The notes under the pieces were generated by a model, which was given only the letters and a program-made list of their open reading frames with translations, did no database searches and was not told the DNA's origin. A stretch of 64,000 nucleotides of DNA from positions 2,421 through 66,420 of the forward strand of contig CAYGWJ010000121.1 of assembly GCA_964353405.1 (NCBI GenBank). The letters run 5' to 3'. This stretch comes from an uncultured Anaerolineae bacterium (lineage in GTDB: Bacteria > Chloroflexota > Anaerolineae > Fen-1058). The position numbers were made by a program, and so were the translations under genes. Each line of letters begins with the position of its first letter. The first letter of the stretch is position 1. This document shows positions 1 through 64,000 of the stretch, one piece after another.

Positions 1-856
1 CTACCATCTCCATCACACTGCGTTGAGCGCCCGGATGCAAATGGGCTTCGGGTTCTTCAAAATAGACATCCAACGCAACAAGTGTTCCTGACTGGAGACC
101 CGCTTCTACGACTGCCCAAAAGGGCCATATTTCCATTTGCCCGGCGGCAATATTGACCGGACGCAAATGCGCCTTCTCTGTTTCAAGCACGATCGTGTCA
201 GGGCCATATTGAATTCGCCCCTTGAAGATAGATTGGATCTGCTGCTTCAGACGTAACAGAGAATCAACGTCAGAAAATTGGTTGACTTGAATTCCCTCCC
301 GCGCGAGCCTTTCCAATGCCTTCCCTAAAGTCTCATAAAACGTAATAATGTAGCCAGGCCATTGCTGTTCAGGACGAGCGCGAGAAACAAAGCGAAGAGC
401 AGAAGAGGGTGTAAGAAAAGAGTAAAGAGTGCGTCCCGCCGGTATGTACACCTGTGTCTTTGGAGAATCGCCACGTTCCTTCCGTTGTGACGTAGTTATC
501 CGCTTCTTCAATGCTCCGCTCAGCCTGACACCCTCTTGGGTCCATCGAATCTCCTGCTTGGATCCTTTGAATAGTTTGGCAGAACTCCAACACAACACGG
601 TACCTGGGTCAGCATACACGGAAGGCGCATTGCCTAACCACCATTCCAAGGCCGATAAAGCAATTGCGGCCGGCGTCTCGACGCTTGTTGGCACACTTAC
701 AAGGAGGTCTTCTATGCCACGCAAGAAATAGAGGGCTTGGGCTGCCAGAGATTTGCCAGTCGCTTGTGGCCCAACAAAAACTGTCAGGTCACTCAACTCG
801 ATGCTTGCCTCATGAACTGGACCGAAGCTACGGATCAGTAGCTGTTCTTTCATCAT
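1..856 (-). CDS. Partial (5' end) ABC/OLD-family AAA ATPase (AAA_15/AAA_21-like); it runs off the left edge and is absent from the ORF track because there is no stop in the window
   Basis: My translation of the minus strand from ATGATG at 856-851 reads MMKEQLLIRSFGPVHEASIELSDLTVFVGPQATGKSLAAQALYFL... It has a Walker A motif (GPQATGKS). The window sequence ends at ...VALDVYFEEPEAHLHPGAQRSVMEMV, which matches the D/E-EPE-x-HLHP signature typical of OLD/Gabija-type ABC ATPases. I saw no stop codon down to position 1. Confidence 0.55.
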   Translation of the reverse strand, partial: MMKEQLLIRSFGPVHEASIELSDLTVFVGPQATGKSLAAQALYFLRGIEDLLVSVPTSVETPAAIALSALEWWLGNAPSVYADPGTVLCWSSAKLFKGSKQEIRWTQEGVRLSGALKKRITTSQRKERGDSPKTQVYIPAGRTLYSFLTPSSALRFVSRARPEQQWPGYIITFYETLGKALERLAREGIQVNQFSDVDSLLRLKQQIQSIFKGRIQYGPDTIVLETEKAHLRPVNIAAGQMEIWPFWAVVEAGLQSGTLVALDVYFEEPEAHLHPGAQRSVMEMV

Positions 857-910
857 GCCCTCATTTCTATACTGGCAGACTGTCAGCGCTGTTGGATTCC
901 AGGGAGCGAA

Positions 911-1708
911 TTAACGCAATCCCAAAATAACTCCAAATCGTCCCGTCTTCTTTTCCACGCGATGAGAGAACCACTCGTCGGTGTAGCAGGCCGTGCAGAT
1001 GCCGCTGTCTTCTATCTCCTGGATGCCGGCCGCGTTCAGTTGTGACTTGACTGCGGCGATGAGGTCAAGGTAAAGTGCGCCATCGAGCTGCGGGACAAGA
1101 ATAGAAGCGCCTGTCGGACAGGCGCCGGCGACGCGCTGCGCCAGGTCAGGCCCAAACTGGTAACACTCGGCGCGAATGGCCGGGCCGATGCCCGCCCACA
1201 CATCCGTCGGACGGCTGCCGAACCCGTCGCGCATCGCGCGCACCGTCGCGCCAAGGATGCCCACCACAATGCCCGGCCAGCCCGCGTGAGCAATCGCCAT
1301 CACACCGCGCCGGGCATCGTGAAAGAGCACCGGCACGCAATCGGCAAAGCGCATCGAAAGAGCCAGCCCGGGCGTGGCCGACACCAGCGCATCCGTCTCT
1401 TGCAGAGCTGCTCCGGAATGCTGCGGCCCAACGAGGGCGACATGACAGCCGTGACTCAACCACGCGCTCACCGTCTGGCCTTGCACCAGGCTCAGCGCAT
1501 TCAACAAACGACGATTGTTCTCCGTCACCGCTTCAAGGCTGTCGCCCGTCGAGCGGCTGAGGTTGAGCGACGCCCACGGCGCAACGCTCACACCGCCCTG
1601 ACGCGTAAAGATTCCATGTGTCACATCGGTCCGCGCCGCTAAATGCTCAAACTGATAGAATGTCAAACCATCAACACAGATTCGCTGCACTCGGGCCTCA
1701 CTCGTCAA
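911..1708 (-). CDS. pgeF: Peptidoglycan editing factor PgeF (YfiH/DUF152 polyphenol-oxidase-like family)
   Basis: 265 aa. It carries the IAHAGWPG motif and a C-terminal GICTACYTDEWFSHR metal-binding signature characteristic of the YfiH family. Confidence 0.8.
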   Translation of the reverse strand: MTSEARVQRICVDGLTFYQFEHLAARTDVTHGIFTRQGGVSVAPWASLNLSRSTGDSLEAVTENNRRLLNALSLVQGQTVSAWLSHGCHVALVGPQHSGAALQETDALVSATPGLALSMRFADCVPVLFHDARRGVMAIAHAGWPGIVVGILGATVRAMRDGFGSRPTDVWAGIGPAIRAECYQFGPDLAQRVAGACPTGASILVPQLDGALYLDLIAAVKSQLNAAGIQEIEDSGICTACYTDEWFSHRVEKKTGRFGVILGLR

Positions 1709-1712
1709 CGGA

Positions 1713-2819
1713 TCAGGCGCCCACGTTCATGTCGCCCAACAGACCGCGCGCCATCGCCTCCTCCCACGTGAGGGTCTGAACGGAATCAGCCAGACCGGTG
1801 CCGGCGGCCAACATTTCCTCGCTGAACAACATGTCAAAATCGGCAGCGGGTTCTGGCCGGGTTACCGCCGGCTCAGGCTGAACGGAAGCCAGCTCGGGCC
1901 GAGGCTGAGGCAGAGTCGGCTGAGCCACGTGGGTCAAGACAACCGGTTCCACGGGCGCCACGGGCGCAACCCGCTGAACGGCTCGGGCGCCGATCTTTTC
2001 AATCTCGGCCACGGTTTTCTTGGCATACATCCACACTGCGCCTTGCTTGACCGACTTGGGCACGACGGCAACCAGGATCATCGTCGGACTGATTTCGGCT
2101 GCGTAAACGGCCACGCGCTGACCTTCCAGGTAGTGAAGCGGGAATGATTTCTCTTCGCCCAAGAGCGAAGCGACCTGCGCCGTCGTCGAGCGGCAATTCA
2201 ACACCAGCGCGCACAGCGACGGCAGGTTGCTGCCGTTCAACATTCCCTTAGACGAGATCACGCAGCCGGTCTCTTCGATGAGCAGCACCGATTCAGCTGT
2301 GGTCTGCGCGCGCAGTTCGGACAGCACCCCGTCCATGCGCTCCAGGTCTTTGGGGGAAAAGCTGAGGGATGGAGCTGAGCCGGCCGGGGCCGAGGTCGCA
2401 GAGAGCGGCGACGCAGCAGCGACGGTCACGGCCTGAATCTGTCTCGACCGCTTGAGCTCGCGCTCGGTCACTTGCAGCACCTGGTTGATGGAGAATGGCT
2501 TTTTGAGGTAATCGGCCACGCCGGCCCGCATGGCCTCGATGACGCTGTCCATGTCGCCAAAGCCGGTGAGCATGATTACGGGCAACAAGGGATTTTTCTC
2601 TTTGACCTTTTTGAGAAGCTGAATGCCACTCATGCCACTCATCTTGAGATCAGTAATGACAAGGTCCATCAGGGCGGTTTCCATGATCTGCATCGCCCGC
2701 TCGCCGCTGGGCGCGGTGCGCACCGCATAACCGGACGTGGTCAGCACATCACGCAGCGCCTTGCAGACCGCTTCCGAATCGTCCACGACCAGAATATTGG
2801 CCAAAGGCTCACCGGCCAT
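1713..2819 (-). CDS. Response regulator receiver protein with an uncharacterised C-terminal domain
   Basis: The N-terminal REC domain reads ILVVDDSEAVCKALRDVL...ITDLKMSGMSG...VIMLTGFGD, with the conserved Asp, Thr and Lys positions. The C-terminal ~240 aa contain no recognisable HTH. Confidence 0.7.
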   Translation of the reverse strand: MAGEPLANILVVDDSEAVCKALRDVLTTSGYAVRTAPSGERAMQIMETALMDLVITDLKMSGMSGIQLLKKVKEKNPLLPVIMLTGFGDMDSVIEAMRAGVADYLKKPFSINQVLQVTERELKRSRQIQAVTVAAASPLSATSAPAGSAPSLSFSPKDLERMDGVLSELRAQTTAESVLLIEETGCVISSKGMLNGSNLPSLCALVLNCRSTTAQVASLLGEEKSFPLHYLEGQRVAVYAAEISPTMILVAVVPKSVKQGAVWMYAKKTVAEIEKIGARAVQRVAPVAPVEPVVLTHVAQPTLPQPRPELASVQPEPAVTRPEPAADFDMLFSEEMLAAGTGLADSVQTLTWEEAMARGLLGDMNVGA

Positions 2820-2863
2820 CGCAACCTCCTAAGGGGTGTAGGATGAATGCAAACTGGCGCGTG

Positions 2864-3190
2864 CTACTCGCTTTCAGTTCCGCCACGGCAGATCGAACAA
2901 CGACACATCTTGCGGAGCAGGTCCCAGGGGTAAAGCCCAAAACTATGGCCGTCTTCCCAAACAAACTGGATAGCATAATTGCCGACATAATTCATGTCGC
3001 GCACTTCGATGCTCGGCATGGTCGTCACCTTGAGCGGGTCAGGCTTGGCGCGGTAAGCATTGCAATCGGCGCACGGGCAGGCCGCGCGCACGTCACCCAG
3101 CGCATACTCGCCGTGGTGTCCGTCAGGCCAGTCAATCACCAGCCGGCCCGCCTCACGTTCAAGCTTGACCGTGGGATAGCGGCGTTTCAT
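2864..3190 (-). CDS. DUF971 family protein (gamma-butyrobetaine hydroxylase-like N-terminal domain)
   Basis: 108 aa. The cysteine and histidine pattern (CPCADC ... CRCSIC) and the EVRDMNYVGNYAIQFVWEDGH region match DUF971. Confidence 0.6.
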   Translation of the reverse strand: MKRRYPTVKLEREAGRLVIDWPDGHHGEYALGDVRAACPCADCNAYRAKPDPLKVTTMPSIEVRDMNYVGNYAIQFVWEDGHSFGLYPWDLLRKMCRCSICRGGTESE

Positions 3191-3308
3191 AAATTCTCCT
3201 TTGGATCGCTGACGACTACATTATGCCCCAAGCTTGGACACAACGCAAATCTCTTCACAGACAACAAGCCGCCCACCCGGAGCGGCTTGACCAACAAGAA
3301 CATCACGG

Positions 3309-4028
3309 TTACTTTTGCGCCGGATGGCGCAGGCGCCCCTCGGCGGGCCCGGGCGGGACCAGCCGCTCGCTGGACTTTTCGCCAATCTCCGCAAAAGCGA
3401 CCTGAAGGTGCGGGAACACCAGCCACGCCGAGGCCCAGCCGAACGCCCCGCCCGTGATGGTGCGAAGCACCCAGGTGCTTTCACGCGGCACGCCGCCGGG
3501 GAACAGGCCCGGCACGATATAACTGACCAGCTGGCTACCGCCGTCCAGCGCCATCGGCAGGATGCCGATAAGGATATAGATCCAAAACGAAATAGGCCTG
3601 GCCCGTGAGCGAACCCATCCGAACGCCAGACCGCTCAGCAGCAATGTGCCATAGATCGCCAGGTCACGCTGGCATAGCGCCACTTTGTAGCCAACCTGCT
3701 CGTTGCCGTTGAACGGGCTGGGCCAGGGATAGAGCGGCAAGTTGTCCTGGCCCACTCGTTCTACCAGCTCCGGGAGCGAGTAGACCGCTTTGTCCCCGAA
3801 CAAAAAGTATGACCGCTGCGGCAGCTCGTGGCACAAGGCGCGATACGTTGAGTAAATGATTTGCGCCGCAAAGGGATGGCCCGCCTTTTCCAGCACCGGA
3901 GCCAGGAACGGCAGGCCGATATACACCGCCAGTGCGGCATTGATAACCGCCAACCAGTGCCTGGACAGCCACACCGAAAGACGATCCGCCGCCGCAGTCA
4001 CGCGGCTCGATCCGTTAATAGGCGGCAA
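3309..4028 (-). CDS. DUF2085 family membrane protein
   Basis: Multi-TM protein with a CHELPQRSYF motif, a variant of the CHQxPERSF motif of DUF2085. Confidence 0.55.
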   Translation of the reverse strand: MPPINGSSRVTAAADRLSVWLSRHWLAVINAALAVYIGLPFLAPVLEKAGHPFAAQIIYSTYRALCHELPQRSYFLFGDKAVYSLPELVERVGQDNLPLYPWPSPFNGNEQVGYKVALCQRDLAIYGTLLLSGLAFGWVRSRARPISFWIYILIGILPMALDGGSQLVSYIVPGLFPGGVPRESTWVLRTITGGAFGWASAWLVFPHLQVAFAEIGEKSSERLVPPGPAEGRLRHPAQK

Positions 4029-4254
4029 GTTGCTCTCCCAACGCGCGCCTCACATCGGCGCGCGTGATGGGCGCGCACAACACCTCGTGCCCATCCACCT
4101 CTATGACCGGGATGCGATAGCGATACTGCTCGAACAGCGCCGCATCAGCCGTGATGTCAGCCGATTGCCACGACACACCCACTTCCAAGAGCCAGCTCTC
4201 CGCCTCTTGGCACAGATGACAGCCCGGCCTGGTGTAAAGTACAATGTGCCTCAC
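4015..4254 (-). CDS. Glutaredoxin-like small redox protein (CxxC thioredoxin fold)
   Basis: The sequence VRHIVLYTRPGCHLCQEAESWLLE...YRIPVIEVDG fits the glutaredoxin/NrdH-like fold. The likely GTG start at 4254 overlaps the ccdA stop (GTGA), suggesting translational coupling. The ORF-track ATG at 4326 lies inside ccdA. Confidence 0.55.
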   Translation of the reverse strand: MRHIVLYTRPGCHLCQEAESWLLEVGVSWQSADITADAALFEQYRYRIPVIEVDGHEVLCAPITRADVRRALGEQLAAY

Positions 4255-5096
4255 AGAGACGCAACCTGGTTGACCGCGCGGCCGCCAAGATAGCCTATGT
4301 ACGCCGGGACGAGCGGCAGGACGCACGGCGAGAGGAACGACAGCAATCCCGCCAGGAACGCGACGAAAAACGTCGGCGTGATGGACGCGCCGCCCGTGGA
4401 CACATCCAGGAACAAGCCTCGACTAAGCGCCCACCGGCTAAAGGCCTGCAGCGAAGGCGCCCATGACGGAATCGTCAGTGTCCAGTTTGCGCCGAACCAT
4501 TCGCCCACTTGCGGCACGACGCGGGGCAGCGCATCCACGAGGAGCAACAGGCCGACGATGATCAGCAGCACCGCTGTGATCGTTTTGACCATGGGCATGT
4601 AGCGGCGCATCCGGCGCAGGAGCGCCGTCGCGCGATCCACTGCCAGACCTGTCAGTAGAAAGGGGATGCCCAGGCCAAGCGAATAGCCAACGAGCAGGAA
4701 CACTCCCCGCCCCACCGTCTGCTCGTTCAGCCCTAGCGTCAAGATCGCGCCGAGCGTCGGGCCAACGCAAGGCGTCCATCCGGCGGAAAAGAACACGCCC
4801 ATCAAGAACGATGAGACATAGCCCAGGTCGCGTCCGCTCGTACCTTGATAGCGCGTGTCATATTCCAGGAACGGGAGGTTGAGCACGCCCGCCGTCGCCA
4901 ATCCAAAGATCACAACGACGACGCCGCCGAGGAGGGCAAGCCAACTGCGCAAGTCGTACAACAGTTGACCGACCGCCGTCACCGCCGCACCCAGTGCGAC
5001 AAACACCGCCGAAAAGCCCAGCACGAACGCGACGGCGTGAGTGAAAGTGGCAAAGCGGGCCGTTGCCGGCGTTCGCGCTTGACCCGAGACCGTCAT
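4251..5096 (-). CDS. ccdA: Cytochrome c biogenesis thiol-disulfide transporter CcdA (DsbD transmembrane-domain family)
   Basis: 281 aa polytopic membrane protein containing ...FSAGWTPCVGPTLGAIL..., typical of CcdA. Confidence 0.8.
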   Translation of the reverse strand: MTVSGQARTPATARFATFTHAVAFVLGFSAVFVALGAAVTAVGQLLYDLRSWLALLGGVVVVIFGLATAGVLNLPFLEYDTRYQGTSGRDLGYVSSFLMGVFFSAGWTPCVGPTLGAILTLGLNEQTVGRGVFLLVGYSLGLGIPFLLTGLAVDRATALLRRMRRYMPMVKTITAVLLIIVGLLLLVDALPRVVPQVGEWFGANWTLTIPSWAPSLQAFSRWALSRGLFLDVSTGGASITPTFFVAFLAGLLSFLSPCVLPLVPAYIGYLGGRAVNQVASL

Positions 5097-5260
5097 CTCT
5101 CGTTATCCTTCTTGACCAGCGACTCGAGCGCCTCCAAGTCCTTCTCCAGGTTGCGCTGGCGCTGGCTCATGGTGAGAATGTAAAGGAACGTGCCTATCCA
5201 GAACACGCCGTAAGCGACCACCAAAAAGATGGCGTTCTTAAAGCCCATCAAGTCTGACAT
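5093..5260 (-). CDS. ccmD: Haem exporter protein CcmD (small single-TM protein)
   Basis: The sequence MSDLMGFKNAIFLVVAYGVFWIGTFLYIL... is a short single-TM protein positioned directly after ccmC. An AGGAGG Shine-Dalgarno lies upstream of the ATG at 5260. Confidence 0.7.
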   Translation of the reverse strand: MSDLMGFKNAIFLVVAYGVFWIGTFLYILTMSQRQRNLEKDLEALESLVKKDNER

Positions 5261-5326
5261 AGATTCCTCCTGACAAGTCACAGGTCGCAGGTCGCAGGTC
5301 ACATCGCCCGCGGCACACTCTACGGT

Positions 5327-6082
5327 CTATGCGACAAGTTCTTGCTGCAACCGCGCGACACGATCCGCCGTGTGTTCCAGTCGGATGCGCTGGCGCAGCA
5401 ACGTGATATAGACGACGGTGAACGCGATGACGCAAAACGTGAGCGTCATGCCCATCTTGGCCGAGCCAAGCCCGGTCTCGAACTGCATCTTGCCCTGTGC
5501 CGCGCTGCTGGCGGCTAACAGCGCCGGGTGAATCGTCCGCAGGAAAAAGACTGAGGCAAACGTCAGTGGGACGGTGACAAAGCTGACGATGCCATACACG
5601 GCCGAAAAACGCGCGCGCCGCTGCGGGTCGTCCATCGCGCCGCGCAACATGAGATAGGCCAGGTACACCAACCAGGTGATCGCCACCGTCGTCAGCCGCG
5701 CATCCCACGTCCACCAGGTGTTCCACACGGGCCGCGCCCATAGGCTGCCTGTCATCGCGCCCATCGTCAGGAACAGCGCACCCAATTCCACGGACGACAT
5801 GCCCACAATGTCCCACTTGCGGTCATTCGTCCGCAGGTACATCACCGAAGCGACCAGCGTGACAAAGAACGCCAAAAAGCCCACCCAGTCCACCGCCACG
5901 TGGAAGTAGAAAATGCGCTGGACTTCTTTCATCGTCAGTTCGGTCGGCGCCCACAGGAACACCAACACGAGCGACGTGACCACCAGCACGGCGCTGGCAA
6001 CGGCCAGTACGGTTCCGGTTGTATCCTTTGCCTGTTTCATGCTCCTCCTTCCTTCGACGTCACTCCTCCACGACGTACTCAA
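5327..6082 (-). CDS. ccmC: Haem exporter protein CcmC
   Basis: Carries the tryptophan-rich WWD motif (VWNTWWTWDARLTT), has 6 TM helices, and lies adjacent to ccmB and ccmA. Confidence 0.85.
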   Translation of the reverse strand: MSTSWRSDVEGRRSMKQAKDTTGTVLAVASAVLVVTSLVLVFLWAPTELTMKEVQRIFYFHVAVDWVGFLAFFVTLVASVMYLRTNDRKWDIVGMSSVELGALFLTMGAMTGSLWARPVWNTWWTWDARLTTVAITWLVYLAYLMLRGAMDDPQRRARFSAVYGIVSFVTVPLTFASVFFLRTIHPALLAASSAAQGKMQFETGLGSAKMGMTLTFCVIAFTVVYITLLRQRIRLEHTADRVARLQQELVA

Positions 6083-6734
6083 ACACCATGAACGACACTG
6101 CCACGAGAATCACGTCAAACACGATCAGCAAATTGAGCCACTGCTGCCACTCGGACACCGGCAGGCCCATCATCGCGCCGGACGTGGCCTTGACGGCGGC
6201 AATCAGTTCCGGCATCGCCACCGGGAACAGCAAAATGGGCAGCATCACCTCCCGAGCGCGCGTGTTGACCGCCATCGAGCTGAGCAGCGTGCCCACACCC
6301 GCAAAACCGAGCGTCCCCAGCACGACGACGAGGATCACCCAAGGCTGAACGAGCGGCACATTGAAAAACACTACAAACAGTGGCAGGACGATCACTTCGA
6401 CGATGAGCATGAACAACGCATTGCCCAACGCCTTGCCGAAAAAGATGGCGCTGCGATCCACCGGCGTCAATAGTAAACCATCCAGGCAGCCCTTGTCCAA
6501 CTCGACCGACAGCGAGCGATTCAGACCCAGCATTCCGGCAAAGACGATCGTCACCCATAGCGCGCCCGGCGTGGCTGTCTCGATAATGTTGCGCTCCGTC
6601 AGCTCCAACGCAAAGTTGAAAACGATGATGACCAGAATGCTGAACACGCCCATCGAGCTGAGCATCTCGCGCGTGCGGAGTTCAGCCGCGATGTCTTTGG
6701 CAATGATGGCGGCGACTTGTCTCAGATACGTCAT
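6060..6734 (-). CDS. ccmB: Haem exporter protein CcmB
   Basis: 224 aa, 6-TM ABC permease-like protein lying between ccmA and ccmC. Confidence 0.8.
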   Translation of the reverse strand: MTYLRQVAAIIAKDIAAELRTREMLSSMGVFSILVIIVFNFALELTERNIIETATPGALWVTIVFAGMLGLNRSLSVELDKGCLDGLLLTPVDRSAIFFGKALGNALFMLIVEVIVLPLFVVFFNVPLVQPWVILVVVLGTLGFAGVGTLLSSMAVNTRAREVMLPILLFPVAMPELIAAVKATSGAMMGLPVSEWQQWLNLLIVFDVILVAVSFMVFEYVVEE

Positions 6735-7426
6735 AGAGTGTGCTGACGATACGCTTGCAGAAACGCCGCGGTGTTCAACTCGCTTCGATTGGCCTCAAAC
6801 ACCACCCGGCCCTTGGCCAGAATCACCACGCGGTCGGCCACGGCCAGGCCACGCTCCAGGTCGTGCGTCGTCATGACGACGGTGCGCCCTTCGGTGCCGA
6901 CGCTGGACATGACCGCTTCCAGCCGTGCGGCGGCATCCTGGTCGAGACCCGTATACGGCTCGTCGAGCAGCATCAGTGACGGACGATGGAGCACAGCCCG
7001 TGCGATGGCGAGCCGTTGCTGCATTCCGCGCGATAAAGTCCGCACCGGGTCGCGGCGGCGCTGCGCCAGCCCGACCATCTCCAGCACCTCCGTGATGCGA
7101 GCGTCGAGGCCGGCCACGTCATACATGCGTCCATAAAAGCGCAAGTTCTCTTCGGCGGAAAGGTCGCCATACAGCAGCGTCTGATGGCTGACCAGGCCGA
7201 TGCTCCGGCGCGCATCCGCCGCGCCCTTGGGCAGCTCGTGCCCGGCGATCTTGACGTGACCCAATGTCGGGCGCGAGAGCGTCGCCAGGATGCGCAACAA
7301 CGTCGTCTTGCCCGCGCCGTTCGGACCGACGAGCGTGACGAACTGCCCCTCCGGCACGGACAGGTTCACACCGCGCAGCGCCGTGGTCGGTCCAAAGGAT
7401 TTGACGAGACTATTGACTTTTATCAC
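6731..7426 (-). CDS. ccmA: Cytochrome c biogenesis ABC transporter ATP-binding protein CcmA
   Basis: Walker A motif GPNGAGKTTLLRIL, ABC signature LSRGMQQRLAIA, and Walker B motif LMLLDEP. Confidence 0.85.
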   Translation of the reverse strand: MIKVNSLVKSFGPTTALRGVNLSVPEGQFVTLVGPNGAGKTTLLRILATLSRPTLGHVKIAGHELPKGAADARRSIGLVSHQTLLYGDLSAEENLRFYGRMYDVAGLDARITEVLEMVGLAQRRRDPVRTLSRGMQQRLAIARAVLHRPSLMLLDEPYTGLDQDAAARLEAVMSSVGTEGRTVVMTTHDLERGLAVADRVVILAKGRVVFEANRSELNTAAFLQAYRQHTL

Positions 7427-7489
7427 CAGCCGGTATCCATCAGACGAATGACCAGGGACAAGGGGCCTATACTCGTCCGTCGTCTTGCG

Positions 7490-9433
7490 TCATTCGGTCA
7501 TCAACTCTTGCAGTTCCGCCTTGAGTGTGGCACGCTGCTGGCGGTATTCCTTGTCCTGGATGCGGCCCGCTTCAAAGTCATCATCCAATTGGGCAATGGC
7601 GTCCAGCAATTCATCTTGTTCTGCTTCCACATCTTGTACTTCTTCTTCGACCCCTTCCGCTTGCCGACGTTGCCTCAACCAGACAAAGGCGACAATCGCC
7701 ACAGCCACCAGCAACAAAGCCGCGGCAACGATGAGAATAGGCGAAGCTGTCTGGCTGGTAGGGGCCGTCGTGCCAGACGCAGAAGCGCTCGGCGCGCCAC
7801 TGAGTTGAAGCGCAAGGCTCGCTCCGGCAGCCAGGTCGCTGCCGACAAAATTGACCATGTTGCCGCCCTGTGTGGGGCGCGTGCCTGACTCGGTCAACTG
7901 CGGGCTGGTCAGCTTGGCGCCACCTTCGGGCACCAAGACGTTGATACTTTTCACCGGATACGCCATGGGCACTTGCAGGTCAAGCTTTTTGGCATCGTAA
8001 GGCAAATCATACGAAACGAGAACCTGCGTCGTGCCGGCGCCGGGCGCAACCGCTTCCGTGTCCGCAAAGCCGTTATCCAGCGACTTGTAGCGTCCACCTA
8101 GTTCGCCATCCATAAAGCGGAGGCCTGTCGCGCCGGCAGGCAGTTGGAAGCGCGCTGAAAGCCCATCCGAGCCGATGTAGGCGCGGTCGCCTGTGTTGGA
8201 CACGACGTACACCACTCCAACGGTCGTGCTGCCCGGCGACACAAAATCAAAGAACATGTGCATCTGTGCGATGCTGATAGTGGCGGCATCCGCCGTCGTC
8301 TCGTAAACCGTGATCGGCGCCGTCAGCGTCAGGCCGCCGTGAGCAAACGACAGCGCCTCACTCGTATAGATCGCCTTCAGGTATTCAGCCTGGAGGCCAT
8401 ACATGATCGGCGTCGAGGCGTCGAGCTTGTCGAACACAAACTGGCCCTTTGCGTCTGCGGCAAGCGTACGCGTGAACATGAGGCTTGAGCCATCGGGCGA
8501 AAGCGCGTACAACGTCACCGGCAAATTGCCTGGCGGCTTGCCGCCCGGCGTGCCATTCACAAACGAACCCATGATAGTCGCTTCGCCTTTGGGCGCGGCG
8601 ATCTTGACCAAGTCCATCGAAAGCGAACGAACGTAATCGGCGGCAGCCTGCCGATCGGCCTGACTCACACCGGCCAAGCCCGGCATCGCACCCTTACCAT
8701 TCGCGATGGCGCGATGTACGGCATCGACGGCATCGAGATCAGACTGCGATTTGCTTACCATCTTGCTCGCATCCGAGATATCCGGCGTGGCCGTGTTGTC
8801 GGACTTGCCCGTCGCGCCGTGGCATGAGGCACATTTGTCCGTGTAAACGGCTTTGCCCCGGTCCAGTTGATCTTGCGGAATGGACAGCGTGTAGAGATAC
8901 GCCACCACATCCCAACGATCCTCCGCCGTGAGACTGGTGAAAGGCGGCATTCCCCTTTGGAGCCGGCCGTTCGAAATCACATTGAACCAATCGGTCGGTT
9001 TGACCGTGCGCACAAAAGCCACATCGGCCAGGTCTGGAAACTTGCCTCCCATGTTTGCGACGATCTGCTGGCTCTGAGGGCCATCGCCCTTGCCCGCTGC
9101 GCCGTGGCAGGCCAGGCAACGCGCTTCATATACGCCCTGCCCTCTTTGCGCGGCAGGCTGCCGTTGAGGGAGTGCCACCGGCACAGGTGCGCCGGCTGTC
9201 GGGATATCCACAGGCGGCAGCGTGCCCACGGGCTGTGCAGCGGCAGAGGTCGGTTGTGCTGCCCGCGTCGCGGCCGCGCCCGGCGGCGGAACGATCGGCG
9301 TGACGGGGCCTTGAGGCAACTCGCCGGCGGTGTTGCAGGACGAGAGAACAAAGAGCGCCACAAGAGCGAATACAACCAGGGTCAAACGCAGATTTTTCAA
9401 CGAGTTGCCTCCACGGTCAACGCTGCGCCGCAC
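7490..9433 (-). CDS. Membrane-anchored dihaem cytochrome c lipoprotein
   Basis: Built from two class-I cytochrome c domains, a ~350-aa beta-rich domain, one TM helix and a cytoplasmic coiled tail. The N-terminus has a lipobox (LSSC). Two CXXCH motifs (CLACHG, CASCHG) are each followed by a Met-containing GMPPF or GAMPGL segment. A TM helix (ILIVAAALLLVAVAIVAFVWL) precedes a tail reading LDDDFEAGRIQDKEYRQQRATL. Confidence 0.7.
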   Translation of the reverse strand: MRRSVDRGGNSLKNLRLTLVVFALVALFVLSSCNTAGELPQGPVTPIVPPPGAAATRAAQPTSAAAQPVGTLPPVDIPTAGAPVPVALPQRQPAAQRGQGVYEARCLACHGAAGKGDGPQSQQIVANMGGKFPDLADVAFVRTVKPTDWFNVISNGRLQRGMPPFTSLTAEDRWDVVAYLYTLSIPQDQLDRGKAVYTDKCASCHGATGKSDNTATPDISDASKMVSKSQSDLDAVDAVHRAIANGKGAMPGLAGVSQADRQAAADYVRSLSMDLVKIAAPKGEATIMGSFVNGTPGGKPPGNLPVTLYALSPDGSSLMFTRTLAADAKGQFVFDKLDASTPIMYGLQAEYLKAIYTSEALSFAHGGLTLTAPITVYETTADAATISIAQMHMFFDFVSPGSTTVGVVYVVSNTGDRAYIGSDGLSARFQLPAGATGLRFMDGELGGRYKSLDNGFADTEAVAPGAGTTQVLVSYDLPYDAKKLDLQVPMAYPVKSINVLVPEGGAKLTSPQLTESGTRPTQGGNMVNFVGSDLAAGASLALQLSGAPSASASGTTAPTSQTASPILIVAAALLLVAVAIVAFVWLRQRRQAEGVEEEVQDVEAEQDELLDAIAQLDDDFEAGRIQDKEYRQQRATLKAELQELMTE

Positions 9434-9933
9434 CTGGCGCAGAATCGGTCAGATGGGTCAATGGGCCGACCACACTTGGGACATTGTGGATTACGGAACG
9501 CGGATTGCGGCGCACCGCTGGCCGATTGACGACGAGCGCGAACAGCGACTTCGATGTCGTCTTCTTTCGGCGCGGACGGCGCAGTCTTGGCCTTGCGCCT
9601 TGCCTGCACGGCCGCTTCGATTTCATCTGCGACCGCCGCTGGCGTTTTGCGGTCATCGCCCAGCGCATCCAACTCTTTCAGAATCTCGACACCGCGCGCC
9701 GCGTACTTTTCCCGCGTCGCACGATAATCCACTTCACGCAGCTTGCCGGTCTGAAAATCAAAGTCCAGGTCACGCAGCGCAGTGAGCACCGTATTGCGTT
9801 CAGCCTGCAGTTTCTCTCGCAAAGATTCTTCCGACACGGCGATCACGCGCGACCTGGCAGTGAACGGCGCGGCGACATAGACCGCCACAATCACCACCAT
9901 CGTCAAACCAATCAATGCTACGACGATTTCCAT
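9397..9933 (-). CDS. Membrane protein with an N-terminal TM, a CcmH-like juxtamembrane motif and a C-terminal zinc ribbon
   Basis: TM helix MEIVVALIGLTMVVIVAVYVAA, then the tail DLDFDFQTGKLREVDYRATREKY, and a zinc ribbon CPKCGRPIDPSDRFCARCG at the C-terminus. It is embedded in the ccm operon. Confidence 0.5.
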   Translation of the reverse strand: MEIVVALIGLTMVVIVAVYVAAPFTARSRVIAVSEESLREKLQAERNTVLTALRDLDFDFQTGKLREVDYRATREKYAARGVEILKELDALGDDRKTPAAVADEIEAAVQARRKAKTAPSAPKEDDIEVAVRARRQSASGAPQSAFRNPQCPKCGRPIDPSDRFCARCGAALTVEATR

Positions 9934-9940
9934 AGAGCCT

Positions 9941-10510
9941 CTACTTTGCCAGCGCCTTGTCCAGTTCGGCCACCAGTTCGGCTTCGCTCATCGGCGCGAT
10001 CTTGAACAATACAATGTTGCCCTGGCGATCCACCAAAAAAGATTCCGGCACGCCCTGGATGTGATACTTGGGCGAAATCTTGGTGCCCAAGTCAGGGCCA
10101 TTCAGGTACGTTACGCCAAACTTTTTGAGATAGTCGAGTGCTGCCGGTTCGGTGTCCACATAGTCAATACCCAGGAACACAACGCCCTTGTCGCGATATT
10201 GCCGCCAGACCTTTTCCAGTGCGGGCTGTTCTTCAGCACACGGCACGCACCAACTGGCCCAAAAGTTGATAAACACCACCTTGCCGCGCAAGACAGACAA
10301 CTTGACCTCCGGCTGGCCCGAACCGCCATCGTAGCCAGGATACACCTTGAGCGTAAAATCGGGCGCGATGCCGGACTTGGGCTGCGAGGCATTCCGCGCG
10401 CGCAGTTGGAGTGCCAGCACAATCACCAGGCCGACGACGCCCAACAACGCAACGGCGCGCCAGATCGAGCTGACTGTCTTTCTAGATGTAATCACGGCTG
10501 TTCCACTCAT
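9941..10510 (-). CDS. ccmG: Thiol:disulfide interchange protein CcmG/ResA/TlpA family (thioredoxin-like)
   Basis: WASWCVPCAEE active site, an N-terminal membrane anchor, and the TlpA-like fold sequence. Confidence 0.8.
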   Translation of the reverse strand: MSGTAVITSRKTVSSIWRAVALLGVVGLVIVLALQLRARNASQPKSGIAPDFTLKVYPGYDGGSGQPEVKLSVLRGKVVFINFWASWCVPCAEEQPALEKVWRQYRDKGVVFLGIDYVDTEPAALDYLKKFGVTYLNGPDLGTKISPKYHIQGVPESFLVDRQGNIVLFKIAPMSEAELVAELDKALAK

Positions 10511-10980
10511 CGCATTTCCTCAAGCTCGCGTTCCAATCGCTGGCGGTATTCATCCGCCGAATCGGGCACGGCCGGCGTTTCTACTTTCACCCTGGAAGGT
10601 TGAGCCGTCATGCGCCGCAAGACGACGACCAGAATCGCCACGCCCGCGATCAGCCCCACGATGGGCAAAATCCACACCAGCCCGGTAAAGCCTCCGCGCG
10701 GAGGCTCTTGCAGCACGCGGTCGCCATAGGTGGCCTGAAAGTAATTGATGATCTGCTGCGGCGTTTCACCGGTCGAGAGTTTTTGCCGGATCAGGTCACG
10801 CCACTGCGAGCACGCCTGCGTCTCGCACACGTCCAGCGGCACGTTCTCGCACACCGGGCAGTTGAGCTTTTTGGCGACCGCGTTCACCTGGTCATCCGTC
10901 ACCTGCCGGCCCTGCGCGGCGGCGATGCCGGCGACGAGCAAACTCGTCAACACGGCTGCCAGCAAAACGAACCCCCACAC
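10507..10980 (-). CDS. ccmH: Cytochrome c-type biogenesis protein CcmH (CycL/NrfF family)
   Basis: Signal peptide, an LNCPVCENVPLDVCETQAC motif corresponding to the CcmH LRCxxC thiol motif, a C-terminal TM helix and a tail reading ADEYRQRLERELEEM. Confidence 0.7.
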   Translation of the reverse strand: MWGFVLLAAVLTSLLVAGIAAAQGRQVTDDQVNAVAKKLNCPVCENVPLDVCETQACSQWRDLIRQKLSTGETPQQIINYFQATYGDRVLQEPPRGGFTGLVWILPIVGLIAGVAILVVVLRRMTAQPSRVKVETPAVPDSADEYRQRLERELEEMR

Positions 10981-11092
10981 TGTTTTGCGTGATGCGTGCC
11001 ATGTGCTGCGTGCTACGTGATGCGCGCTTCTCGTGTGACCTGGGCTCTGCGACTTGCATCCTGCCTCTTGCCTCTTGCATCTTGCTACCTCG

Positions 11093-13216
11093 TTATGCCT
11101 GTGCGGCTTTTAACGCTCTGCGCTCCACACTCAACGCTTTGCGCTCTTCGGCGGCATCCGGCCATGCGGCTACCAGCGTGCCCAGGATAAACACCAGCCC
11201 ACCCAGCCACAGCCAGTTGACCAACGGATTGATGAACACCTTGAACGTCGCCAGCGAACCGTCACTTTCCCAACCGCCCAACAGAACGTACAGGTCTTCT
11301 TTCATCGAGCTGAGCAGCGCGGGCGGCGTCATCCGCTCTCCGTTTGTGTATTGCTCCTGGTAGGGACGCATCGTCGTCAGGAGCTTGCCATTCTGCGAAA
11401 CCTCCACGCGCGCCGAGACAATGATCTTGTCCGCCTGGCCCGAAGGCACCAACTCTAACTGCCGAAACGTGATCTGGTACCCGCCGATGGACAGCGACCG
11501 GCCGACGGACAGCGCCTGTTGCGTCTCTTGCTGATACAGATGCGTCCCAAGGATGCCCACACCCATCAGTACGATGCCGGCATGCACCAGGTAACCTCCA
11601 TAGCGCCGCCGATTGCGCCCGATGAGATTCCACAGCGCAACCGGCCAGCTTTCACCCGTGGACTTGTGCCGCGCGCGCACGCCGCGCGCGTACTCTGCCA
11701 CGATGATCACGCCCGCATAGATCACCAGCGCAAAGCCCAACAAAGCCGCCCAGTTGTGAATGCCCAGCACATAGATGATGACCACGGCCACCAGCGTGGC
11801 CGGGCCGGGGAGGTAAAGCGCGCTCTTGCCCAGCGCCTGAGGCGAAGCCGCTCGCCACGAAATGAGCGGCGCAATCCCCATCAGCAGCACAAGCGGAACG
11901 AGCAATGGACCCACCACGCTCTGATAGTACGGCGCGCCCACCGTGATCTTGTTGTCGGTGAACAACTCGGAGAAAATCGGAAAGTACGTGCCGATGGCAA
12001 CCGCCAGATTGACGATGAGGAACAAGGCATTCTGCGCGATAAAGGCCGCCTCGCGCGAAAGCAGACTATCGAGCTTGTTCTCGCTCTTGAGATCGTCCAG
12101 CCGAGCCAGCAGCAAACCGATCGAGCCGACCAGCATCACGCCCGTGAAGGCGAGGAACGGCACGCCGATGGACGAGCGGGCGAACGAGTGCACCGACGAG
12201 ATGACACCCGTGCGGGTGATGAACGTGCCGAGGATAACCTGCGCGAAGGTGAGAATGATGAGGAACATGTTCCACGTCTTGAACATCCCGCGCTTTTCCT
12301 GGATCATCACCGAATGCAAAAACGCCGTGCCGGAAATCCACGGCATGAGCGCGGCATTTTCGACCGCGTCCCAGCCCCAATAGCCGCCCCAGCCCAACAC
12401 GTCATACGCCCAACGCATTCCCAGCAAAAGACCGATGCCGAGAAACAACCAGGCCATCAATGTCCAGCGGCGCGTGGTGCGAATCCAGGCATCATTCGTC
12501 TTGCCGGTGATGAGCGCCGCCATTGCAAACGAATACGGGATCGTGAATCCGACAAATCCGAGGTACAGGAAGGGCGGGTGCGCGATCATGCCAGGATGAC
12601 GCAAGAGTGGAGCAAGTCCTTGTCCATCCAGAGGCGTATACGGCAGTGAGCCAAGCGGCGCGAACAAAGTCTGTGCGATACCCGAAAAGCCGATGCTGCT
12701 CAAAGTGCTGAACAAGCCGCTGGCGCCCAAGACGGCGCCGACAATGTCGCCCGTTGGCGTTTGCCACAACTTGGCAAAGGGATTCGCAAACAACACGACC
12801 AACGCGATAAAGAACGCTTGCGTGATTTCGGCGACGGCGATGACGTAAGCCATCAGGTCGCGGTTCTTGTCCCACTTGCGCGCCATCACACCCGCGACGA
12901 ACATTGACATCAACCACGACCAGAACAACAGCGATCCATTTTGTCCGCCCCATAAAGCCGTGATCTTTAATATCGCGGGCGTAGAAATACTGGTCACATG
13001 CGCGGTGTACTCGAGGCGGAAATTATTGGTGAGATTAGAGTAGATGATCAACAGTGCGGACAGCGTCAACAATGGAGTGATCACCAGCACTGCGTTGCGT
13101 GCGCTCTTGACCCAATCTTCCCGATGGCTCCGCGCGCCGTGTATCGCCGCCGCGATGGCGTAAACGCTTGCCACCAAAGCCAACAAGAGCGAAATCAATC
13201 CAATGTCGGTTATCAT
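11093..13216 (-). CDS. ccmF: Cytochrome c haem lyase subunit CcmF
   Basis: 707 aa polytopic protein with the WWD motif WGGYWGWDAVENAALMPW and conserved His residues. Confidence 0.9.
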   Translation of the reverse strand: MITDIGLISLLLALVASVYAIAAAIHGARSHREDWVKSARNAVLVITPLLTLSALLIIYSNLTNNFRLEYTAHVTSISTPAILKITALWGGQNGSLLFWSWLMSMFVAGVMARKWDKNRDLMAYVIAVAEITQAFFIALVVLFANPFAKLWQTPTGDIVGAVLGASGLFSTLSSIGFSGIAQTLFAPLGSLPYTPLDGQGLAPLLRHPGMIAHPPFLYLGFVGFTIPYSFAMAALITGKTNDAWIRTTRRWTLMAWLFLGIGLLLGMRWAYDVLGWGGYWGWDAVENAALMPWISGTAFLHSVMIQEKRGMFKTWNMFLIILTFAQVILGTFITRTGVISSVHSFARSSIGVPFLAFTGVMLVGSIGLLLARLDDLKSENKLDSLLSREAAFIAQNALFLIVNLAVAIGTYFPIFSELFTDNKITVGAPYYQSVVGPLLVPLVLLMGIAPLISWRAASPQALGKSALYLPGPATLVAVVIIYVLGIHNWAALLGFALVIYAGVIIVAEYARGVRARHKSTGESWPVALWNLIGRNRRRYGGYLVHAGIVLMGVGILGTHLYQQETQQALSVGRSLSIGGYQITFRQLELVPSGQADKIIVSARVEVSQNGKLLTTMRPYQEQYTNGERMTPPALLSSMKEDLYVLLGGWESDGSLATFKVFINPLVNWLWLGGLVFILGTLVAAWPDAAEERKALSVERRALKAAQA

Positions 13217-13298
13217 TCACAGCCTCCACACAAACAAAAACGTAAAACGCCAAGAGCTGACCCTTGCGTTTTACGCTCCACATCGTACGGTTCTACAC

Positions 13299-13733
13299 TT
13301 ATTTGCTGGCCGGTGTCGGAGTGGGGAGTTGGTCTTCGTAACGAGTAGGACACTTGAGCAGCAAGTTGCTGGCGACAAAGGTCCCATCAGAGTTGAGCTT
13401 GCCCTCGGCAATCGCCTGGGCCTCGTGCTGCAACAGGTCCGGCTTGGGGCCGGTGTAGAGAATCTTGAGCGAGTCCACCTTGACCGTTGAGTTCAGCTCT
13501 TCGTGAGTGTCCACGATATTGAAGGACAGTCTGGAAGCCTGCGGGTTGTAGGCAATCGTGTCGCCCATCACAAAGCCGGATACGCGCAAGCTGCGGCCCG
13601 TCATGGCCTGCCCCTTGTCGCGTACCTCTTTGACTGTGAGGTAATACTGGGCCGAGCTGGAAATACTTGACACAATCAAATAGACTACCGCGGCTGCCAC
13701 CACAATTCCACCGATCCAAAACTTGGCGCGCAT
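13299..13733 (-). CDS. ccmE: Cytochrome c haem chaperone CcmE, Cys variant (CxxxY instead of HxxxY)
   Basis: The likely start is MRAKFW at 13733, preceded by an AGGAGG Shine-Dalgarno. The protein has a single N-terminal TM and an OB-fold sequence. The haem-binding motif reads LLLKCPTRYEDQ. Confidence 0.8.
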   Translation of the reverse strand: MRAKFWIGGIVVAAAVVYLIVSSISSSAQYYLTVKEVRDKGQAMTGRSLRVSGFVMGDTIAYNPQASRLSFNIVDTHEELNSTVKVDSLKILYTGPKPDLLQHEAQAIAEGKLNSDGTFVASNLLLKCPTRYEDQLPTPTPASK

Positions 13734-13862
13734 AAGCCTCCTGCTAATGTGACCCATCACTTGCCGCAAGTTGCGGAAATCACATTGACTATACCACATC
13801 GGCAAACCTGTGTCAAAATGCTATTGTGACGGTTGACATCCCGGCCAATCTGCCTAGTTCAA

Positions 13863-13975
13863 ATGGGGGAACACCCCCATAAACTACGCATAAACATGAT
13901 ATATGTCACATCTTGTCACGTCAAATGTCACTTGGAATAGTGAATTCCGGTGCTATAATGGGGGCATTCCCCCAT
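13863..13975. promoter_or_regulatory. Divergent control region with two palindromes and a sigma70-like promoter driving rightward transcription
   Basis: Palindrome ATGGGGGAACACCCCCAT at 13863-13880 and ATGGGGGCATTCCCCCAT at 13958-13975. The promoter is TTGGAA (13932-13937), a 16-nt spacer, then TATAAT (13954-13959). The second palindrome overlaps the -10 box. Three TGTCAC direct repeats lie at 13904, 13914 and 13926. Confidence 0.5.
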
Positions 13976-14241
13976 AGGCATGGGGGTAAACCACGTACGC
14001 ACACGTAGTTTACTCGGTTAGATTCCCTGCAAACTGGGGAAAGCAACCGGTCTGGTGGACGCGGGTTGCAAATTGATGATAAAGGTGGCAAAACGTATGA
14101 CAAGAGGTTTGCCAGTCGTATGTCATGTTGGCGACTAGCAAACCAAAGGCAAGCCGAGTTTCTACGTTTCGGGGCGAAAGTCGCCCCCCTTTGTCTTCCG
14201 CACCAAACTATTGATTCAACCTGAAAAGGAAGGAAAGAAAA

Positions 14242-16536
14242 ATGAGACGCTATGCACTACCAGTGGGGATCGCCCTGTGCGTCGTCGGCCTGCTCGTCGT
14301 CCTGGCGGCCTGCGCCACGCCCACGCCCCCCCCTCCGCAAATCGTCAAAGAGACGGTCGTCGTCACCAAGGTCGTCGAGCCGACCAAGGCGCCGGCCGTC
14401 GCCGCAACGCTCGACCTGACAGCAAGCAAAAAGTCGCCCACGCTGCCATTCCTGGCTGACTGGCAGAAAGCGGGCCACTCTGATCCCACCGCAGAAGCCT
14501 TCAACCACTGGCCAACGGGTGGCGTGCCCACTGACTGCGCCAAGTGCCATACCTCTGAGGGATACCGCGAATTCGTCACCACCGGCAAGATCGAGAAGCC
14601 GATCCAGAACAGCGGCAGCTTGATCGACTGTGTCGCCTGCCACAACAGCGGCACGATGGATAAGACCAGTGTAAAGTTCCCCTCTGGCGCGACACTCAAG
14701 AACCTTGGCGCCGAAGCCCGCTGTATGGAATGCCACCAGGGCCGCGAGTCCACAGTCAGCGTGAACAACGTCATCTCCAACACCTTCAAGCTCAAGGATG
14801 CGGACGATGACACGGTTGTGAAACCGCTCGTGACAACGGACGCCGCTGGCAAAACCGTCACCACGACCTTCGGCTTCCGCAACATCCACTATTTCGCGGC
14901 TGCAGCCACGCAATATGGCACCCTGGCCAAGGGCGGTTACGAATACAAAGGCCAGTCGTATGACAGCAAGTTCCAACATCCTGAGCCGTATGACACCTGT
15001 GTGGGCTGCCACAACCAGCACACGTTGGAGTTGAAGCTGAAGGAATGCGCCACCTGCCATACTGGCGTCACCAAAGTCGAGGACATCGCCAAGATCCGCA
15101 TGAACGGCTCGCTAATGGACTATGACGGCGACGGCAATGCGAAGGAAGGGATCGCCGAGGAGTTGGCGGGCCTGCAGGAAAAACTGCTCGCCGCCATCCA
15201 GGCGTATGCCAAGGAAGTCGGCAAGGCCGACATCGCCTACAGCTCAACGGCTTACCCGTACTTTTTGGCGGACAAGAATGGCAACGGCAAGGCCGATGCT
15301 GATGAGACGGGAGTGTACACCGCCTGGACCCCGCGTCTGCTGAAGGCTACCTACAACTACCAGGTCGCCAGCAAGGATCCTGGCAAGCTGGCGCACAACG
15401 CCAAGTACGTCATCCAGTTGATGCACGATTCGATCGCGGATCTGAACACCAAGCTGGCCAAGCCGGTGGACATCGCGAAGGCAGTACGCAATGATGCCGG
15501 CCACTTTGATGGCACCGCTATGGCGTTCCGCGATTGGGATGCGGAGGGCGAGGTTCCGGCGGGCTGCGCCAAGTGCCACAGCGCCAAGGGCCTGCCTGAA
15601 TTCCTGGAGAGCGGCGGCACAGTCGCTGTGACGGCCGCCGGCTCGATCGTGACGACCGGCGTCGGCCCACAGGAAACCGCCAACGGTTTCGCCTGCACCA
15701 CCTGCCACAGCGACCTGACCAAGTTCACGGTGCGCCCGGTGGTGAATGTGCCGTTCCCCAGCGGCAAGAGCCTCACCTTCAGCAAGGAGAAGGATGACAA
15801 GGGCGCGCTCAAGCCAGTGGCTGCCAACCTGTGCCTGGAATGCCACCAGGGCCGCCAGTCCACGGCCGCCGTCAATACCAGGATCAAGGGCATTGACGAA
15901 GACAAAGTGGATGCCAAGGCCGCCTTCGCCAATGTGCACTACTTTGCCGCGGGCGCCACGCTCTTCGGCGATGCTGCGCAGGTCGCCTACCAGTATGATG
16001 GCAAAAAGTACGCCGGCCAGAATGCGCATGCGCCTGGCTTCGACACCTGCACCGGCTGCCACAGCACGCACGAACTCGGGGTCAAGATGGACAAGTGCGT
16101 GACCTGCCATGCCGGCGTCAAGACGCCCCAAGACATCCGCATGAACGCCAAGGATTTCGATGGCGACAAGGATGTGAAAGAAGGCATCTCGGCCGAGGTG
16201 ATGGCGCTAGAAGACAAGCTGTACGCGGCGATCATTGACTACAGCAAGACACTCACCAAGACAGCGATCGCCTACAACTCGGGCGCCAATCCGTACTTCT
16301 TCGTTGACACGAATGGCGATGGCAAGGCCGATGCGAAGGAGGCCGTGAGCGCCAATCGCTGGGCGGATTGGACGCCGCGCCTTCTCAAGGCCGCCTACAA
16401 CTACCAGTACGTCCAGAAGGATCCGGGCGCCTTTGCGCACAACCCCAAGTACGCCATCCAGATCCTCTACGATGCGCTGGAGGATCTCGGCAAGAAGGTC
16501 AAGGTGAACATGACGGGCCTGGCGCGGCCAGAGTAA
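14242..16536 (+). CDS. Decahaem c-type cytochrome lipoprotein with internal two-fold duplication
   Basis: Lipobox LAAC. Ten CXXCH motifs: CAKCH, CVACH, CMECH, CVGCH, CATCH, CAKCH, CTTCH, CLECH, CTGCH and CVTCH. The two halves align (...NGNGKADADETGVYTAWTPRLLKATYNYQ... against ...NGDGKADAKEAVSANRWADWTPRLLKAAYNYQ...). Confidence 0.85.
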   Translation: MRRYALPVGIALCVVGLLVVLAACATPTPPPPQIVKETVVVTKVVEPTKAPAVAATLDLTASKKSPTLPFLADWQKAGHSDPTAEAFNHWPTGGVPTDCAKCHTSEGYREFVTTGKIEKPIQNSGSLIDCVACHNSGTMDKTSVKFPSGATLKNLGAEARCMECHQGRESTVSVNNVISNTFKLKDADDDTVVKPLVTTDAAGKTVTTTFGFRNIHYFAAAATQYGTLAKGGYEYKGQSYDSKFQHPEPYDTCVGCHNQHTLELKLKECATCHTGVTKVEDIAKIRMNGSLMDYDGDGNAKEGIAEELAGLQEKLLAAIQAYAKEVGKADIAYSSTAYPYFLADKNGNGKADADETGVYTAWTPRLLKATYNYQVASKDPGKLAHNAKYVIQLMHDSIADLNTKLAKPVDIAKAVRNDAGHFDGTAMAFRDWDAEGEVPAGCAKCHSAKGLPEFLESGGTVAVTAAGSIVTTGVGPQETANGFACTTCHSDLTKFTVRPVVNVPFPSGKSLTFSKEKDDKGALKPVAANLCLECHQGRQSTAAVNTRIKGIDEDKVDAKAAFANVHYFAAGATLFGDAAQVAYQYDGKKYAGQNAHAPGFDTCTGCHSTHELGVKMDKCVTCHAGVKTPQDIRMNAKDFDGDKDVKEGISAEVMALEDKLYAAIIDYSKTLTKTAIAYNSGANPYFFVDTNGDGKADAKEAVSANRWADWTPRLLKAAYNYQYVQKDPGAFAHNPKYAIQILYDALEDLGKKVKVNMTGLARPE

Positions 16537-16848
16537 CTATCTGGAGTCTCGCTAGGGGGTAGACACCCGCTTTCCAGAGACACGGCTGCTCTCGCTCAAG
16601 GACCTCACCGGTAGCCTGGCGGTGGGCGCAACCGAGATGAAGTAAGTTCGTTTTTCGGGTGGTAAGGCAAGACGGGCCGGGGCTTTGTCCGGCCCGTCTT
16701 CCGGCAAGTCAGTCGTAATCGGGCGACAAGGTCGGCGCAGTGTCGCCTACAACATTCATCCCAGTTCGGATCACGCACTCATCTTGGGCCAGAGACTCTT
16801 GTTCTCTCTTTCACTCTGGCGAATCAAACCGAACGTAAGGAGACCAAC

Positions 16849-18000
16849 ATGATGGGACGCACTCGACGTCACATCCCAATCAGTCTGCTCGTCGCACTGA
16901 TGGCATTGGCTATCGCCGCACTCGTGTTCAGCACGGCCTCGGCCAGCGGGGCGAACGGCCCGGTCGCTTTGCCGACCATGCCGCCCACGCCGACGGGCGC
17001 GGATAACCAAAAGTGCCTGGCCTGCCACTCCAATCCGGCCCAGCAGATGAAGGCCGCCAACGGAGAGATCATCTCGCTCTACGTTGATCCAGACGCTCTC
17101 AAGAGCTCGGTGCATGGCGCCAAGAATGTGGCCTGTGTCCAGTGCCATAGCAACCTCTCAGGCTATCCGCACCCGGAGTACAAGCCAGCCGACCGGCGGC
17201 AAGTAACACTTGATCTCTACCAAGCCTGTAAACAATGCCACGGCGACAACTATCAAAAGACGTTGGACAGCGTTCACCAGAAAGCACTCGCTTCGGGCAA
17301 CCGCCTGGGCGCGACCTGCGCCGACTGCCACGGCGCGCACGACGTCCGCCCGCCCGATCAGCCGCGCTGGCGCATCGCTCTGACGTGCAGCAAGTGCCAC
17401 GGTGCGATTTTTAACCAGTACAAGGACAGCGTGCATGGCTCGGCACTGCAACAGGACAACCCCGATGTGCCCAGTTGCGTGGACTGTCACGGCGTGCACA
17501 ACATTCCTGACCCGATGACGCAGGCCTTCCGATTAAAGTCACCCACAGAGATGTGCGGCAAGTGCCACACCGATGCCAAACGCATGAGCAAATACAACAT
17601 CTCCACCGCCGTGCTCAATACCTACGTGGCCGACTTTCATGGCACCACCACCACGCTCTTCAAGAAGCAATCGCCTGACCAGGTTACAAACAAGCCCGTC
17701 TGTTTTGACTGCCACGGCGTGCACGAGATTGCCAACACCAAAGACCCCAAGGGCGGCCTGGCCATCAAGACCAACATGCTCAAAGCCTGCCAAAAATGCC
17801 ACCCGGACGCCACGACCGAAACCTTTGCCGCTTCGTGGACGAGCCATTACGAGCCTTCCCCGACCAGGTACCCGGTCGTCTACTATATTGACCTGTTCTA
17901 CAAGATTCTGATTCCGGCCGTGCTGGGCTTTATGATCTTGATGGTGCTCCTGGATGCTTTCTGGCGCATTCGCAATCGTTTTGCGGGGAAGGAGATCTAG
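16849..18000 (+). CDS. Nonahaem c-type cytochrome with a C-terminal membrane anchor
   Basis: Signal peptide. Nine CXXCH motifs (CLACH, CVQCH, CKQCH, CADCH, CSKCH, CVDCH, CGKCH, CFDCH, CQKCH). C-terminal TM helix ILIPAVLGFMILMVLL. Confidence 0.85.
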   Translation: MMGRTRRHIPISLLVALMALAIAALVFSTASASGANGPVALPTMPPTPTGADNQKCLACHSNPAQQMKAANGEIISLYVDPDALKSSVHGAKNVACVQCHSNLSGYPHPEYKPADRRQVTLDLYQACKQCHGDNYQKTLDSVHQKALASGNRLGATCADCHGAHDVRPPDQPRWRIALTCSKCHGAIFNQYKDSVHGSALQQDNPDVPSCVDCHGVHNIPDPMTQAFRLKSPTEMCGKCHTDAKRMSKYNISTAVLNTYVADFHGTTTTLFKKQSPDQVTNKPVCFDCHGVHEIANTKDPKGGLAIKTNMLKACQKCHPDATTETFAASWTSHYEPSPTRYPVVYYIDLFYKILIPAVLGFMILMVLLDAFWRIRNRFAGKEI

Positions 18001-18001
18001 C

Positions 18002-19525
18002 ATGGCCACCGAATCTCGAAAAATCTCGAGCCAAATCGCTCGTGGACAATATATCCGCTTTGATGTGCTGCAGCGAATAGAGCACATTCTTCTGCTGGTA
18101 TCGTTCACACTGTTGGGCATTACGGGCTTGATCCAGAAATTCGCGGCTTGGCCTGTCTCGGATGCGACCATCCAGTTCTTGGGCGGCATCGAAATGACGC
18201 GCCAGATACACCATATCAACGCCGCCATCATGATCATCCTGTCGGCCTACCACTTTGTGGAGGCGGGCTATCGGGTCTTTGTGCTGCGCGCGCGCATGAG
18301 CATGCTGCCCATGCTGAGCGACTTTACCGAGTGGTGGCAAGACACGACTTACAAGCTTGGGCTGACCAAGGCGCCGGCCAAGTTCGGGCGCTACAACTAT
18401 GGCGAAAAGATGGAATACTGGGCCTTGATCTGGGGCACAGTCGTCATGGGCATCACGGGCTTTATGCTGTGGAATCCCATCACCACGGCCAGGTTGGTTC
18501 CAGGCGAGTGGATTCCGGCCGCCAAAGCCGCGCACGGCGCCGAAGCGATCCTGGCGGTGCTCGCCATCATCATCTGGCACTTTTACAATGTGCACATCAA
18601 GATGTTCAACAAAGCCATGCTCACGGGCAAGCTGGATGAACACCAGATGGCGCACGAGCATGGCCGCGAGCTGGAAGCCATCGCTCGCGGCACGGCCGGC
18701 CGCAAGATTGACGCGCTGGTGCTGCGCCGCCGCCAGGTGATCTACTTTCCCCTCGCCACGGTGCTGGGAGTTGTGATGGCTTTCGGCATCTTTAAATTCC
18801 TCACCCTCGAGAATACTGCACCGATCAAGACCGTGCCGCCTGCGGTCAACGTCGCAGTACTAGTCACGGCAACGCCGCAACCCACGCCGACGCGCGCTCC
18901 GACCGCCGTGCCGACGACCGCTCCGACCCAAGCCCCATCGGCTGGCCAGGCACCGGCAACAGGCGGCGGCACCGCATTTGCAGATGTGCAAGCCATCCTC
19001 AAAGCCAAGTGCGGCGCCTGTCATGGCGATGCGGCGACCGCAGGTTTGAGCGTCAATACCTACGCCTCGCTGATGAAGGGAGGCGCGAGCGGAGCCGTCA
19101 TTGTCGCCAAAGATGCTGAAGGCAGCCCGTTGATCAAGAAGGTCACCGGCGCCCACCCCGGTCAATTCTCAGCGGACGAGCTGGCCGCTATCAAAGCCTG
19201 GATTGCAGCGGGCGCAGCCGAAGGTGGAGCACCCGCTGCTGCGCCCGCTCCGGCAGCCGGCGGCAAAGTGACCTTTGTCAAAGACATCCAGCCCATCTTT
19301 ACCGCCAAGTGCGCGGCCTGTCACGGCGTCATGGGCGGATTGACCTTGACCTCGTTTGAAAGTGTGATGCACGGGGGCACGTCCGGCCCGGCCGTTACAC
19401 CCAAGGACCCCGCCAAGAGTTCCATCATCACGAAACAAATCGCAGGCGGCCACCCCGGCCAACTCACAGCGGAGGAAATCGATTTGGTTCGCAAGTGGAT
19501 TGCGGACGGCGCAGCCGAGCAGTAA
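18002..19525 (+). CDS. Dihaem cytochrome b (FdnI/hydrogenase b-type family) fused to two monohaem cytochrome c (PSCyt-like) domains
   Basis: The N-terminus RFDVLQRIEHILLLVSFTLLGITGL followed by His-bearing helices matches b-type cytochrome PF01292. A PT-rich linker follows. Two repeats, FADVQAILKAKCGACHG... and FVKDIQPIFTAKCAACHG..., each end in ...GAHPGQ. The ATG at 18002 abuts the upstream stop. Confidence 0.8.
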   Translation: MATESRKISSQIARGQYIRFDVLQRIEHILLLVSFTLLGITGLIQKFAAWPVSDATIQFLGGIEMTRQIHHINAAIMIILSAYHFVEAGYRVFVLRARMSMLPMLSDFTEWWQDTTYKLGLTKAPAKFGRYNYGEKMEYWALIWGTVVMGITGFMLWNPITTARLVPGEWIPAAKAAHGAEAILAVLAIIIWHFYNVHIKMFNKAMLTGKLDEHQMAHEHGRELEAIARGTAGRKIDALVLRRRQVIYFPLATVLGVVMAFGIFKFLTLENTAPIKTVPPAVNVAVLVTATPQPTPTRAPTAVPTTAPTQAPSAGQAPATGGGTAFADVQAILKAKCGACHGDAATAGLSVNTYASLMKGGASGAVIVAKDAEGSPLIKKVTGAHPGQFSADELAAIKAWIAAGAAEGGAPAAAPAPAAGGKVTFVKDIQPIFTAKCAACHGVMGGLTLTSFESVMHGGTSGPAVTPKDPAKSSIITKQIAGGHPGQLTAEEIDLVRKWIADGAAEQ

Positions 19526-19649
19526 TTCTTTGTGATGGGTTTCAGCCGATCCCAGGCAACGCAGCCCTACACGACGTTGAGGGGCCGCTAGGACAAAGAC
19601 CGGGGGTTTTGAGGTATGGGCAACTGATTGCCCAACAAAGGAGATACGC

Positions 19650-21731
19650 ATGTCAGATGATCCCAAGTCAAACGTTCCACATTCATCCTCTGAGGCCACC
19701 CCAGTCGCCGGCGCGGTGACAAACAAGCCTCGCTCTTTTGGGTCGAGGTTCTGGTCCAGGGTCAGCACCAACAAATGGCTGATGACCGGCACGATCGTCG
19801 TCACGCTGCTGATCCTGTTTGGGCTTTTCTTGGGCGGGATAGCTGTTTTTGACTGGAGTGAATCCACGGCGTTTTGTTCACTCTGTCACGTGATGAAGCC
19901 CGAGTACACGGCGTATCAAAGCTCGCCGCACTCTCGCGTGGAGTGCGGCACCTGCCACGTCGGCCCAGGCCCCACTGCCGCCGTCAAGGCCAAACTGGCC
20001 AACGTCCGATACCTGTGGGTGGCTCCCACCGGCTGGCATGAAAGGCCCATCCCTTCTCCCATCACCAGCCTACGCCCGGTCGAAGTGGTTTGCGAACAAT
20101 GCCACTGGCCGGAAAAGTTTTATCAGGATCGCCTGGCGACCGTCCCGCACTATGCAGAGGATGAGAACAACCGCCTGACGCAAATCAAGTTGCTCCTCAA
20201 GACTGGCGGCGGAACGCAAAACGCTGGCCAGGGACGCGGCATCCACTGGCACATCGCCAATCCCGTTTACTATATCGCGACCGACAAGCAGCGGCAGGAG
20301 ATAGACTGGGTTCAGGCTACTTTTGGCGGCAAGACAACCGAGTACCTCGCGACAGACAGCAAGCTGACGCCGGAGCAAATCGCCAAAGCCGAAAAGCGCA
20401 AGATGGACTGCGTTGACTGCCACAACCGCGCGACGCACGTCTTCCAGCGGCCAGGCGAGGCGCTCGACGCCGCCCTGGCAGCGGGCACCATCCCTGCCAA
20501 CTTGCCCTTCATCAAGCGCGAAGGGACCCAAGTACTGGAAAAGACCTACACGACCGAAGACCAAGCCGCCCAAGCGATCGCCGCTGTGGAAGACTTTTAT
20601 CGGACACAGTACCCCATGGTCTATAACAACCGCAAGGCGGATGTCCAGAAAGCCGTCGCCGGATTGCAGGCCATTTTTGACAGCACCCAGTTCCCCTTTA
20701 TGCGAGTGACCTGGGAGTCGCATCCGACGAACATCGGCCACAAGGATTTTGCAGGCTGCTTCCGCTGCCACGATGGCAAGCACCTGAGCCGAGACAACCA
20801 GGCCATCCGGCTCGAGTGCAATATCTGCCACAGCATCCCGCAGGTCATCACCCCGGACAAGACCACTGCGGCGCTGCCTCTGACCATCGGCATCGAACCG
20901 GATTCGCACAGAAGCACGACCTGGCTTGCGGAGCATCGTACCCGTTTCGATGCCACCTGCGCCAATTGCCACACAACCGGCAATGCCGGGGGCAATGACA
21001 ACAGTAGTTTTTGCAGCAATAGCGCCTGTCATGGCGCGAACTGGAAATTTGTCGGGCTGAACGCGCCCGGGGTGCGCCAACCGGGTCAACCTGCTCAACC
21101 TGCCCAACCGGCTCAGGGCAAGCCGCCTGCGATTCCGCATGATTTGGCCGGGCGCGACAACTGCCTGACGTGCCACAATCCTGATGGCGGCATCAAGCCC
21201 GCGCCCAAGGATCATGCCGGGCGCACGATTGACACATGCCAGGCATGTCACAAACCGACGACGGCTGCCCGTCCAACCGCAGCACCGACGGCGGCCGCCC
21301 CGACCACTGCGCCTTCAGAGGCGCCGACCAAGACAGCGGCCACGGCAACACCCGCCGCGCCGGCTGGAGGCGGCGCGCCGCCTGCCATTCCGCATGATTT
21401 GGCCGGGCGCGACAACTGCCTGACGTGTCACAATCCCGAGGGCGGCCTCAAGCCCGCACCGAAGGATCACGCCGGGCGCGCGAACGACACGTGCCTGGCG
21501 TGCCACAAGCCGTCAACGACCGCGCCTGCAGCTGCACCCACCAAGGCGGTAACTGCCACACCGGCTGCACCGTCAGGCGGCGAAGCGCCGCCGGCCATTC
21601 CGCATGACCTGGCCGGGCGCGACAACTGCCTGACGTGTCACAATCCCGAGGGCGGCCTCAAGCCCGCGCCCAAGGATCACGCCGGGCGTACGAACGATGC
21701 TTGCCAGGCCTGCCACAAGCAAAAGTCGTGA
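19650..21731 (+). CDS. NapC/NirT-family membrane multihaem cytochrome ending in three paired-CXXCH repeats
   Basis: N-terminal TM, then CSLCHVM, CGTCHVG, CEQCHW and CVDCHN, which match the NapC/NirT/NrfH quinol dehydrogenase fold. Further on are CFRCH, CNICH, CANCH and the variant CSNSACH. The protein ends in a three-fold repeat of PAIPHDLAGRDNCLTCHNPEGGLKPAPKDHAGRTNDxCxACHK separated by Ala/Pro/Thr linkers, about 14 haems in total. Confidence 0.8.
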   Translation: MSDDPKSNVPHSSSEATPVAGAVTNKPRSFGSRFWSRVSTNKWLMTGTIVVTLLILFGLFLGGIAVFDWSESTAFCSLCHVMKPEYTAYQSSPHSRVECGTCHVGPGPTAAVKAKLANVRYLWVAPTGWHERPIPSPITSLRPVEVVCEQCHWPEKFYQDRLATVPHYAEDENNRLTQIKLLLKTGGGTQNAGQGRGIHWHIANPVYYIATDKQRQEIDWVQATFGGKTTEYLATDSKLTPEQIAKAEKRKMDCVDCHNRATHVFQRPGEALDAALAAGTIPANLPFIKREGTQVLEKTYTTEDQAAQAIAAVEDFYRTQYPMVYNNRKADVQKAVAGLQAIFDSTQFPFMRVTWESHPTNIGHKDFAGCFRCHDGKHLSRDNQAIRLECNICHSIPQVITPDKTTAALPLTIGIEPDSHRSTTWLAEHRTRFDATCANCHTTGNAGGNDNSSFCSNSACHGANWKFVGLNAPGVRQPGQPAQPAQPAQGKPPAIPHDLAGRDNCLTCHNPDGGIKPAPKDHAGRTIDTCQACHKPTTAARPTAAPTAAAPTTAPSEAPTKTAATATPAAPAGGGAPPAIPHDLAGRDNCLTCHNPEGGLKPAPKDHAGRANDTCLACHKPSTTAPAAAPTKAVTATPAAPSGGEAPPAIPHDLAGRDNCLTCHNPEGGLKPAPKDHAGRTNDACQACHKQKS
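21118..21731 (+). repeat. Three near-identical tandem DNA repeats (~240 bp unit) encoding paired-CXXCH dihaem modules
   Basis: The run ccgcatgatttggccgggcgcgacaactgcctgacgtg(c/t)cacaatcc... occurs three times, starting at ~21136, ~21379 and ~21598. The repeats generate spurious alternate-frame ORFs. Confidence 0.85.
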
Positions 21732-21745
21732 TCGAACCGCCTTGC

Positions 21746-21763
21746 AACAGCGAATTCGTTGTT
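21746..21763. promoter_or_regulatory. 18-bp palindromic element AACAGCGAATTCGTTGTT, copy 1, upstream of the sensor kinase
   Basis: Imperfect palindrome with an internal GAATTC. It is the reverse complement of copies 2 and 3. Confidence 0.5.
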
Positions 21764-21781
21764 CTGGACGAATTGAATCGA

Positions 21782-23743
21782 ATGAGCACTACCGCCCTGG
21801 GATACATCTACTTTTTCTACGGCCTCGCGTTTTTTGCGATGGGGCTGGCGGTGGTGCTGGAAGCGGGCCGGACCAGCGAGTTGCGGTTCGCGCACTCGAT
21901 GCCGTGGCTGGCGGCCTTTGGCCTGACCCATGGCTTGCACGAGTGGTTTGAAATGTTTGAGGTGATGGGGCAATTGCCCCCTGGCCTGCCGCTGGGAGCA
22001 ATTCACCTCATCCTCCTGGTTGTCTCGTTTGCCTGCCTGGCAGCGTTCGGAATCAGCCTGGGCCGGACCGAGAGCGCGGCGCCGTTGGGCGCCATGTGGC
22101 GAACGCTGGCGCTCATCGGGTTCAGCCTGGGCGGCATGATCGTGTTGCGGCTCTGGCTGCCGCAGTCCGATTGGTGGGGAGCCGCCAGCGTCTGGGCGCG
22201 TTACAGCCTGGGGATCGTCGGCGCCATCGTTACCAGTTGGTCGCTCATTTCTCAAGGGCAAGTCTTTGCCAGGCTGGGCATGGCGCATTTTGGGCGCGAC
22301 CTGATCTGGGCAGCGCTGGCCTTTGCCCTGTATGGCATCGTCGGCCAGATGTTTGTGTCCAAGAGCGCGCTGCCGCCTTCGAACTTTATCAACTCTGATT
22401 TGTTCCTGCGGCTGTTCGGTGCGCCTGTTCAGTTGTTCCGAGGCGCGATCGCGATGGTGCTGGCCGTCACCATCATCCGCGCGCTGCGCGTGTTCGAGAT
22501 CGAACGCACACAGCGACTGCGCGCAGCGGAGCTGACGGCCCAGGAAGCTGAGCGGCGCGTCCAACAGGAAACGGCGCACCTGAACCGCCAATTGCAGGAA
22601 GCGGTCAACGAGCTATCCATCCTGTTTGAAATGTCGCGCATCCTGGCGGCCACGCTGGACTGGCAGGCTGTGCTTCAACAAGCCGTCGTCAAGGTCGTTG
22701 ACCTGCTGCCCGCTCGCGCGGCGATGATCCTGCTGGAAACGGATCCGCCGGGAAGCTGCGCCGCGAGCACAGGCTTTTGCCGCGCAGAGTTGGCTGGCGC
22801 CGCCCAGAGCATAGGTCGGGCCGTCATCACCGCCAACGCCGATAACAACGAATTCGCTGTTCCGCCCGAGATGCGCGTGCTGGCTCCGATGATGGCCGTG
22901 CCTTTGCACCTTTCGGGCAAGCGCGGTCTCATCGGCAGCCTGGTCATTTGCGTGAGCGACGTGCACATCTTTGAACCCAAGCGGTCGCTATTGCTCACGC
23001 TGGGCCGTGAGCTGGCCATCGCCATCGAAAACGCCCGGCTTTACCAGCAAGTCCAAGAGCGCGAGATGGTGCGCGGCGAACTGCTGCGGCGTTCGGTGCA
23101 GGTTCAGGAAGAAGAGCGCAAGCGCATCGCCCGCGAGCTGCACGACGGCATCGGCCAGATCTTTACCGCGCTGGCGCTGGGGCTTTCGGGTGTAGAAGAA
23201 ACCATGCCGCGTGACCCGGCGCTGGCGCGCAAGCAAATCGGCAATCTCAAAGACTTGGCCGTTCGCGCCATCTCTGAGCTGCGTCAACTGGTGGCCGATC
23301 TGCGGCCCGCGCAGTTGGACGACCTGGGCCTGGCGCCCGCGCTCCACTGGCTGACCGACGAGTGGCGCGACCGGCTTCACATGGATGTGCGCGTTCAAAT
23401 TCTAGGCCAGCGCCGTCGCCTGTCGTCGGAAATGGAAACCGTGCTGTTTCGCATCACGCAAGAAGCGTTGACCAACGTCGCCAAGCACGCCAACGCGCAG
23501 CGCACCGCCGTCAAGCTGGCTTTTGGCGATGACCAGGTCGAGCTGGTCATCGAGGATAATGGCATCGGCATGACGCCGGAACAAATGTACCGCCGCCAGG
23601 TTCGCCATCAAGGCTGGGGACTGGCTGGCATCCAGGAACGCGCCGCTCTCGTCGGCGGCACATTCGATATTGACTCGGCGCCGGGGCGAGGCACCCGGTT
23701 GACCGTCCACATCCCACTTGGTGGCGAGGAGGCCGTTGCATGA
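21782..23743 (+). CDS. Polytopic sensor histidine kinase with GAF, HisKA_3 and HATPase_c domains (NarX/LiaS-type)
   Basis: The ATG at 21782 (MSTTALGYIYFFYG) opens a ~7-TM N-terminal sensor domain. A GAF-like region and the HisKA_3 H-box (RIARELHDGIGQ) follow. G-box: DNGIGM...GWGLAGIQERAALVGG. The ORF-track start at 21635 is a repeat artefact. Confidence 0.85.
   Translation: MSTTALGYIYFFYGLAFFAMGLAVVLEAGRTSELRFAHSMPWLAAFGLTHGLHEWFEMFEVMGQLPPGLPLGAIHLILLVVSFACLAAFGISLGRTESAAPLGAMWRTLALIGFSLGGMIVLRLWLPQSDWWGAASVWARYSLGIVGAIVTSWSLISQGQVFARLGMAHFGRDLIWAALAFALYGIVGQMFVSKSALPPSNFINSDLFLRLFGAPVQLFRGAIAMVLAVTIIRALRVFEIERTQRLRAAELTAQEAERRVQQETAHLNRQLQEAVNELSILFEMSRILAATLDWQAVLQQAVVKVVDLLPARAAMILLETDPPGSCAASTGFCRAELAGAAQSIGRAVITANADNNEFAVPPEMRVLAPMMAVPLHLSGKRGLIGSLVICVSDVHIFEPKRSLLLTLGRELAIAIENARLYQQVQEREMVRGELLRRSVQVQEEERKRIARELHDGIGQIFTALALGLSGVEETMPRDPALARKQIGNLKDLAVRAISELRQLVADLRPAQLDDLGLAPALHWLTDEWRDRLHMDVRVQILGQRRRLSSEMETVLFRITQEALTNVAKHANAQRTAVKLAFGDDQVELVIEDNGIGMTPEQMYRRQVRHQGWGLAGIQERAALVGGTFDIDSAPGRGTRLTVHIPLGGEEAVA
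22844..22861. promoter_or_regulatory. 18-bp element AACAACGAATTCGCTGTT, copy 2, inside the kinase coding sequence
   Basis: Exact match to copy 3. It encodes NNEFAV in the GAF region. Confidence 0.35.
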
Positions 23744-24411
23744 CGATCAAGATTGTGCTCGTGGACGATCACGAGATCGTGCGGGCGGGCCTGAGGATGC
23801 TGCTCAGCTCGCACTCGGACATTGAGATCATCGGCGAGGCTGAAAACGGCCAGCAGGCCTTGCAGCTCTGCCAAAAGAACCCGCCCGATGTCGTCATTAT
23901 GGACATCACCATGCCGGGCCTCAGTGGGCTTGAAGTCACGCGCCAGATCAAGCAGCAATGCCCCAACACGGCCGTGCTGGCGCTCACCATCCACGAAGGC
24001 GAGCAATACTTTTTCGAGATGCTCAACGCGGGCGCTTCCGGTTACGTCCCTAAACGCGCCGCGCCCACCGACCTGGTGAATGCCATCCACGCTGTGTATT
24101 CCGGCGAAGTGTACCTGCATCCAAGCGTCGCCAAGGCGCTCGTCAACGATTACATCCAACGTGTTCAGATGGGCTGGGAGCGCGCCAGCTACGACGGACT
24201 GACCGACCGCGAGCAGCAGGTCCTCAAGATGATTGCCGAAGGCATGATGAACAAAGAGATCGCCGAAAAGCTCTCGATCAGCGTGCGGACGGTGGAGCGG
24301 CATCGAGAGAACATTATGGCCAAGCTCAACCTGCACACGCGGGCCGAGCTGGTGCGCTATGCGGTAGACAAGGGACTGATTGACATCAGCAACAAGCCGC
24401 CTTCAGAGTAG
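23740..24411 (+). CDS. NarL/FixJ-family response regulator (REC plus LuxR-type HTH)
   Basis: REC domain sequence IVLVDDHEIVRAGLRMLL...VVIMDITMPGLSG...LALTIHEGEQ. LuxR HTH LTDREQQVLKMIAEGMMNKEIAEKLSISVRTVERHRENIMAKL. The gene overlaps the kinase stop. Confidence 0.9.
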   Translation: MTIKIVLVDDHEIVRAGLRMLLSSHSDIEIIGEAENGQQALQLCQKNPPDVVIMDITMPGLSGLEVTRQIKQQCPNTAVLALTIHEGEQYFFEMLNAGASGYVPKRAAPTDLVNAIHAVYSGEVYLHPSVAKALVNDYIQRVQMGWERASYDGLTDREQQVLKMIAEGMMNKEIAEKLSISVRTVERHRENIMAKLNLHTRAELVRYAVDKGLIDISNKPPSE

Positions 24412-24538
24412 CCCCTGGGAAGTCCCAGGGGTAGCACCGCACAAATCCAGGCGTCCCCACCCCACTCTAGGGATTTTCCCACATAGCGCGTTCGACCCGA
24501 TGTCGGCGGGATGGGTGGAAACACGCATCCCGGCCCCC

Positions 24539-24556
24539 AACAACGAATTCGCTGTT
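24539..24556. promoter_or_regulatory. 18-bp element AACAACGAATTCGCTGTT, copy 3, in the intergenic region between the two response regulators
   Basis: Exact 18/18 match to copy 2. Confidence 0.5.
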
Positions 24557-24602
24557 CAAATCACCCTATCTCTCATCCAAATTGGTATGCCACCACATGC
24601 TG

Positions 24603-24633
24603 AAGTTGGGACGTGTGCCCAATTGACGTGTCA
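24603..24633 (+). promoter_or_regulatory. 31-bp promoter-like element, copy 1, upstream of the second response regulator
   Basis: Sequence AAGTTGGG-N5-TGCCCAATTGACGTGTCA. It contains a TTGAC -35-like hexamer and a TGAC-NN-GTCA palindrome. Confidence 0.45.
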
Positions 24634-24806
24634 GACTCTTGCATGGTAGTCTGGTATCAGAGGAAAGCGGTTCGCCCTTTGATGCTGGACCTCGTCAAAG
24701 GAAACTTTGTAGGGCGGCTTTCCATAGCCGCCGCGCTGGGGGCAGGTATGGACGCGAAGCGTGCCCTACAAGGGGCTCTCCGACAGGGTTCTAGATCGAA
24801 TTTGGT

Positions 24807-25404
24807 ATGATGATCCGAGTCGTTCTGGTGGATGACCAGGAGATTGTGCGCGCCGGGCTGCGCCTGCTGCTCCAATCTCAGACAGACATGGACATCGTAG
24901 GCGAGGCCGGCGATGGCGCCGAGGCGCTCGCACTTTGCCGCCAGGTTTCTCCCCACGTTGTGATCACCACCATCGAACTGCCGGGCCTCAATGGTTTCGA
25001 GCTCGCGCGCAAGCTCAAAGCGCAAAGACCCACAGCACTTTTTCGAGATGATCAGTGCGGGCGCATCCGGCTACCTCCCCAAGCGCACTGCCACCGCTGA
25101 CCTGGTGACCGCCATCCGCACCGTCCATGCGGGTCAAATGTACATACATCCCACGGGTTATCACCAGCGCACCTACGCAAGCCATGAACGCCCCCGCCCC
25201 AACGACCTGGAGCCGCATGAACAGCTCGTCCTCGTCATGATTGCCCAAGGAGCGCAAAACAAGCAAATCGCGCTGCGGCTTGGGGTCAATGTGAGAACCG
25301 TGGCGCGCTATCGAGCGAATATCGAGAACAAGCTCAACCTGCACAGCCGGGCCGACCTGGTGCGCTATGCGGTGGACAAGGGCCTGGTGAGCGCGGCCCC
25401 CTAG
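24807..25404 (+). pseudogene. NarL-family response regulator paralog disrupted by an internal deletion and frameshift
   Basis: ORFs 24807..25100 and 24991..25404 lie in two different frames, and both align to the upstream regulator. The segment equivalent to NTAVLALTIHEGE is missing (about 41 nt; the conserved Thr of the REC domain is lost). The C-terminal LuxR HTH is intact. Confidence 0.55.
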
Positions 25405-25566
25405 AGCGCTGGCGACCAGGCAAAAATGCATCGTCCTGCTCGCACTCCCTCATTGCGCATGGGTTTCCCCCCCCCACACACCCCCTCATTCATTGACGGT
25501 TGCCCCACTTGAATCGTGCGTGACTACCCTCTAGGGTGATCAGAATATTGGGGATATGGGCGCAAC

Positions 25567-25597
25567 AAGTTGGGTGGCCTGCCCAATTGACCTGTCA
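25567..25597 (+). promoter_or_regulatory. 31-bp promoter-like element, copy 2, upstream of the octahaem cytochrome operon
   Basis: AAGTTGGG-N5-TGCCCAATTGACCTGTCA. It is 26/31 identical to copy 1, with identical spacing. Confidence 0.45.
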
Positions 25598-25663
25598 TGG
25601 GGCAATGTGATACCTTTGTGTCAGCAGAACCAGGTGAATGGCCTACACACAAAGGAGAAGAAA

Positions 25664-26446
25664 ATGTCCACTACACGCGTTGTCTTTGCCGTCTTTCTCA
25701 TGACCGTTGTGACGGCGTTCGTGGTGAGTGTGTGCGCGGCAGGAGTGGCGTATGCCGCTGGCCCTGAGCCACAGCAACAACCAGACTGCGCCACTTGCCA
25801 CTCGGAAGTCGCCAAGACGTGGGGAGGGGGCAAACATGCTATCAAAGGTATTGCCTGCACGGCATGTCACCAGCCCGGCCCCAATGCCCACCCTGGCAGC
25901 CCGATAGGTGTTGACAAGTCGGCCGCGTTTTGCAGCACTTGCCATTCCGCCGCGGGCACAGAGTGGCAAACGAGCGGTCATGGCAAGGCCAACGTCGCGT
26001 GCACTTCGTGCCACGACATGCACTCAGCCTCGCTCAAGTTCAAGGCGCCGACTGACCTGTGCGCAAGCTGCCACAAGGAGCGCGAAGACCAAAGCAACAT
26101 GCCGATGGACAGCTCGACCAACGCGTGCATCAACTGCCATATGCACAGCACGGCTTCCGGCACAACCGCCACCAACCCCACTCCCTCCAACCACTCTTTC
26201 GTCATGGGAGCGGACGCCTGCCAGCGCTGCCACAAGGATAATGTCCACACAGCGCATCAAATCATTTCTACGGTTTTGCCCCAGCCTGGCGCCGACAAGC
26301 CCGTCCAACAACTTGTGCCCACCGCAACGCTTGCCGCCGCGAGTGCCGCATCGAACGGCGTCTCGGCCTGGCCCAACATCATGGGCGGCGTGATCGGAGG
26401 GCTTTTGCTTGGCTTTATTTCGGCTGTCGTCGTGGTAAGGAGATAG
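25664..26446 (+). CDS. Octahaem c-type cytochrome with a C-terminal TM anchor (NrfB/QrcA-like electron-transfer subunit)
   Basis: AAGGAG Shine-Dalgarno before the ATG at 25664. Signal peptide. CXXCH motifs: CATCH, CTACH, CSTCH, CTSCH, CASCH, CINCH and CQRCH. C-terminal TM helix IMGGVIGGLLLGFISAVVVV. Confidence 0.8.
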   Translation: MSTTRVVFAVFLMTVVTAFVVSVCAAGVAYAAGPEPQQQPDCATCHSEVAKTWGGGKHAIKGIACTACHQPGPNAHPGSPIGVDKSAAFCSTCHSAAGTEWQTSGHGKANVACTSCHDMHSASLKFKAPTDLCASCHKEREDQSNMPMDSSTNACINCHMHSTASGTTATNPTPSNHSFVMGADACQRCHKDNVHTAHQIISTVLPQPGADKPVQQLVPTATLAAASAASNGVSAWPNIMGGVIGGLLLGFISAVVVVRR

Positions 26447-26448
26447 GA

Positions 26449-27240
26449 ATGAGCGATACGAAACTCTCTCGGCGTGATTTTTTGAAATACGCCGGTCTGG
26501 CCGGAGGCGGTTTGCTCGTCGTCGAATTGTTCGGCACGGGCGCAGTCTCGCCGCTCAATCCATCCAACGCCGTCGCGGGCGACAGGGTCAAAGAAGCGCA
26601 AAGCAAGCACAAGTGGGTTATGGTCATTGACCAGAGCAAGTGCATCGGCTGCAACTATTGCACCTATGCCTGCAAAGCGTTCAACGATATCCCCGGCGAT
26701 GCGCAATGGAACACGGTCAGCGTGGAAGGCTCAACCGACAAAGGCCCGGCTTATCTGCCGCGCCCGTGCCAGCATTGCGAAAACGCGCCGTGCGTGGAGG
26801 CCTGCCCGGTCGGAGCGACGTATCACCGCGCCGATGGGCTGGTCGAGATGGATTACGACAAGTGCATCGGCTGCCGCTACTGTCAAGTGGCCTGCCCATA
26901 TAATGCGCGCGTGTTCAACTGGCAAGACCCGGCCAAGCTCGCCAACTCCTATGTGCCCGAGTGGGGCACGCCGGACATTCCGCGCCGTAAGCGCGGCGTG
27001 GTAGAAAAATGCACTTTTTGCGCGCAGCGCATTGACCGTGGGCTGGCACAGGGATTGACCCCCGGCGTGGACCGCGACGCAACGCCCGCGTGTGTGAATG
27101 TCTGCCCGGTGCGTGCGCGGTTGTTCGGCGACTTTTACGATCCCACAAGCCCCGCGAGCCGCGCGCTGGCTCAGCACCGCAGTTTCCGCCTGCGCGAGGA
27201 TCTGGGCACCAATCCGCGCGTGTACTATCTGCCCGCGTGA
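26449..27240 (+). CDS. TAT-exported 4Fe-4S ferredoxin-type subunit (NrfC/PsrB/DmsB family)
   Basis: Twin-arginine signal SRRDFLKYAGLAGGG. Four Cys clusters: CIGCNYCTYAC, CQHCENAPCVEACP, CIGCRYCQVACP and CTFCAQR...CVNVCP. Confidence 0.85.
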   Translation: MSDTKLSRRDFLKYAGLAGGGLLVVELFGTGAVSPLNPSNAVAGDRVKEAQSKHKWVMVIDQSKCIGCNYCTYACKAFNDIPGDAQWNTVSVEGSTDKGPAYLPRPCQHCENAPCVEACPVGATYHRADGLVEMDYDKCIGCRYCQVACPYNARVFNWQDPAKLANSYVPEWGTPDIPRRKRGVVEKCTFCAQRIDRGLAQGLTPGVDRDATPACVNVCPVRARLFGDFYDPTSPASRALAQHRSFRLREDLGTNPRVYYLPA

Positions 27241-27260
27241 GACATTCGACGCCAAAGGAT

Positions 27261-28520
27261 ATGACGATGACAACCTTTGCACAACATTTTCGGTTCAAGC
27301 TCACACCTTTTAGAATATGGATCATCATCCTCGCTCTGATGTGTGCCTTTGGACTGTACGCCGGGATCCTGGTCTTTATCAACGGTCTGTCCATCACGGG
27401 GATGTCTGATCGCGTGCCGTGGGGATTGTGGATCACGATTGACATTTCCTCTATCGGGCTGGGGGCTGGCGCGTTCCTGCTCTCGGCTGCCGTTTACTTG
27501 CTCGGGCTGAAAAAGTACGAACCCATCGCTCGCGTGGCCGTCTTTGTCGGCCTGCTGGGATACACCAGCGCCCTGCTCACGCTATTGCTCGACATTGGCC
27601 GCCCGGATCGCTTTTGGCATGGTCTGGCGTTCTGGAACACACACTCGCTCCTGTGGGAAATCATCATGTGTATCACGCTTTACCTCACAGTGCTCATGGT
27701 CGAGTTTGCGACGATTGTGGCCGAGCATCGCTTCTTTGCGCGCTGGCCCTGGGTCGGCAAGCTGGCTCATCAAGCGCACAAGCTGATGCCGGTGCTGGCT
27801 GTGGTGGGCATGGGTCTCTCGCTCTTGCACCAGTCCTCGCTGGGCGCGGCCTACGGCATCATCAAAGCGAGACCCGTGTGGTACAAGCCTACCATGCCGC
27901 TGATGTTCATCGCACAGGCCATCGCCACCAGCCCGCTGCTTGTCGTGGCGCTGTCCATCATCGTGAGCCGGCTGCGGGGCCGCGAGTTGGTCCGTCAAGA
28001 ACTGCTGTCGGCCGTCGCCCGGTTCAGCGGCTTTGCGCTGCTCGTGTATGCCTACATGCGCTTTTGGGATTTCCTGGCGATGGACTATTCGTATCTGCCG
28101 GTCCGCGCCGAGTCCATGGAACTGCTGACCAGCGGCCCACTGGCCTACAATTTCTGGACCTTTGAAGTGTTCCTGGGCATGGTGATTCCGCTTGTGATCC
28201 TGTTCGACAACAAACTGCGGCACCAAAAAGCGGCTCTGATCGTGGCCGGCTTTCTGGTAGCGTTCGCCCTCATCGTCAACCGCTGGGATACCAACCTGAT
28301 GGGTTTGCTGGTGCCGTTGGCCTATACCACTGCCGTCCTACCTAAAGCTGAGATCAGCTATTCGCCGACTTGGATAGAATGGGCCACGGCGGGCGGCATA
28401 TTGGGCTACTGGTTGATGGCATTCTCGCTGGGCGTCAAGTATTTGCCCATCTTCAAGCAAGAACCGGGGACCAAGGACGAACACGTTGTTGCTCAGGCGC
28501 CCGCACTGGCGCAAGCTTGA
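27261..28520 (+). CDS. NrfD/PsrC-family polytopic membrane quinol-interacting subunit
   Basis: ATG at 27261 (MTMTTFAQHF). About 10 TM helices, including the conserved NrfD-family region ...LLLDIGRPDRFWHGL... Confidence 0.85.
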   Translation: MTMTTFAQHFRFKLTPFRIWIIILALMCAFGLYAGILVFINGLSITGMSDRVPWGLWITIDISSIGLGAGAFLLSAAVYLLGLKKYEPIARVAVFVGLLGYTSALLTLLLDIGRPDRFWHGLAFWNTHSLLWEIIMCITLYLTVLMVEFATIVAEHRFFARWPWVGKLAHQAHKLMPVLAVVGMGLSLLHQSSLGAAYGIIKARPVWYKPTMPLMFIAQAIATSPLLVVALSIIVSRLRGRELVRQELLSAVARFSGFALLVYAYMRFWDFLAMDYSYLPVRAESMELLTSGPLAYNFWTFEVFLGMVIPLVILFDNKLRHQKAALIVAGFLVAFALIVNRWDTNLMGLLVPLAYTTAVLPKAEISYSPTWIEWATAGGILGYWLMAFSLGVKYLPIFKQEPGTKDEHVVAQAPALAQA

Positions 28521-28665
28521 GCAAAGCGCACATCACCCACTCGAAGCAGGCCCGGCTGACACAAACTGGCAGCTAGAAATGGGGCAGTCACCCAATAGAC
28601 CTGACACACAGTTTGGTGTAAACTGCAATCAAAAGGGTTGGCAAGAGTGGAAAGGAGAATGAAAA

Positions 28666-29040
28666 ATGAACGCGCAAACAATCCAAGATATCTTTATAGT
28701 TGCTGGGATGTTCTTTCTGCGCATTGGTCTGCCGCTTCTCGTCGTCATGGGCCTGGGGTATCTGATTCAACGCTGGCTGGAGCCTAAAGCCGTGCATGAG
28801 CAATTCGAGGGAATTGTACGCAGCACACACGAACGAGCGGCGGCTCCGGTGACGCGACAGTACGCCCTATCGGGCGAGGCGGCCAACAAGTATGCAGTCT
28901 GCACGACCAACCTGCAAACGGATATTCCGTGTTGGCTCGCCCGCCAGATCGCCGGTCAGACATTGCCGGAAGGCTGCGCCACTTGTAAAGTGCGCACGCA
29001 GATCAACGCCGACGCGATGGACGTGAAACGCGCCAGCTAA
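28666..29040 (+). CDS. Hypothetical small membrane-anchored protein with 4 Cys
   Basis: N-terminal TM, then Cys residues in CTTN...PCW...GCATCK. It is the last gene of the NrfD-type operon, immediately before the terminator. Confidence 0.4.
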   Translation: MNAQTIQDIFIVAGMFFLRIGLPLLVVMGLGYLIQRWLEPKAVHEQFEGIVRSTHERAAAPVTRQYALSGEAANKYAVCTTNLQTDIPCWLARQIAGQTLPEGCATCKVRTQINADAMDVKRAS

Positions 29041-29061
29041 CAACACTTTTATTGCCCTCCA

Positions 29062-29093
29062 GGCCCGAAGAGTCACTTTGGGCCTTTTTTTTT
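29062..29093 (+). terminator. Rho-independent terminator
   Basis: Stem GGCCCGAAG / CTTTGGGCC (one G-U pair) with loop AGTCA, followed by nine T residues. Confidence 0.75.
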
Positions 29094-29252
29094 GTCAGTC
29101 ACGCAACCGTAACAGACCTGTTACTCTGGAACTATTGATTTGCGATATACTCTGGCGTATACTTGTTAGAATGACGTCATGTCCCGCCTGAATCAGCGGG
29201 CCGGCCCCAGACCCTTGTCGCTTGCCAGACAGTCAAGATACGGAGGCAGCCG

Positions 29253-30980
29253 ATGGAGCGCGAGTTGCATAGCCTGCTCACGGACGACAACCCGGACGGC
29301 CGCTCATCACTGGAGCGTGCAAGCCAGCGTCAATCGTTGCAGAGAGCTGAAAGCCTCTACCACGCCCTCTTTGACAGCATTCCCGTTGGCCTGTACCGCG
29401 CTGCGCCGGACGGGCGCATCACAGACGCCAACCTGACCCTGGCGCGCATGGTCGGTTATCCCGACCGCGAGTCTTTGCTGTCCAGCCATGCGCTCGACAA
29501 GTACATCTCCTCGGAAGACCTCGAGAGTATGCAGACTCTCCTGGAAAGCCAGGGGACCGTCCGTGAATTCCAAACGCGAATGCAGCTTCCGGATGGAACG
29601 GCGCAGTGGCTGGAGCACAACGTGCAGGCCATTCGGGATGCCAATGGCAGGGTACTGTATTACGATGGGACCGTTGAGGACATTACAGCGCGAAAACGGG
29701 CGGAAGAAGCCCTTCAGCGGCGCAACCGCGACCTGGCCCTGTTCAATCAAATAGGACAGACGCTCACCGCCACGCTGGACCTGCGCCAGGTCATGAAGCA
29801 GGTACTCGTCACAGTCACACAAACTCTCGGCGCGGAGGGCAGTTCAGTTTGGTTGTGGGACGAACAGCGTGAAGGTTATTTGATTTGCCGGGCCGCTTCT
29901 CACCCTGTCCCCAATGAAGCCTTGATCAACATGCGCCTGCAACCCGGCCAGGGTATTGCGGGCTGGGTGGCGCAGAGCGGGCAGAGAGCCAATGTGCCAT
30001 CCGCCCCCAACGATCCGCGCTTTGCCGAAGCCATTGACGCCAAGACCGGCTTTCGCACCCTGTCACTGCTGGCCACACCGCTGCGCGTGCGGGAGACCGT
30101 CATCGGTGTGCTGGAAGTGGTCAACAAGTTGGGCGGCGAGTTTGACGCGAACGACGGCGCGCTGCTCGAAACGCTGGCGACCTGGGCCGCGATTGCCATT
30201 GATAACGCGCAGTTGGTCGAAACACTCCGCCAGCGCACCGTGGAGCTTCAGGAACGCAACGAAGAACTGGACGCCTTTGCCCACACGGTGGCCCACGATC
30301 TCAAGAACCCCTTGGGCCTCATCCTCGGTTATTCGGAGCTTTTGGAGCATGACTTTACCAGCCTGCCGGAGGTAGATCAGCAGCGTTGCCTGCAGACCGT
30401 TCTGCAATGCTCCTTCAAGATACAAAACATCGTGGACGAGCTGCTTTTGCTTTCAGAAGCACGCAAGGCTGAAGCGATACATCACCCGCTGGATATGGCG
30501 AGCATCGTGGCCGAAGCTCGGCGACGCTTGTCGCGCATGACGGAAGAGTATCATGCGGAGATGATCGTCCCGCCCGCTTCGGCATGGCCGGTGGCTATGG
30601 GACACGCCCCGTGGATAGAGCAGGTGTGGGTCAACTATATCAGCAACGCGCTCAAGTATGGCGGGCGTCCTCCGCGCGTGGAGCTGGGCGCGGACCCACC
30701 TTCGGACGGCACGGTGCGCTTCTGGGTGCGCGACAATGGCCCCGGCTTTACCCCAGAGGAGCAGGCCCGCCTGTTCACGCCGTTCACGCGGCTGGCTCAG
30801 ATGAGTGTCGAGGGGCATGGCCTGGGGCTATCCATCGTCCAGCGCATTGTGGACAAGCTCGGCGGGCAAGTGAGCGCGGAGAGCCGGGTCGGCCAGGGCA
30901 GCGTCTTTAGCTTTACCCTGCTCGCCGCACTGCCCTCGTCCGAGGTGCCCGACTGGGTAGTTTTCACCAGTCAGCCGTGA
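29253..30980 (+). CDS. Cytoplasmic PAS-GAF sensor histidine kinase
   Basis: No TM helix. PAS region LFDSIPVGLYRAAPDGRITDAN. GAF region ...GQGIAGWVAQSGQRANV...VIGVLEVVNK. HisKA H-box FAHTVAHDLKNPL. HATPase G-box GHGLGLSIVQRIVDKLGGQV. Confidence 0.85.
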   Translation: MERELHSLLTDDNPDGRSSLERASQRQSLQRAESLYHALFDSIPVGLYRAAPDGRITDANLTLARMVGYPDRESLLSSHALDKYISSEDLESMQTLLESQGTVREFQTRMQLPDGTAQWLEHNVQAIRDANGRVLYYDGTVEDITARKRAEEALQRRNRDLALFNQIGQTLTATLDLRQVMKQVLVTVTQTLGAEGSSVWLWDEQREGYLICRAASHPVPNEALINMRLQPGQGIAGWVAQSGQRANVPSAPNDPRFAEAIDAKTGFRTLSLLATPLRVRETVIGVLEVVNKLGGEFDANDGALLETLATWAAIAIDNAQLVETLRQRTVELQERNEELDAFAHTVAHDLKNPLGLILGYSELLEHDFTSLPEVDQQRCLQTVLQCSFKIQNIVDELLLLSEARKAEAIHHPLDMASIVAEARRRLSRMTEEYHAEMIVPPASAWPVAMGHAPWIEQVWVNYISNALKYGGRPPRVELGADPPSDGTVRFWVRDNGPGFTPEEQARLFTPFTRLAQMSVEGHGLGLSIVQRIVDKLGGQVSAESRVGQGSVFSFTLLAALPSSEVPDWVVFTSQP

Positions 30981-31264
30981 AAAAAAAGTCCGACCCTCAT
31001 CGCCCCGACCTAACACGCCGGGGCGATTTTGCTGGTGATTACCCACATTTTATCGGACTCCCGAACTTGTTCGGGCCACTGCCTCAACAAGTTGAGGACT
31101 CTACGTAGTTGTGGACTCTACGTAGTTGTGGGTAGTCACCAGAATTCTGTTGTTGAATCTGCGCGCGTTTGATGCTATACTATAGCCACGGGTTGGCCGC
31201 GGTCGGCCAAACACGACAGGACCGACCGCGCCATCAGCCAATTGCACGCAGGAGGTGATGCGTT

Positions 31265-32713
31265 ATGGACACCACGAATTTTCTGTCCTCGCTGGCTCAA
31301 CTCTATCCGCCGGAGCGATTGCTGGTCCAGGCCGCGCAGCTTGCGGCTTACGAGTCCGATGCGCTGACGGCGTATCACATCCGGCCCGCTGCCGCCGTCC
31401 TGCCTGAGACGCAAGAACAAGTCATAGAGACCGTCAAGCTGTGCCATCGCTTTGGCGTGCCATTCGTCGCGCGCGGCAGCGGCACGAGTCTCTCCGGTGG
31501 TTCACTGCCCATCAAAGATGGCCTACTCATCGCGCTCAACCGGCTCAATCGCATCGTGCGGATTGACCCAAAGGAGCGCATCGCCGTCGTCGAGCCGGGC
31601 GTGATCAACCTCGACGTGAGCAAAGCGGCGGCTCCCTATGGCTTGTACTATGCGCCCGACCCTTCGAGCCAGGCCATTTGCACGATCGGCGGCAACGTGG
31701 CCTTCAACGCGGGCGGAGCGCACTGCCTCAAATACGGCATGACGAGCAATCACGTGCTGGCGATGAAAGCCGTCTTGCCCGACGGTGAGGTCGTTCAAGT
31801 GGGCAGCGAAAGCATGGAAAGCGTCGGGCCAGATTATGTCGGCCTGCTCGTCGGCTCGGAAGGATTGTTCGGCGTGGCGCTCGAAATCACCTTGAGGCTT
31901 TTGCCCAAACCGGAAAAATTCCGCACAGTGCTGGCCGCGTATCACAGCCTGGAAGCCGCGGGCGAGGCCGTGGCGCGAGTGGTCGCTTCCGGTTTGCTGC
32001 CCGGCGCAATGGAAATTATGGATCGGCTCGCTATTCAGGCAGCCGAGGCGGCGGTTCACGCCCACTATCCGCAAGGCGCGGCGGCGCTCCTCATCGTCGA
32101 GTTAGACGGCGAGGCGCTGCAGGTCGAAGAAGAATTCAAACTCCTCAAGAGCGTCATCGAAGCTTCAGGCGCGTATGAAATTCGAGTCGCCCAGGACGAC
32201 GCCGACCGCCTTCGAATTTGGAAAGGACGCAAGAGCGCGTTCTCGGCCGTAGGGCGGTTGAGTCCCGACTATATCGTGCAGGATGGCGTCGTACCACGCA
32301 GCCGCCTGGGCGCGGCGCTGGCCGAAATCGAGCGAATGAGCGCGGCCTACAACCTCCGCGTGGCGAACGTCTTTCACGCCGGCGACGGCAACTTGCACCC
32401 CCTCATCCTTTACAACGGACGCGAAGCCGGTGCGCTTGAGCGAGCCAAGAAACTAGCCGGCGAGATTTTGCAGTTGTGCATCCAATACGGCGGCTCTATC
32501 ACCGGCGAGCACGGCGTGGGCGTTGAGAAACGCGAGTACCTGCCGCAGATGTTTGGCGAGTTGGACGTGGAGACCATGCGCCGATTGCGACGTGCTATTG
32601 ACCCGCACGAGATTTCGAACCGCGGCAAAATGTTCCCGGACGGCCAAGCGCCTGCGCTCGCCTTTACCGGGCCGCATCCGCTGGAAATCGCCGGTATTAT
32701 TTCACGCGAGTAA
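31265..32713 (+). CDS. glcD: Glycolate oxidase FAD-linked subunit GlcD
   Basis: FAD-binding PCMH-type domain ([15 protein letters not shown]). Adjacent to glcE and glcF. Confidence 0.85.
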
Positions 32714-32718
32714 AGACC

Positions 32719-33795
32719 ATGCAACCCAATACAATCCAAGAACTGCAGGCCATGGTACGCGACGCCGCCGCGCGTCGCGTACTGCCGCGCGGCGGCGGCA
32801 CCAAGCCCGCCCTCTCCACGCCGCCCGATGACGCAACGCCGCTCGACCTGATGGACATCACGGGAGTGGTTGAATATGAGCCGGGCGAATTCACTTTCAC
32901 GGCGCGGGCCGGGACGCGCATCGTGGACGTGAACAAGCTGCTCCAAGAGCACGGGCAATACCTGCCCTTTGACCCGCTCCTCGTCGAGCGGGGCGCGACG
33001 CTGGGTGGGACCGTGGCGGCGGGCATGAGCGGGCCGGGCCGCTATCGCTACGGCGGCGTGCGTGATTTTCTGCTCGGCGTGCGTCACGTAGACGGCGAGG
33101 GTCAGCTCATCCGCAGCGGCGGTAAGGTCGTCAAGAACGCGGCCGGCTTTGACATTCCCAAACTGATGGTCGGCAGCCTGGGCCAACTGGGCGTGCTGGT
33201 CGAGTTGACCTTCAAGGTGTTCCCGGAGCCGGAAGCTTATCGCACACTCGAGCTGGTCTGCCCCAAATTGGAAGACGCACTGCAGGCGCTGTATCGCCTC
33301 AGCGCTTCACAACTCGACCTCATCGCACTTGACCTTGAGCCGACTCTATACCGCTCGACACTCTGGGTCCGCATCGGCGGATTGGCAGACGCCTTGGCTG
33401 CGCGAATAGAGCGCGTGCGCAGCTTGATGGGCGGTGAAATCGTCAACGGCGCCGAGGAAGAAACGCTGTGGCGCAAAGCTCGTGAACTGGAATGGGTGCC
33501 CTCGGGCTGGTCGCTGGTCAAAGTGCCCCTCACCCCGGGCCGCATCGCCGCGCTGGAGCACAGCTTATCCAGCCAGCCCTCACTGCGCCGGTATAGCGGC
33601 GGCGGTCAAGTCGGATGGATTGCCTTGCCGGGATCGTCACAGGTGCTCGATGGCTTGCTGGCTTCGCAAGGTCTATCCGGGCTGACGATCTGGGGGACAC
33701 CCGGTCATTCCCGCCTCGGAGTCCGTGCGGGCGAGCCGCTCGCGCGCCGCGTCAAAGACGCACTCGATCCTGTCAAGCGATTCGTGGAGGTCTAG
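32719..33795 (+). CDS. glcE: Glycolate oxidase FAD-binding subunit GlcE
   Basis: FAD-binding domain ([17 protein letters not shown]). Positioned between glcD and glcF. Confidence 0.8.
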
Positions 33796-33796
33796 C

Positions 33797-35059
33797 GTGC
33801 AGCACACCATTCCACTCGATCAACTGGGCGCGCAGGGACCGGCGATGGCGCACGCCGTCGAGGCGTGCGTGCATTGCGGCTTTTGCCTGCCCGCCTGCCC
33901 CACGTACAAAATCCTGGGCGAAGAAATGGACTCGCCGCGTGGCCGCATCGTGTTGATCAAGTCGGCGCTCGAAGGTCAACTGAACATCGAGGAAACGGCG
34001 CCGTTCATTGATCACTGCCTGGGCTGCCTGGCTTGCGCGCCGGTCTGCCCTTCGGGCGTGCCGTATGGCGAGCTGGTCATGCCCTTCCGGACGTACGCCG
34101 AAAAGCGCCGCCAGCGCAAGCCGATGGACAAACTCCAGCGGACCCTGGTGAACGAGACGCTACCCTATCCGGGCCGCTTCCGTTTGGCGGCGACGATGGG
34201 CAAACTGGCGCAGCCGTTCAGCGGGCTCCTTCCGCAAGAGTTGCGCGGGATGCTGGCAATGTTGCCCGATCATCTGCCGCCCTCACAACCGCTTCCCAGG
34301 CTTTATCCTGCACAAGGCCAACGCCGCGCGCGCGTCGCTCTATTGGCGGGCTGCGTCCAGCAAGTGTTGGCGCCGGAAATCAACTGGGCTACGCTGCGCG
34401 TGCTGGCCCAGAACGGCGTCGAGGTCGTCATCCCGCCAGGTCAGGGCTGCTGCGGCGCGTTGCCGATGCACCAGGGAGAGCAAGAGCGGGGACGCGGGCT
34501 TGCGCTCAAGAATCTGCGTGTGTTTCCAAAGGATGTGGACGCGGTCGTGACCAATGCAGCCGGCTGCGGATCGGGCATCCAAGAGTACGGGCTGCTCTTC
34601 AAAGGTCATCCCGCGCAGAGTGAGGCCGAAGCGTTCGCCCAGCAAGTCAAGGACGTGAGCGTGTTTCTAGCCGAGTTGGGGCTTGAGGGCCCACCGCCGC
34701 TACGTCAACCGCTCAAGCTGGCTTATCACGATGCCTGTCACCTGTCGAACGCACAGGGCATCACGGAGCCTCCGCGCCGATTGCTCAAGAGTATCCCGAA
34801 CTTGACGCTGCTCGAAGTGCCGGAAGGCGACATGTGCTGCGGGTCGGCTGGCGTCTACAACCTGGAACAGCCCGAGATCGCTAACCAGCTCGGCCAGCGC
34901 AAAGCGGAAAACATTTTGCGAACGGGCGGCGAAGGGGTGGCGGCAGGCAACATTGGCTGCCTGGTCCAAATCCGCACACACCTGCAAAGGCTCAACAAGC
35001 CTCTGCCCGTGTATCATACGGTGCAGGTCCTCGACCTGGCTTATGCACAGGCTGTTTGA
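33797..35059 (+). CDS. glcF: Glycolate oxidase iron-sulfur subunit GlcF
   Basis: GTG at 33797 after a GGAGG Shine-Dalgarno. Two Cys-rich ferredoxin-like motifs ([24 protein letters not shown]) plus two CCG domains. Confidence 0.8.
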
Positions 35060-35101
35060 GCAGAACCGCAGAATTGTGCGGGCGACTAGACACAGTCGCT
35101 C

Positions 35102-35866
35102 CTACTTGAGCTCAAAGCCTTGACTCATTAAAACCGCGTGCAAGAAGGTGCGCGTGGGTTGAGAGACGCGCCGGGCCGAGTGCTCCAGCCAGCCATAGTC
35201 CTCCACCTGCTCCGGCTTGCCCGGCACAGGCGCCTGGCGTCCCTCGTAAATGCCGGTCTCGATCATCGCGCGGTCATAATCCCGCAAGGCCTGGTCTTGA
35301 TCGCGGTTGTACGTTTCCCAATGCAACACCGCCTTGGTCGCCAATCGAGGCCGGAGGCGCGGCGCGGCGGCCGGCCAGCCCACCGTCATGCCGGTGACAG
35401 GCAAGACAAGGTGGGGCAGAGCCAAAAGCTCAATCACCGCTCGCGGGTTGTTGCGGATCGAGCCGATGTAGCAGATGCCCAACCCCAACGATTCGGCCGC
35501 CAGCGCCGCAGTCTGCGACGCGATGGCCGTGTCCACCGTGGCGAGCAGGAAATTCTCTACGTACTCGGCCACCTGCTCGTAGCCACGCAACTGGCAGACG
35601 CGATCCAGCCGATTGAGGTCGGCGCACCAGGCCATAAAGACAGGGGCCTCGGCAATGTGCGATTGGTTGCCGCACAACTCGGCCAGCCGCTTGCGCTTCT
35701 CAGCGTCGGTCACGGCGACGACGCTCATCATCTGCAAATTGGACGAGGTCGAGCTGCGCTGCGCCGCCGCGACAAGGGTCTCGACCATTTCAGCTGGAAC
35801 GGGGTCGGGCTTGTAATGCCGGACAGAGCCGTGACGATGAATCAATGCGATGGTAGATGTGCTCAC
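35102..35866 (-). CDS. NADPH-dependent nitroreductase-family oxidoreductase (NfsA-like)
   Basis: N-terminus HRHGSVRHYKPDPVP, characteristic of the NfsA/FRP family. Confidence 0.75.
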   Translation of the reverse strand: MSTSTIALIHRHGSVRHYKPDPVPAEMVETLVAAAQRSSTSSNLQMMSVVAVTDAEKRKRLAELCGNQSHIAEAPVFMAWCADLNRLDRVCQLRGYEQVAEYVENFLLATVDTAIASQTAALAAESLGLGICYIGSIRNNPRAVIELLALPHLVLPVTGMTVGWPAAAPRLRPRLATKAVLHWETYNRDQDQALRDYDRAMIETGIYEGRQAPVPGKPEQVEDYGWLEHSARRVSQPTRTFLHAVLMSQGFELK

Positions 35867-35993
35867 AGGTTCACTCCGTTATCGTGATGTTGTGCGTATG
35901 AATTATATCACTTGGCAGAAAAGACAATTCTGCGCTAAAATCAAGCTGATTTCAACGCCAACTTCCAGGATATACACCGAGGTCAATCCATCT

Positions 35994-37430
35994 ATGTGGA
36001 GAACGTATTTTACTCCGACTTCCCTAGAGACCGCGCTTCAAATCCTCGCCCAGTACCGCGGGCAGGCCCGCATCATTGCCGGAGGCACGGACCTTCTCAT
36101 TGAACTGGAGCGCAAGGTCAGGACACCGCACGTCCTGATTGACATCACACGCATCCCCGGCCTGGACGAGATCACGTCGAGTGACAGGCAGATCCACCTG
36201 GGCCCCCTTGTCACGCATAACCAGGTGGCCGGCTCGGCGCTATGCGTGGAGCAGGCTTATCCCTTGGCGCGCGCATGCTGGGAGGTCGGCGCACCGCAGA
36301 TTCGCAATCGCGGCACGGTGTCGGGCAACCTCATCACCGCCAGCCCCGCCAACGACACCATCACGCCGCTGTGGGCGCTCGGCGCAAGCGTGACACTGAC
36401 CAGCGTCCGGGGCGAGCGCACGTTGAGCTTTCCCGAGTTCTTTAGAGGCGTGCGCAAGACGGCGATGGAGCCGGACGAAATCCTCACCCGCATTGGTCTG
36501 CCAGCGATGAAGCCGACCGAGCGCGGGACATTCATCAAGCTGGCGCTGCGGCGGGCGCAGGCCATCTCGGTCGTCAACGTCGCCGCTGTGGTCGGCCTCG
36601 CCGATGGGCACGTGACCGAAGCACGCATCACGCTGGGCAGCGTTGCGCCGACGATTGTCCACGCCGTTCACGCGGAAAGCTTCTTGGGAGGCAAGCCGCT
36701 CACCGGTGACATTATTGCGGAAGCGGGCCAGTTGGCCGCGTCAGATTCGCGGCCCATTGACGACATTCGCGGCAGCGCCGATTATCGCCGCGAGATGGTG
36801 CGCGTGATGACGATGCGAGCCTTGACTCAACTGCGCGATGGCACACAGCGCAATGGATACCCGCACCAGCCGGTGATGCTCGCGTCAAATCTCGAACACC
36901 TGCACTGCGCGCAGGCGCAAGTGTCTCGAATCTCAAATAGCATGGGAACATTGATTCACGAGGAAACGGGCCACCAGCCGATCGTGACGACCGTCAACGG
37001 GAAACAGTCTACAGTACGCGGCGCGAACGACAAGACGCTCCTGCGGATGCTGCGCGAAGACATTGGCCTGACGGGGACGAAGGAAGGCTGTGCCGAGGGC
37101 GAGTGCGGCGCGTGCACCGTGTTTCTTGACGGCGTCGCGGTCATGTCGTGCATGGTGGCCGCGCCGCGCGCGCATGGCTCCGAGATTGTCACGGTCGAAG
37201 GGCTGGCGCGCGACGGTCAGCTGCACCCGGTGCAGCAAGCGTTTATCGAAGAAGGCGCGGTACAGTGCGGCTATTGCACGCCAGGCTTTTTGATGGCGGG
37301 CGCCAAGCTGCTGGAAGAAAAGCCTTTACCTTCGCGCTGGGAAATTGAGCATGCCATCACGGGCAACCTGTGCCGCTGCACAGGTTATTACAAGATCATT
37401 CGCGCCATCGAAAAGGCAGCGCAAAAATAG
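35994..37430 (+). CDS. Xanthine-dehydrogenase-family fused FAD-binding (CoxM-like) and [2Fe-2S] (CoxS-like) subunit
   Basis: N-terminal FAD_binding_5 domain (IIAGGTDLLIELERKVRTPHVLIDITRIPGL). C-terminal 2Fe-2S motifs GCAEGECGACTV and QCGYCTPGF...NLCRCTGY. Confidence 0.8.
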   Translation: MWRTYFTPTSLETALQILAQYRGQARIIAGGTDLLIELERKVRTPHVLIDITRIPGLDEITSSDRQIHLGPLVTHNQVAGSALCVEQAYPLARACWEVGAPQIRNRGTVSGNLITASPANDTITPLWALGASVTLTSVRGERTLSFPEFFRGVRKTAMEPDEILTRIGLPAMKPTERGTFIKLALRRAQAISVVNVAAVVGLADGHVTEARITLGSVAPTIVHAVHAESFLGGKPLTGDIIAEAGQLAASDSRPIDDIRGSADYRREMVRVMTMRALTQLRDGTQRNGYPHQPVMLASNLEHLHCAQAQVSRISNSMGTLIHEETGHQPIVTTVNGKQSTVRGANDKTLLRMLREDIGLTGTKEGCAEGECGACTVFLDGVAVMSCMVAAPRAHGSEIVTVEGLARDGQLHPVQQAFIEEGAVQCGYCTPGFLMAGAKLLEEKPLPSRWEIEHAITGNLCRCTGYYKIIRAIEKAAQK

Positions 37431-37488
37431 ACACTTGCGCCTGCGCGCAGTGCAGGTGACGGGCTGCGAGTTGAACAAGGAGAATAGC

Positions 37489-37812
37489 ATGGGTTTCAGA
37501 ATCGAGTCCGGCCGACAACGCCACAACAAGAACGCGTCGCAAAAGGCCAGCGGCATCGGCATGATCCTGATCTTTATCGTGCTGGGTGTTTCGGTCGCAC
37601 TGGGCTGGTGGATTCCATTGAACTATGACGTGCGCGGCTATTTGCCCTTCACCGCTGCCTGGAGTACCCTCGCCATCCAGCTCGTCACGGGCGTGGTGGC
37701 ATTCATTCTTCTGCAGTTCATGATCGTGCTGATTCAGGGGATTCTGTTTCCCCCTCAGCCTGAAGATCAATACAACCAAGACGGCTTGTACATCGGGAAG
37801 AGAGAAAAATGA
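37489..37812 (+). CDS. Small two-TM membrane protein between the molybdoenzyme subunits
   Basis: AAGGAG Shine-Dalgarno before the ATG at 37489. Two hydrophobic helices. The stop overlaps the next gene's start (ATGA). Confidence 0.45.
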
Positions 37813-40004
37813 TGACAAACCTGGTAGGCCAATCCCTCACCCGTGTTGACGCCGTAGGCAAAGTCACAGGCGCAACACTCTACCCCGGCGACCTGACGAT
37901 GCCGGGGATGCTTCACATGAAGGTGCTCTTTGCGCGTCGGCCGCATGCTCGCATCAAGCGGCTGGACGTATCGAAGGCCGAGGCCGCGCCGGGCGTGGTG
38001 GCAGTGTTCACCGCCAAGGATGTGCCGGTCAACGAGTTTGGGCTGATCATGTTCGACGCGCCTGTGCTTGCTATGGACACCGTGCGCTGGATCGGCGAAA
38101 AGGTGGCGCTCGTCGTGGCGGAAACTGAAAAGCAGGCCGCTCGCGCGCTCGACCTGATCGAGGTCGAGTACGAGGATTTGCCGGCCGTGACCGATCCCCG
38201 CGAGGCAATGCAGCCAGGCGTACCGCAGCTTCACCCTGAACCAGCGAATAACGTCCTGGTGCATTACCGCATCCGTCAGGGTGATGTGGAGGCTGCCTTT
38301 CAGCATGCCGATGTGATCGTGGAGGGCACGTATCACACACCCTTCCAGGAACACGCCTTCCTACAGCCCGAAGCAGGACTGGCCTACATGGATGAAGAGG
38401 GCCGCGTCACGGTGCAGGTCGCCGGTCAATGGACACACGAAGACCAGGAGCAGATCGCGCACGCGCTCCAGCTCCCGCACGACCAGGTGCGTGTGATCTA
38501 TCCCGCCATCGGCGGCGCATTCGGCGGACGCGAGGATATGACTGTGCAGATCATCCTGGCGCTAGCCGCGTGGCGGCTTGCGCAGCGTGGCGTGAAGCGA
38601 CCGGTCAAGATTGTGTGGAGCCGCGAAGAGTCCATGCTCGGCCATCACAAACGCCACCCGATGTTCTTCAGGACCCGCTGGGGCGCAACGAAAGAAGGCA
38701 AGCTCGTCGCCGCCGAGGTCGAGGCCATCAGCGACGCGGGCGCCTATGCGTATACCAGCACCAAGGTGCTGGGCAACACCACGCTCATGTGCACTGGCGC
38801 GTATGAAATCCCCAACGTCAAGGTGGACACGTACGCGGTTTACACGAACAATATTCCCACCGGGGCATTCCGAGGCTTTGGCGGGCCGCAGGGTCTGTTT
38901 GCCGCCGAAATGCAGATGAACAAGCTGGCAGAAAAGCTGGGGATGGACCCGGTCGAGCTGCGAACAAAGAACCTCGTGCACGAAGGCTCGCTTCTGTCTG
39001 TCGGCACGCCTCTTCCGCGCGGCGTCTCGATGCCGCAAGTGGCCGAAAAGGCCGCGCTGGCGGGCGGCTGGAAGCTCAAAGACGCCAAGTGGCAGCGGCC
39101 ACACGCCCCGTCTTGTATATCAAAGAACAAGCGCTACGGCACCGGCTACGCCTGCGGATTCAAGAACGTAGGCTTTTCCTTTGGCGCGCCGGAGCAATGC
39201 ACAGCCAGGATTGAGCTGCGCGGCACGACTGAAATTGACGAGGCGATTGTGTATCACTCGGGCGCGGACTGCGGCCAAGGCGCGCATACCGTTTTTGCGC
39301 AGATGGCCGCCGAGGCGCTCGAATTGCCCATCGAAAAGATCAGGCTCGTCGTTTCCGACACAGCCTACACAGCCAACTCGGGCAGCGCTTCAGCCAGCCG
39401 CATGACGTTCATGGCGGGCAACTCGATCCTGGGCGCGGTGGAGCTGGCGCTCAAGAAATGGCGGGGCGAAGAACGCCCGGCGATTGGCGTTTACCAATAT
39501 CGCCCGCCCAAGACCACGCCCTATGACCCCGAGACCGGCAAAAGCGAGCCGAACTTTGCCTATGGCTATGTGGCGCAAGTGGCCGAGGTGGAGGTGGACA
39601 TCGAGACGGGTCACGTGCGGCTGCTACGCGTGTGGTGCGCCGACGACGTGGGCACGGCCGTCAATCCACAGTTGGTTCAAGGACAAATCGAAGGCGCAGT
39701 CGTGCAGGCGCAGGGCTATGCCATCCTGGAGAATTTTGTCGTCGGCAAAGACGGCCAGGTGCAAACGCCTCACCTGAGCACCTACCTTATCCCGACCGTG
39801 CTCGACGTGCCGCAAGAGGTGCATTCGCTCATCCTGGAATATCCCGACCCCATCGGCCCGTTCGGCGCGCGTGGCATGGGCGAGATGCCCTTCCTGCCCA
39901 TGGCGCCGGCGATCACGGCTGCCGTCCACGATGCGATCGGCGTGTGGTTCGACGATTTTCCGCTCACGCCGGATCGAGTGCTAAAAGCGCTAAGAGGAGA
40001 ATAA
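37809..40004 (+). CDS. Xanthine-dehydrogenase/aldehyde-oxidoreductase-family molybdopterin-binding large subunit
   Basis: 731 aa with Ald_Xan_dh_C/C2 family signatures ([26 protein letters not shown]). Confidence 0.85.
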
Positions 40005-40007
40005 CCG

Positions 40008-40751
40008 ATGAGCATTCCTGATCTTCCTACCGTTCCAGAAGTGAGCGGACAATCGCGCAGCGGGATCAAGTATCATATCCTGGGCACCGTCCAGCAGACG
40101 CTGGCGGTCGAGTTGCAGCCGGGGCAGGTCATCTATTCCGATACGGGCGCCATGTCGTGGATGACGGCTGCGGTGACGATGAACACCAAATCCGGCGGCG
40201 GGTTGGGCGGCATGCTCAAGCGCGCAGTTTCCGGCGCGACGGCCTTCATCATTGATTTCGAGGCCGCCGGACAGCCCGGACAGGTGGCGTTTACCACCGA
40301 CTTTCCGGGCAAAATCCTGGCGATTGAACTGGACGCGGGGCAGACGGTCATCATGCACAAGCACGCCTTCCTGTGCGCGGAAAAGACCGTTGCGCTGGAC
40401 GTGTTCTTTACACGCAAACTGGGCGCAGGGTTGTTTGGCGGCGAGGGTTTTGTCCTGCAAAAGCTGACCGGGCCGGGCCTGACATTTGCCGAATTGGACG
40501 GCGATGCCGTCGAATATCGGTTGCAGCCCAATCAGGTGATGCGCGTTGAGCCGGGGCACGTGGCGATGTTTGAAAGCAGCGTGGCTTTTGACATCGAGAT
40601 GATCAAAGGCATGGCGAACATTTTGCTGGGGGGCGAGGGGTTGTTCCTCGCCACACTCAAAGGGCCGGGGCGTATCTGGCTGCACTCGATGACCGAGAGC
40701 AAGATGGCACAGCGGCTGATCCAGTACATGCCGGCCAAGTCGAGCGGATAA
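40008..40751 (+). CDS. AIM24/TIGR00266 (DUF124) family protein
   Basis: Gly-rich beta-repeat sequence (GEGFVLQKLTGPG...GEGLFLATLKGPG) typical of AIM24. Confidence 0.65.
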   Translation: MSIPDLPTVPEVSGQSRSGIKYHILGTVQQTLAVELQPGQVIYSDTGAMSWMTAAVTMNTKSGGGLGGMLKRAVSGATAFIIDFEAAGQPGQVAFTTDFPGKILAIELDAGQTVIMHKHAFLCAEKTVALDVFFTRKLGAGLFGGEGFVLQKLTGPGLTFAELDGDAVEYRLQPNQVMRVEPGHVAMFESSVAFDIEMIKGMANILLGGEGLFLATLKGPGRIWLHSMTESKMAQRLIQYMPAKSSG

Positions 40752-40753
40752 AC

Positions 40754-41494
40754 TTGAACGAGTCCCCCGCCTGGTCACGCGGCTCACTGTGGGCAACTGC
40801 ATCGCTGATACTCTTGATTCCGTTGATGTGGTCCTCGCCTTCTCTGGCTCAAACTGCACTGCCGGCAACGCGGGCCGAGGCCAATCCCAAGTTTCTCACT
40901 CTGCCATTCAACGACCCCAGTGTGCGTATCTCGCAGGGCTGGATCTGCCATTGGGGCGCGGGCGAATGCGCCGAGCTATACGGGTCATTGATTCATGGCG
41001 GGATTGACTATGTGAAAAGAACCTGGCCGGGTGATAGCTTTGAGGTGGTGGCCGCCGCAGACGGCCATGCTTACTATCGTCCCAACCATTCCATTCTGGG
41101 CAACACTGTCATCATCGAGCATCAAGTGAACGGCAGAGCTTTGTACACGCTCTATGGTCACTTGCAAAGCAGCGACCTTCCACCCGAACCAGCCTGGACC
41201 CATGTGCAACGCGGTCAAAAGATCGGCATGGCGGGAGATAGCGGCTCGGCGATGGGACGGGGCATCCACTTGCACTTTGCGTTGTGCGTGGGCGATTGGC
41301 GCACCAAGTGCAAAGCGCCCTACCCGGATTGGACAGTAGACCCTTATGATGTTTATAGCACCTGGGGAGGCTATCCACCTGATGGGGCATTAGGCGTCAA
41401 TCACTTTTTCACAACAGATCCGCCTCAGATCCCCTTTTCCCGAGCCATACATACGCGGCAGAGCAATTTATCTCTCGGTTTGGCGATGGACTAG
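40754..41494 (+). CDS. Secreted M23-family metallopeptidase
   Basis: Signal peptide. The HxxxD motif is represented by the His in LIHGGIDY. GMAGDSGSAMGRGIHLHF carries the M23 HxH motif. Confidence 0.7.
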   Translation: MNESPAWSRGSLWATASLILLIPLMWSSPSLAQTALPATRAEANPKFLTLPFNDPSVRISQGWICHWGAGECAELYGSLIHGGIDYVKRTWPGDSFEVVAAADGHAYYRPNHSILGNTVIIEHQVNGRALYTLYGHLQSSDLPPEPAWTHVQRGQKIGMAGDSGSAMGRGIHLHFALCVGDWRTKCKAPYPDWTVDPYDVYSTWGGYPPDGALGVNHFFTTDPPQIPFSRAIHTRQSNLSLGLAMD

Positions 41495-41545
41495 AGAGAA
41501 ACATCGGGCCTCACTCCGATAAGGAGCACCGTAGCAAACCGCCAC

Positions 41546-41929
41546 TCAGCGCAGCGCGCCGTGTTCCTTCGCCAACCGAGCAAAATCATTCTGCGATCCG
41601 GCATCCGGCAGTACAGACTGGGCATTGATCAACTCTTGCCCGGTCGCCTTGAGCGCCATCAGCGCAAAACCTGTCAGCACTTCGGCAGCCTTAAAGTTAC
41701 AGTGACCGTAGCGCAAGATGGGAATACCGCTGTATCGCACAGCCGAGCCGGTGCCCCAAACCTTCATGCGGTAAAGCGTCTCGTGCCAGTAGGGCACAAC
41801 AGGATCACCCGTCGTGTGGAGGGTGACCAGCGGTGAGGTGAGCCGCCCGGTGGTCTGATAGTGCAGCGTGATCTCGTTCAGCGCGCCCTGATCGGCCTGG
41901 AAGTGCGCCACCTTAATGAGATATTCCAC
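41546..41929 (-). CDS. Truncated alpha/beta-hydrolase-fold protein, C-terminal part only (possible gene remnant)
   Basis: Contains the Asp and His regions of the triad (LHTTGDPVVPYW, RYGHCNFK) but has no nucleophile-elbow domain. A paralogous remnant lies at 45282-45443. Confidence 0.4.
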   Translation of the reverse strand: MEYLIKVAHFQADQGALNEITLHYQTTGRLTSPLVTLHTTGDPVVPYWHETLYRMKVWGTGSAVRYSGIPILRYGHCNFKAAEVLTGFALMALKATGQELINAQSVLPDAGSQNDFARLAKEHGALR

Positions 41930-42048
41930 CTCGATGATACTACCACTGTCAAATCACCAGCAGGCCAGTGACAAGGTTTCGGCGCTCTATCGGCGAACGC
42001 GAGTGACGAACCCGCCGCGGGCACCGGAATCGGAACGCGACCCGTGTG

Positions 42049-44961
42049 TCACGGTTCCTGGCGCAACACCATGGGCAGATAGACTTTCAGAGGCGAGACG
42101 GCCACTGGAGCCATCTGCACGTCCGAGTAGCCGCAGCCATCGGTCACCGCCAGCCGCACGGTGAACACTCCCTCGCGAGTGTAGACGTGCGATGCGTTGA
42201 CGGTGAACGCGTGGGCCGTCCCGTCTCCCCAATCCCAATCGTGGCTCAGCGGCGAGCCGTTAGTAGAACTGGTGCTGGTGAACCACACCGTGCGGCCAGT
42301 AGTGGGCGCGCTCGGCCCATAGTCGAAGGCGGCGTTGAACGTGGGCGATAGCACAGTCAAGGTCATGGGCGCACCGACCGAGTTCCGCACGCCCTGGTCG
42401 TTCCGGCGCACGCCATAATCTTGGTTGACGACGTTTGTCCCCGCCGCGCAGGTGAGCGTGCCGTAGAACCAGCCGGAAGTAGTGCCGCCGTTCGGTGCGA
42501 CCGTCCACAAGGGCCACGAGACGATGCCGTTGTTGAACGCACCGTTCCCGCCGCCGTAACTCAGACCGGACGGGAGTGTGTCCGTGACGTAGACGCCGCT
42601 GCCTTCCTCGTTGCCTGCGTTCGTCACCGTCACCGTATAGGTGACGACGGTTCCCGCCGCGCGGTTGCCCGCAACCACCTTGCCAATCTGGAAGATGGAT
42701 GTGGGAACCATGACGGTATAGGTGAAGATGTTGTTGTTATAGAACGGCTCCCTATCGCTGATCGGATTGTCACTGGCAATCCTGACCGTGTTGGTGAACA
42801 GGTCGCCGCGCTTGGCCGTGTCAGTCACGCGAACGGTGACCACGTAATCATTCCAGTCGCCGCTCCCCATCTGCCCATAGTTCCAGGCCAATGTCCTGCC
42901 GTTGTTATAGTTGGGAGTGCGCGGGCACAAATACGTCCCGCTGCCGCACTGGTACAATGTCGAAGTGATAAACTCTAGCCCGACAGGCAACACATCGGTG
43001 ATCCAGACATGGCCCATCGTGGACCAGGCGTCGCTGTCGCGGAAATACAACGTGTAGGTGATCAGTTGTCCCGGCTTGGGCGTCCCGCCAATCAAGTATT
43101 TTTGGATGTTCAGATCCGGCCCGGCGCCGTGGAGATACACCTGGCGATTGTCGTCCGGGTACACGTCGCCAAGCGGCGTTGTGATCTCGACGGTGTTGGT
43201 CAGCATGGCGCCATTGGGCAGGGAGGGCACGCTCAGATCCATGGTCAGGTCGTAAGGTTCGCCTATGTCCAGCCTTCCAAGGGTCACGACAAGTTGGTTA
43301 CCCGACACGTTGCCCGACACGTCGCCCAAGTCTCCACCATAAGAGTCAATCCACCAATCATTCAACGTCATCGAGAGCGGAAAAGTGTCGGTGATCACCA
43401 CGTTGTACTCGGTTGTCGTGCCGATGTTCTGGAAGTGTATATAGTAATGGATACGATCCGGTCCGCCCCACCACTCGTGAGACTTGGTCACGCGCAGGTT
43501 GGGGCCGGCCGGGCGAACTAGGTCGGTCACGCACATGTCGTTATTGTGTGGGTTGGCGTCAAACTCGCGAATAGCGCCTGTAGCGCAGTTGGTGAGGACA
43601 GTGCCAGGCGGTGTGTCGTCATTGATCCGCAGGTAAAGCCTGATGTGGGGTGCGGAGTTAACCCGATCCACATCACCCAGGTCCCATGCCAGTTGATTCC
43701 CGACGGTGCGGCTCGGCGGAAAAGAGGGAATCCGACCACGCGGATATAGGCTCCCCTCGGCCCGGACAAAAGTGACCCCGGCGGGCAGGGTATCGGTGAA
43801 CACCGTGTCGTGCATGAGCGAGTTGCCAGCGTTTCCAATTTGTATCTCATACTCGATCTCGCTGCCTGGCGTCGAGACCACCCGGTTGCCCCACCAGCCC
43901 ACTTCGACATCATAGCGTGGCGGGCTAGCCGAGTTCCAACTTGTCGAGATGTTATTGGTCGTGTTGGTGTCGCCGGTTGTCGTGATTTCAACCGTGTTGC
44001 TAAGCTGGGTGCCATAGGTGACCACATCGCTCAGGCGCAGGTCCAGGTAAATGCGATCATCATAGCGGCCTGGCAGCGCCGGAGCATACAGCACGAATTT
44101 GCCGCCTGTGGTGATAACCGCCGTCCACAGGCTGTAGCCGCTCGACCCCACCTGCCAAGTGACAAAAGTGGTGGAGAGGGGCAATGTATCCGTCAGCCAG
44201 ACGGGGCCGCTGGCAACCTGGCCGCTGTTGCCATAGCTTATGATGTAGCGCAAGAGCTGACCGGGAGAGGGGTCGTAGGGTCGGGTATAAAGGTTAACCA
44301 CGTATGGGTCGGGCGACTGGCCTGCGACGACCGAGACGCTGGCTTCGGCGTGGTTGTCGCCCCAGTTGGTCTCTTGCGATGTGCCAATGTCAACAGCATT
44401 GAGTAGTGTATCGCTGACATTCGCAGTATTGGTCAGCACCAAACGGAACTGATAGTCTGGCGAGTTTGCTCCCAGAGTGCCCAGGTTCCAGGTGATGGTG
44501 CGTCCGCTGACAAAGGCTGGAAAGCCGCTGCTATCGGCGATGTAGGTGGTGCTGAGTGGCAGTGTATCGGTGAGCATGGCCGGGGCTGCATCGTCGCCAT
44601 TGTTGCGGTAGCGGATGCCGAACACGACTGACCCGCCCGGCGCGACCTGACCTTTGCCCTCGCGCCACTTTTCGACATACAGGTTGGGCGCGGCGGTTTT
44701 GAAGGTGTACTGTGTGCTATGGTTGTGGTATTGCTGCGCATACACATTGTCGGCCTGGGTTGAGCCGTAGGTCGTCCCGCGTGCCACGGTCACGGTCGCG
44801 CCGGGCGACACCTGGCCCCAGAGGGCATCGTAGGCTAGGTCCACCACGAACTGACCTATGCTGCTTTGTGCTTGAGCCGGAGCGCGGGCCAGCACAAGTG
44901 TCAGCGCTGCGGCGAGTCCCAGTCCAAGGAACAGGGTGAAGAGAACCTTGAGTGATCTCAT
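42049..44961 (-). CDS. Large secreted DUF11-repeat surface protein with a C-terminal PKD domain
   Basis: Probable start MRSLKVLFTLFLGLGLAAALTLVLA at 44961, after a GGAGGA Shine-Dalgarno. Repeated DUF11-type blocks (LTNTVEITT, LTDTLPLSTT, VTDTLPSGL). PKD signature WDWGDGTAHAF...VYTREGVFTVRLAVTD. Confidence 0.8.
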   Translation of the reverse strand: MRSLKVLFTLFLGLGLAAALTLVLARAPAQAQSSIGQFVVDLAYDALWGQVSPGATVTVARGTTYGSTQADNVYAQQYHNHSTQYTFKTAAPNLYVEKWREGKGQVAPGGSVVFGIRYRNNGDDAAPAMLTDTLPLSTTYIADSSGFPAFVSGRTITWNLGTLGANSPDYQFRLVLTNTANVSDTLLNAVDIGTSQETNWGDNHAEASVSVVAGQSPDPYVVNLYTRPYDPSPGQLLRYIISYGNSGQVASGPVWLTDTLPLSTTFVTWQVGSSGYSLWTAVITTGGKFVLYAPALPGRYDDRIYLDLRLSDVVTYGTQLSNTVEITTTGDTNTTNNISTSWNSASPPRYDVEVGWWGNRVVSTPGSEIEYEIQIGNAGNSLMHDTVFTDTLPAGVTFVRAEGSLYPRGRIPSFPPSRTVGNQLAWDLGDVDRVNSAPHIRLYLRINDDTPPGTVLTNCATGAIREFDANPHNNDMCVTDLVRPAGPNLRVTKSHEWWGGPDRIHYYIHFQNIGTTTEYNVVITDTFPLSMTLNDWWIDSYGGDLGDVSGNVSGNQLVVTLGRLDIGEPYDLTMDLSVPSLPNGAMLTNTVEITTPLGDVYPDDNRQVYLHGAGPDLNIQKYLIGGTPKPGQLITYTLYFRDSDAWSTMGHVWITDVLPVGLEFITSTLYQCGSGTYLCPRTPNYNNGRTLAWNYGQMGSGDWNDYVVTVRVTDTAKRGDLFTNTVRIASDNPISDREPFYNNNIFTYTVMVPTSIFQIGKVVAGNRAAGTVVTYTVTVTNAGNEEGSGVYVTDTLPSGLSYGGGNGAFNNGIVSWPLWTVAPNGGTTSGWFYGTLTCAAGTNVVNQDYGVRRNDQGVRNSVGAPMTLTVLSPTFNAAFDYGPSAPTTGRTVWFTSTSSTNGSPLSHDWDWGDGTAHAFTVNASHVYTREGVFTVRLAVTDGCGYSDVQMAPVAVSPLKVYLPMVLRQEP

Positions 44962-45281
44962 AGCACTCCTCCTAATGTCTGACACTCGAGAGGCAAATGA
45001 GAAGACGCTGCGGCGAGCTGATTCAGGCCAACAAAGTGAGACTGAAAGGGAAGTGGAAGAAAGACAAGATAAACCTGGGGAAAGTGCATGGCCTGCCACA
45101 CCGGGCGCACAGCAACGCGTGTGACCCAACTCGCAAAATTAGAGAATGGGTTTCCTGGTCACCAATCCTTCTAGAAGGATGCGCCTCTCTACTCTCATTA
45201 TATACCCGATGTCAAGTGTCTTTTTGGCCACTTTGACGGCTTGCAACCGGCTTACAGGGCTTTTTTCCTAACGCAATTCTA

Positions 45282-45443
45282 ACCATGAACAGGGAACAGA
45301 AGTGAACCGTACAATAGTACAAAACCTGTCAATACTTCGCTGGCCTTAAAGCTACAGTGGCCTTGGCTCGAGATCGGAAGACGACCGCCGGAATGGAGGT
45401 GCCAGCGGGCCAAGTCAGTTGATGTTTCCACTTTTCCGGTGTA
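45282..45443 (-). pseudogene. Decayed paralogous remnant of the alpha/beta-hydrolase C-terminal fragment
   Basis: Minus-strand translation ...ARWHLHSGGRLPISSQGHCSFKASEVLTGF aligns to ...AVRYSGIPILRYGHCNFKAAEVLTGF of 41546..41929. About 75% nucleotide identity over ~100 bp, with in-frame stops on both sides. Confidence 0.45.
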
Positions 45444-45578
45444 TCATTTCGCTCGTCGTACACTCTGTTGGTCCGCACATGACCGCGAGCACGTCTTGAG
45501 GGCACACTGCTCTCAGTTTTGACTTACACAACGGCGCGAGTGCCCATAGGCCGTTTAATCAGATGACAATGGAGGTAA

Positions 45579-46310
45579 TTGATGGCAACGACGAATGACC
45601 GCGATACCAACCACAGCCGAAAGATCGTGGTGCAAGAGAACGGCCCCTACGTGGTTCACGGTGGGATCCCTTTGGTGCGCAAGACCCAGGTCGTCTCTGA
45701 ACATGGCGAGCCACTGACGTGGAAAAGAGAAGAGACGCTTGAAACGGGGGAAGCCTACGACCTCTGTCGTTGCGGGCAGTCCAGCGAAAAACCATTCTGC
45801 GATATGACGCATTTAGACGTTGACTTTGACGGGACGGAAACGGCCGATACCCGTGTGACGGCAGAACGCCAGGTGACCTATGCGGGCGGCGCCAAGATCG
45901 TCGTCAAGCGCGATCATTCCCTCTGCACAGAATCGGGTTTTTGCGCGAATCGGATCACCAACATCGAAAAGATGGTTTCCGAGACCGGGGACACCCAAGT
46001 GCGGGCACAGGTCATGGCGATGATCGAACGCTGCCCGTCTGGCTCCTATGTATATGCCCTCGAAGAAAGCGGGCCGGACATTGAGCCTAACCTGCCTCAG
46101 CAGATTGCGGTGACAACCGAGATCACATCAGATGGCCCCATCGCCGGCCCGCTGTGGGTGACTGGGAATATCCCGATCGAGAGGGCCGATGGGCAGCCTT
46201 TTGAGACGCGCAATCGGGTTACGTTGTGCTGTTGCGGGCGCTCAAAAATCAAACCCCTATGCGATGGCGCACATCGGGCCATGGGCACCACCAAGACGGG
46301 CAGCCGGTAG
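45579..46310 (+). CDS. Two-domain CDGSH iron-sulfur protein
   Basis: CRCGQSSEKPFCDMTH is a CDGSH variant, and CCCGRSKIKPLCDGAH is canonical. Confidence 0.75.
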   Translation: MMATTNDRDTNHSRKIVVQENGPYVVHGGIPLVRKTQVVSEHGEPLTWKREETLETGEAYDLCRCGQSSEKPFCDMTHLDVDFDGTETADTRVTAERQVTYAGGAKIVVKRDHSLCTESGFCANRITNIEKMVSETGDTQVRAQVMAMIERCPSGSYVYALEESGPDIEPNLPQQIAVTTEITSDGPIAGPLWVTGNIPIERADGQPFETRNRVTLCCCGRSKIKPLCDGAHRAMGTTKTGSR

Positions 46311-46326
46311 GCCCGGTGCTGTCTAC

Positions 46327-49059
46327 TCACCCAGTTGTCTTTTTGCGTCTGGCGAGCCAGAGAGCAAGAGCGCACCCTGTCAACGTCACCACGCTGATCC
46401 CCAAGCCGACCCAGGGTGATGCTGGCGCAAACTCGAACTCGACTCGATGTCGCCCGGCCGGGACCGGCACGGCGCGAAAAAGAATGTCCGCCCGCGCAAT
46501 TTCGACCGGCTGGCCGTCCACCGTCGCGCGCCAGCCTGGATACCAGGCGTCCGTCAACACCAGCCAGCCCGCGCCTGCTCCATTCGTTTCGACTACGACA
46601 CGCTCGGGCTCATAGGTGACAATTCTAGTCTCGTAGGGCACGCTCCGCGTGGCAGCTTGCCCTACATTCGACTGCGAACCCTTCAACACCGCCGTCTGCG
46701 CAAGATCGAAGGACGTGGCACGCATCGCCGCGAGTGCCGTCGCATCATCCGGAGCGCTCACCGTTTGCGCCACCATAAAGGCGCGCGGCAGTGCGTCCAG
46801 GTTCTCGTAGATTTTGACATCGCCAGAGTGAACAAGCCGGAAACGCCCGCGCCCGGAGATGACGAGCGATTGAAAGCCGCCCGTCCGCTCGTCAATCAGC
46901 GAAGCGCCGCGCATGACGATTTGGCCGCTTGTCATCAGCGGCCTCACAGTGACGGACGTGACCACGCGCGGTTCGCCGAACTGCAGGCGCGTCACATAAT
47001 CATTGAATTCGGGATGGTCACGCACGAAATGCCCCCCTACCCGCGCAGCCTTGTGCTGCACTGCGTTCGTATAAACTCCCTCGGCGGTGTCAACGCCCGC
47101 GCGCAGGGTGAATGTCTGCGTGAGGCCATCCGCAAAACCGACCGCCACCTCGGCCGCCGGCGTGCCATCCGGCAGACTGCCTCCCCCCTGCAAGTAGGAC
47201 ACCACGCCCAGCGCCGTCGCTTCAAAGCGCGGGACGAACACGACACTCGCTTCGCCTAGAGGCGTGGTGAATTGCAAATCATAAAACACATCGTCAAGCC
47301 ATGCGTCGAGCGTCTTGTCGGTGATGACGTAGCGAACGTTCATCAATGACAGCCACCGGGCATCCGGCACATCGCGCAGATTCTCGCGCAAGCGTCCATC
47401 GGGCGAAACCTTGTCTGACGGAACAAACAACGCTTCGAGTGTCACGTAATTTCGCAGCGGCAGCACGCCGCCATCGTAACCGTCGGCGGCAGACAAGCGA
47501 TAATAGAGCGAGAGGTTCGGCCCGATGATTTCCTTTTGCTTGGTCGCAACCAACAGATCGTAAAACGCATCCTTCGGAAGTTGATCGGCAAAGATGCTCC
47601 CGAGCTCGGCCTTGTCGCCCGGGTCAAATTCGATGGGTGAAATCGAAAGAAAGCGCGAGGGCGGCTGATCGGCGCTGGCAGCCAGGAGATGCGCCACGGA
47701 AGGCCGCAGGCTCGTCAAGGCGTCCGGCGCGGTGGGATGGTTGTACCCCAGTGGGCGGCTGGCAAGGAACAATTCGGCAACGAGCAGGAAAAACATCAAA
47801 GACCCAATCTCAAACCCCCTAAAGAGGGAGATTCTCGAATGACAGCGCAACCAATTCGAGATTTGATCCACGCCGATGCCGGCCAGCATCGCCGCGCCAA
47901 AGGCATACAGGACCAGCCAGCGAGCCGGAACGCGAAAGAGATTGAACCCCGGCGCGAGCTTGATGAGCAATGAATACAGTGGGTTGTACCCGCCGAGCGC
48001 GAGCACCAGTCCAAGCAATGCCAGAATGCTCATCGCTCGACAAAAGACAAGGGACGACGGACTGACATGGGGCGTTTGTCCCCCAAAGCGATCCTGCGTT
48101 ACTCTCCAGGAGACCCATATTCCAACCGAGCTAAACGCGAGCCCGGTCACGCCAATGTATGCTACGTATTCGCTCAAGATCGTTTGGCGAAAGTTGGGTA
48201 ACAATGCCGGAAGGAGCAGCGCCGGACTGAGCGAAAACGATACCGCCTCGCGCCAGGTGAGGCCGCCCGCTCGCATGGACTGGCGAGCCAGCTCCAGCGT
48301 CGGCACAAGCTGCGCTGCCGCCAGCAAAGCGCCTAGCATCACCGCGCCGAGCCACACACCCAGCCGTTGCGCAAGGTGGCGTGCATTCCCTCGCCGAGCC
48401 GCTGCATTTTCAATGGCAGGCCACAACGCATAGACGCCCAACCCCACGAGCGAGATGAACACCGATTGCGAATGGCCGGCGAGCAACTGAATCGTCACGA
48501 CGGCTGCCAACGCAAATGCCCATTGCCAGCGTCCGAGCGCCAGATCGAAAAACGTGAACAGAAACGGCAGCCACGACAGCGCCTGGAACTGGTTCACGTG
48601 CTCGACCTGTGCGCTCAGGTAGCCTCCCAATGCAAACGTCACCGCGCCCAGCCATGCCGCCCAGCGGCCAAGCCCCAGGCTGCGCCGCGCAAAAATGTAT
48701 GCCCCGGCCCCGGCCAGCCACACGTGCAAAATGATCGTGAGGTTAATCGCGCGCGTTGTGGACAGCCACGCCAGCGCTAGGTTGAGCGGATACAAGACAC
48801 CGGTCTGGCTGTTGGCAAAGAACGGCACGCCCATGAACAGGTAAGGGTTCCACAGCGGGAGACGACCCTGGCGAATAGCAGCGGCGGCATAATTCCAGTT
48901 GGGGTAGAAATACAGGAACACGTCGCCGCGCGCGAGGATGAGATTGGTAAAGGTTAGCTTCCAGTAGAATACAAAACAAACAGTCAGCAACCCAAGATAG
49001 GGCACAACGCTGACCGACAGGGGAGCAAGCCTCTGAACTGCGCGAGATAGCTTTGCCAA
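46327..49059 (-). CDS. YfhO-family polytopic membrane glycosyltransferase-like protein
   Basis: 910 aa, more than 12 TM helices, with a large C-terminal extracytoplasmic domain. The N-terminal region resembles YfhO (PF09586). Confidence 0.7.
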   Translation of the reverse strand: MAKLSRAVQRLAPLSVSVVPYLGLLTVCFVFYWKLTFTNLILARGDVFLYFYPNWNYAAAAIRQGRLPLWNPYLFMGVPFFANSQTGVLYPLNLALAWLSTTRAINLTIILHVWLAGAGAYIFARRSLGLGRWAAWLGAVTFALGGYLSAQVEHVNQFQALSWLPFLFTFFDLALGRWQWAFALAAVVTIQLLAGHSQSVFISLVGLGVYALWPAIENAAARRGNARHLAQRLGVWLGAVMLGALLAAAQLVPTLELARQSMRAGGLTWREAVSFSLSPALLLPALLPNFRQTILSEYVAYIGVTGLAFSSVGIWVSWRVTQDRFGGQTPHVSPSSLVFCRAMSILALLGLVLALGGYNPLYSLLIKLAPGFNLFRVPARWLVLYAFGAAMLAGIGVDQISNWLRCHSRISLFRGFEIGSLMFFLLVAELFLASRPLGYNHPTAPDALTSLRPSVAHLLAASADQPPSRFLSISPIEFDPGDKAELGSIFADQLPKDAFYDLLVATKQKEIIGPNLSLYYRLSAADGYDGGVLPLRNYVTLEALFVPSDKVSPDGRLRENLRDVPDARWLSLMNVRYVITDKTLDAWLDDVFYDLQFTTPLGEASVVFVPRFEATALGVVSYLQGGGSLPDGTPAAEVAVGFADGLTQTFTLRAGVDTAEGVYTNAVQHKAARVGGHFVRDHPEFNDYVTRLQFGEPRVVTSVTVRPLMTSGQIVMRGASLIDERTGGFQSLVISGRGRFRLVHSGDVKIYENLDALPRAFMVAQTVSAPDDATALAAMRATSFDLAQTAVLKGSQSNVGQAATRSVPYETRIVTYEPERVVVETNGAGAGWLVLTDAWYPGWRATVDGQPVEIARADILFRAVPVPAGRHRVEFEFAPASPWVGLGISVVTLTGCALALWLARRKKTTG

Positions 49060-49063
49060 GAAA

Positions 49064-50578
49064 TCAGCCCTCGCTGCTTACAATGCGATACACAGTGAAC
49101 GTCGGCTGGCCGCGACGGTCTTGCGTGGTCAGCACAGGCGACAACGCAGCCCCCTCGGCGGCAAGGGCACGCTGGATGCGCGTGGTGGATTCGCTGGCCG
49201 GGAAGACGATAAAGCGCGGCGAGGTCCGTCCAAAGACGTGCACGTCCTCCGCCAGGGCCTGCGGCGTAGCAAAGTAGGCCACATAGACCCGGGCATCCCA
49301 CAGGTAATAGCGCAGCGTCCAGCCCAGCCAGTGATCGTACACGACCGTGCCATACGGAAAGCCGTGCAGGTAATCAGCCACGTCGTCAATGCCATCGTGC
49401 GGCCCGTGGTCGCCGCCGACGGGAAGCTGGCTTTGCGCAGCCTGCACTGCCGGGAAAACCATCAGGGCAAGGACAAGCGCTACAGCCACACAGGCAGCCG
49501 CGCGCGGCGAACGCACCCACACCGCCAGCCCACTGACGAACAAACCCGCTAACCTTCCCACCAGCAAGCACATGACTGGCACAAGCCCAAAGATGTAACG
49601 ATCCCACACCGGGAATGCCAGCAGCCAGTGCAAAAACAAGTAGCCCAACGCGAATGCTATCAAGACCAAATCGAGCGCAGCCGCCCAGGTCCGTGCTGCA
49701 AGCGTCAAGTCGTAGATCAACAGCAACGGCAGGCCCATTGCCAGCACGGCGAGCAGCGGCCACCCGAAAAAGTGCGGCAGAAAACTCGCCCAGCCCATCA
49801 GGCGCGGCATCGCCTCGCCGGCATAGATGGTGCGGATGCCGCCATAGTTGATCGTCTGCTGAATCCAGAACGGCGTGCCGCCGCGCACTCGATCCCACGC
49901 GACAACACCGACGAGCGGAACCGTCAGCCCGAGCACGAATTTAACCGCCACGGCCCACAGACACTGGGATTCTTGAAAGGTTTTTGTCTGTGTATCTTGG
50001 CGAGAAAGATCAGCGATTATTCCGCAGGTCAAGACCAGCGGCAAAAAGATGAGCGCCTGAATTTTGGTCGCCGCCGCCAGCCCCAGAAACATGCCCGCCC
50101 AACCTGGCCGCCTGCGCGTCACGGCGACCAGCGACGCCAACGCGAACATTACCATCAGCGGGTCGAGGAACGCCGTCGGCGAGAATAGAATCGCCATCGG
50201 CGAAAGCGACGTCGCCATCGCGGCAAGACCAGACCTGACAGGCTTGAGAGGCCTGTCAGGTCTCAATTGCCACATCAACGCCACACTGAGCACGCCCGCC
50301 ATCAAACCGATCAGCCGGGCGGCGACCTCGGTATGCCCCAAAATAAAGAACGCCACTGCCATCAGGTAAAACAGCAGCGGCGGTTTATCCGGCGCGGCCC
50401 AAGCCAGCAGCCTGTCGCGCCCGTAGGCAATCGCCAGCGCCCACGACGCATACAGCGCCTCGTCGGAGTGAAAGCGATTCGCCCACAGCGGCCCCAGCCG
50501 CAGGCCAAACGCCACCCAGCACAACAGAAGGGGCATTATCCAGGACAGCCGGTGTTTTCTGCCCTGTGCGTCCTGCAT
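49064..50578 (-). CDS. GT39/GT83 ArnT/PMT-family membrane glycosyltransferase
   Basis: 504 aa polytopic protein. The N-terminal ...RFHSDEALYA... matches the DE motif region of ArnT/PMT-type enzymes. Confidence 0.7.
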   Translation of the reverse strand: MQDAQGRKHRLSWIMPLLLCWVAFGLRLGPLWANRFHSDEALYASWALAIAYGRDRLLAWAAPDKPPLLFYLMAVAFFILGHTEVAARLIGLMAGVLSVALMWQLRPDRPLKPVRSGLAAMATSLSPMAILFSPTAFLDPLMVMFALASLVAVTRRRPGWAGMFLGLAAATKIQALIFLPLVLTCGIIADLSRQDTQTKTFQESQCLWAVAVKFVLGLTVPLVGVVAWDRVRGGTPFWIQQTINYGGIRTIYAGEAMPRLMGWASFLPHFFGWPLLAVLAMGLPLLLIYDLTLAARTWAAALDLVLIAFALGYLFLHWLLAFPVWDRYIFGLVPVMCLLVGRLAGLFVSGLAVWVRSPRAAACVAVALVLALMVFPAVQAAQSQLPVGGDHGPHDGIDDVADYLHGFPYGTVVYDHWLGWTLRYYLWDARVYVAYFATPQALAEDVHVFGRTSPRFIVFPASESTTRIQRALAAEGAALSPVLTTQDRRGQPTFTVYRIVSSEG

Positions 50579-50597
50579 CTTGCCTCTTGCTTCTTGC

Positions 50598-51278
50598 TCA
50601 ATCTACACAGCGATACTTGAGCAGCGTCCACAGCACCACGAACCCATCGTGCCAGGAGATCTTTTTGCCTTCGTAAAACTCGCGGCCATAATACGAAATG
50701 GGCACCTCAAAGATGCGATTGCCACGCTTGAGCACCTTGGCCGTGATCTCAGGGTCAATTCCCCAACGGTCCGATTTGATGTTCAGGCCTTTAGCTATGT
50801 CGGCACATAGCACCTTGTAGCCGGTCTCCATGTCGCTCAAGGTGGTATCGAACAGGATGTTGGTGACAAGCGTGAGAAATTGATTGCCAAGCCAGTGTGT
50901 GAACAGCATATCCTTGCGCGGGCCGATAAAGCGCGATCCATAGACGACTTTGACACGGCCCTCCACGATAGGGCGAATCAGAGTCGGGTAATCACGAGGA
51001 TCGTACTCAAGGTCGGCGTCTTGAATGATGACAATATCGCCCGTAAAGCGCTCCAGACCGCTCCGTACTGCCGCGCCTTTGCCTCGATTGCGGTCGTGCA
51101 AGACGAGCGTCACATCGCCTTTTTGCTCTTCTTCCTTCAAAATCTCGCGCGTGCCGTCGGTCGAAAAATCATCCACCACGATGATCTCGTTCACCAGGTT
51201 CACCGAACGCACCTGCGCCAGAATCTGGCGGGTGGTCTCCTTCTCGTTGAATACCGGCATGATGATGGACAGTCTCAC
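50598..51278 (-). CDS. GT2 polyprenyl-phosphate sugar transferase (Dpm1/GtrB/ArnC-like)
   Basis: LSIIMPVFNEKETT...VVDDFSTDGT...IQDADLEYDP, giving the DxD motif and GT-A fold signatures. Confidence 0.85.
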   Translation of the reverse strand: MRLSIIMPVFNEKETTRQILAQVRSVNLVNEIIVVDDFSTDGTREILKEEEQKGDVTLVLHDRNRGKGAAVRSGLERFTGDIVIIQDADLEYDPRDYPTLIRPIVEGRVKVVYGSRFIGPRKDMLFTHWLGNQFLTLVTNILFDTTLSDMETGYKVLCADIAKGLNIKSDRWGIDPEITAKVLKRGNRIFEVPISYYGREFYEGKKISWHDGFVVLWTLLKYRCVD

Positions 51279-51364
51279 GCTGTAAGCCTCCAGGCTTTAG
51301 CCGGATTATACAAGTCAACCCATCAACTAGCAAACCCGGTCACTTTCTGTTACAATGGCCCGCG

Positions 51365-52156
51365 ATGGAACTTGGCGAAGCACTGGGCATCCAACCGGGC
51401 GATATGGCCGCGTTCGTCGGCGCGGGTGGCAAGACCACGTCCATCTGGCGCATTCAAGGCGAGCTCGCCACACAAGGCTTGCGCTCTATCCTGACGACGA
51501 CGACCAAGATCATGGAGCCGGTCATGCCACCTGACGGCGCGTTGATGCTAACAGCCCGGCCCGACGCCGGCCGCGTAGGCGCTCTACTTGACCGCGCGCC
51601 GCGCCTGGCATTGGCCTCGCGCCGGTTGGACGAGCCGTATCCTTGCCACGCCGACCACCCCGTTCCATCGCGTCCGTACAAAGTGGATGGCCTGCCAACC
51701 GAGACGCTGAACGAGCTTGTCAGGCAATGGCCGGGCGTTACCTGGCTGGTCGAAGCCGATGGCGCCAAGGGCTGCGGCCTCAAGCTGCCCGCCGCTCACG
51801 AGCCTGTCATTCCAGGTTGCGCGACCATCGTCGTGGTCATGGCGCACCTCGATGTGCTAGGCTGTCCTCTCGATGAGACGACCGTGCATCGAGTGACTGA
51901 TGCAACGCGTGCACTGGGCGTGCCCGTCGGAACGCCGCTCGCGCCTGCGATGTTTGCCCGCGTGCTGACGGATGATACGCTGGGATTCAAGGGCATTCCC
52001 CACCGAGCGCGCGCCGTCGCATTGCTCACACAGCGAGGCCCAACACTACATGCGGATGCCCTCGCGCTGGCCGAGGCGCTTGGCGCGCGCTACAGTCGTG
52101 TCGTCATCGCCGCGTTGCGCGCGGACAAGCCAGTCTTGCAGGTCAGGATACAATGA
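51365..52156 (+). CDS. yqeC: Putative selenium-dependent molybdenum hydroxylase accessory protein YqeC
   Basis: N-terminus AFVGAGGKTTSIWRI plus the WLVEADGAKG pattern of the YqeC (TIGR03172) family. Confidence 0.65.
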   Translation: MELGEALGIQPGDMAAFVGAGGKTTSIWRIQGELATQGLRSILTTTTKIMEPVMPPDGALMLTARPDAGRVGALLDRAPRLALASRRLDEPYPCHADHPVPSRPYKVDGLPTETLNELVRQWPGVTWLVEADGAKGCGLKLPAAHEPVIPGCATIVVVMAHLDVLGCPLDETTVHRVTDATRALGVPVGTPLAPAMFARVLTDDTLGFKGIPHRARAVALLTQRGPTLHADALALAEALGARYSRVVIAALRADKPVLQVRIQ

Positions 52157-53553
52157 GCGAGCAACCGGTCGCCGCGATGATCCTGGCCGCTGGCGCATCC
52201 GAGCGGTATGGCCAGCCCAAGGCCCTGCTTGACTGGAACGGCCAGCCGCTCATTGCGCACATCGCGCGAGCGGTGCTGGCCTCACCCGCGCGGCCTGTTG
52301 TCGTCGTGCTGGGCGCGCACGCGGAAGAGATTCGCCCGGCGCTGAATGGCTTGCCGGTTCACATCGTCGTCAATCCAAACTGGCGCGATGGCATGAGCGC
52401 GTCCATTCGCGCAGGACTGGCTGCGCTGCCCAACGGAGCTCGCGCTGTGTTGTTCGTCATGGGCGATCAACCGGGCATCACGCCTGACCTGGTCGAGTCG
52501 CTCATCGCCCAGTTCCGCGAGACGGGCGCGCTCATCGTCGAGCCGCGCTTCCGCGACCAGCCCGGCACGCCGACGCTGTTCGCTTGCCAGATGTTCCCAG
52601 AATTGATGCAACTCACGGGCGACCGGGGCGGACGTCCGCTCATCAACAAATATTCTGACCGCGTGGCCGTTGTTCAAGTGGGCGACCTCGCCACGCTGAA
52701 AGATATTGACACTCCTGAGGATTACAAAGAACAAATGTCAAATTTCAAATCCCAAAAAGAAGAGTTGAACAAGATTCGCGCCGTCGTGAGCGATATGGAT
52801 GGCGTGCTGTGGCGCGGCGACAAGCCGATGCCGGGGCTGATCGAGTTCTTTGCGTTCCTGCGCGAGCGGGACATTCACTTTATCCTGGCAACGAACAATG
52901 CCACGCGCACCGCCAGGCAATACGCCGACAAGCTCGCCAGTCACGGCGTGACGGTATCAGAGGCCGAGATTCTGCCGTCGTGCGATGTGGTTTCAGATTA
53001 TCTCGTCACGATCGCCAAGCCGGGCGCGCGTGTGTTCGTCGTGGGCGAAGCCGCCTTGGCCGATAGCCTTGCGGCGCGCGGCTTTGTCATCAGCCAAGAC
53101 GAAGCCGAGTTTGTTGTGGCCGGGCTGGATCGCCAGGTCACCTACGCCAAGGTTGCGCACGCCACGCGCCTGATTCGCAACGGCGCACAATTCATCGGTA
53201 CCAATCCCGACAAGACCTGGCCAAGCGAGACCGGCGTGACGCCCGGCGCGGGTGCAGTTCTGGCCTTTATAGAAGCCGCCACCGATGTCAAGCCCTTCAT
53301 CGTCGCCAAGCCGGAGCCGGTGATGTTCCAGCAGGCGCTCGCGCGGTTGGGCACTCGGCCCGAAGAAACAGTCATGATCGGCGACCGGCTAGAGACCGAC
53401 ATCGAGGGCGGCCATCGCGCCGGGCTCAAGACCCTCCTGGTGCTTTCGGGCATCAGCACTGAGGGGGACGTCGAACAGACTGGCATCCGCCCGGATTGGA
53501 CCTTCCGCGACATTGGTGAATTGACGCTGGTGTGGCGAAAGCTAGTTGGATGA
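52153..53553 (+). CDS. Fusion of molybdenum cofactor cytidylyltransferase MocA (N-terminal) and a HAD-IIA NagD-like phosphatase (C-terminal)
   Basis: N-terminal MobA-like nucleotidyltransferase region (AMILAAGASERYGQPKALLDW...VMGDQPGITPD). C-terminal HAD motifs (VVSDMDGVLWRG, ...GDRLETDIEGG...). Confidence 0.75.
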   Translation: MSEQPVAAMILAAGASERYGQPKALLDWNGQPLIAHIARAVLASPARPVVVVLGAHAEEIRPALNGLPVHIVVNPNWRDGMSASIRAGLAALPNGARAVLFVMGDQPGITPDLVESLIAQFRETGALIVEPRFRDQPGTPTLFACQMFPELMQLTGDRGGRPLINKYSDRVAVVQVGDLATLKDIDTPEDYKEQMSNFKSQKEELNKIRAVVSDMDGVLWRGDKPMPGLIEFFAFLRERDIHFILATNNATRTARQYADKLASHGVTVSEAEILPSCDVVSDYLVTIAKPGARVFVVGEAALADSLAARGFVISQDEAEFVVAGLDRQVTYAKVAHATRLIRNGAQFIGTNPDKTWPSETGVTPGAGAVLAFIEAATDVKPFIVAKPEPVMFQQALARLGTRPEETVMIGDRLETDIEGGHRAGLKTLLVLSGISTEGDVEQTGIRPDWTFRDIGELTLVWRKLVG

Positions 53554-54626
53554 ACAAGCCCGCAGCTTTACTTGATTTGAGCTTGGACGAACTGCAGAAC
53601 CTGTTTCAATCCTGGGGCGAGCCGCCTTATCGCGCCAAACAAGTCTGGAGCAGGCTCTACCAAAAGCTGGCCGCGTCCTATGATGAGATGACAGAGCTTT
53701 CCAGAGCGCTGCGCGAAAAGCTGGCGCAAGAGACCGTCATCGGTCGGCTCACGCCGCGCGCCGAGCAGCGCTCGTCGGACGGGCAGACGCGCAAGCTTCT
53801 CTTTGTCCTGCCCGATGGCGCGCAGGTCGAGTCAGTGCTGATGAGTTACGAGCGCCGACGCACGACGTGCATCTCCACTCAAGCGGGTTGTGCGATGAAC
53901 TGCTCGTTTTGCGCCACAGGCCAGGGCGGCTTTCAACGCAACCTCACCTCTGGTGAGATCATCGAGCAGGTTCTCTTTTTCGCCCGCGAGCTTGCCATCT
54001 CCAATCCCCAATCTCCCATCTCCAATATCGTATTCATGGGTATGGGCGAGCCGTTCGCCAATTACGATCAGGTCGTGGCCGCCGTCCGCCGACTCAACGA
54101 CCCGCAAGGGTTCAACTTGGGCGCGCGGCGGATGACCGTGTCCACCGTGGGACTGGTGCAGGGTATCCGAAAGCTGGCGAGCGAAGACATCCAGATCAAC
54201 CTGGCCGTGTCGCTCCATGCGGCAACCGACGAGTTGCGCAATCAACTGGTGCCCATCAACAAGCGGTACCCACTGAGTGAAATCATGTCCGCCGTGCGCG
54301 AGTATATCGAACGGACACATCGTCGCGTGAGTTTTGAGTGGGCCCTCATCGAAGGAGTGAACGACACGCCGGAACAGGCCCACGCGCTGGCACAACTGAT
54401 CAAGGGAATGCTGTGTCACGTCAACCTGATTCCGCTCAACCCGACGAGCGGCTACCCCGGCGCGGCTTCGACGCGTGAGCGCATCGCGGCGTTTCGTTCC
54501 ATTCTAGAGTCGGCCAACATTCCCAACACGCTCCGCCTGCGGCGCGGGATAGATATTCAAGCGGGTTGCGGACAACTTCGGCAAAGGGTCAACTCACCAA
54601 TGAGAAACGGGTCAGTTAGCAAATGA
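53550..54626 (+). CDS. rlmN: 23S rRNA / tRNA m2A methyltransferase RlmN (radical SAM)
   Basis: CAMNCSFCATGQ radical-SAM cluster motif and conserved N- and C-terminal RlmN regions. The ATG at 53550 overlaps the upstream stop (ATGA); an in-frame ATG at 53532 is an alternative start. Confidence 0.85.
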   Translation: MNKPAALLDLSLDELQNLFQSWGEPPYRAKQVWSRLYQKLAASYDEMTELSRALREKLAQETVIGRLTPRAEQRSSDGQTRKLLFVLPDGAQVESVLMSYERRRTTCISTQAGCAMNCSFCATGQGGFQRNLTSGEIIEQVLFFARELAISNPQSPISNIVFMGMGEPFANYDQVVAAVRRLNDPQGFNLGARRMTVSTVGLVQGIRKLASEDIQINLAVSLHAATDELRNQLVPINKRYPLSEIMSAVREYIERTHRRVSFEWALIEGVNDTPEQAHALAQLIKGMLCHVNLIPLNPTSGYPGAASTRERIAAFRSILESANIPNTLRLRRGIDIQAGCGQLRQRVNSPMRNGSVSK

Positions 54627-54762
54627 TCTGGCTCACGTCGCCTTCGAGGTGAAAACGCCCAAAATACGGACGAAAAGAGGCCGATTTCACCTCTGAGGCC
54701 ATATGATCTAATGATCTAAAGAGTGGAATGGTATTTCCATAACAATACGCTAATTTTATATC

Positions 54763-54792
54763 TTGACAAATGATACTATATTTGGTACTATA
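54763..54792 (+). promoter_or_regulatory. Sigma70-like promoter for hicA, with flanking 8-bp direct repeats
   Basis: TTGACA (54763-54768), an 18-nt spacer, then TACTAT (54787-54792). TACTATAT occurs twice (54774-54781 and 54787-54794). Confidence 0.5.
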
Positions 54793-54815
54793 TATCATGA
54801 AGATGGCAGCATACA

Positions 54816-55070
54816 ATGAGCAAAAAAGAGAAGCTAGTCCAAAAAATCAGGAACAACCCTAAAATAGTCTCATTTGAGGATTTGGACAGCGTCCTTACTT
54901 GGTATGGTTTTGTCAAGCGTTCATCCAGCTCGGGAACCAGCCATGTTTACTACACATTGGGTGTCTATCAAATATCGGTTCCCTACAGACGCCCGCATGT
55001 CAAAGCGACCTATGTCAGACAAGTGTTGGACATCCTTGACCAGATTGATGAAGAACAAGAGTTGCTCTAG
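54816..55070 (+). CDS. hicA: HicA-family type II toxin (mRNA interferase, YcfA-like)
   Basis: 84 aa. ...GFVKRSSSSGTSHVYYTL...VPYRRPHVKATYVRQVLDIL matches the HicA GSH motif and C-terminal pattern. It lies directly upstream of a HicB homolog in a low-GC island. Confidence 0.6.
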   Translation: MSKKEKLVQKIRNNPKIVSFEDLDSVLTWYGFVKRSSSSGTSHVYYTLGVYQISVPYRRPHVKATYVRQVLDILDQIDEEQELL

Positions 55071-55110
55071 TCTGGTGGACTTGTTCGGCATACGCTGCTC
55101 GTAAAGGTGT

Positions 55111-55977
55111 TTGAAGATGATCGAACGAAAAGATCTCTATTATTATCTCTCTTTGCCTTACACGATTCAATTGATTCGGGAAGACGAAGAAACATGGTTT
55201 GCCCGTGTGGTCGAATTACCAGGTTGCATGACAGAGGGGGATTCGGCACAAGAAGCGGCCGAGATGATTCTCGATGCAATGACAGGCTGGATCGAAATCT
55301 CTTTGGAGGATGGGCGCGCCATTCCCGAACCCCGTCCTACTGAAGACTACAGCGGCAAATTTCTAGTGCGTCTGCCGCGCTCTTTGCATCGGGAATTGGT
55401 GCAGGCGGCTGAACGCGAGAGAGTCAGCCTGAATTCATTTGTTAACGCGTCTTTGGGACGAGCAGTGGGGCAGCCACCGACTCGCAAGCCAGAGAAAACA
55501 TCAGTCGGTGATGCCAGGCCGGCATGGCCGCGGTTGAGCGAGGCGGCGCGCAAAGCGATGTTGGATGCTGGCTGCGAGGTCGAAGCGCAAGAGATCAACG
55601 AACAACTCTTTGCAAACTGGGTAGAGCGAAATATTGAAGATGTGCAAGCGACTCTGGCGAGTGGGCATTTTCAAGATGCTGCCGCGCGCCTGGAACGACA
55701 TCTGATCGAGTTACAGACCGCGGGCGAGGCCAGCCCGCTGATGGGCGTGTTTTGCCGACTGCTATCCCTATTGCGTACTCAAGTTGAACAAAACGCGCAG
55801 TTGCGCATCAGTTTGGTGAACCAGGTTCTGAATCAAGATCAAATCATGGCGCGTGCTTATGCCCAGGTATCAACCACCTTGCCGGTGCAAGAGCCAAGAG
55901 AAGTAACATACTCGGCTTTTGGACACGAGTGGGCACAATCCATGGAAGACTCGCTCAAGAAATGGGGAGCGCGATAA
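55111..55977 (+). CDS. hicB: HicB-family antitoxin with a ~170-aa C-terminal extension
   Basis: N-terminal HicB/UPF0150 fold (YTIQLIREDEETWFARVVELPGCMTEGDSAQEAAEM). RHH motif GKFLVRLPRSLHRELVQAAERERVSLNSFV. The 170-aa tail has no recognisable domain. Confidence 0.65.
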   Translation: MKMIERKDLYYYLSLPYTIQLIREDEETWFARVVELPGCMTEGDSAQEAAEMILDAMTGWIEISLEDGRAIPEPRPTEDYSGKFLVRLPRSLHRELVQAAERERVSLNSFVNASLGRAVGQPPTRKPEKTSVGDARPAWPRLSEAARKAMLDAGCEVEAQEINEQLFANWVERNIEDVQATLASGHFQDAAARLERHLIELQTAGEASPLMGVFCRLLSLLRTQVEQNAQLRISLVNQVLNQDQIMARAYAQVSTTLPVQEPREVTYSAFGHEWAQSMEDSLKKWGAR

Positions 55978-57512
55978 TGGCCGATACACCCATTCCAGTT
56001 TCGGAAAGCTTGAAGCGCGTCAATGCGGCCCTCGCGTTGCGCGAGATTCCGGATTATCCTGCGGCGTTGGCGCAACTGGCGCTTTCGCTTCAGGCTGATC
56101 CCCGCAATGCCGTGGCGCAGTTGCTTTTGGGTCTGACCTATCAGGATTTGGGTCATCCCCAACTGGCTCAGGCCTGTTTTGCCCAGGCGCTTGAGCTAGA
56201 GCCTGACTCGGCTCAAATCCGGCAAGCGTATGGCCTGTTCCTAATTCGCCATGCAGAATACCAGGAGGCGATGGCGTTAACCACTTTCCTCTTTGAGCAT
56301 GACAAGCACGAATCGGCACTGATACAGAGATTCGCCTCCGCGTTTTGGGAGGCCGATCAAGTGGATGATGCTATTGATCTCTTGTGGCAAGGTCGTGAAC
56401 AATGGCCGCAAGATGCCGAAATCGCCAGGCGTCTCGCGCACTTTTTGGCAGAAGTTGAAAAAGTTGACGAAGCAATTGCAGTCTTGGAAAACATTGCGGA
56501 ATTATCGCCCAATGTTGATGGCTTGTTTGACTTGGCTTCCCTGTATGCGCAGAAAAAAGATTATGCCTCGGCCGTCAAGCCACTCCGGCGGGCAGGGCAA
56601 CTAGAACCAAACAATGTGCGACCTTGGTTGGAATTATCTGAGTGCTATTTCAATCTGGATGATTATGAGCAAGCGATTGCTGCAGCCGATCAAGCACTTC
56701 AGCGTGATCCCAACAACTTTGCTGGCTGGATGAGCAAGTGGGGAATACTAGCCTCGCTGTCCCAAGCTGATAAGAGTTACCTTGCGAGTCTGGATGAATC
56801 GCTAGAGAATGGAATCCACGCTCTAATGTCTGTTGCTGACAGGCAAAAAGCATTGTATCGGTACAGTCTGTATCGCTGGCTTGATTTTCGTGATCGCAAT
56901 GTCAACAGTTCTGCCGCTGATTTGGCTGCCGGAGCATGGATGACGCGACACTTTAAAGATTTTGACAATTTGGGGTTCTTTCCAACTTGTGAAGAGAACT
57001 GGCAACGGGCGAAAGACCTGCTCACATTGGTCAAGCAACATGGATTAGGCGATCCGGCAATTGCCGACGCCAATTTGGGGTACATCTATCTCCGCCAGCA
57101 AGAGTATGAACTGGCCCTGGAAGCATTGCGCGCTGCAATCCAGGAGGCTCACCAGGACTCGATGGCGCTCCTCCATGAAGCCGCGTGGATCAATGGCGAT
57201 TTTTCAAGGACTAAAGTCGAGCGGTTTCCACATCGCTTGACACCAATTCGGCTAGTTGCGCTGTCGAATCTGGCAACGGCCTACTGGCTCAGTGGTAAGC
57301 CTGAAGCGGCGTTTGAGACGATTCAAGAAGCGATTTCAAGTGTGCCCCAAGATAACATCGGTTATCGTGTTTCCGGTTGCTTGCGCCTAGCGCAGGGCGA
57401 GGTCGAACTAGCCCGCTCAGAGTGGGAAAAGGCATTCAACTTGGCTGAAGACGAACAAGAGGCCGCACTGATTGAAGGCTGGTTAGCCACCTTGCCGCCT
57501 GTCCAGAAATAA
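55977..57512 (+). CDS. TPR-repeat protein
   Basis: Multiple TPR-like helical repeats (AxxxYxxALELEP...). The ATG at 55977 overlaps the hicB stop (TAATG); the ORF-track start at 55929 is the alternative. GC content is lower than the window average. Confidence 0.65.
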   Translation: MADTPIPVSESLKRVNAALALREIPDYPAALAQLALSLQADPRNAVAQLLLGLTYQDLGHPQLAQACFAQALELEPDSAQIRQAYGLFLIRHAEYQEAMALTTFLFEHDKHESALIQRFASAFWEADQVDDAIDLLWQGREQWPQDAEIARRLAHFLAEVEKVDEAIAVLENIAELSPNVDGLFDLASLYAQKKDYASAVKPLRRAGQLEPNNVRPWLELSECYFNLDDYEQAIAAADQALQRDPNNFAGWMSKWGILASLSQADKSYLASLDESLENGIHALMSVADRQKALYRYSLYRWLDFRDRNVNSSAADLAAGAWMTRHFKDFDNLGFFPTCEENWQRAKDLLTLVKQHGLGDPAIADANLGYIYLRQQEYELALEALRAAIQEAHQDSMALLHEAAWINGDFSRTKVERFPHRLTPIRLVALSNLATAYWLSGKPEAAFETIQEAISSVPQDNIGYRVSGCLRLAQGEVELARSEWEKAFNLAEDEQEAALIEGWLATLPPVQK

Positions 57513-57671
57513 GAACAAGCTGAACTTGCGCCGTTTTTGTGTATGTAGTAACGGCGCTTTTGTTTGTGGGAGAACGGTTGTACTTCACCGAATACCTGCA
57601 CGAGTCTCCTAATCACAGAGTAACTGATTGACTGATTGCTGATACCAGTGTATTATCTAGCCGGTCAGAAC

Positions 57672-57705
57672 AAAAAAGCGCCAGCCCTCGGTCAAGAGCT
57701 GGCGC
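57672..57705 (-). terminator. Rho-independent terminator of rpmB
   Basis: On the minus strand, stem GCGCCAGC / GCTGGCGC with a 12-nt loop, followed by TTTTTT. Confidence 0.7.
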
Positions 57706-57723
57706 GCGGACGCAAAAACCGGA

Positions 57724-57909
57724 TTATTTACTGACTTTGGTCAGCGTCTTGAGGCAAGACGTGCAAACGTAAACCTGGCGCGGCTGGCCCTCAACGTAGA
57801 GGGTGTGCTTTTGGATATTCGGCTTGAACATCCGATTGGTCGCGCGTTTGGAATGGCTCACGTTATGCCCAAAAGAGGGGCCTTTGCCGCAAATTTCACA
57901 CTTGGCCAT
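57724..57909 (-). CDS. rpmB: 50S ribosomal protein L28
   Basis: [34 protein letters not shown]... Confidence 0.9.
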
Positions 57910-57992
57910 TGCTGTTCACCTTCCTTTGATTTCATTAGAGCGGCAAGATGATACCACGAGAGCCGATTTGATGCAAACCGTACGAGGTTCCC

Positions 57993-58349
57993 ATGTCTGA
58001 AGAAACCCAACTGGGCAAAATCGAAATCTCGCCCACGGCGATTGCCACACTCGCCGCGCAGGCTGTCCTGCAATCCTACGGCGTGGTGGGCATGGCGCCC
58101 AAGCATCTAGGCGACGAACTGATGACGGCGCTGGGCGACGCGGCCCATCGCGGAGTACAGGTTCGAGTGGATGGCGACCATATTCAGATTGACCTGTACG
58201 TCGTCGTCGAGTACGGCACGCGCATCTCGTCGGTGGCCCACAGCATCATGAACGTCGTCAGGTACAACGTCGAGCGGGCGCTGGGAGTGCAAGTCGCGCA
58301 AGTGAACGTCCACGTGCAAGGTTTGCGCGTGAGCAATCCCGATGTTTAG
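57993..58349 (+). CDS. Asp23/Gls24-family stress protein
   Basis: 118 aa with the Asp23-family sequence pattern (GKIEISPTAIATLAAQAVLQSYGVVGM). Confidence 0.8.
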   Translation: MSEETQLGKIEISPTAIATLAAQAVLQSYGVVGMAPKHLGDELMTALGDAAHRGVQVRVDGDHIQIDLYVVVEYGTRISSVAHSIMNVVRYNVERALGVQVAQVNVHVQGLRVSNPDV

Positions 58350-58357
58350 GAGACCTG

Positions 58358-60067
58358 GTGACTGACACACAAGTACGCGACCCATCCTTGAGCACGCCCG
58401 GCCCGGGCCGGCTGCTGACCGTCAACGGCCAGGGGTTGAAGGAACTGGTTAAAGCCAGCCTGGCCTGGCTCAAGAGCAACCAACAAGCCATAAACGCCCT
58501 CAACGTGTTCCCCGTGCCCGACGGCGATACGGGCACCAACATGCTGCTGACGATGGAATCGGCTTGGGCCGAAGTAAATAGGACGCCGACCGACCGTGTG
58601 GGTCAGGTGGCGCATGCCCTCGCTCACGGCTCGCTGATGGGCGCGCGCGGCAATTCGGGAGTGATTCTTTCGCAGCTCTGGCGCGGATTCGCCCGCAGCC
58701 TCGACGACAAGGAAATCCTCACCGCCGCCGACCTGGCACCAGCGCTGCTGGAAGGCTCGCAGACAGCTTACAAAGGCGTCATCAAACCGGTGGAAGGCAC
58801 CATTCTCACTGTTGCGCGTGAAGTAGCCGAAGTGTGCGCCGAGGCCACGCGCGACGGCCCTGACCGCGACGACCTGGCGATCATCCTGGAACACATGGTG
58901 GTGCGCGGGCGCGAGTCAGTGGCGCGCACGCCCACTCTACTCCCCGTCCTCAAACAAGCCGGGGTCGTGGACAGCGGCGGGCAAGGCTACCTCGTCATCC
59001 TCGAAGGGATGCTACGTTACCTGTGCGGCGAGTCGGTGACGGTCGAAGCGATTGTCACCGCTGCGCCAGTCGCCGAGGTCAGCGAAGCCGAGATTGACTC
59101 GGGCGATGTGGCACTCGGTTACGCCTATGACGTGCAGTGCCTCGTCGTGGGCGAGAACCTGGACGTGGACCGGATGCGGGCTGACATCAGCGCGATGGGA
59201 CGCTCGGCCCTTATCGTGGGTGACGCCCAGACAGTGAAGGTGCATGTCCACGTGCCGGACTATATGGCCGTGTTCAGCTATGTTCATCAATGGGGCCGCG
59301 TGCGCGAGGCTTCGACCGAAGACATGGCCGCGCAGTATCAGGAATACGTTGCGACCCGGTCGCAGCGCGACGCGAACGCAGAGCGCATCTTTCACATCCA
59401 GCCCGATCAGGTCGCTACGGTGGCCGTGGCGCCCGGCGAAGGATTGGCGCGCGTGTTCGCAAGTCTGGGCGTCGGCGCAATTGTCCCTGGCGGGCAGACG
59501 ATGAACCCCAGCACGGAACAGTTCTTGAGGGTCATCGAGCAATTGCCCACCGACAAGGTTTTGATTCTGCCGAACAACGGCAATGTGGTGTTGGCCGCCC
59601 AACAGGCAGCCGAACTCGCAACAGCCGGCAAGCATGTCGTCGTCTTGCCGACCAAGACCGTGCCACAGGGCATTGCCGCGCAGTTGGCTTTTAACGCGCA
59701 AGCCACACTGGAAGCTAACGCAGCGACTATGGAACATGCAGCACGTCACATCCAGACCGGCGAAGTCACGACCGCCACGCGCGATGTGGAAATGAACGGC
59801 GTCCAGGTAAAGCAGGGCCGTTTCATCGGGTTGCTGAACGACGTGCTGTCAGCCTCCGGCGACACAGTCCAAGACGTCGTGTGGGCACTGCTCGAACAGA
59901 TGGGGACAGCCGATCGCGAAATTGTCACGCTATACTATGGCAACGGCGTTCAGCGTGCCGAGGCCGAGTCGCTGGCCCAGGCCATCCGGGAGCGGTATTC
60001 CTCGCAGGAAATTGAAGTCGTTGAAGGTGGGCAACCGCATTACTATTACATTTTGAGTGCAGAATAG
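58358..60067 (+). CDS. fakA: DAK2-domain fatty acid kinase FakA (YloV family)
   Basis: Dak2 motif DGDTGTNML and a C-terminal DegV-interaction domain. Sits in the conserved rpmB-Asp23-YloV neighbourhood. Confidence 0.85.
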   Translation: MTDTQVRDPSLSTPGPGRLLTVNGQGLKELVKASLAWLKSNQQAINALNVFPVPDGDTGTNMLLTMESAWAEVNRTPTDRVGQVAHALAHGSLMGARGNSGVILSQLWRGFARSLDDKEILTAADLAPALLEGSQTAYKGVIKPVEGTILTVAREVAEVCAEATRDGPDRDDLAIILEHMVVRGRESVARTPTLLPVLKQAGVVDSGGQGYLVILEGMLRYLCGESVTVEAIVTAAPVAEVSEAEIDSGDVALGYAYDVQCLVVGENLDVDRMRADISAMGRSALIVGDAQTVKVHVHVPDYMAVFSYVHQWGRVREASTEDMAAQYQEYVATRSQRDANAERIFHIQPDQVATVAVAPGEGLARVFASLGVGAIVPGGQTMNPSTEQFLRVIEQLPTDKVLILPNNGNVVLAAQQAAELATAGKHVVVLPTKTVPQGIAAQLAFNAQATLEANAATMEHAARHIQTGEVTTATRDVEMNGVQVKQGRFIGLLNDVLSASGDTVQDVVWALLEQMGTADREIVTLYYGNGVQRAEAESLAQAIRERYSSQEIEVVEGGQPHYYYILSAE

Positions 60068-60129
60068 CAAATCGCATAGCGCCTGATGAAACACGCATGC
60101 AAAGCGCGCAACACACTTGAGGGAAACTT

Positions 60130-61008
60130 ATGTCCAAAGTCCGTGTCGTCACTGATAGCACAGCGCATTTTGACGATCCAACCACACCGCAAAGGCTCGG
60201 CGTCACCGTCGTGCCGCTCGCCATCCAGTTCGGGCGGCAATACTATCGGGAAGGGATTGACCTGACACCTGACGAGTTCTTTGGTCGAATGGCGACCAGC
60301 TCTCAGCCACCCACGCTTCATGCGCCCGCCGCCGACGATTTTCGAGCGGTGTATGGCAACGTCCTGAAAAGCACCGACCAGATCCTTTCGCTGCACATTT
60401 CGAGCAAGCTCAGCCAGACGTGCGCACGCGCCAGAATCGCTGCCGAAGATTACCTGGGCCGCTGCCAGATTGTCATCCTCGATTCGTGGACGACGTCGGT
60501 CGGGCTGGGCTTTTTGGTGGAAGCCGCCGCGCAAGCCGCCAGCGAGGGCAAATCGCTGGGCGACATTGTCCGCATCGTGCGCGGGATGGTGCCGCACATC
60601 TATGCCGTGTTCTTTGTGGACACGCTCGATTACCTGGAGCACAGCGGATTGATCGGCAAGTCGCAATCCATCCTCGGCACCATGCTGGGCATCAAGCCAT
60701 TTCTCGCCATCGAGGAAGGCGAGATCATCCCCATCGAAAAAGTCCGCACTCGCGACAAGGCGATTGACAAGCTCACCGAGTTCGCGTCCGAGTTTTCCAG
60801 TATCGCCCGCGGCGTGATTCTGCAAAGCGGCACGCAAGACACGCCTACCGAAGACACGCAGCTTTTGCTGGAGGAGTTGGAGCTTGCCTGCCCCGGCCTG
60901 CACTTTCCGGTGATGCGCTACGGCCCGGCGCTGGCCTGTCAGTTGGGGCCGGACAGCGTGGGCATTTTTGTCTACGAAGGTCTGCCAGCCGGGGAGCTAG
61001 TCTTCTAG
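60130..61008 (+). CDS. DegV-family fatty-acid-binding protein (FakB), copy 1
   Basis: MSKVRVVTDSTAHFDD..., DegV fold. Confidence 0.85.
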   Translation: MSKVRVVTDSTAHFDDPTTPQRLGVTVVPLAIQFGRQYYREGIDLTPDEFFGRMATSSQPPTLHAPAADDFRAVYGNVLKSTDQILSLHISSKLSQTCARARIAAEDYLGRCQIVILDSWTTSVGLGFLVEAAAQAASEGKSLGDIVRIVRGMVPHIYAVFFVDTLDYLEHSGLIGKSQSILGTMLGIKPFLAIEEGEIIPIEKVRTRDKAIDKLTEFASEFSSIARGVILQSGTQDTPTEDTQLLLEELELACPGLHFPVMRYGPALACQLGPDSVGIFVYEGLPAGELVF

Positions 61009-61075
61009 TCTCGTGGTTGAATGGCCGAACAGTTCCCTGGTCGAACTACCTGACTACCTGACAAGTAGATAGATT

Positions 61076-61906
61076 ATGGTCAAAATTGTCACCGACAGCA
61101 CCGCTGACGTCCCACGCGACCTGGCTGCCGACATTATGGTGGTGCCGTGCTTTATCCAGTTCGGCACGACCAGCTTTCTCGACGGCGTGGACATCACGCG
61201 CGAGCAGTTCTATGCCCGGCTGGCGGTCAGCGAAGGGCTACCCAGGACGGCGTCGCCCAGCGCGGGCATGTTTGAGCAAGTGTATGGCAGCGTAGCGGGT
61301 GACCGCGACGAAGTAATCTCGCTGCACGTGGCCTCAGCGCTTTCGGGCGTGTGCAACGCTGCACGCGTGGGCGCGCAGGCAGTGGACGCGGAGCGCATTA
61401 CCATCTTTGACTCGGAAAGCGTCACGATGGGACTCGGCTGGCTGTGCTTGGCCGCTGCCCGATTTGCGCGAGTGGGCATGAGCCGTGCGCAGATCATCGC
61501 GCTGCTTGACCAGATGAAGACTCGGGTGCATGTGCTCGCCGCTCCAGACACACTGGAATTCTTGCGGCGCAGTGGGCGAGTCGGCTGGGCGAGTGCGATG
61601 GTGGGGCAGCTCTTGCACATCAAGCCCGTGGTTGGCCTAACCCGGGGCATCGTCCGCTCCATTGACCGTGTGCGCACCCGCAGCCACTCGATGCGGCGAC
61701 TCGTCGAGCTGGCGACCGAGCTGGGCAAGCTCGAATCGCTGGCGGTGTTACACACCACGGCGCAGGAAGCTGCCGCAGAACTGGCGCGCCAGGTGGCTCA
61801 CCTGGCCCCGCAACCGATTCCGGTGGTCGAAGTGACGCCCGTCATTGGGACGCACGTCGGGCCAAACGGCCTGGGGCTGGCGGCTGTCGTCGCGCCGGGA
61901 AAGTAG
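61076..61906 (+). CDS. DegV-family fatty-acid-binding protein (FakB), copy 2
   Basis: MVKIVTDSTADVPRD..., DegV fold; a paralog of copy 1. Confidence 0.85.
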   Translation: MVKIVTDSTADVPRDLAADIMVVPCFIQFGTTSFLDGVDITREQFYARLAVSEGLPRTASPSAGMFEQVYGSVAGDRDEVISLHVASALSGVCNAARVGAQAVDAERITIFDSESVTMGLGWLCLAAARFARVGMSRAQIIALLDQMKTRVHVLAAPDTLEFLRRSGRVGWASAMVGQLLHIKPVVGLTRGIVRSIDRVRTRSHSMRRLVELATELGKLESLAVLHTTAQEAAAELARQVAHLAPQPIPVVEVTPVIGTHVGPNGLGLAAVVAPGK

Positions 61907-64000
61907 ATGACACAACCTTTTATGCCTATTCCATCTTTCGATAAACTTGTCAAGATTCTAAAACTTGAAATGGAAGGCGGCTTTCGTGACAAGGCCGTGA
62001 TCGGCGGCCTCGGCAAATTCGCGGGCTTTTGGGAAAAGGAAGCCACCCGCGAAGCGCCCGCCGAGCAGGTGGCGCAAATCGTCGCGGCGCTGCGTGGCTA
62101 CGGCACATTGCCAGATCGCCCCGCGCGCGTGCAGGCCATCGAGCGCATCAAGACACTGATGTCAACGCCTATTTCGGCCGCGCCTGTGCCCGTTGCCCCG
62201 CCCAAGCCCACGCCACCTCCGCCCGTCCTACCAGCAATGCCAGGGGTCAAACCCGGGACTGCCTTACCACCGGTAAAAGCTGCCCCAGGGACAGGTCAGC
62301 CTGACGTGGAGCGTGTCGCACCTCCCGTGGACAAGCCGCCCCTGGCTGCGCCCCCCGCACCTTCTCGAGCAGCGCTCAGTCAAGGCCCGGTCATCCCGGC
62401 CATTGTGCCGCGTGCCGCGGCTCAAGCGGAGCGATTGGGTTTGAATGCGCCCGTCACGGTGATGGCGGGCATCAGCACCGCCTATGCCGAAAAATTCGGC
62501 AAGCTCGGCGTCAAAACCATTCGCGATTTGCTATTCCTGCTTCCGCGTCGGTACGACGATTATCGCAACCTCAAGCCCATCAACCGGCTCGAATACGGCG
62601 AAGAAGTTACCATTATCGCCTCGGTCTGGGACGCGGGCACGCGCCGGTCGCGTGGCGGCGCGCCGATCTTTACGGCCACGCTCAGTGACGGATCGGGCCT
62701 GGTGCAATGTACTTGGTTCAACCAGCCCTACCTGGCTGACAAGATCAGGCCCAAGACGCAAATCGTTGTCAGCGGCAAGGTGGACGAATACCTGGGCCGC
62801 CTCACGTTCCAATCGCCCGAGTGGGAGCCGCTCGAGCGCGAACAGTTGCACACTGCCCGGCTGGTTCCGATTTATCCGCTGACGGAGGGTCTTACGGGCA
62901 AGTGGCTGCGCCGACTGATAAAGCGCACGGTGGATTACTGGGCGCCTCGCGCGCTCCGTGAGGAGCACCTGCCCCAATCCATTCGCCAATCTGCCGGACT
63001 GATGGACATCTCATCAGCGCTGTCGCACATTCACTTTCCCGACGATTGGAGCGATTTGGAGCGCGCTCGCCAACGGCTTGCCTTTGACGAATTGTTCATC
63101 ATCCAGATCGGCGTGCTGCGCCAGAGGCAAGAATGGCGCTCGCAACCGGGCCGCGCGCTCGACTTTGATCCGGCCGCAGTGGACAGCTTTATCCATTCAC
63201 TCCCCTACCCGCTCACCGCCGCGCAAAAGCGCACGCTCGATCAAATCATCGCCGACCTCAAGTCGGGCGTGCCGATGAATCGCCTGTTGCAAGGCGACGT
63301 AGGCTCGGGCAAGACCGTCGTCGCCGCCGCTGCGATGATGGCAGTCGTCGCTTCGGGTGCGCAGGCTGCGTTGATGGCCCCGACCGAAATCCTGGCCGAG
63401 CAGCATTTCAAGACGCTCACCAGGTTGTTCGCCGCGCTCCGCGTGCCTCGGCCTCCCAGGGTTGAACTCTTGACAGGCAGCACCTCGGACAAGGAAGCCA
63501 TCCATGCGCGGCTTGCTTCGGGCGAGGTGAACATTGTCGTCGGCACGCACGCTCTCATTCAGCCCAACGTCACCTTCCGCGATCTGGCTTTCCTGGTGAT
63601 TGACGAGCAGCATCGCTTTGGCGTGGAGCAGCGCGCGGCGCTTCGACAAAAGGGACAATCTGGAACTCATCCGCACGTGCTGGTGATGTCGGCCACGCCC
63701 ATCCCGCGCACACTCGCGCTCACACTCTACGGCGACCTCGATCTTTCGATCATGGACGAGATGCCGCCGGGCCGCCAAAAGATCGAGACGCGCTGGCTGT
63801 TCCCCACCGAGCGCGAGCGTGCGTATGCCTTTATCCGCGCGCAGGTGGAAAAGGGTCACCAGGCCTTTATCATCTGCCCGCTCGTGCAAGAATCAGATAA
63901 GGTGGAAGCCAAGGCCGCCGTGGAAGAATACGAGCGGCTGCAAAAATACGTCTTTCCTGCCTACAAGCTGGGCCTGCTGCATGGGCGGATGAAGAGCGAC
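61907..64000 (+). CDS. recG: ATP-dependent DNA helicase RecG (partial; runs off the right edge, absent from the ORF track)
   Basis: ATG at 61907 overlaps the upstream stop (TAGATG). The frame is open to the end of the window. Wedge domain ...TWFNQPYLADKI.... Helicase motif I LQGDVGSGKTVVAAAAM. The sequence ends at ...LHGRMKSD. Confidence 0.85.
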   Translation, partial: MTQPFMPIPSFDKLVKILKLEMEGGFRDKAVIGGLGKFAGFWEKEATREAPAEQVAQIVAALRGYGTLPDRPARVQAIERIKTLMSTPISAAPVPVAPPKPTPPPPVLPAMPGVKPGTALPPVKAAPGTGQPDVERVAPPVDKPPLAAPPAPSRAALSQGPVIPAIVPRAAAQAERLGLNAPVTVMAGISTAYAEKFGKLGVKTIRDLLFLLPRRYDDYRNLKPINRLEYGEEVTIIASVWDAGTRRSRGGAPIFTATLSDGSGLVQCTWFNQPYLADKIRPKTQIVVSGKVDEYLGRLTFQSPEWEPLEREQLHTARLVPIYPLTEGLTGKWLRRLIKRTVDYWAPRALREEHLPQSIRQSAGLMDISSALSHIHFPDDWSDLERARQRLAFDELFIIQIGVLRQRQEWRSQPGRALDFDPAAVDSFIHSLPYPLTAAQKRTLDQIIADLKSGVPMNRLLQGDVGSGKTVVAAAAMMAVVASGAQAALMAPTEILAEQHFKTLTRLFAALRVPRPPRVELLTGSTSDKEAIHARLASGEVNIVVGTHALIQPNVTFRDLAFLVIDEQHRFGVEQRAALRQKGQSGTHPHVLVMSATPIPRTLALTLYGDLDLSIMDEMPPGRQKIETRWLFPTERERAYAFIRAQVEKGHQAFIICPLVQESDKVEAKAAVEEYERLQKYVFPAYKLGLLHGRMKSD

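What the first reader, a model, noticed from the sequence alone, without database searches (positions are those of the whole stretch)
25664..29093. NrfBCD/Qrc-like quinol dehydrogenase module without a catalytic reductase partner, plus a small 4-Cys membrane protein
The operon encodes an octahaem cytochrome c (C-terminal TM), a TAT-exported 4x[4Fe-4S] protein, an NrfD-type membrane subunit and a 124-aa membrane protein with 4 Cys. A clean terminator follows. With the upstream cluster, this gives the locus three different quinol-oxidising modules (cytochrome b-c fusion, NapC/NirT-type, NrfCD-type). No terminal reductase catalytic subunit is encoded. This is consistent with electron delivery to periplasmic or extracellular acceptors via the multihaem proteins.
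Basis: partly seen in the sequence, partly recalled or inferred. Interest (0 to 1): 0.5.

Follow-up and report, generated by a model that had tools for sequence, protein, structure and literature searches.

The report
Qrc-like cytochrome–quinone module in Anaerolineae
A gene set in a Chloroflexota (Anaerolineae-type) genome encodes a membrane complex that links the menaquinone pool to multihaem cytochromes outside the cell membrane, with no substrate-converting enzyme subunit; it resembles known complexes, but it comes with a small cysteine-rich membrane protein of an undescribed family.

Summary
The genes are real and lie at the stated coordinates. They encode a signal-peptide, C-tail-anchored multihaem cytochrome c, a TAT-exported 16-Cys FeS protein, a roughly 10-helix NrfD protein and a 124-aa single-pass 4-Cys protein, followed by a strong terminator. 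One correction: the cytochrome has 7 CxxCH motifs, not 8. Its family is octahaem, and this clade lost haem site 2 in a ~46-aa deletion.

The NrfD subunit is closest to QrcD, then HmcC and HybB. It keeps the QrcD/NhcC quinone-site and cytoplasmic proton-channel residues.

The cytochrome–FeS–NrfD triad is conserved in Anaerolineae genomes (85 loci examined; at least 576 relatives found).

The architecture matches Geobacter Cbc4 and Desulfovibrio Nhc, or Qrc without QrcB. Electron-flow direction is unresolved, because the closest characterised relatives are quinone reductases rather than quinol oxidases.

The small protein belongs to an unannotated family (about 235 clusters). Relatives usually have 6 Cys. 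In one relative its helix is fused to NrfD. Its gene lies next to a two-component regulator in 34 of 37 loci. It has its own promoter-like site, with an inverted repeat also found upstream of the cytochrome operon.

Verdict: a new variant of a known kind, of moderate interest.

The parts
25664..26446 (+). Heptahaem cytochrome c with a Sec signal peptide and a C-terminal TM anchor. It belongs to an octahaem family widespread in Anaerolineae.
   Evidence: 7 CxxCH motifs and TM-like segments at 6-24 and 239-257. Pfam Paired_CXXCH_1, Cytochrom_c3_2 and Cytochrome_C7. Weak DmsE/MtrA-like similarity (6r2q_A, 4e-8). The deletion of haem site 2 is seen in the alignment. 58 of 63 orthologous neighbours have 8 CxxCH.
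26449..27240 (+). TAT-exported protein predicted to bind four [4Fe-4S] clusters (NrfC/PsrB/QrcC/DsrO type), with no TM anchor.
   Evidence: SRRDFLK motif and 16 Cys. Pfam Fer4_11. NCBIfam DsrO 216.8 bits (cut-off 200), QrcC 169, TtrB 153, NrfC 143. The closest solved chains are ACIII ActB C-terminal domains (6f0k_B, 1.2e-41) and PsrB (2vpw_B).
27267..28520 (+). NrfD-family integral membrane quinone-binding subunit of the ~10-helix QrcD/HmcC/HybB type, without cofactors. An alternative ATG lies at 27261.
   Evidence: Pfam NrfD 3.6e-32. NCBIfam QrcD 270 bits aligned end to end, HmcC 151, HybB 131, NrfD 35. 10-11 hydrophobic peaks. QrcD residues D70, Y110, D120, S138 and Y150 and ten NhcC residues are matched at a single offset, and all are invariant in the family alignment.
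28666..29040 (+). Small single-pass membrane protein, probably N-out/C-in, with a C-terminal tetra-Cys domain (C79-x9-C89-x14-C104-x2-C107). It belongs to an unannotated family whose usual form has 6 Cys (CW-x4-C-x7-C-x9-PCW-x13-C-x2-C).
   Evidence: No Pfam or NCBIfam hit. 115 homologs, all unnamed. Alignments A1 and A3 have invariant R19, P23, C79, P88, C89, W90, C104 and C107. It lies next to the triad in 44 of 61 loci with enough flank. Its helix is fused to NrfD in P0316. AF2 predicts helix 3-38 at pLDDT 90-97.
29061..29095 (+). Intrinsic terminator closing the unit.
   Evidence: 10-bp stem with 6 G-C pairs, a 5-nt loop and T8.
25570..25615 (+). Operator-like inverted repeat TTGGG-N7-CCCAA, followed by a -35-like TTGACC, a 17-nt spacer and a -10-like ATACCT, upstream of the cytochrome gene.
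   Evidence: The 16-mer CCCAATWGACSTGWCA occurs only three times in the 64 kb even with up to 2 mismatches (expected 0.15). It is conserved upstream of the orthologous gene in L003.
28579..28624 (+). The same operator/promoter-like element (ATGGG-N7-CCCAA, TAGACC, 17 nt, TAAACT) upstream of the small-protein gene.
   Evidence: It is conserved in L003 and L002, while the rest of the spacer diverges in L002.
24606..24652 (+). Third copy of the element (TTGGG-N7-CCCAA, TTGACG), upstream of the second LuxR-type response-regulator gene.
21782..24411 (+). Adjacent two-component system: a membrane HisKA_3-type histidine kinase (start uncertain; ORF from 21635) and a LuxR/GerE-type response regulator (23740-24411).
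   Evidence: Translations. The orthologous genes in L003 carry HisKA_3/HATPase_c and Response_reg/GerE. An HK-RR pair flanks the triad in many loci.
24807..25404 (+). Second LuxR-type response regulator, frameshifted near 25030.
   Evidence: tblastn with the intact L003 ortholog places residues 1-77 in one frame and 87-215 in the next. The distal ORF carries a GerE domain.
14242..21731 (+). Co-located cytochrome genes: a 10-haem protein (14242-16536), a 9-haem protein with a C-terminal TM (16849-18000), a cytochrome b with two c-haems (17954-19525) and a NapC/NirT-type 13-14-haem protein (19650-21731).
   Evidence: The same gene kinds recur beside the triad in other Anaerolineae loci.

Best explanation
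The three genes at 25664-28520 encode a menaquinone/menaquinol:multihaem-cytochrome c oxidoreductase of the NrfCD class. It has no substrate-converting subunit.

Proposed electron path:
- The NrfD subunit binds menaquinone near the outer face of the membrane.
- Electrons pass through the four FeS clusters of the TAT-exported subunit.
- They then reach a membrane-tethered 7-haem (ancestrally 8-haem) cytochrome.
- That cytochrome exchanges electrons with the other extracytoplasmic multihaem cytochromes of the locus.

Proton coupling:
- The quinone protons are exchanged with the cytoplasm through a QrcD-type channel.
- The complex would therefore add to the proton-motive force when electrons flow inward (cytochrome to menaquinone) and draw on it when they flow outward.

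Direction:
- I think the complex is reversible.
- My lean, about 55:45, is outward flow: menaquinol to cytochromes to external acceptors, perhaps as the low-potential, pmf-assisted branch beside the NapC/NirT-type and cytochrome-b-type modules.

The small protein:
- It is most likely a single-helix partner docked on NrfD.
- Its metal-binding Cys domain lies in the cytoplasm.
- It is co-regulated with the operon through a shared operator and is probably linked functionally to the neighbouring two-component system.

Shown: gene content, domain identities, residue conservation, synteny, absence of catalytic neighbours, the fusion, and the shared cis element.

Inferred: complex formation, electron path, proton coupling, direction, metal binding, and the role of the small protein.
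For: NrfD subunit:
- It matches the QrcD model end to end (270 bits). HmcC scores 151, HybB 131 and NrfD proper 35.
- Five of 7 experimentally probed QrcD residues match at one offset: D70, Y110, S138 and Y150 (essential) and D120. Ten of 20 listed NhcC residues also match at one offset. Other offsets give at most 1 and at most 3 matches (PMC13059093; PMC8076601).
- All matched residues are invariant in the 20-sequence family alignment.

FeS subunit:
- Its closest solved relatives are ACIII ActB and PsrB.

Conservation of the triad:
- It is conserved in different genomic surroundings.
- In 85 loci, 76 have the FeS gene directly upstream of NrfD, and 63 have a multihaem gene upstream of that.
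- The best 80 genome hits are all Chloroflexota.
- No catalytic neighbour was found. Unexplained large flanking ORFs are AspRS, GH31, CcmF, flavoproteins and a PD40 propeller protein.
- The window itself holds ccm genes and only cytoplasmic oxidoreductases.

Precedents:
- Geobacter Cbc4 (CbcSTU) has the same three-part build (bioRxiv 10.1101/2025.04.14.648717).
- Desulfovibrio NhcABCD has the same build plus a small membrane subunit (PMC8076601).
- Shewanella SirCD can replace CymA (cited in PMC11434368).

Small protein:
- It is adjacent to the triad in 44 of 61 loci.
- Its helix occurs as an N-terminal fusion to NrfD in P0316/L091, with a topology that fits N-out/C-in.
- Four Cys are invariant.
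- The Cys domain is confidently modelled in a 6-Cys relative (pLDDT 78-91).
- The gene lies next to a regulator gene in 34 of 37 loci.
Against: - No experiment or expression data bear on this locus.
- Direction is undetermined. The closest characterised relatives (Qrc, Hyd-2) act physiologically as quinone reductases. An outward-working complex with a cytoplasmic proton channel would cost energy, while two other candidate quinol oxidases are encoded nearby.
- The QrcD and NhcC residue matches rest on published residue numbers and a constant offset, not on an explicit alignment with those sequences. The C-terminal residues R358 and E413 could not be placed.
- The NrfD profile gave no PDB sequence hit, so structural inferences come from family-level literature.
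- Seventeen of 61 loci lack the small protein, so it is not obligatory.
- The NrfD fusion is a single case on a 2.6-kb contig.
- The small-protein/regulator association is not corrected for shared ancestry and may reflect only two or three ancestral gene orders.
- The promoter motif was defined from the three sites it matches.
Confidence: 0.6

Rival explanations
1. Inward-working, energy-conserving cytochrome c:menaquinone reductase (Qrc/Nhc function). The tethered cytochrome collects electrons from extracytoplasmic donors: H2 or formate via soluble cytochromes, Fe(II), cathodes or syntrophic partners. The complex reduces menaquinone with protons taken from the cytoplasm, which generates proton-motive force. 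The NapC/NirT-type and cytochrome-b-type modules of the same locus then re-oxidise menaquinol.
For: - The best family match of the NrfD subunit is QrcD, and the essential cytoplasmic proton-channel residues are conserved (PMC13059093).
- Duarte et al. argue that the QrcD/HybB/HmcC clade works preferentially as electrogenic quinone reductases (PMC6303296).
- This role would give the locus one input and two output modules rather than three redundant outputs.
- Ardenticatena maritima, a cultured relative at class level, shows cathodic as well as anodic electron transfer (PMC5808234).
Against: - No hydrogenase, formate dehydrogenase or known Fe(II) oxidase gene lies beside the triad in the window or in the 85 loci.
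- Geobacter carries several parallel outward modules, including the similarly built Cbc4, so redundancy is not an argument.
- Qrc itself is reversible.
Confidence: 0.3
2. The NrfCD pair with its cytochrome is the membrane anchor of a conventional terminal reductase or dehydrogenase whose catalytic subunit is encoded elsewhere in the genome. Such a subunit could be an NrfA-, Otr- or MccA-type multihaem enzyme, or a Hyb-type hydrogenase.
For: - NrfCD modules usually serve catalytic partners (PMC8076601).
- Some Anaerolineae group-1f hydrogenases are reported to pair with NrfD-like subunits (bioRxiv 10.1101/2021.08.23.457424).
- Only about 10 kb of flank per locus could be inspected.
Against: - No candidate lies beside the triad in any of the 85 loci, although the surroundings vary widely.
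- What recurs beside it is electron-transfer cytochromes and regulators.
- The 764-aa decahaem protein has only a sub-threshold Cytochrom_C552 hit.
Confidence: 0.08
3. The small Cys-rich protein is not part of the respiratory complex. It is an accessory of the neighbouring two-component system, for example a membrane-anchored redox or metal sensor or a kinase modulator, and it merely shares a regulon with the operon.
For: - The full-length small gene sits on the regulator-facing side of the module in 34 of 37 cases.
- Its presence tracks an adjacent HK/RR pair: 24 of 28 loci versus 2 of 25, Fisher p = 7e-9, uncorrected for phylogeny.
- In L060 it is co-oriented with HK-RR on the opposite strand.
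- It has its own promoter-like element.
- Thirteen of 32 members give weak hits to the NCBIfam two-CW domain (best E = 0.098).
Against: - The fusion of its TM motif to NrfD argues for contact with the complex.
- TM-only short forms directly follow nrfD where the regulator is distant (12 of 27 loci).
- The TM helix is more conserved than NrfD itself (66-70% against about 50% identity).
- The two roles are not mutually exclusive.
Confidence: 0.3

Closest known systems
QrcABCD (quinone reductase complex of Desulfobacterota)
   Same: - It combines a multihaem cytochrome c, a four-cluster FeS protein and a 10-helix cofactor-less NrfD-type subunit, with all redox subunits outside the membrane.
- The NrfD subunit here scores best against the QrcD model.
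- It keeps the residues shown to be essential for QrcD function (PMC13059093).
   Different: - There is no QrcB (the cofactor-less molybdopterin-like subunit) here or in any related locus.
- The cytochrome has 7 or 8 haems and a C-terminal anchor, and is not a QrcA hexahaem.
- Scores are well below the equivalog cut-offs (QrcD 270 against 570; QrcC 169 against 400).
- The host is Chloroflexota, whereas QrcD was reported only from Deltaproteobacteria (PMC6303296).
- An extra small Cys-rich protein is present.
NhcABCD / HmcABCDEF (Desulfovibrio multihaem-cytochrome transmembrane complexes)
   Same: - Nhc has the same four-part build: multihaem cytochrome, four-cluster FeS protein, 10-helix NrfD-like subunit and a small membrane protein (PMC8076601).
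- Ten listed NhcC functional residues are conserved at one offset.
   Different: - The cytochrome is unrelated to the nine-haem NhcA; there is no hit to NF045784.
- HmcB and HmcC scores are far below their cut-offs.
- The small protein here shows no detectable similarity to any named family, and its Cys domain has no counterpart described for NhcD/HmcD.
- There are no HmcE/F-type cytochrome b or CCG subunits.
Geobacter sulfurreducens Cbc4 (CbcSTU)
   Same: - It has a membrane-anchored multihaem cytochrome, a four-[4Fe-4S] protein and an integral membrane subunit, without a catalytic subunit.
- It is encoded in an organism with ImcH- and CbcL-type modules and is proposed to be a quinol:cytochrome c oxidoreductase for extracellular electron transfer (bioRxiv 10.1101/2025.04.14.648717).
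   Different: - CbcS is a NapC/NirT-type tetrahaem with an N-terminal anchor. Here the cytochrome has 7 or 8 haems, no Cytochrom_NNT hit and a C-terminal anchor.
- Cbc4's own function is unproven.
NrfBCD of the NrfABCD nitrite reductase system
   Same: It has a periplasmic multihaem cytochrome, NrfC-type FeS protein and NrfD membrane subunit that pass electrons between quinol and a periplasmic haem protein.
   Different: - NrfD proper has 8 helices and scores only 35 bits here (cut-off 347.6).
- NrfC scores 143 against 377.6, and the NrfB models score 17.6 against 184.
- No NrfA is present.
Alternative complex III (ActABCDEF)
   Same: - The FeS subunit's closest solved relatives are ActB C-terminal domains.
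- ACIII also has a 10-helix NrfD-type subunit and a membrane-tethered multihaem cytochrome.
   Different: - There is no molybdopterin-like ActB1 domain.
- Only one NrfD-like subunit is present, instead of ActC plus ActF.
- There is no ActD or ActE, and no linked oxidase.
Shewanella SirCD (NrfCD-type pair that can replace CymA)
   Same: It shows that an FeS plus NrfD pair alone can feed periplasmic cytochromes from the quinol pool (cited in PMC11434368).
   Different: SirCD normally serves the octahaem sulfite reductase SirA. Here no catalytic cytochrome was identified.

Membership tests
QrcABCD | QrcD-type 10-helix NrfD subunit with the conserved quinone site and cytoplasmic proton channel | tested here: inconclusive
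   The best NCBIfam hit is QrcD, aligned over 10-400 of 418 residues, but at 270 bits against a cut-off of 570. Five of 7 probed residues are conserved at one offset. There are 10-11 hydrophobic peaks. The subunit is QrcD-like but not an equivalog.
QrcABCD | QrcB, a cofactor-less molybdopterin-like subunit | tested here: not met
   No such gene is present in the window or beside the triad in the 85 related loci.
QrcABCD | QrcC FeS subunit and QrcA hexahaem cytochrome | tested here: not met
   QrcC scores 169 bits against a cut-off of 400. The cytochrome has 7 or 8 haems and only generic multihaem domain hits.
NrfABCD | NrfB pentahaem, NrfC and NrfD equivalogs together with the NrfA nitrite reductase | tested here: not met
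   NrfD scores 35.1 against 347.6, NrfC 143.2 against 377.6 and the NrfB model 17.6 against 184. No NrfA-type gene is present; Cytochrom_C552 hits are only sub-threshold.
NhcABCD / Hmc | Nine-haem (NhcA) or sixteen-haem (HmcA) cytochrome | tested here: not met
   The module's cytochrome gives no hit to the 9HemeCytC or HmcA models.
NhcABCD / Hmc | HmcB/HmcC-type FeS and NrfD subunits | tested here: not met
   HmcB scores 79.8 against 420 and HmcC 150.9 against 550. NhcC functional residues are nevertheless conserved.
NhcABCD / Hmc | Small membrane subunit (NhcD/HmcD) | not testable with these tools
   A small membrane protein is present, but no NhcD or HmcD sequence or model was available. No named family is matched by 32 members, apart from weak two-CW hits.
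Geobacter Cbc4 (CbcSTU) | Three-part build without a catalytic subunit: anchored multihaem cytochrome, four-[4Fe-4S] protein and integral membrane subunit | tested here: met
   The description of Cbc4 is from bioRxiv 10.1101/2025.04.14.648717.
Geobacter Cbc4 (CbcSTU) | CbcS is a NapC/NirT-family tetrahaem with an N-terminal anchor | tested here: not met
   The cytochrome has 7 CxxCH motifs, no Cytochrom_NNT hit and a C-terminal anchor.
Geobacter Cbc4 (CbcSTU) | Orthology of the FeS and membrane subunits to CbcT and CbcU | not testable with these tools
Alternative complex III | ActB fusion (molybdopterin-like plus FeS), two NrfD-like subunits (ActC, ActF), and ActA/ActE cytochromes | tested here: not met
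   Only the FeS domain is present; it aligns to residues 795-1022 of the 1039-residue chain 6f0k_B. There is one NrfD gene and no monohaem ActE in the unit.
DsrMKJOP | DsrO FeS subunit | tested here: met
   216.8 bits against a cut-off of 200. This is a probable source of misannotation.
DsrMKJOP | DsrP, DsrM, DsrK and DsrJ subunits | tested here: not met
   DsrP scores 64.9 against 350. There is no DsrMKJ-type gene in the unit. The CCG protein at 33725-35059 belongs to a GlcDEF-like set.
two-CW domain proteins (NCBIfam NF045718) | Match to the two-CW domain model | tested here: inconclusive
   The window protein gives no hit. Thirteen of 32 family members hit weakly (best E = 0.098; cut-off 35 bits not reached). 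The 6-Cys relatives do carry two CW dipeptides.

The most novel reading that the evidence does not exclude
The small Cys-rich protein is a sensor built into a respiratory complex. Its conserved Arg/Pro-containing helix docks on the NrfD subunit. Its cytoplasmic tetra- or hexa-Cys metal centre would report the redox state of the quinone/cytochrome module, or metal availability, to the adjacent HisKA_3 kinase and LuxR-type regulator. That regulator would in turn control the operon, the small gene and a second regulator through the shared TTGGG-N7-CCCAA operator. This would be a feedback loop between a respiratory complex and its own two-component system, and a new accessory subunit class for NrfD-family complexes, widespread in Anaerolineae.
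Probability: 0.2. Interest if true: 0.7.

Novelty: new variant of a known kind. Interest (0 to 1): 0.45.

Why it matters
- Anaerolineae are abundant in sediments, digesters and wastewater, and are rich in multihaem cytochromes. How their quinone pool connects to those cytochromes has not been described in the literature I could search.
- This module is conserved across the class: at least 576 genome hits, and the best 80 are all Chloroflexota.
- It extends the QrcD-like, probably electrogenic, branch of the NrfD family beyond Desulfobacterota, in a form stripped of QrcB.
- If it works outward, it is a candidate low-potential gate for extracellular electron transfer in monoderm-type bacteria.
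- If it works inward, it is an energy-conserving entry point for external electrons.
- The accompanying small protein is an unannotated family with a conserved helix, a Cys-rich domain and a natural fusion to NrfD. It offers a concrete, testable case of an accessory or sensor subunit for this widespread class of complexes.
- Practical point: the FeS subunit passes the NCBIfam DsrO cut-off, so annotation could wrongly suggest sulfate reduction.

Tried and rejected
- **PDB sequence search for the NrfD subunit.** Neither the single sequence nor a 20-sequence profile gave any hit, so there is no direct structural anchoring.
- **AlphaFold2 of the window's 4-Cys protein with a shallow alignment.** Only the TM helix was confident, and the C-terminal domain scored pLDDT about 50.
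- **Assigning the Cys domain to the NCBIfam two-CW domain.** Only weak hits were found, so this remains a lead.
- **P0283.** This 2446-aa DUF11 protein appeared in the representative search but is a spurious, probably compositional, match.
- **Rfam on 24300-29400.** Nothing was found.
- **Literature.** I searched for a description of this module in Chloroflexi or Anaerolineae and for 'two-CW domain'. I found only general remarks on Anaerolineae multihaem cytochromes.
- **Large flanking ORFs as hidden catalytic subunits.** They turned out to be AspRS, GH31, CcmF, flavoproteins and a PD40 propeller protein.
- **The longer ORFs as real genes.** I rejected 25556-26446 and 27090-28520. The first has no ribosome-binding site and adds a non-signal extension. 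The second overlaps the FeS gene.
- **The σ70-like hit at 28638-28667.** It overlaps the start codon, so I rejected it in favour of the conserved element at 28579-28624.

Full report
**Observation**

ORF listing, translation and motif counts confirm four co-directional genes followed by a terminator.

- *Cytochrome (25664-26446, 260 aa).* It starts at an ATG preceded by AAGGAG. It has a signal peptide with a VAYA|AG cleavage-like site and a C-terminal hydrophobic helix ending in RR. It has seven CxxCH motifs and no variant haem motif, so it is a heptahaem rather than the reported octahaem.
- *FeS protein (26449-27240, 263 aa).* It carries SRRDFLK and 16 Cys in four ferredoxin-type groups.
- *NrfD gene.* It most likely starts at ATG 27267, giving 417 aa, identical to database protein P0001. 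The residue numbers below come from the translation of 27264-28520 used.
- *Small protein (28666-29040, 124 aa).* It has one N-terminal TM helix and Cys79, 89, 104 and 107.
- *Terminator.* A 10-bp stem with 6 G-C pairs and T8 lies at 29061-29095.
- *Upstream cluster.* It contains a 10-haem protein, a 9-haem protein with a C-terminal TM, a cytochrome b fused to two c-type haem domains, and a NapC/NirT-type protein with 13-14 haem motifs.

**Family assignment of the three core proteins**

The membrane subunit matches Pfam NrfD at E = 3.6e-32. Among NCBIfam models its scores are:

| Model | Bits | Cut-off |
|---|---|---|
| QrcD (aligned end to end) | 270 | 570 |
| HmcC | 151 | 550 |
| HybB | 131 | 450 |
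| DsrP | 65 | 350 |
| NrfD proper | 35 | 347.6 |
| TtrC | 16 | 314 |

It shows 10-11 hydrophobic peaks. This fits the 10-helix branch of the family described by Duarte et al. (PMC6303296) and by Calisto and Pereira (PMC8076601).

The FeS protein scores DsrO 217 (above that model's cut-off of 200), QrcC 169, TtrB 153, ArrB 152 and NrfC 143. Its closest solved relatives are the C-terminal FeS domains of ACIII ActB (6f0k_B, 1.2e-41) and PsrB.

The cytochrome has only generic multihaem domain hits. It has weak similarity to DmsE/MtrA-type decahaems and to chain 6r2q_A, which I take to be MtrA despite the odd label.

None of the three proteins reaches the equivalog cut-offs for Qrc, Nrf, Hmc or Ttr. 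The DsrO pass is contradicted by the absence of DsrMKJP.

**Functional residues**

Manteigas et al. (PMC13059093) showed the following for QrcD:

- D70, Y110, S138 and Y150 are essential for electron transfer to menaquinone.
- D120, R358 and E413 contribute.

Calisto and Pereira list quinone-site and channel residues for NhcC.

I slid these lists along the window protein. Five of 7 QrcD residues match at the single offset -10: D60, Y100, D110, S128 and Y140. Ten of 20 NhcC residues match at offset -9. No other offset gives more than 1 and 3 matches respectively. All matched residues are invariant in a 20-sequence alignment of relatives that are only about 50% identical.

This is indirect, because it uses published numbering rather than an explicit alignment. 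It still argues strongly that the outer-face quinone site and the cytoplasm-facing proton path of QrcD-type subunits are present. The C-terminal residues could not be placed.

**Conservation and the 'no catalytic partner' test**

- The NrfD protein has thousands of homologs.
- Named hits, and the best 80 genome loci from a scan of one genome per species, are all Chloroflexota. They are mostly Anaerolineales, Ardenticatenaceae, Promineifilaceae and relatives. At least 576 relatives were confirmed.
- The window's own clade (77-93% identity) is seen only in metagenomes.
- I annotated 85 loci by homology to the window proteins and by haem-motif counting. In 76 the FeS gene lies directly upstream of nrfD. 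In 63 a multihaem gene precedes that, and 58 of these have 8 CxxCH.
- The family is therefore octahaem. The window and its relatives at 73% identity or more have a ~46-residue deletion that removes haem site 2.
- The triad occurs in quite different surroundings.
- Large unexplained neighbours are AspRS, a GH31 glycosidase, CcmF, flavoproteins, a PD40 propeller protein, or have no Pfam hit.
- In the window the flanks are cytochrome c maturation genes, a dihaem cytochrome, a GlcDEF-like set and a cytoplasmic xanthine-dehydrogenase-type enzyme.
- What does recur beside the triad is further electron-transfer cytochromes: 8-, 10- and 11-haem proteins, 9-haem plus cytochrome b pairs, and NapC/NirT-type proteins. 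HisKA_3/LuxR two-component systems also recur.

**The small protein**

It has no Pfam or NCBIfam match.

*Homologs.*
- A word-indexed search found 115 homologs, all unnamed.
- An exhaustive profile search of 1.84 billion representatives found only 235 clusters at E ≤ 0.001. Nearly all are 100-180 aa.

*Sequence features (alignments).*
- A strongly conserved N-terminal helix has invariant R19 and P23 and a basic juxtamembrane stretch.
- A linker follows, and then a Cys-rich domain.
- The usual form of that domain is CW-x4-C-x7-C-x9-PCW-x13-C-x2-C, with six Cys.
- The window clade has lost the first two. The four it keeps are exactly the four that are invariant family-wide, which suggests one tetra-Cys metal site.
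- A ~70-aa subgroup keeps only the helix.

*Topology.*
- Charge distribution (no positive residue before the helix, several after it) predicts N-out/C-in.
- This places the Cys domain in the cytoplasm.

*Structure prediction.*
- AlphaFold2 models the helix confidently.
- With a deeper alignment it also models the Cys domain of a 6-Cys relative at pLDDT 78-91.
- No solved structure resembles the domain.
- Thirteen of 32 members hit the NCBIfam two-CW domain weakly. This is a lead, not an assignment.

*Link to the module.*
- Among 61 loci with at least 900 nt of flank on both sides, 44 have a family member on the same strand directly beside the triad: 21 upstream of the cytochrome gene, 21 downstream of nrfD and 2 on both sides.
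- One further locus has it on the opposite strand, and 17 have none.
- One representative, P0316, is a 524-aa NrfD protein. Its N-terminus carries two tandem copies of the small protein's helix motif. It lies between an FeS gene and a free-standing 6-Cys small protein.
- The topology of this fusion fits N-out/C-in. It is the kind of fusion that suggests physical association, but it is a single case on a short contig.

*Link to regulation.*
- The full-length gene sits next to a response-regulator or kinase gene in 34 of 37 cases.
- Its presence tracks an adjacent two-component system: 24 of 28 loci against 2 of 25, Fisher p = 7e-9.
- This is not corrected for shared ancestry, and only a few ancestral gene orders may underlie it.
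- Where the regulator is distant, a helix-only form often follows nrfD (12 of 27 loci).

**Transcription signals**

- The 145-nt spacer before the small gene holds a block that is conserved in relatives at 88% and 77% identity, while the rest of the spacer diverges.
- The same block stands upstream of the cytochrome gene and of the second response-regulator gene.
- It consists of an inverted repeat TTGGG-N7-CCCAA abutting a -35-like TTGAC(C/G) or TAGACC, a 17-nt spacer and a -10-like hexamer.
- The 16-mer CCCAATWGACSTGWCA occurs at 24618, 25582 and 28591. It occurs nowhere else in the 64 kb even with two mismatches (expected 0.15).
- It is found at the two equivalent places in L003.
- The pattern was derived from these sites, so the count is partly circular. 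The conservation in other genomes is the independent support.
- I read this as one regulon with three promoters under a dimeric regulator, plausibly the neighbouring LuxR-type protein.
- No terminator separates nrfD from the small gene, so read-through is also possible.
- Rfam finds nothing in the region.

**Mechanism and direction**

The best-supported reading is a menaquinone:cytochrome c oxidoreductase of the NrfCD class without a catalytic subunit.

- The same build is known from Geobacter Cbc4 (bioRxiv 10.1101/2025.04.14.648717) and from Desulfovibrio Nhc (PMC8076601).
- With an extra QrcB subunit it is Qrc.
- Shewanella SirCD shows that such pairs can feed periplasmic cytochromes directly (cited in PMC11434368).

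The sequence does not decide this.

- *For inward flow.* The nearest characterised relatives (Qrc, Hyd-2) are quinone reductases that take protons from the cytoplasm and thereby conserve energy (PMC6303296). The channel residues are conserved here.
- *For outward flow.* The genomic company parallels Geobacter's outward quinol oxidases: split CbcL-like pairs, ImcH-like NapC/NirT proteins and large cytochromes. No donor-oxidising enzyme is linked. A pmf-assisted outward branch for low-potential acceptors would make sense.

I lean slightly to outward flow, regard the complex as reversible, and give the inward model about 0.3.

**Comparison and novelty**

- The unit is not a member of Qrc (no QrcB; scores below cut-off).
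- It is not Nrf, Hmc/Nhc (different cytochrome) or ACIII.
- It does not match Cbc4 at the level of the cytochrome.
- It works like these complexes and belongs to the same broad class.

New elements are:

- A QrcD-like branch in Chloroflexota; QrcD was reported only from Deltaproteobacteria (PMC6303296).
- The stripped three-subunit form with a C-tail-anchored octahaem cytochrome, conserved across Anaerolineae.
- The unannotated small Cys-rich partner, with its regulator linkage and shared operator.

I found no description of any of this in the searchable literature. That library is incomplete.

Verdict: a new variant of a known kind, of moderate interest (0.45).

Noticed in passing
window 24807-25404: The second LuxR-type response regulator is split by a frameshift near 25030. 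Residues 1-77 of the intact L003 ortholog align in one frame and residues 87-215 in the next. This is either a pseudogene or an assembly error.
   Followed up: partly
window 13864-13879 and 13959-13974: Two near-perfect palindromes, TGGGGGAACACCCCCA and TGGGGGCATTCCCCCA (TGGGGG-N4-CCCCCA), lie in the intergenic region upstream of the 10-haem cytochrome gene. They may form a second operator type, distinct from the TTGGG-N7-CCCAA element of the NrfCD unit.
   Followed up: no
window 16849-19525; loci such as L015, L016, L022, L031, L034: A 9-haem cytochrome with a C-terminal TM, followed by a HydC/FdnI-type cytochrome b, looks like a split version of Geobacter CbcL. Here the cytochrome b also has two C-terminal c-type haem domains. 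In many Anaerolineae loci this pair is duplicated in tandem directly after the NrfCD triad.
   Followed up: partly
window 19650-21731: The C-terminal half of the NapC/NirT-type protein contains three tandem copies of a dihaem unit, roughly PPAIPHDLAGRDNCLTCHNPxGGxKPAPKDHAGRxxDxCxACHK, separated by Ala/Pro/Thr-rich linkers.
   Followed up: no
window 26449-27240: The FeS protein passes the NCBIfam DsrO equivalog cut-off (216.8 against 200), although no other Dsr gene is present. Automated annotation could wrongly imply dissimilatory sulfate or sulfite reduction.
   Followed up: yes
window 4251-13805, minus strand: A cytochrome c maturation cluster (a DsbD_TM/CcdA-type protein, probable Ccm ABC transporter genes identified from translations only, and CcmF) and a 647-aa dihaem cytochrome c lie directly upstream of the multihaem cluster.
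   Followed up: partly
L091:591-2165 (protein P0316) and L091:2220-2570: This is an NrfD protein with two tandem N-terminal copies of the small protein's TM motif. A free-standing 6-Cys small protein follows it. The FeS protein upstream has a C-terminal TM helix, unlike the window's.
   Followed up: partly
L032:~7724, L039:6237-6404, L027, L056, L075 (minus strand, just upstream of the cytochrome gene): Short helix-only paralogs of the small protein (about 41-55 aa) are encoded divergently from the triad in several loci that also have a full-length copy downstream.
   Followed up: no
window 54000-58000: The region has lower G+C (0.52 against about 0.60) and ORFs with low third-position GC (55111-57512). 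The first ORF looks like a HicB-type antitoxin, judged from its N-terminus and from memory. It may be horizontally acquired.
   Followed up: no
window 31265-40004: Downstream lie a GlcDEF-like FAD/CCG oxidase set and a xanthine-dehydrogenase-family molybdenum hydroxylase (FAD/2Fe-2S subunit and MoCo subunit). Both are cytoplasmic and appear unrelated to the NrfCD unit. The same genes follow the unit in L003.
   Followed up: partly

Follow-up and report, generated by a model that had tools for sequence, protein, structure and literature searches.

Flexible islets are hypervariable segments between core genes, the content of which is turned over by illegitimate recombination and by homologous recombination in the flanking regions, and they often carry genes for cell-surface proteins. 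The locus described here belongs to the genome of an uncultured Chloroflexota bacterium (Anaerolineales-like) and contains an islet of 5.6 kb that is absent in a close relative. The whole stretch of DNA that was analysed, 64,000 nucleotides in length, is called the window. Like the known islets, the islet of the window has conserved syntenic borders, a content that varies from relative to relative and a surface gene aboard. Unlike them, it shows neither a compositional anomaly nor a tRNA or an integrase, and much of its content is decaying rather than fresh. Its history was deduced from short metagenome contigs.

Bacterial pseudogenes reportedly decay through a deletional bias, as Mira, Ochman and Moran are said to have described in 2001, and the deletions involved are mediated by microhomology. 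Small collinear gene pieces, a loss of 182 nt between 5-nt repeats, deletions specific to single relatives and one case of total loss fit this type of decay. The usual course differs in one respect from the situation in the window, where an intact gene is bracketed by two copies of one gene that have decayed to very unequal extents. Due to this bracketing the locus looked like a cassette. A further process to compare is the single-crossover (Campbell-type) integration used in gene-disruption mutagenesis, which leaves, on either side of the inserted DNA, an upstream copy without its 3' end and a downstream copy without its 5' end, both pointing in the same direction. The truncation geometry of the copies around the DUF11 gene of the islet matches this pattern, but the duplicated parts are 79% alike and unequally decayed, and nothing points to a vector-like or circular donor.

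CLIPPER domains (DUF11, PF01345) form the stalks of fibrillar adhesins (PMC12617251). The surface protein of the islet resembles these adhesins in six tandem CLIPPER/DUF11 stretches with matches of the DUF7619/CLIPPER_2 type and in an additional Ig-like PKD domain; a putative signal peptide and a putative C-terminal sorting motif would be further points of resemblance. It differs from them in having no recognisable adhesive tip domain, and its anchoring signal would be a YLP box of the Chloroflexota type instead of the LPXTG or OmpA anchors.

Results

The variable islet and its composition

The islet extends from 40005 to about 45520, as defined by blastn against the relative L168; the right edge, at about 45520-45544, was set by eye on alignment A5. 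Both flanking genes are conserved. On one side lies an XDH-like gene (stop at 40004) for a molybdopterin subunit of the xanthine dehydrogenase family and on the other side a CDGSH gene (ATG at 45582) for an iron-sulfur protein. The genes of the islet according to Pfam are AIM24, M23 peptidase and DUF11 only. The AIM24-family gene (40008..40751, plus strand; Pfam AIM24, E 6.5e-65) starts 3 nt past the XDH stop, and its homologues in 80 other genomes had no neighbours in common with it. The gene of a secreted M23 peptidase (40754..41494, plus strand; Pfam Peptidase_M23, E 6.4e-13) is convergent with a hydrolase gene fragment on the minus strand (41546..41929), here called fragment A. A terminator-like hairpin just past the stop of fragment A (41502..41521, minus strand) is the one site of this type that follows the DUF11 gene on the minus strand; it was detected with a consensus scan, the terminator-like sites of the region were not above shuffled sequences, and its support is weak.

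The spacer that separates the DUF11 stop from the beginning of the hydrolase homology (41930..42048, minus strand; about 120-134 nt) matched neither the hydrolase profile nor any fetched locus except 99%-identical contigs with the same arrangement, and it marks a rearrangement junction. Assemblies made independently from further samples (L003, L004, L085 and L167) show this arrangement as well, which is thus not an assembly artefact.

A search of the region for a transposase, an integrase, TIR or an Rfam element gave no result, and neither a tRNA in the 64-kb window nor a target duplication or terminal repeats at the islet ends were found. The GC3 values of the DUF11 gene (0.75), the AIM24 gene (0.77) and fragment A (0.72) lie in the range of most window genes (about 0.70-0.80). 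With a codon distance of 0.085 the DUF11 gene is typical of the window, and no compositional anomaly that would indicate a foreign origin was detected for the gene or the islet in GC3 and codon usage.

The DUF11/PKD surface-protein gene

The sequence-only reading had placed a secreted DUF11/PKD protein of 970 amino acids at 42049..44961 (minus strand), and Pfam and NCBIfam searches agree with this description. The reading frame is intact. DUF11/CLIPPER (PF01345) matches six stretches (E 1.7e-51), TIGR01451 likewise six (8e-43), and a PKD domain is found with Pfam (E 4.8e-13); an isopeptide-forming fimbrial domain was matched weakly in NCBIfam (2.9e-10). By eye, the N-terminal sequence MRSLKVLFTLFLGLGLAAALTLVLARAPAQA is hydrophobic and signal-like. 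The C-terminal YLP box scored 14.0 with NF053834 (cutoff 10) and 14.8 with NF050076 (cutoff 15), and the motif recurs in the majority of the 120 homologues listed, a strict pattern finding 70 and inspection by eye still more. A GGAGGAG sequence is located 5 nt ahead of the ATG, and the gene differs from its counterpart in L003 by 11 synonymous and 7 non-synonymous exchanges. The predicted product is a secreted, adhesin-type surface protein with six CLIPPER/DUF11 stretches, a PKD domain and a YLP-box tail.

The hydrolase family and fragment A

For the analysis of the flanking fragments we used a profile of 411 positions derived from 57 full-length relatives. The length of the family proteins is about 410-470 amino acids, and these relatives have 366-464 amino acids, a signal peptide and the motifs HGY, GxSEGG, HTTGDP and RYGHCNF. 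GxSEGG is invariant in alignment A3 and is carried by all 57 full-length members, a set that was chosen for having a GxSxG motif; HTTGDP (Asp) and RYGHCNF (His) are also invariant, and the order is Ser, Asp, His. Pfam Hydrolase_4 and Peptidase_S9 matched all 25 full-length members tested, and the first member was above both gathering scores (31.9 versus 27 and 29.1 versus 22.6, respectively). In the PDB, the top matches were alpha/beta hydrolases, with alignments over the nucleophile elbow and over the Asp strand, which falls on the region of the catalytic-Asp strand of 7wwh. The family is described here as predicted secreted proteins of the alpha/beta hydrolase fold. As in Hydrolase_4 and Peptidase_S9 enzymes, the full-length relatives contain the GxSxG elbow, the HTTGDP Asp after a beta-strand and the GHC His loop in canonical order. 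In contrast to these enzymes they carry an insertion of about 150 amino acids between nucleophile and Asp as well as conserved Cys residues, and the copies in the window are non-catalytic remnants. Few members of the family are truncated (about 4 of 82 loci), and none of the 80 metagenome loci and the protein-derived loci L001 and L002 contains two hydrolase copies.

Fragment A (E 6e-54 with the profile) is the 3' third of such a gene. It encodes 127 amino acids in an intact open frame with a GTG start and corresponds to profile positions 280-409, the final 130 of the 411 positions. The homology starts at about 41916, and the DNA profile aligns 41916-41550 with model nt 866-1232. HTTGDP and RYGHCNF are present, whereas GxSEGG is missing; in the family the GxSxG motif is located about 150 amino acids upstream of the point where fragment A begins. 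This bears out the earlier statement that the nucleophile domain is lacking. Fragment A alone had no Pfam or NCBIfam match, and protein and DNA profiles revealed no N-terminal relic of its copy in the whole window. Having lost the first 280 or so codons and the catalytic serine, it cannot, as judged from its sequence, act as a hydrolase.

Fragment A is seemingly orthologous to the XDH-adjacent fragments in L001 (GCA_040960625.1; 69% amino acid and 75% nucleotide identity) and L090, in both of which the hydrolase 3' end is convergent with XDH. It appears to be the resident copy, which is found beside XDH in more distant relatives too. Away from the junction 1 of 25 highly conserved columns is altered, an invariant Arg is exchanged for His, and no excess of lineage-specific changes was detected in the fragment. 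Since the sequence is otherwise pristine, the truncation would be fairly recent. The truncation points differ between the lineages, with profile position 280 in fragment A and 201 in the 209-aa fragment of L001.

The second relic on the CDGSH side

The second relic, remnant B, consists of two pieces on the minus strand and comprises a recognisable remainder of about 113 bases. The C-domain piece (45313..45379) contains the His motif, LPISSQGHCSFKASEVLTGFVLL, and corresponds to about profile positions 352-376 (model nt 1058-1124), so that the Asp motif is not covered. It was detected with the DNA profile (E 1.6e-7), the protein profile (E 3.8e-6) and tblastn (E 9e-7 within the window). The N-domain piece (45380..45425) reads QLTWPAGTSIPAVV compared with DQLxLPDGTSIP in the family; it corresponds to positions 75-90 (model nt 225-270) and is the third best match in the window (DNA profile, E 0.009). 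The E values of the DNA profile were computed over the whole window. Both pieces are collinear and in different reading frames, and their direct abutment indicates an internal loss of about 787 nt.

The alignment of remnant B with fragment A is limited to a single block of 63 nt (41665-41727 versus 45320-45382) with 79% identity, which is well above chance; the sequence-only reading had suggested a decayed paralog with about 75% nucleotide identity, a value close to ours. These values and the significant profile matches identify remnant B as a genuine leftover of the hydrolase family of fragment A. With 51 of 67 nt in each case, it is equally close to fragment A and to another member of the family, L086. 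Both relics share the strand of the DUF11 gene. The proposal that both flanks encode the Asp/His end is correct for fragment A; in remnant B we found the His motif and, in addition, a piece of the N-terminal domain. This composite of N- and C-pieces suggests that a second hydrolase copy once reached from the N-terminal domain at least to the His motif.

The site in related genomes

A relative with an empty site was identified (L168/L169), the flanks of which are 85-94% identical on both sides. Using blastn, window positions 32093-39980 correspond to L168 1-7904 (90-94%) and 45620-49058 to L168 8039-11484 (87%). In L168, XDH and CDGSH are separated by 63 nt only. The intact hydrolase that had been expected at a site without the DUF11 gene is not there; the interval contains neither a hydrolase nor DUF11. 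The XDH proteins of the window and L168 are 93.8% identical, L001 shows 85.5-85.6% and is the outgroup, and an altered XDH C-terminus occurs in L168 alone. The sister relation of window and L168 and this altered C-terminus suggest a secondary loss in L168, and we infer that the islet is ancestral.

Strain-specific deletions were found on the CDGSH side. A segment of 182 nt (45231..45412; pairwise alignment A4), which holds most of remnant B, is present in the window and in L167, where the spacing between DUF11 and CDGSH is 620 nt as in the window, and is missing in the 99%-identical L003. It is bounded by the 5-nt direct repeat TGGCC. In L171 (about 90% nucleotide identity in the flank) the hydrolase relic retains amino acids 75-92 and 181-191 and is fused to DUF11 at about codon 195; the N-piece QLTLPDGTFIP (E 7e-7) is followed by a VFDYFSPG piece (model nt 542-572, E 0.004). 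L003 and L171 are each represented by a single short metagenome contig. At this site L001 harbours a hydrolase relic together with an M28 peptidase, an amidohydrolase and further content, compared with AIM24, M23, relic, DUF11 and second relic in the window. The content differs in L001, L003, L168 and L171, in line with the repeated rearrangement proposed earlier for this site, and the site is a hypervariable islet holding pseudogene relics.

Discussion

We consider it probable, with considerable reservation, that the DUF11 gene of this hypervariable islet lies between relics of two hydrolase copies which arose by deletion-biased decay and not by transposition. A resident hydrolase beside the XDH-like gene would have lost its first 280 or so codons and become fragment A. 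A second copy, reaching from the N-terminal domain at least to the His motif, would have been located between the CDGSH and DUF11 genes, where successive deletions may have shrunk it to remnant B, different relatives losing different parts. The process would combine deletion-biased decay with illegitimate recombination at an unstable site. It is ordinary gene decay at an unstable spot and involves no new mobile element.

That two once-complete hydrolase copies flanked the DUF11 gene is something we infer, as no relative with both copies intact occurs among the loci examined, and this counts against decay from two copies. The CDGSH-side pieces, which are short and singly borderline (E 0.009 in the window and 0.004 for the second piece of L171), count against it as well.

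The upstream end at position 376 or so and the downstream start at position 280 also fit a single insertion-duplication. According to this alternative, which we regard as unlikely although it deserves consideration, one hydrolase gene spanned the gap between CDGSH and XDH, and a block carrying DUF11 was inserted near codon 280. The N-piece and fragment A would then have belonged to a single gene, as its two halves, and the His-motif piece alone would be extra. Either a Campbell-type or homology-facilitated integration duplicated codons of about 280-376, or the block carried with it, from a donor site, the 3' end of a hydrolase paralogue. The geometry on one strand, with amino acids 75 to about 376, leader, DUF11, spacer and amino acids 280-409, would fit one event, and the N-piece lies about 95 nt from the CDGSH edge of the islet with fragment A on the XDH side, as expected for a gene spanning the gap. 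In L090 the hydrolase 3' end is convergent with XDH at a distance of about 840 nt, and tandem hydrolase pairs were not seen elsewhere among the loci examined. The nearest DUF11 homologue (87% nucleotide identity) lies in another context, within a tandem DUF11 array in L165, which indicates that such genes relocate. However, if the duplicated segments were identical at the start, their divergence of 21% would mean long neutral evolution, with the single altered column of 25 in fragment A set against it; a rough binomial estimate by hand gave P of about 0.02 for equal neutral decay. The His piece is, moreover, no nearer to fragment A than to L086. A donor locus with a hydrolase followed by DUF11 was not found; L165 and L166 are without hydrolase, and L095 has only a weak DUF11-like match 3.4 kb away. 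Homologous integration at about 80% identity would also be inefficient.

The resident copies of the window and L001 are both 5'-truncated yet pristine, which counts against decay from two copies and requires either that truncation happened twice, recently and independently, or that the fragment is under selection. Selection would mean that fragment A and the 209-aa fragment of L001 are stand-alone proteins or a co-transcribed 3' element of a DUF11 operon, which we think improbable. Both lineages have an open frame and a start codon despite the differing truncation points, the conserved residues are intact, and dN/dS of fragment A against L001 is 0.18 at a dS of 1.37; no terminator-like site lies between the DUF11 stop and fragment A, and one follows directly past it. 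However, nucleophile, oxyanion and core strands are all gone, and the C-terminal third of an alpha/beta fold would probably not fold by itself. The change of the invariant Arg in the window and an E83K exchange, seen in three further contigs of this species at a site that 90% or more of the relatives conserve, also speak against selection, as does the rarity of truncated copies in the family, and a low dN/dS would be expected anyway if both truncations are recent. The wider version, in which nucleophile-less fragments were kept after independent 5' truncations as small proteins or as a co-opted 3' untranslated/terminator module for DUF11, with the upstream relic acting likewise in the DUF11 promoter or leader, is equally doubtful.

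The proposal that the DUF11 gene is the cargo of a mobile element or cassette with hydrolase-derived direct repeats as its ends could draw on the similar same-orientation sequences on either side and on the presence/absence polymorphism, but it is largely refuted and very improbable, since the repeats are 63 nt long at 79% identity, the polymorphic 5.6-kb block includes the AIM24 and M23 genes and reaches from the XDH stop to the region upstream of CDGSH instead of ending at the repeats, recombinase, TIR, tRNA and target duplication were not found, the base composition is native, and no DUF11 block with these ends occurs elsewhere among the loci searched.

Taking decay of two copies as the preferred reading, the locus is a worked example of how a large gene with look-alike gene fragments on both sides can pass for a direct-repeat cassette although the fragments are pseudogene relics, here decayed to different degrees within an unstable intergenic islet. 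In an annotation, the 127-aa reading frame should be marked as a fragment of a hydrolase pseudogene, and 42049-44961 as an intact CLIPPER/PKD surface-protein gene with a YLP-box tail. If selection had after all preserved the fragments, or if they had been exapted as regulatory DNA, they would represent a modest case of relic co-option. The analysis also delineates an uncharacterised family of secreted alpha/beta hydrolases, which is frequent in environmental metagenomes of the Chloroflexota type (at least 487 loci) and for which Pfam and NCBIfam hold no dedicated model.

Arrangement of the locus and the DUF11 protein

All parts of the finding are located on the minus strand. Read 5' to 3' on this strand, remnant B (about 45425-45313) is followed by a 350-nt leader, the 970-aa open reading frame of the DUF11 gene (44961-42049) with the sequence GGAGGAG upstream of it, a spacer of about 120-134 nt and fragment A (41929-41546), an open reading frame of 127 aa with a terminator-like hairpin directly after it. 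Pfam revealed six DUF11/CLIPPER stretches (E 1.7e-51) and additionally a PKD domain in the 970-aa protein, and NCBIfam matched TIGR01451 repeats. DUF11 was recently renamed CLIPPER and shown to be a stalk domain with isopeptide bonds in fibrillar adhesins (PMC12617251). The tail of the protein, encoded at 42049-42090, is KVYLPMVLRQEP and matches the YLP-box putative sorting motif of NCBIfam; the score exceeds the cutoff of model NF053834 and falls just short of that of NF050076. Most of the 120 listed DUF11 homologues (P0015-P0134) show the same ending, 70 by a strict pattern and more by eye, with the consensus (I/V)(Y/F)LP(L/I/V/M)(V/I)x(R/K). One full-length hydrolase of the family described below, in locus L002 (8630-8672), likewise ends with EKIYIPVITVP.

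Comparison of the DUF11 gene with L003, a 99% identical contig of the same arrangement, showed 11 synonymous and 7 non-synonymous differences, a ratio compatible with a functioning gene. Matches to promoter and terminator consensus sequences in the region were not more frequent than in shuffled sequences, and therefore we make no claim on expression. Exact copies of TTGACA and TATAAT, only 7 nt apart (45197-45215, minus strand), lie about 235 nt before the DUF11 start and, on this strand, just downstream of a 182-nt indel; a canonical sigma-70 promoter would have a different spacing.

Fragment A and its hydrolase family

Fragment A alone matched no Pfam or NCBIfam model. A word-indexed protein search with it yielded only 14 relatives, and a degenerate-pattern scan of metagenomes detected at least 487 loci of the family, where the matching frame usually spans 405-490 aa. 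The hallmarks are a signal peptide, HGY, an invariant GxSEGG, HTTGDP and RYGHCNF. All 25 full-length members tested matched Hydrolase_4 and Peptidase_S9 of Pfam, the first member above both gathering scores, and the top solved-structure matches are alpha/beta hydrolases aligned at the nucleophile elbow and the Asp strand. The family is uncharacterised and neither Pfam nor NCBIfam has a model dedicated to it, yet it is an ordinary family of the alpha/beta hydrolase fold. The members at loci L086-L164 (for example L086 96-1346 and L088 684-2075) are secreted proteins of about 410-470 aa with further common features: CGPxGDF, an insertion of about 150 aa, HTTGDPxVPYWH and several invariant Cys. 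Other metagenome members also seem to be truncated, to have a broken frame or to carry fused unrelated sequence: in P0008 a hydrophobic N-terminus is joined at about profile aa 305, in P0013 the C-terminus of a short-chain dehydrogenase follows RYG, and L149 (95-478) and L139 (7434-8912) also belong to this group. These structures may be real rearrangements or chimeric assemblies.

In a profile of 411 positions built from 57 full-length members, fragment A corresponds to positions 280-409 (E 6e-54), and GxSEGG lies about 150 residues upstream of the point where it starts. The sequence-only reading had described the fragment as lacking the nucleophile domain, and this holds. Fragment A cannot be a hydrolase because the serine, the oxyanion region and most core strands are missing. 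Profile searches revealed no N-terminal relic of its copy anywhere in the window.

Against the hydrolase fragment of L001 (GCA_040960625.1), fragment A has a dN/dS of 0.18 at a dS of 1.37, compared with 0.08 at a dS of 1.05 for the xanthine-dehydrogenase-like (XDH-like) gene. Away from the junction, only one of 25 highly conserved columns is changed (an invariant Arg to His), an excess of lineage-specific changes in the fragment was not found, and GC3 is still 0.72. Either the truncation may be recent or the fragment may be under some constraint. The exchange E83K, at a 90%-conserved position, was found in three other contigs of the same species; it is the single strain-level difference in the fragment, which is too few substitutions for measuring selection, and gives a slight hint of relaxed constraint.

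Remnant B contains two pieces of a probable second copy

Remnant B matched positions 352-376 of the hydrolase profile (E 3.8e-6). At the DNA level, A and B share a single 63-nt block with 79% identity (tblastn E 9e-7 within the window). Since both pieces match the profile as well as each other, the initial observation that the DUF11 gene is flanked by hydrolase remnants is confirmed.

A codon-level DNA profile of the family was additionally run against the whole window. The His-motif piece (45379-45313) corresponds to model nt 1058-1124 (E 1.6e-7). Directly abutting it and collinear with it is an N-domain piece (45425-45380; model nt 225-270), with an E of 0.009 the third best match in 128 kb, which translates to QLTWPAGTSIPAVV (family: DQLxLPDGTSIP). 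The placement of this piece by MAFFT --addfragments was unreliable and the DNA profile alignment was used in its place. The two pieces are in different frames, as would be expected if about 787 nt, a length not divisible by three, had been lost between them. Thus the description of remnant B as C-terminal applies to the His-motif piece, but an N-domain piece is present as well.

Related sequences extend this picture. L171 is about 90% identical to the window across 45380-46819, and its version of the N-domain piece, with an E of 7e-7, has the sequence QLTLPDGTFIP. Next comes a piece with VFDYFSPG (E 0.004; model nt 542-572), and this is followed by DUF11-type sequence equivalent to about codon 195 of the DUF11 gene in the window. 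L003 is devoid of 182 nt (45231-45412, between two TGGCC pentamers), a loss that takes out most of remnant B; the segment is kept in L167, another contig with this arrangement. Taken together, the N-domain and His pieces, the pieces in L171 and the loss in L003 indicate that remnant B is the residue of a hydrolase copy which began in the N-terminal domain and extended at least as far as the His motif, and which is being whittled away differently lineage by lineage.

The variable unit is a 5.6-kb islet

The proposed comparison with relatives lacking the DUF11 gene, where an intact hydrolase was anticipated, was possible with L168 and L169, which were reached via the neighboring CDGSH gene. Such relatives exist, but there is no hydrolase at their empty site. 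Both flanks in the window, 32093-39980 and the sequence from 45620 on, are shared with them at 85-94% identity; between these flanks, in both relatives, the stop codon of the XDH-family gene is followed by 63 nt and the CDGSH start. The whole block from 40005 to about 45520 is absent, comprising AIM24, the M23 peptidase, fragment A, the DUF11 gene and remnant B. The unit of variation is therefore a 5.6-kb islet and not the DUF11 gene between the relics. A genome scan anchored on AIM24 gave 80 loci, none sharing another neighbor and hence none informative on synteny, and the CDGSH relatives L170 and L173-L177 showed other contexts or were on contigs too short for judging.

A second block absent from L168 (54578-57622) carries genes for a HicB-like antitoxin (55111-55977) and a TPR protein (55929-57512). 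With a GC3 of 0.53-0.55 versus about 0.75 elsewhere it looks compositionally foreign, unlike the DUF11 islet. In the open reading frame 52153-53553 a MobA-like NTP-transferase domain is fused to a HAD hydrolase; in L168 only the HAD protein (274 aa) is encoded downstream of YqeC, and the MobA part of about 490 nt (52164-52654) is thus an indel between close relatives.

Ancestry of the site

The XDH-like proteins of the window and L168 are 93.8% identical and each is about 85.5% identical to that of L001, the outgroup. The hydrolase fragment of L001 (profile 201-409) is also truncated at the 5' end, has 69% aa identity to fragment A and is convergent with the XDH gene; the other genes there differ. 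The same convergence is present in L090. The XDH proteins end with LKALRGE in the window, LKALKSK in L001, LKAIK in L090 and LKELQKAKVE in L168. The 3' ends of the genes differ accordingly (39981-40004 versus L168 7905-7937), L001 and L090 resembling the window. The pattern suggests that the site in L168 was emptied by a deletion with one end in the last codons, at the 3' end of XDH. Judged from four lineages, the simplest reading would be that the common ancestor had a hydrolase beside XDH, that fragment A descends from it and that L168 lost the islet by this deletion.

Two histories could have led to the present arrangement. Probably, in this form or a closely related one, the DUF11 gene was flanked by two hydrolase copies, and the upstream copy was lost before truncation of the downstream copy; this fits because fragment A is much better preserved. 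The alternative is a single hydrolase filling the gap between XDH and CDGSH, which was split when a DUF11 block was inserted near codon 280, either with duplication of codons ~280-376 or together with the 3' end of a paralogue. It would explain the geometry in one step and agrees with the position of the N-domain piece near the CDGSH edge, but the unequal preservation speaks for two flanking copies, and we consider a split hydrolase rather unlikely. The 67-nt His piece does not decide between them because it is equally similar to fragment A and to L086 (51/67 each; a test of shared synonymous states was a tie). Both histories are rearrangements at an unstable site and neither is a mobile cassette. 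The suggestion of repeated rearrangement is borne out by the lineage-specific losses in L003 and L171 and by the empty site of L168.

The DUF11 gene had also been proposed to be cargo between direct repeats, which is not supported as stated, given its native composition, the lack of element hallmarks and the islet-wide variation. The GC3 (0.75) and codon usage of the gene, examined for signs of foreign origin, match those usual in the window. Transposase, integrase, tRNA, inverted or long direct repeats, tandem repeats and Rfam elements were not detected in the islet; the repeat, tandem-repeat and tRNA scans yielded nothing structural and the Rfam scan of the region only sub-threshold noise. 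The closest homologue, in L165 (87% nt identity, dS about 0.45, omega about 0.3-0.4), is part of a tandem array of DUF11 paralogues in an unrelated context, and therefore genes of this family change location between related genomes. A donor locus was not traced: no hydrolase relic is present in the contexts of the nearest homologues L165 and L166, and in a tblastx comparison of L165 with the window all matches beyond the DUF11 gene were noise. The array (L165 8600-21900) contains at least three or four DUF11/CLIPPER paralogues with a similar N-terminal segment and interspersed Macro-domain genes. Many apparent frameshifts on this contig, such as split MoeA genes, suggest an error-prone long-read assembly.

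In summary, the observation made from the sequence was accurate. The locus is a flexible islet with pseudogene relics in deletional decay around a gene for a CLIPPER-type surface protein, and islet, relics, deletional decay and CLIPPER-type gene are all known kinds of thing.

Follow-up and report, generated by a model that had tools for sequence, protein, structure and literature searches.

Sequence comparisons support the view that two adjacent genes in the window, the 64 kb stretch of DNA analysed here, form an accessory pair for the MCD form of the molybdenum cofactor (Moco). The first gene encodes a YqeC-family protein and the second a MocA-like domain fused to a HAD-IIA phosphatase domain. 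It is rather likely that the two halves of the fusion protein are flexibly tethered and that each retains its own ancestral activity, such that the fusion is a by-product of co-expression and not a new coupled catalyst. The HAD domain probably became joined to MocA through an accident of gene order in evolution.

Table 1. Positions of the relevant features in the window, and arrangements of yqeC, mocA and the HAD gene found on the rlmN backbone.
Feature or arrangement	Position or loci	Strand	Description
yqeC	51365..52156	+	263-aa YqeC-family protein, PF19842 and TIGR03172
MocA-like cytidylyltransferase domain	52153..52731	+	residues 1-193 of the 466-aa fusion
Inter-domain linker	52732..52773	+	residues ~194-207 of the fusion protein
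HAD-IIA (NagD/YutF-like) phosphatase domain	52774..53553	+	residues 208-466 and stop codon
rlmN (radical-SAM rRNA/tRNA methyltransferase)	53550..54626	+	downstream of the fusion gene
XDH-family FAD-binding and 2Fe-2S subunit, fused	35850..37430	+	FAD_binding_5, CO_deh_flav_C, Fer2, Fer2_2
XDH-family molybdenum-binding subunit	37809..40004	+	Ald_Xan_dh_C, MoCoBD_1, MoCoBD_2
YqeC / MocA-HAD separate genes	window, L083		on rlmN backbone
YqeC-MocA-HAD triple fusion	L002, L089, P0243		on rlmN backbone
MocA-HAD alone	L001, L003-7, L084-86		on rlmN backbone
YqeC-MocA fused / HAD separate	L035, L090		on rlmN backbone
YqeC / HAD without MocA	L087/88		on rlmN backbone

Both reading frames, the second of which spans 52153-53553 (+, 466 aa), are present at the coordinates given in an earlier note on this DNA, and the profile matches agree with its description of a YqeC and MocA-HAD-IIA gene pair. 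The domain boundary check suggested there yielded the limits listed in Table 1. The stop codon of yqeC, as read from the sequence, overlaps the start of mocA::HAD as ATGA, and the TGA of the fusion is in turn overlapped as ATGA by an ATG at 53550 (53548-53555 reads ggATGAac), which is the probable start of rlmN; in other loci the downstream gene contains RlmN_N and Radical_SAM domains. A search for terminators between yqeC, mocA::HAD and rlmN found none. The three genes are predicted to form a single translationally coupled transcription unit. Immediately upstream of the pair, GT2, PMT_2 and YfhO genes are located on the opposite strand in the window and in L002-4, L087 and L089, and are missing from this position in L083-L086.

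The 263-residue YqeC protein matches PF19842 (E=1e-31) and exceeds the cutoff of the YqeC model TIGR03172 (123.5 bits, cutoff 73.05). It displays a Walker A motif, VGAGGKTT (residues 18-25), in which G19-A-G-G-K23-T24 is invariant, and a Walker-B-like sequence, LVEADGA (residues 128-134), and it matches E. coli YqeC with E=4e-14. Structural modelling places the protein among the SIMIBI P-loop NTPases, to which the metallocentre-assembly factors UreG, HypB and CooC also belong. This fold class and the recurrent fusion of YqeC to MocA suggest that YqeC is a nucleotide-dependent helper in cofactor formation or hand-over. The YqeC-MocA fusion recurs in varied company: YqeB and HAD may each be present or absent, and some proteins carry a second MocA (YqeC-MocA-MocA). 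Taken together with the SIMIBI-NTPase fold, this suggests that YqeC acts where MCD is made or handed over, and not in selenium chemistry as such. A function at this step would explain the observation that in Clostridioides difficile deletion of yqeC has little or no phenotype, whereas yqeB is needed (PMC11448449).

Residues 8-193 of the fusion protein constitute an NTP_transf_3 domain (PF12804, E=1e-42). The best specific model is that of MocA, TIGR03310, for which the score of 172.9 bits is slightly under the cutoff of 186.45; XDH-linked MocA domains in Anaerolineae also score low against this model (141-174 bits). The same domain scores only 48.8 bits against MobA, ~40 against GlmU and IspD, and 92 against PucB. 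The domain has the N-terminal signature for nucleotide binding, xAAGxSxRxGxxK, as well as the acidic D-x-P metal site typical of the MobA superfamily, and across 21 fused homologues L11-A-A-G14, R18, G20, K23, D105-Q-P107 (the D-x-P site), L142-F143, G156-D-x-G-G-R161 and D184/D186 are invariant. The nearest PDB entries are the MobA/MocA-related 3d5n and 2waw/2we9, and the match to E. coli MocA has E=1e-11. The N-terminal half is thus a putative MocA-type CTP:molybdopterin cytidylyltransferase. Cytidylyltransferase-phosphatase pairs are also known in sugar activation, and the protein might, instead of acting on Moco, make a nucleotide-activated sugar for the divergent GT2/PMT_2/YfhO glycosylation genes that are immediately upstream in some loci; the orthologous HAD of L054 and P0279, which is fused to a SIS (phosphosugar-binding) domain, would fit such a role. 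This explanation is highly improbable, as no sugar nucleotidyltransferase model exceeds 42 bits compared with the 172.9 bits for MocA, the transferase domain recurs as a fusion partner of YqeC and in positions following XDH genes, and the glycosylation genes are not a constant feature upstream of the fusion. In public databases the fusion proteins are annotated as 'HAD-IIA family hydrolase' or '4-nitrophenyl phosphatase', names that conceal the only recognisable MocA of the locus, and metabolic reconstructions of these Anaerolineae would therefore wrongly score MCD synthesis as absent.

The XDH-family enzyme that the earlier note placed at 35994-40004 and proposed as a user of MCD is encoded by a fused FAD/2Fe-2S gene, which may start at 35994, and a Mo-subunit gene. 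The best NCBIfam model for the Mo subunit is PucD (600 bits, cutoff 783). Orthologues of this subunit (64-89% identity) occur in 80 loci, where they are mostly followed by YqeB and YqeC-MocA, and orthologues of the FAD/2Fe-2S subunit adjoin the Mo subunit in 44 metagenome loci. YqeB and a fused YqeC-MocA come directly after Mo-subunit orthologues (64-72% identical) in 33 of 47 informative metagenome loci. These arrangements, together with the YqeC and MocA profile matches, support the assignment of the window genes as a Moco accessory pair. They argue strongly, at the level of gene order and gene fusion, for a functional link between YqeC and MocA. The two would act as a maturation pair providing MCD to XDH-family enzymes, and the XDH at 35.8-40.0 kb is their most likely client. 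As the XDH genes are 11 kb upstream of the pair, with opposite-strand genes between, the client assignment derives from comparative evidence only.

Since most of the orthologous XDH operons in other Anaerolineae have YqeB, it was reasonable to ask, as the earlier note did, whether the window XDH is selenium-dependent. The YqeB proteins of these operons are bona fide (294-317 bits against TIGR03309, cutoff 220), and YqeC has been described as marking the Se-cofactor trait (PMC2276186). YqeC alone, however, is not diagnostic; only YqeB, YqeC and SelD jointly mark the trait (PMC5029168). No SelD was detected in the window and 90 HAD/YqeC-centred loci (1.45 Mb; best E=0.08) or in 80-82 XDH loci; selD need not be linked, as in C. 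difficile (PMC11448449). YqeB was likewise lacking from the window and the 90 loci: phmmer searches in which E. coli YqeB was the query detected no homologue in either the 64 kb window or the fusion-bearing loci, and an Anaerolineae YqeB query returned none in the window. A search for tRNA-Sec found the window to be without any tRNA genes. The Mo subunit scores 487.2 bits against the Se-dependent XDH model TIGR03311, well below its cutoff of 830.45. The 64 kb seen neither establish nor exclude that the XDH depends on selenium. A more elaborate proposal is that the enzyme is selenium-dependent, that YqeC and MocA(-HAD) mature a Se-Moco, and that the HAD domain replaces YqeB, for example by converting selenophosphate to selenide. 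Beyond the marker status of YqeC, the proposal draws on the YqeB and YqeC-MocA genes that flank XDH orthologues in Anaerolineae MAGs and on the window lineage itself, which has no adjacent YqeB yet carries a HAD fused to MocA. We consider it quite improbable, given the lack of SelD and YqeB in the stretches searched, the joint requirement for three markers, the dispensability of yqeC but not yqeB in C. difficile, the occurrence of YqeC-MocA with XdhC and without YqeB (L116, L125), the greater similarity of the Mo subunit to PucD, and a HAD domain that is unchanged with respect to its standalone orthologues. The Se-cofactor trait has so far been reported mainly in Firmicutes and Enterobacteria (PMC5322559). 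Among the xdh operons of Chloroflexota, the Anaerolineae loci form a large group, not discussed before, that has the full YqeB/YqeC/MocA marker set and, if selD co-occurs, the trait extends to Chloroflexota.

The C-terminal half of the fusion (residues 208-458) matches Hydrolase_6 (PF13344, 1.2e-25) and Hydrolase_like (PF13242, 3e-25), with a C2-type cap, and exceeds the cutoff of the HAD-IIA model TIGR01460 (149.7 bits, cutoff 100.15). The four HAD catalytic motifs (I, D214-x-D216; II, T247; III, K386; IV, D411/D416) are invariant in the fused proteins and 70 standalone orthologues and align to PH1952. The domain is complete, as previously described. The nearest PDB entries are PH1952 (1zjj), 1yv9, Geobacillus NPPase (4ift), TM1742 (1vjr) and NagD (2c4n), but all HAD-IIA subfamily models fall short of their cutoffs (NagD/UmpH PRK10444, 172.3 vs 368; YutF-type TIGR01457, 219.3 vs 247.65; TK1734 2-phosphoglycolate phosphatase, 222.7 vs 475). 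In the fused and standalone proteins, 35 HAD positions are conserved in both sets, and no position is at least 90% conserved in the 34 fused sequences yet at most 25% in the 70 standalone ones. The domain would appear to be the lineage's ordinary NagD/YutF-like HAD-IIA phosphomonoesterase. HAD-IIA domains are also fused to unrelated partners, namely SIS, methyltransferase and cNMP-binding domains.

A survey of protein databases showed that the MocA plus HAD-IIA architecture is shared by more than 100 clusters at 90% identity, with 46-99% identity, from Anaerolineae/Thermoflexales MAGs; fusion-bearing examples are GCA_040961635.1, JALUTT01 and JBGSMF01. Among 1.84 billion 50%-identity clusters, approximately 8-12 of the best 150 representatives contain the full-length fusion. 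The previous description of the architecture as uncommon is therefore correct globally, but the fusion is common inside one Anaerolineae/Thermoflexales lineage. A literature search found no relevant paper on MocA-HAD fusions. An assembly or sequencing frameshift that artificially joined two ORFs is conceivable in principle, as neighbouring genes here overlap by ATGA, such that a single-base error could fuse them, and in L008 and L031 the two halves are in different frames. The frame is, however, uninterrupted across 52153-53553 with all catalytic motifs intact, and because assemblies from JGI, ENA, NCBI and Logan together yield over 100 independent clusters that have the same unbroken two-domain architecture, joined by a linker that is variable but in-frame, the probability of an artefact is negligible. 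Comparison of these sequences effectively refutes the frameshift that the earlier note had named as a refuting condition.

The fused HAD is orthologous to a standalone HAD-IIA gene located directly upstream of rlmN across Chloroflexota. The standalone gene adjoins rlmN in 32 of 70 loci (directly in 23), and rlmN also directly follows the HAD gene in 11 fused loci; the backbone rlmN-rpe-rpmB-asp23-fakA-degV-recG-coaD is common to the fused and unfused versions. A genome-collection scan with the fusion protein used patterns from its HAD domain and so brought up mainly standalone HAD genes. In front of the HAD gene, yqeC and mocA have been gained, lost, fused and split (Table 1), and ATGA overlaps join them. 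In a neighbour-joining tree of the HAD domain (200 bootstraps), the triple fusion L002 groups with L087 and L088, which are without MocA, at 100% bootstrap, while the window subclade, at 76%, includes the split version L090. We infer that a yqeC-mocA cassette landed before the HAD gene in this Anaerolineae/Thermoflexales lineage, and that mocA and the HAD gene became one reading frame when a stop codon was lost at an ATGA-type junction. A single origin of the fusion was considered and set aside, one fused clade receiving only 3.5% bootstrap in a tree with a poorly supported deep topology. The tree does not separate shared from independent juxtaposition for L035 and L031, and supports no count of fusion events; independent origins would favour a functional link.

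The proposal that the fusion couples cytidylyl transfer to hydrolysis is not supported, because the HAD is the orthologue of a resident standalone gene of the rlmN locus, the cassette comes and goes, fusion-specific residues are lacking, and the predicted structure contains no confident interface. The AF2 model of the fusion (pLDDT 89, pTM 0.59) consists of two well-folded domains and provides no confident MocA-HAD interface, which is weak evidence as it was judged without PAE. The linker has the lowest pLDDT of the model (61-79) and is gap-rich and unconserved (alignment A1 columns 201-225), its length and sequence differing among homologues. Conversely, the fusion is kept in frame between proteins that are 46-50% identical, and triple fusions occur, a Rosetta-stone hint of selected linkage. 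In a genuinely coupled enzyme the HAD domain would clear a by-product or side-product of MocA (PPi, CMP/CDP or unreacted phosphorylated pterin), thereby pulling or proofreading MCD synthesis, with YqeC as a third subunit. Retention of every HAD catalytic residue, the conservation of the fusion over more than 100 clusters and the existence of YqeC-MocA-HAD proteins are compatible with such a scheme, as are the PDB matches to NagD (2c4n), a nucleotide monophosphatase, and LHPP (2x4d), which has pyrophosphatase activity. Coupling nevertheless seems unlikely. In most Chloroflexota the same HAD orthologue occurs without MocA, beside rlmN and not Moco genes; L087/88 have lost the MocA that stood between yqeC and HAD; the window's own subclade contains a split version; fused HADs have no specific residues; the predicted interface is not confident; and the XDH-linked YqeC-MocA proteins in 33 loci carry no HAD domain. 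It is very doubtful that the HAD is an integral third part of a YqeC-MocA-HAD maturation machine, for example replacing the YqeB found beside YqeC-MocA in 70% of orthologous XDH operons by hydrolysing selenophosphate, thiophosphate or PPi where MCD is made. If true, it would open the YqeB/YqeC step, at which a selenium or sulfur ligand is installed, to biochemical study for the first time.

The window genes resemble several known systems in part. NagD-, YutF- and PH1952-type HAD-IIA proteins (2c4n, 3pdw, 1zjj) belong to the same fold family as the C-terminal half, with a C2 cap, identical catalytic motifs and E values of 1e-45 to 1e-53. The window HAD differs from these proteins in scoring below every subfamily cutoff and in being appended to a nucleotidyltransferase. 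In E. coli, MocA (YgfJ) with YqeC and YqeB (the yqeB-yqeC / mocA cluster, b2875-b2877) represent the same three families; the nucleotide-binding signature is shared with the window, and in both cases there is a tie to XDH-family enzymes. PMC13653126 cites Neumann et al. 2009 as establishing the MCD-forming activity of E. coli MocA. Unlike its E. coli counterpart, the window MocA is extended at its C terminus by a HAD-IIA domain, and its gene is translationally coupled to yqeC; the pair has no YqeB nearby, whether as the XdhC-like or the TIGR03309 half, and belongs to a housekeeping rlmN locus instead of a purine-catabolism cluster.

The closest parallel within the phylum is the Anaerolineae xdh operon, XdhC - FAD/FeS - (DUF6909) - Mo subunit - YqeB - YqeC-MocA (for example L173, L091 and L095), in which the Mo subunit is 64-72% identical to that of the window and the same YqeC and MocA families are found. 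There, YqeC and MocA form one protein, accompanied by YqeB and without any HAD, whereas the accessory genes of the window are 11 kb from the XDH genes and encode a separate YqeC and a MocA joined to HAD, with no YqeB seen. The Bacillus subtilis PucB/PucA system, which serves the PucCDE xanthine dehydrogenase, also has a MocA-like accessory to an XDH, although the window proteins match its components below the equivalog cutoffs (PucD, 600 bits; PucB, 92 bits), the window has no PucA/XdhC, and the Puc system has neither YqeC nor HAD. In MGD synthesis, MobA, a nucleotidyltransferase of the MobA superfamily, is paired with or fused to MobB (bifunctional MobA/MobB, NF011056), an accessory P-loop GTPase that belongs to the small NTPases of the SIMIBI class. 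The logic of MobA-MobB is analogous to that of MocA and YqeC, the fold class of YqeC being taken from the structural model.

The two ORFs that the earlier note read as a molybdenum-cofactor (Moco) accessory pair, yqeC and a gene for a MocA-HAD fusion, lie exactly where it placed them. YqeC yields a very confident predicted model (pLDDT 95.6, pTM 0.93), and its Walker A motif, TTTT strand and LVEADGA motif are invariant. Residues 8-193 of the fusion form a MobA-like NTP-transferase domain (PF12804, E=1e-42), for which the top specific model is MocA TIGR03310 at 172.9 bits, slightly under the cutoff of 186.45. Residues 208-458 are a complete HAD-IIA domain, as had been claimed (TIGR01460, 149.7 bits versus a cutoff of 100), with which none of the narrower HAD-IIA equivalog models reaches its cutoff. 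The yqeC stop and mocA start form an ATGA overlap and the fusion stop and likely rlmN ATG form a second, coupling the fusion gene translationally to both neighbours. Because these overlaps are accompanied by no terminator-like site between the genes (the region's terminator count is not above chance), yqeC, mocA::HAD and rlmN look like one translationally coupled unit.

Features of the window considered in this analysis
Feature	Position	Strand	Size	Assignment or context
Multihaem cytochrome c cluster	4251-13216 and 14242-28520			Large; with NrfD-like and 4Fe-4S subunits, two-component system, cytochrome c maturation genes (CcmF, DsbD-like)
GlcD/GlcE/GlcF-like glycolate-oxidase set	31265-35059			Two FAD-oxidase genes and a CCG/4Fe-4S gene; directly upstream of XDH genes
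XDH FAD/FeS gene	35850-37430			Xanthine-dehydrogenase (XDH) family
Gap ORF	37345-37812	+		In 380-nt gap between the XDH genes; no Pfam match
XDH Mo subunit	37809-40004			Closest to PucD
AIM24-family gene	40008-40751			Directly after XDH Mo subunit
yqeC	51365-52156	+	263 aa	PF19842 E=1e-31; TIGR03172 123.5 bits (cutoff 73)
mocA::HAD fusion	52153-53553	+	466 aa	N-terminal MobA-like NTP-transferase, C-terminal HAD-IIA
rlmN	53550-54626			
HicAB/TPR stretch	54816-57512			Between rlmN and fakA
HicA-like	54816-55070			
HicB	55111-55977			
TPR protein			527 aa	

More than 100 clusters, found among 5.8 billion proteins, cover 97-100% of the fusion query at 46-99% identity, and all contain both PF12804 and HAD Pfam domains. 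That a frameshift artefact joins two ORFs, which has next to no probability, is excluded by this sharing of the architecture down to 46% identity; the two domains occupy one ORF. Full-length fusions make up ∼8-12 of the best 150 representatives among 1.84 billion 50%-identity representatives. Given this share and the recurrence in clusters, MocA-HAD is a genuine, globally rare architecture confined to one lineage, which bears out its earlier description as uncommon. Across 21 aligned fusions the nucleotide-binding signature of MocA is invariant, as are all four HAD motifs (D214/D216, T247, K386 and D411/D416), and the interdomain linker varies in length and sequence; the protein comprises two intact catalytic domains with a flexible linker between them. 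Among the matches listed, at least five are YqeC-MocA-HAD triple fusions (695-768 aa), P0243 being confirmed. On two MAG contigs (L008:9014-11391 and L031:3-1892) the MocA and HAD parts are in different frames, reflecting either assembly frameshifts or natural splits. YqeC, MocA and HAD-IIA are known families, and databases already list the fusions, under misleading names: 'HAD-IIA family hydrolase' (Anaerolineae, Chloroflexi and Thermoflexales MAGs) or '4-nitrophenyl phosphatase'. The source names of the window's fusion and its homologues overlook the MocA half, and the label 'molybdenum cofactor cytidylyltransferase' is found on some YqeC proteins. No literature on the MocA-HAD fusion was found.

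A genome-collection scan seeded on the HAD motifs of the fusion yielded 10 fused loci and ∼70 in which the HAD-IIA gene stands alone; these proteins of ∼270 aa share 40-55% identity with the HAD domain of the window and come nearly all from Chloroflexota, plus a Methylococcaceae group. ORF-level phmmer placed rlmN after the standalone HAD in 32 of 70 loci (directly adjacent in 23), and 11 fused genes have rlmN next in the same manner. Annotated contexts share the backbone YfhO(-), PMT_2(-), GT2(-), a variable segment, HAD, rlmN, rpe, rpmB(-), asp23, fakA, degV, recG and coaD, which the window fits apart from HicAB/TPR genes inserted after rlmN. It is highly improbable that the fusion has a sugar-nucleotide role linked to the adjacent glycosylation genes. 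Every module combination occurs ahead of the HAD: YqeC and MocA-HAD as two genes (the window and L083), a YqeC-MocA-HAD triple fusion (L002, L089), MocA-HAD lacking a neighbouring YqeC (L001, L003-7, L084-86), YqeC-MocA followed by a separate HAD (L035, and L090 within the window's own subclade), and YqeC followed by HAD with no MocA (L087/L088). As L087/L088 cluster with the triple-fusion locus L002 at 100% bootstrap in a HAD tree whose deeper branches are unresolved, MocA was most likely lost there.

Comparison of 34 fused with 70 standalone HADs revealed 35 positions conserved in both, all catalytic ones included, and no fusion-specific position (≥90% of fused, ≤25% of standalone). In the AF2 model of the fusion the domains are well folded (pLDDT 89), but pTM is 0.59 and the linker is of low confidence, and in other lineages the orthologous HAD is joined to unrelated partners: SIS, methyltransferase and cNMP-binding domains. 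Backbone, module shuffling, residues, model and partners say that the HAD half, orthologous to the standalone housekeeping gene, is a resident phosphatase gene captured by read-through, and none of the backbone, residue, AF2 and partner comparisons gave a sign of altered function upon fusion. The earlier proposal that the fusion couples cytidylyl transfer to hydrolysis thus finds no footing; true catalytic coupling, with the HAD hydrolysing PPi, CMP or a phospho-pterin, is unlikely, as no HAD position sets the fused proteins apart. Within the other HAD fusions (L054:8341-9804, P0279, P0293 and P0356) the phosphosugar-binding SIS domain is N-terminal and the class-I methyltransferase C-terminal; judging from the SIS fusion, the orthologous HAD-IIA might act on a sugar phosphate. 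Relatives carry rpe/rpmB/asp23 at the place of the window's HicAB/TPR stretch, whose drop in GC (0.52 versus ∼0.60 elsewhere) suggests an acquired island.

A metagenome scan with the window's Mo subunit returned 80 loci with orthologues 64-89% identical, 47 of them informative (≥3 kb downstream). A TIGR03309-type YqeB and then a single-ORF YqeC-MocA occur in 33; six lack YqeB and have MocA, alone or together with YqeC; and eight lack YqeB, YqeC and MocA, including L094 (86% identity), the nearest relative with context. Several YqeB-less MocA loci have an XdhC-like gene upstream (L116, L125, L135, L142, L165). The complete operon is exemplified by L173: XdhC, FAD/FeS, small ORF, DUF6909, Mo subunit, YqeB and YqeC-MocA. 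Homologues of the TIGR03309-type YqeB carry names of Anaerolineae, Anaerolineales and Chloroflexota MAGs. YqeC-MocA fusion is recurrent, and the representative search also found YqeC-MocA-MocA proteins (P0258, P0260, P0300), P0258 being preceded by an XDH Mo subunit with 68% identity to that of the window and by a bona fide YqeB (TIGR03309, 304.8 bits versus a cutoff of 220). In these proteins (L091:4586-6604) the second of two tandem MobA-like domains outscores the first with TIGR03310. In the window the pair sits 11 kb from XDH, at the HAD-rlmN locus. By comparison of gene order, the window's YqeC and MocA are the pair normally encoded directly after this type of XDH, and since orthologous operons place the pair there, the earlier assignment as Moco accessory proteins, with the XDH (35850-40004) as putative client, has good comparative support. 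The more useful by-products are evidence linking YqeC to MocA and not to selenium as such, and a large set of Chloroflexota xdh-yqeB-yqeC-mocA operons.

The signature of the selenium-cofactor trait is SelD, YqeB and YqeC together, while either YqeB or YqeC by itself may take part in processes independent of selenium (PMC5029168; PMC2276186). What the two proteins do biochemically is still not known (bioRxiv 10.1101/2025.04.24.650524). The earlier note had asked whether the XDH is selenium-dependent. Of the three markers the 64-kb window holds YqeC, and no SelD or YqeB homologue was found there or in 90 HAD/YqeC-centred loci (1.45 Mb). The window contains no tRNA genes, and therefore no tRNA-Sec. 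A true YqeB in 70% of informative orthologous XDH operons speaks for selenium. Against it, PucD is the nearest family to the window's Mo subunit (600 bits), which falls below the selenium-dependent XDH model (487 bits versus a cutoff of 830); some YqeC-MocA loci have XdhC but lack YqeB (L116, L125); and in Clostridioides difficile, where yqeC adjoins mocA, yqeB and selD are required but yqeC deletion had no clear phenotype (PMC11448449). For the window's XDH this leaves selenium dependence neither backed nor refuted; as a reading of the fusion, a selenium-linked role is very unlikely. SelD was found near none of 82 XDH loci, and no selD was seen within 10 kb in the xdh loci L091 and L095-L172, including the 33 with YqeB and YqeC-MocA. 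The trait had been described for the most part from Firmicutes and Enterobacteriales (PMC5322559); if selD does co-occur, Chloroflexota would join them as new hosts.

The gap ORF is kept in the two nearest relatives, L093 and L094 (57% identity over 102 aa), L173 has a 122-aa unannotated gene at the equivalent position, and the ORF may encode an unrecognised small XDH-associated protein. A ∼580-aa DUF6909 protein, absent from the window, is encoded between the FAD/FeS gene and that of the Mo subunit in 15 of 82 XDH loci searched (L173:6019-7752, L092:364-2100 and 13 others). In E. coli YqeB an XdhC-like N-terminal half is joined to a TIGR03309 C-terminal half; the two are separate genes in L094:3853-4764, L116, L125, L135, L142, L151, L159, L165 and L171, with the XdhC-like gene upstream of xdh and the TIGR03309 protein often missing. 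The glycolate-oxidase set is not shared by L094. L084/L085 likewise have an AIM24 gene (L084:3273-3998), 6 kb upstream of MocA-HAD, probably by coincidence.

We consider it reasonably probable that this is a passenger fusion, in which the MocA half would make the MCD of the XDH-family enzyme from Mo-MPT and CTP, YqeC, a predicted SIMIBI NTPase, would help cofactor formation or delivery, and the HAD domain would keep its ancestral phosphomonoesterase job. By analogy, YqeC would stand to MocA as MobB does to MobA, and its logic may be likened to that of UreG, HypB and CooC with their metallocentres.
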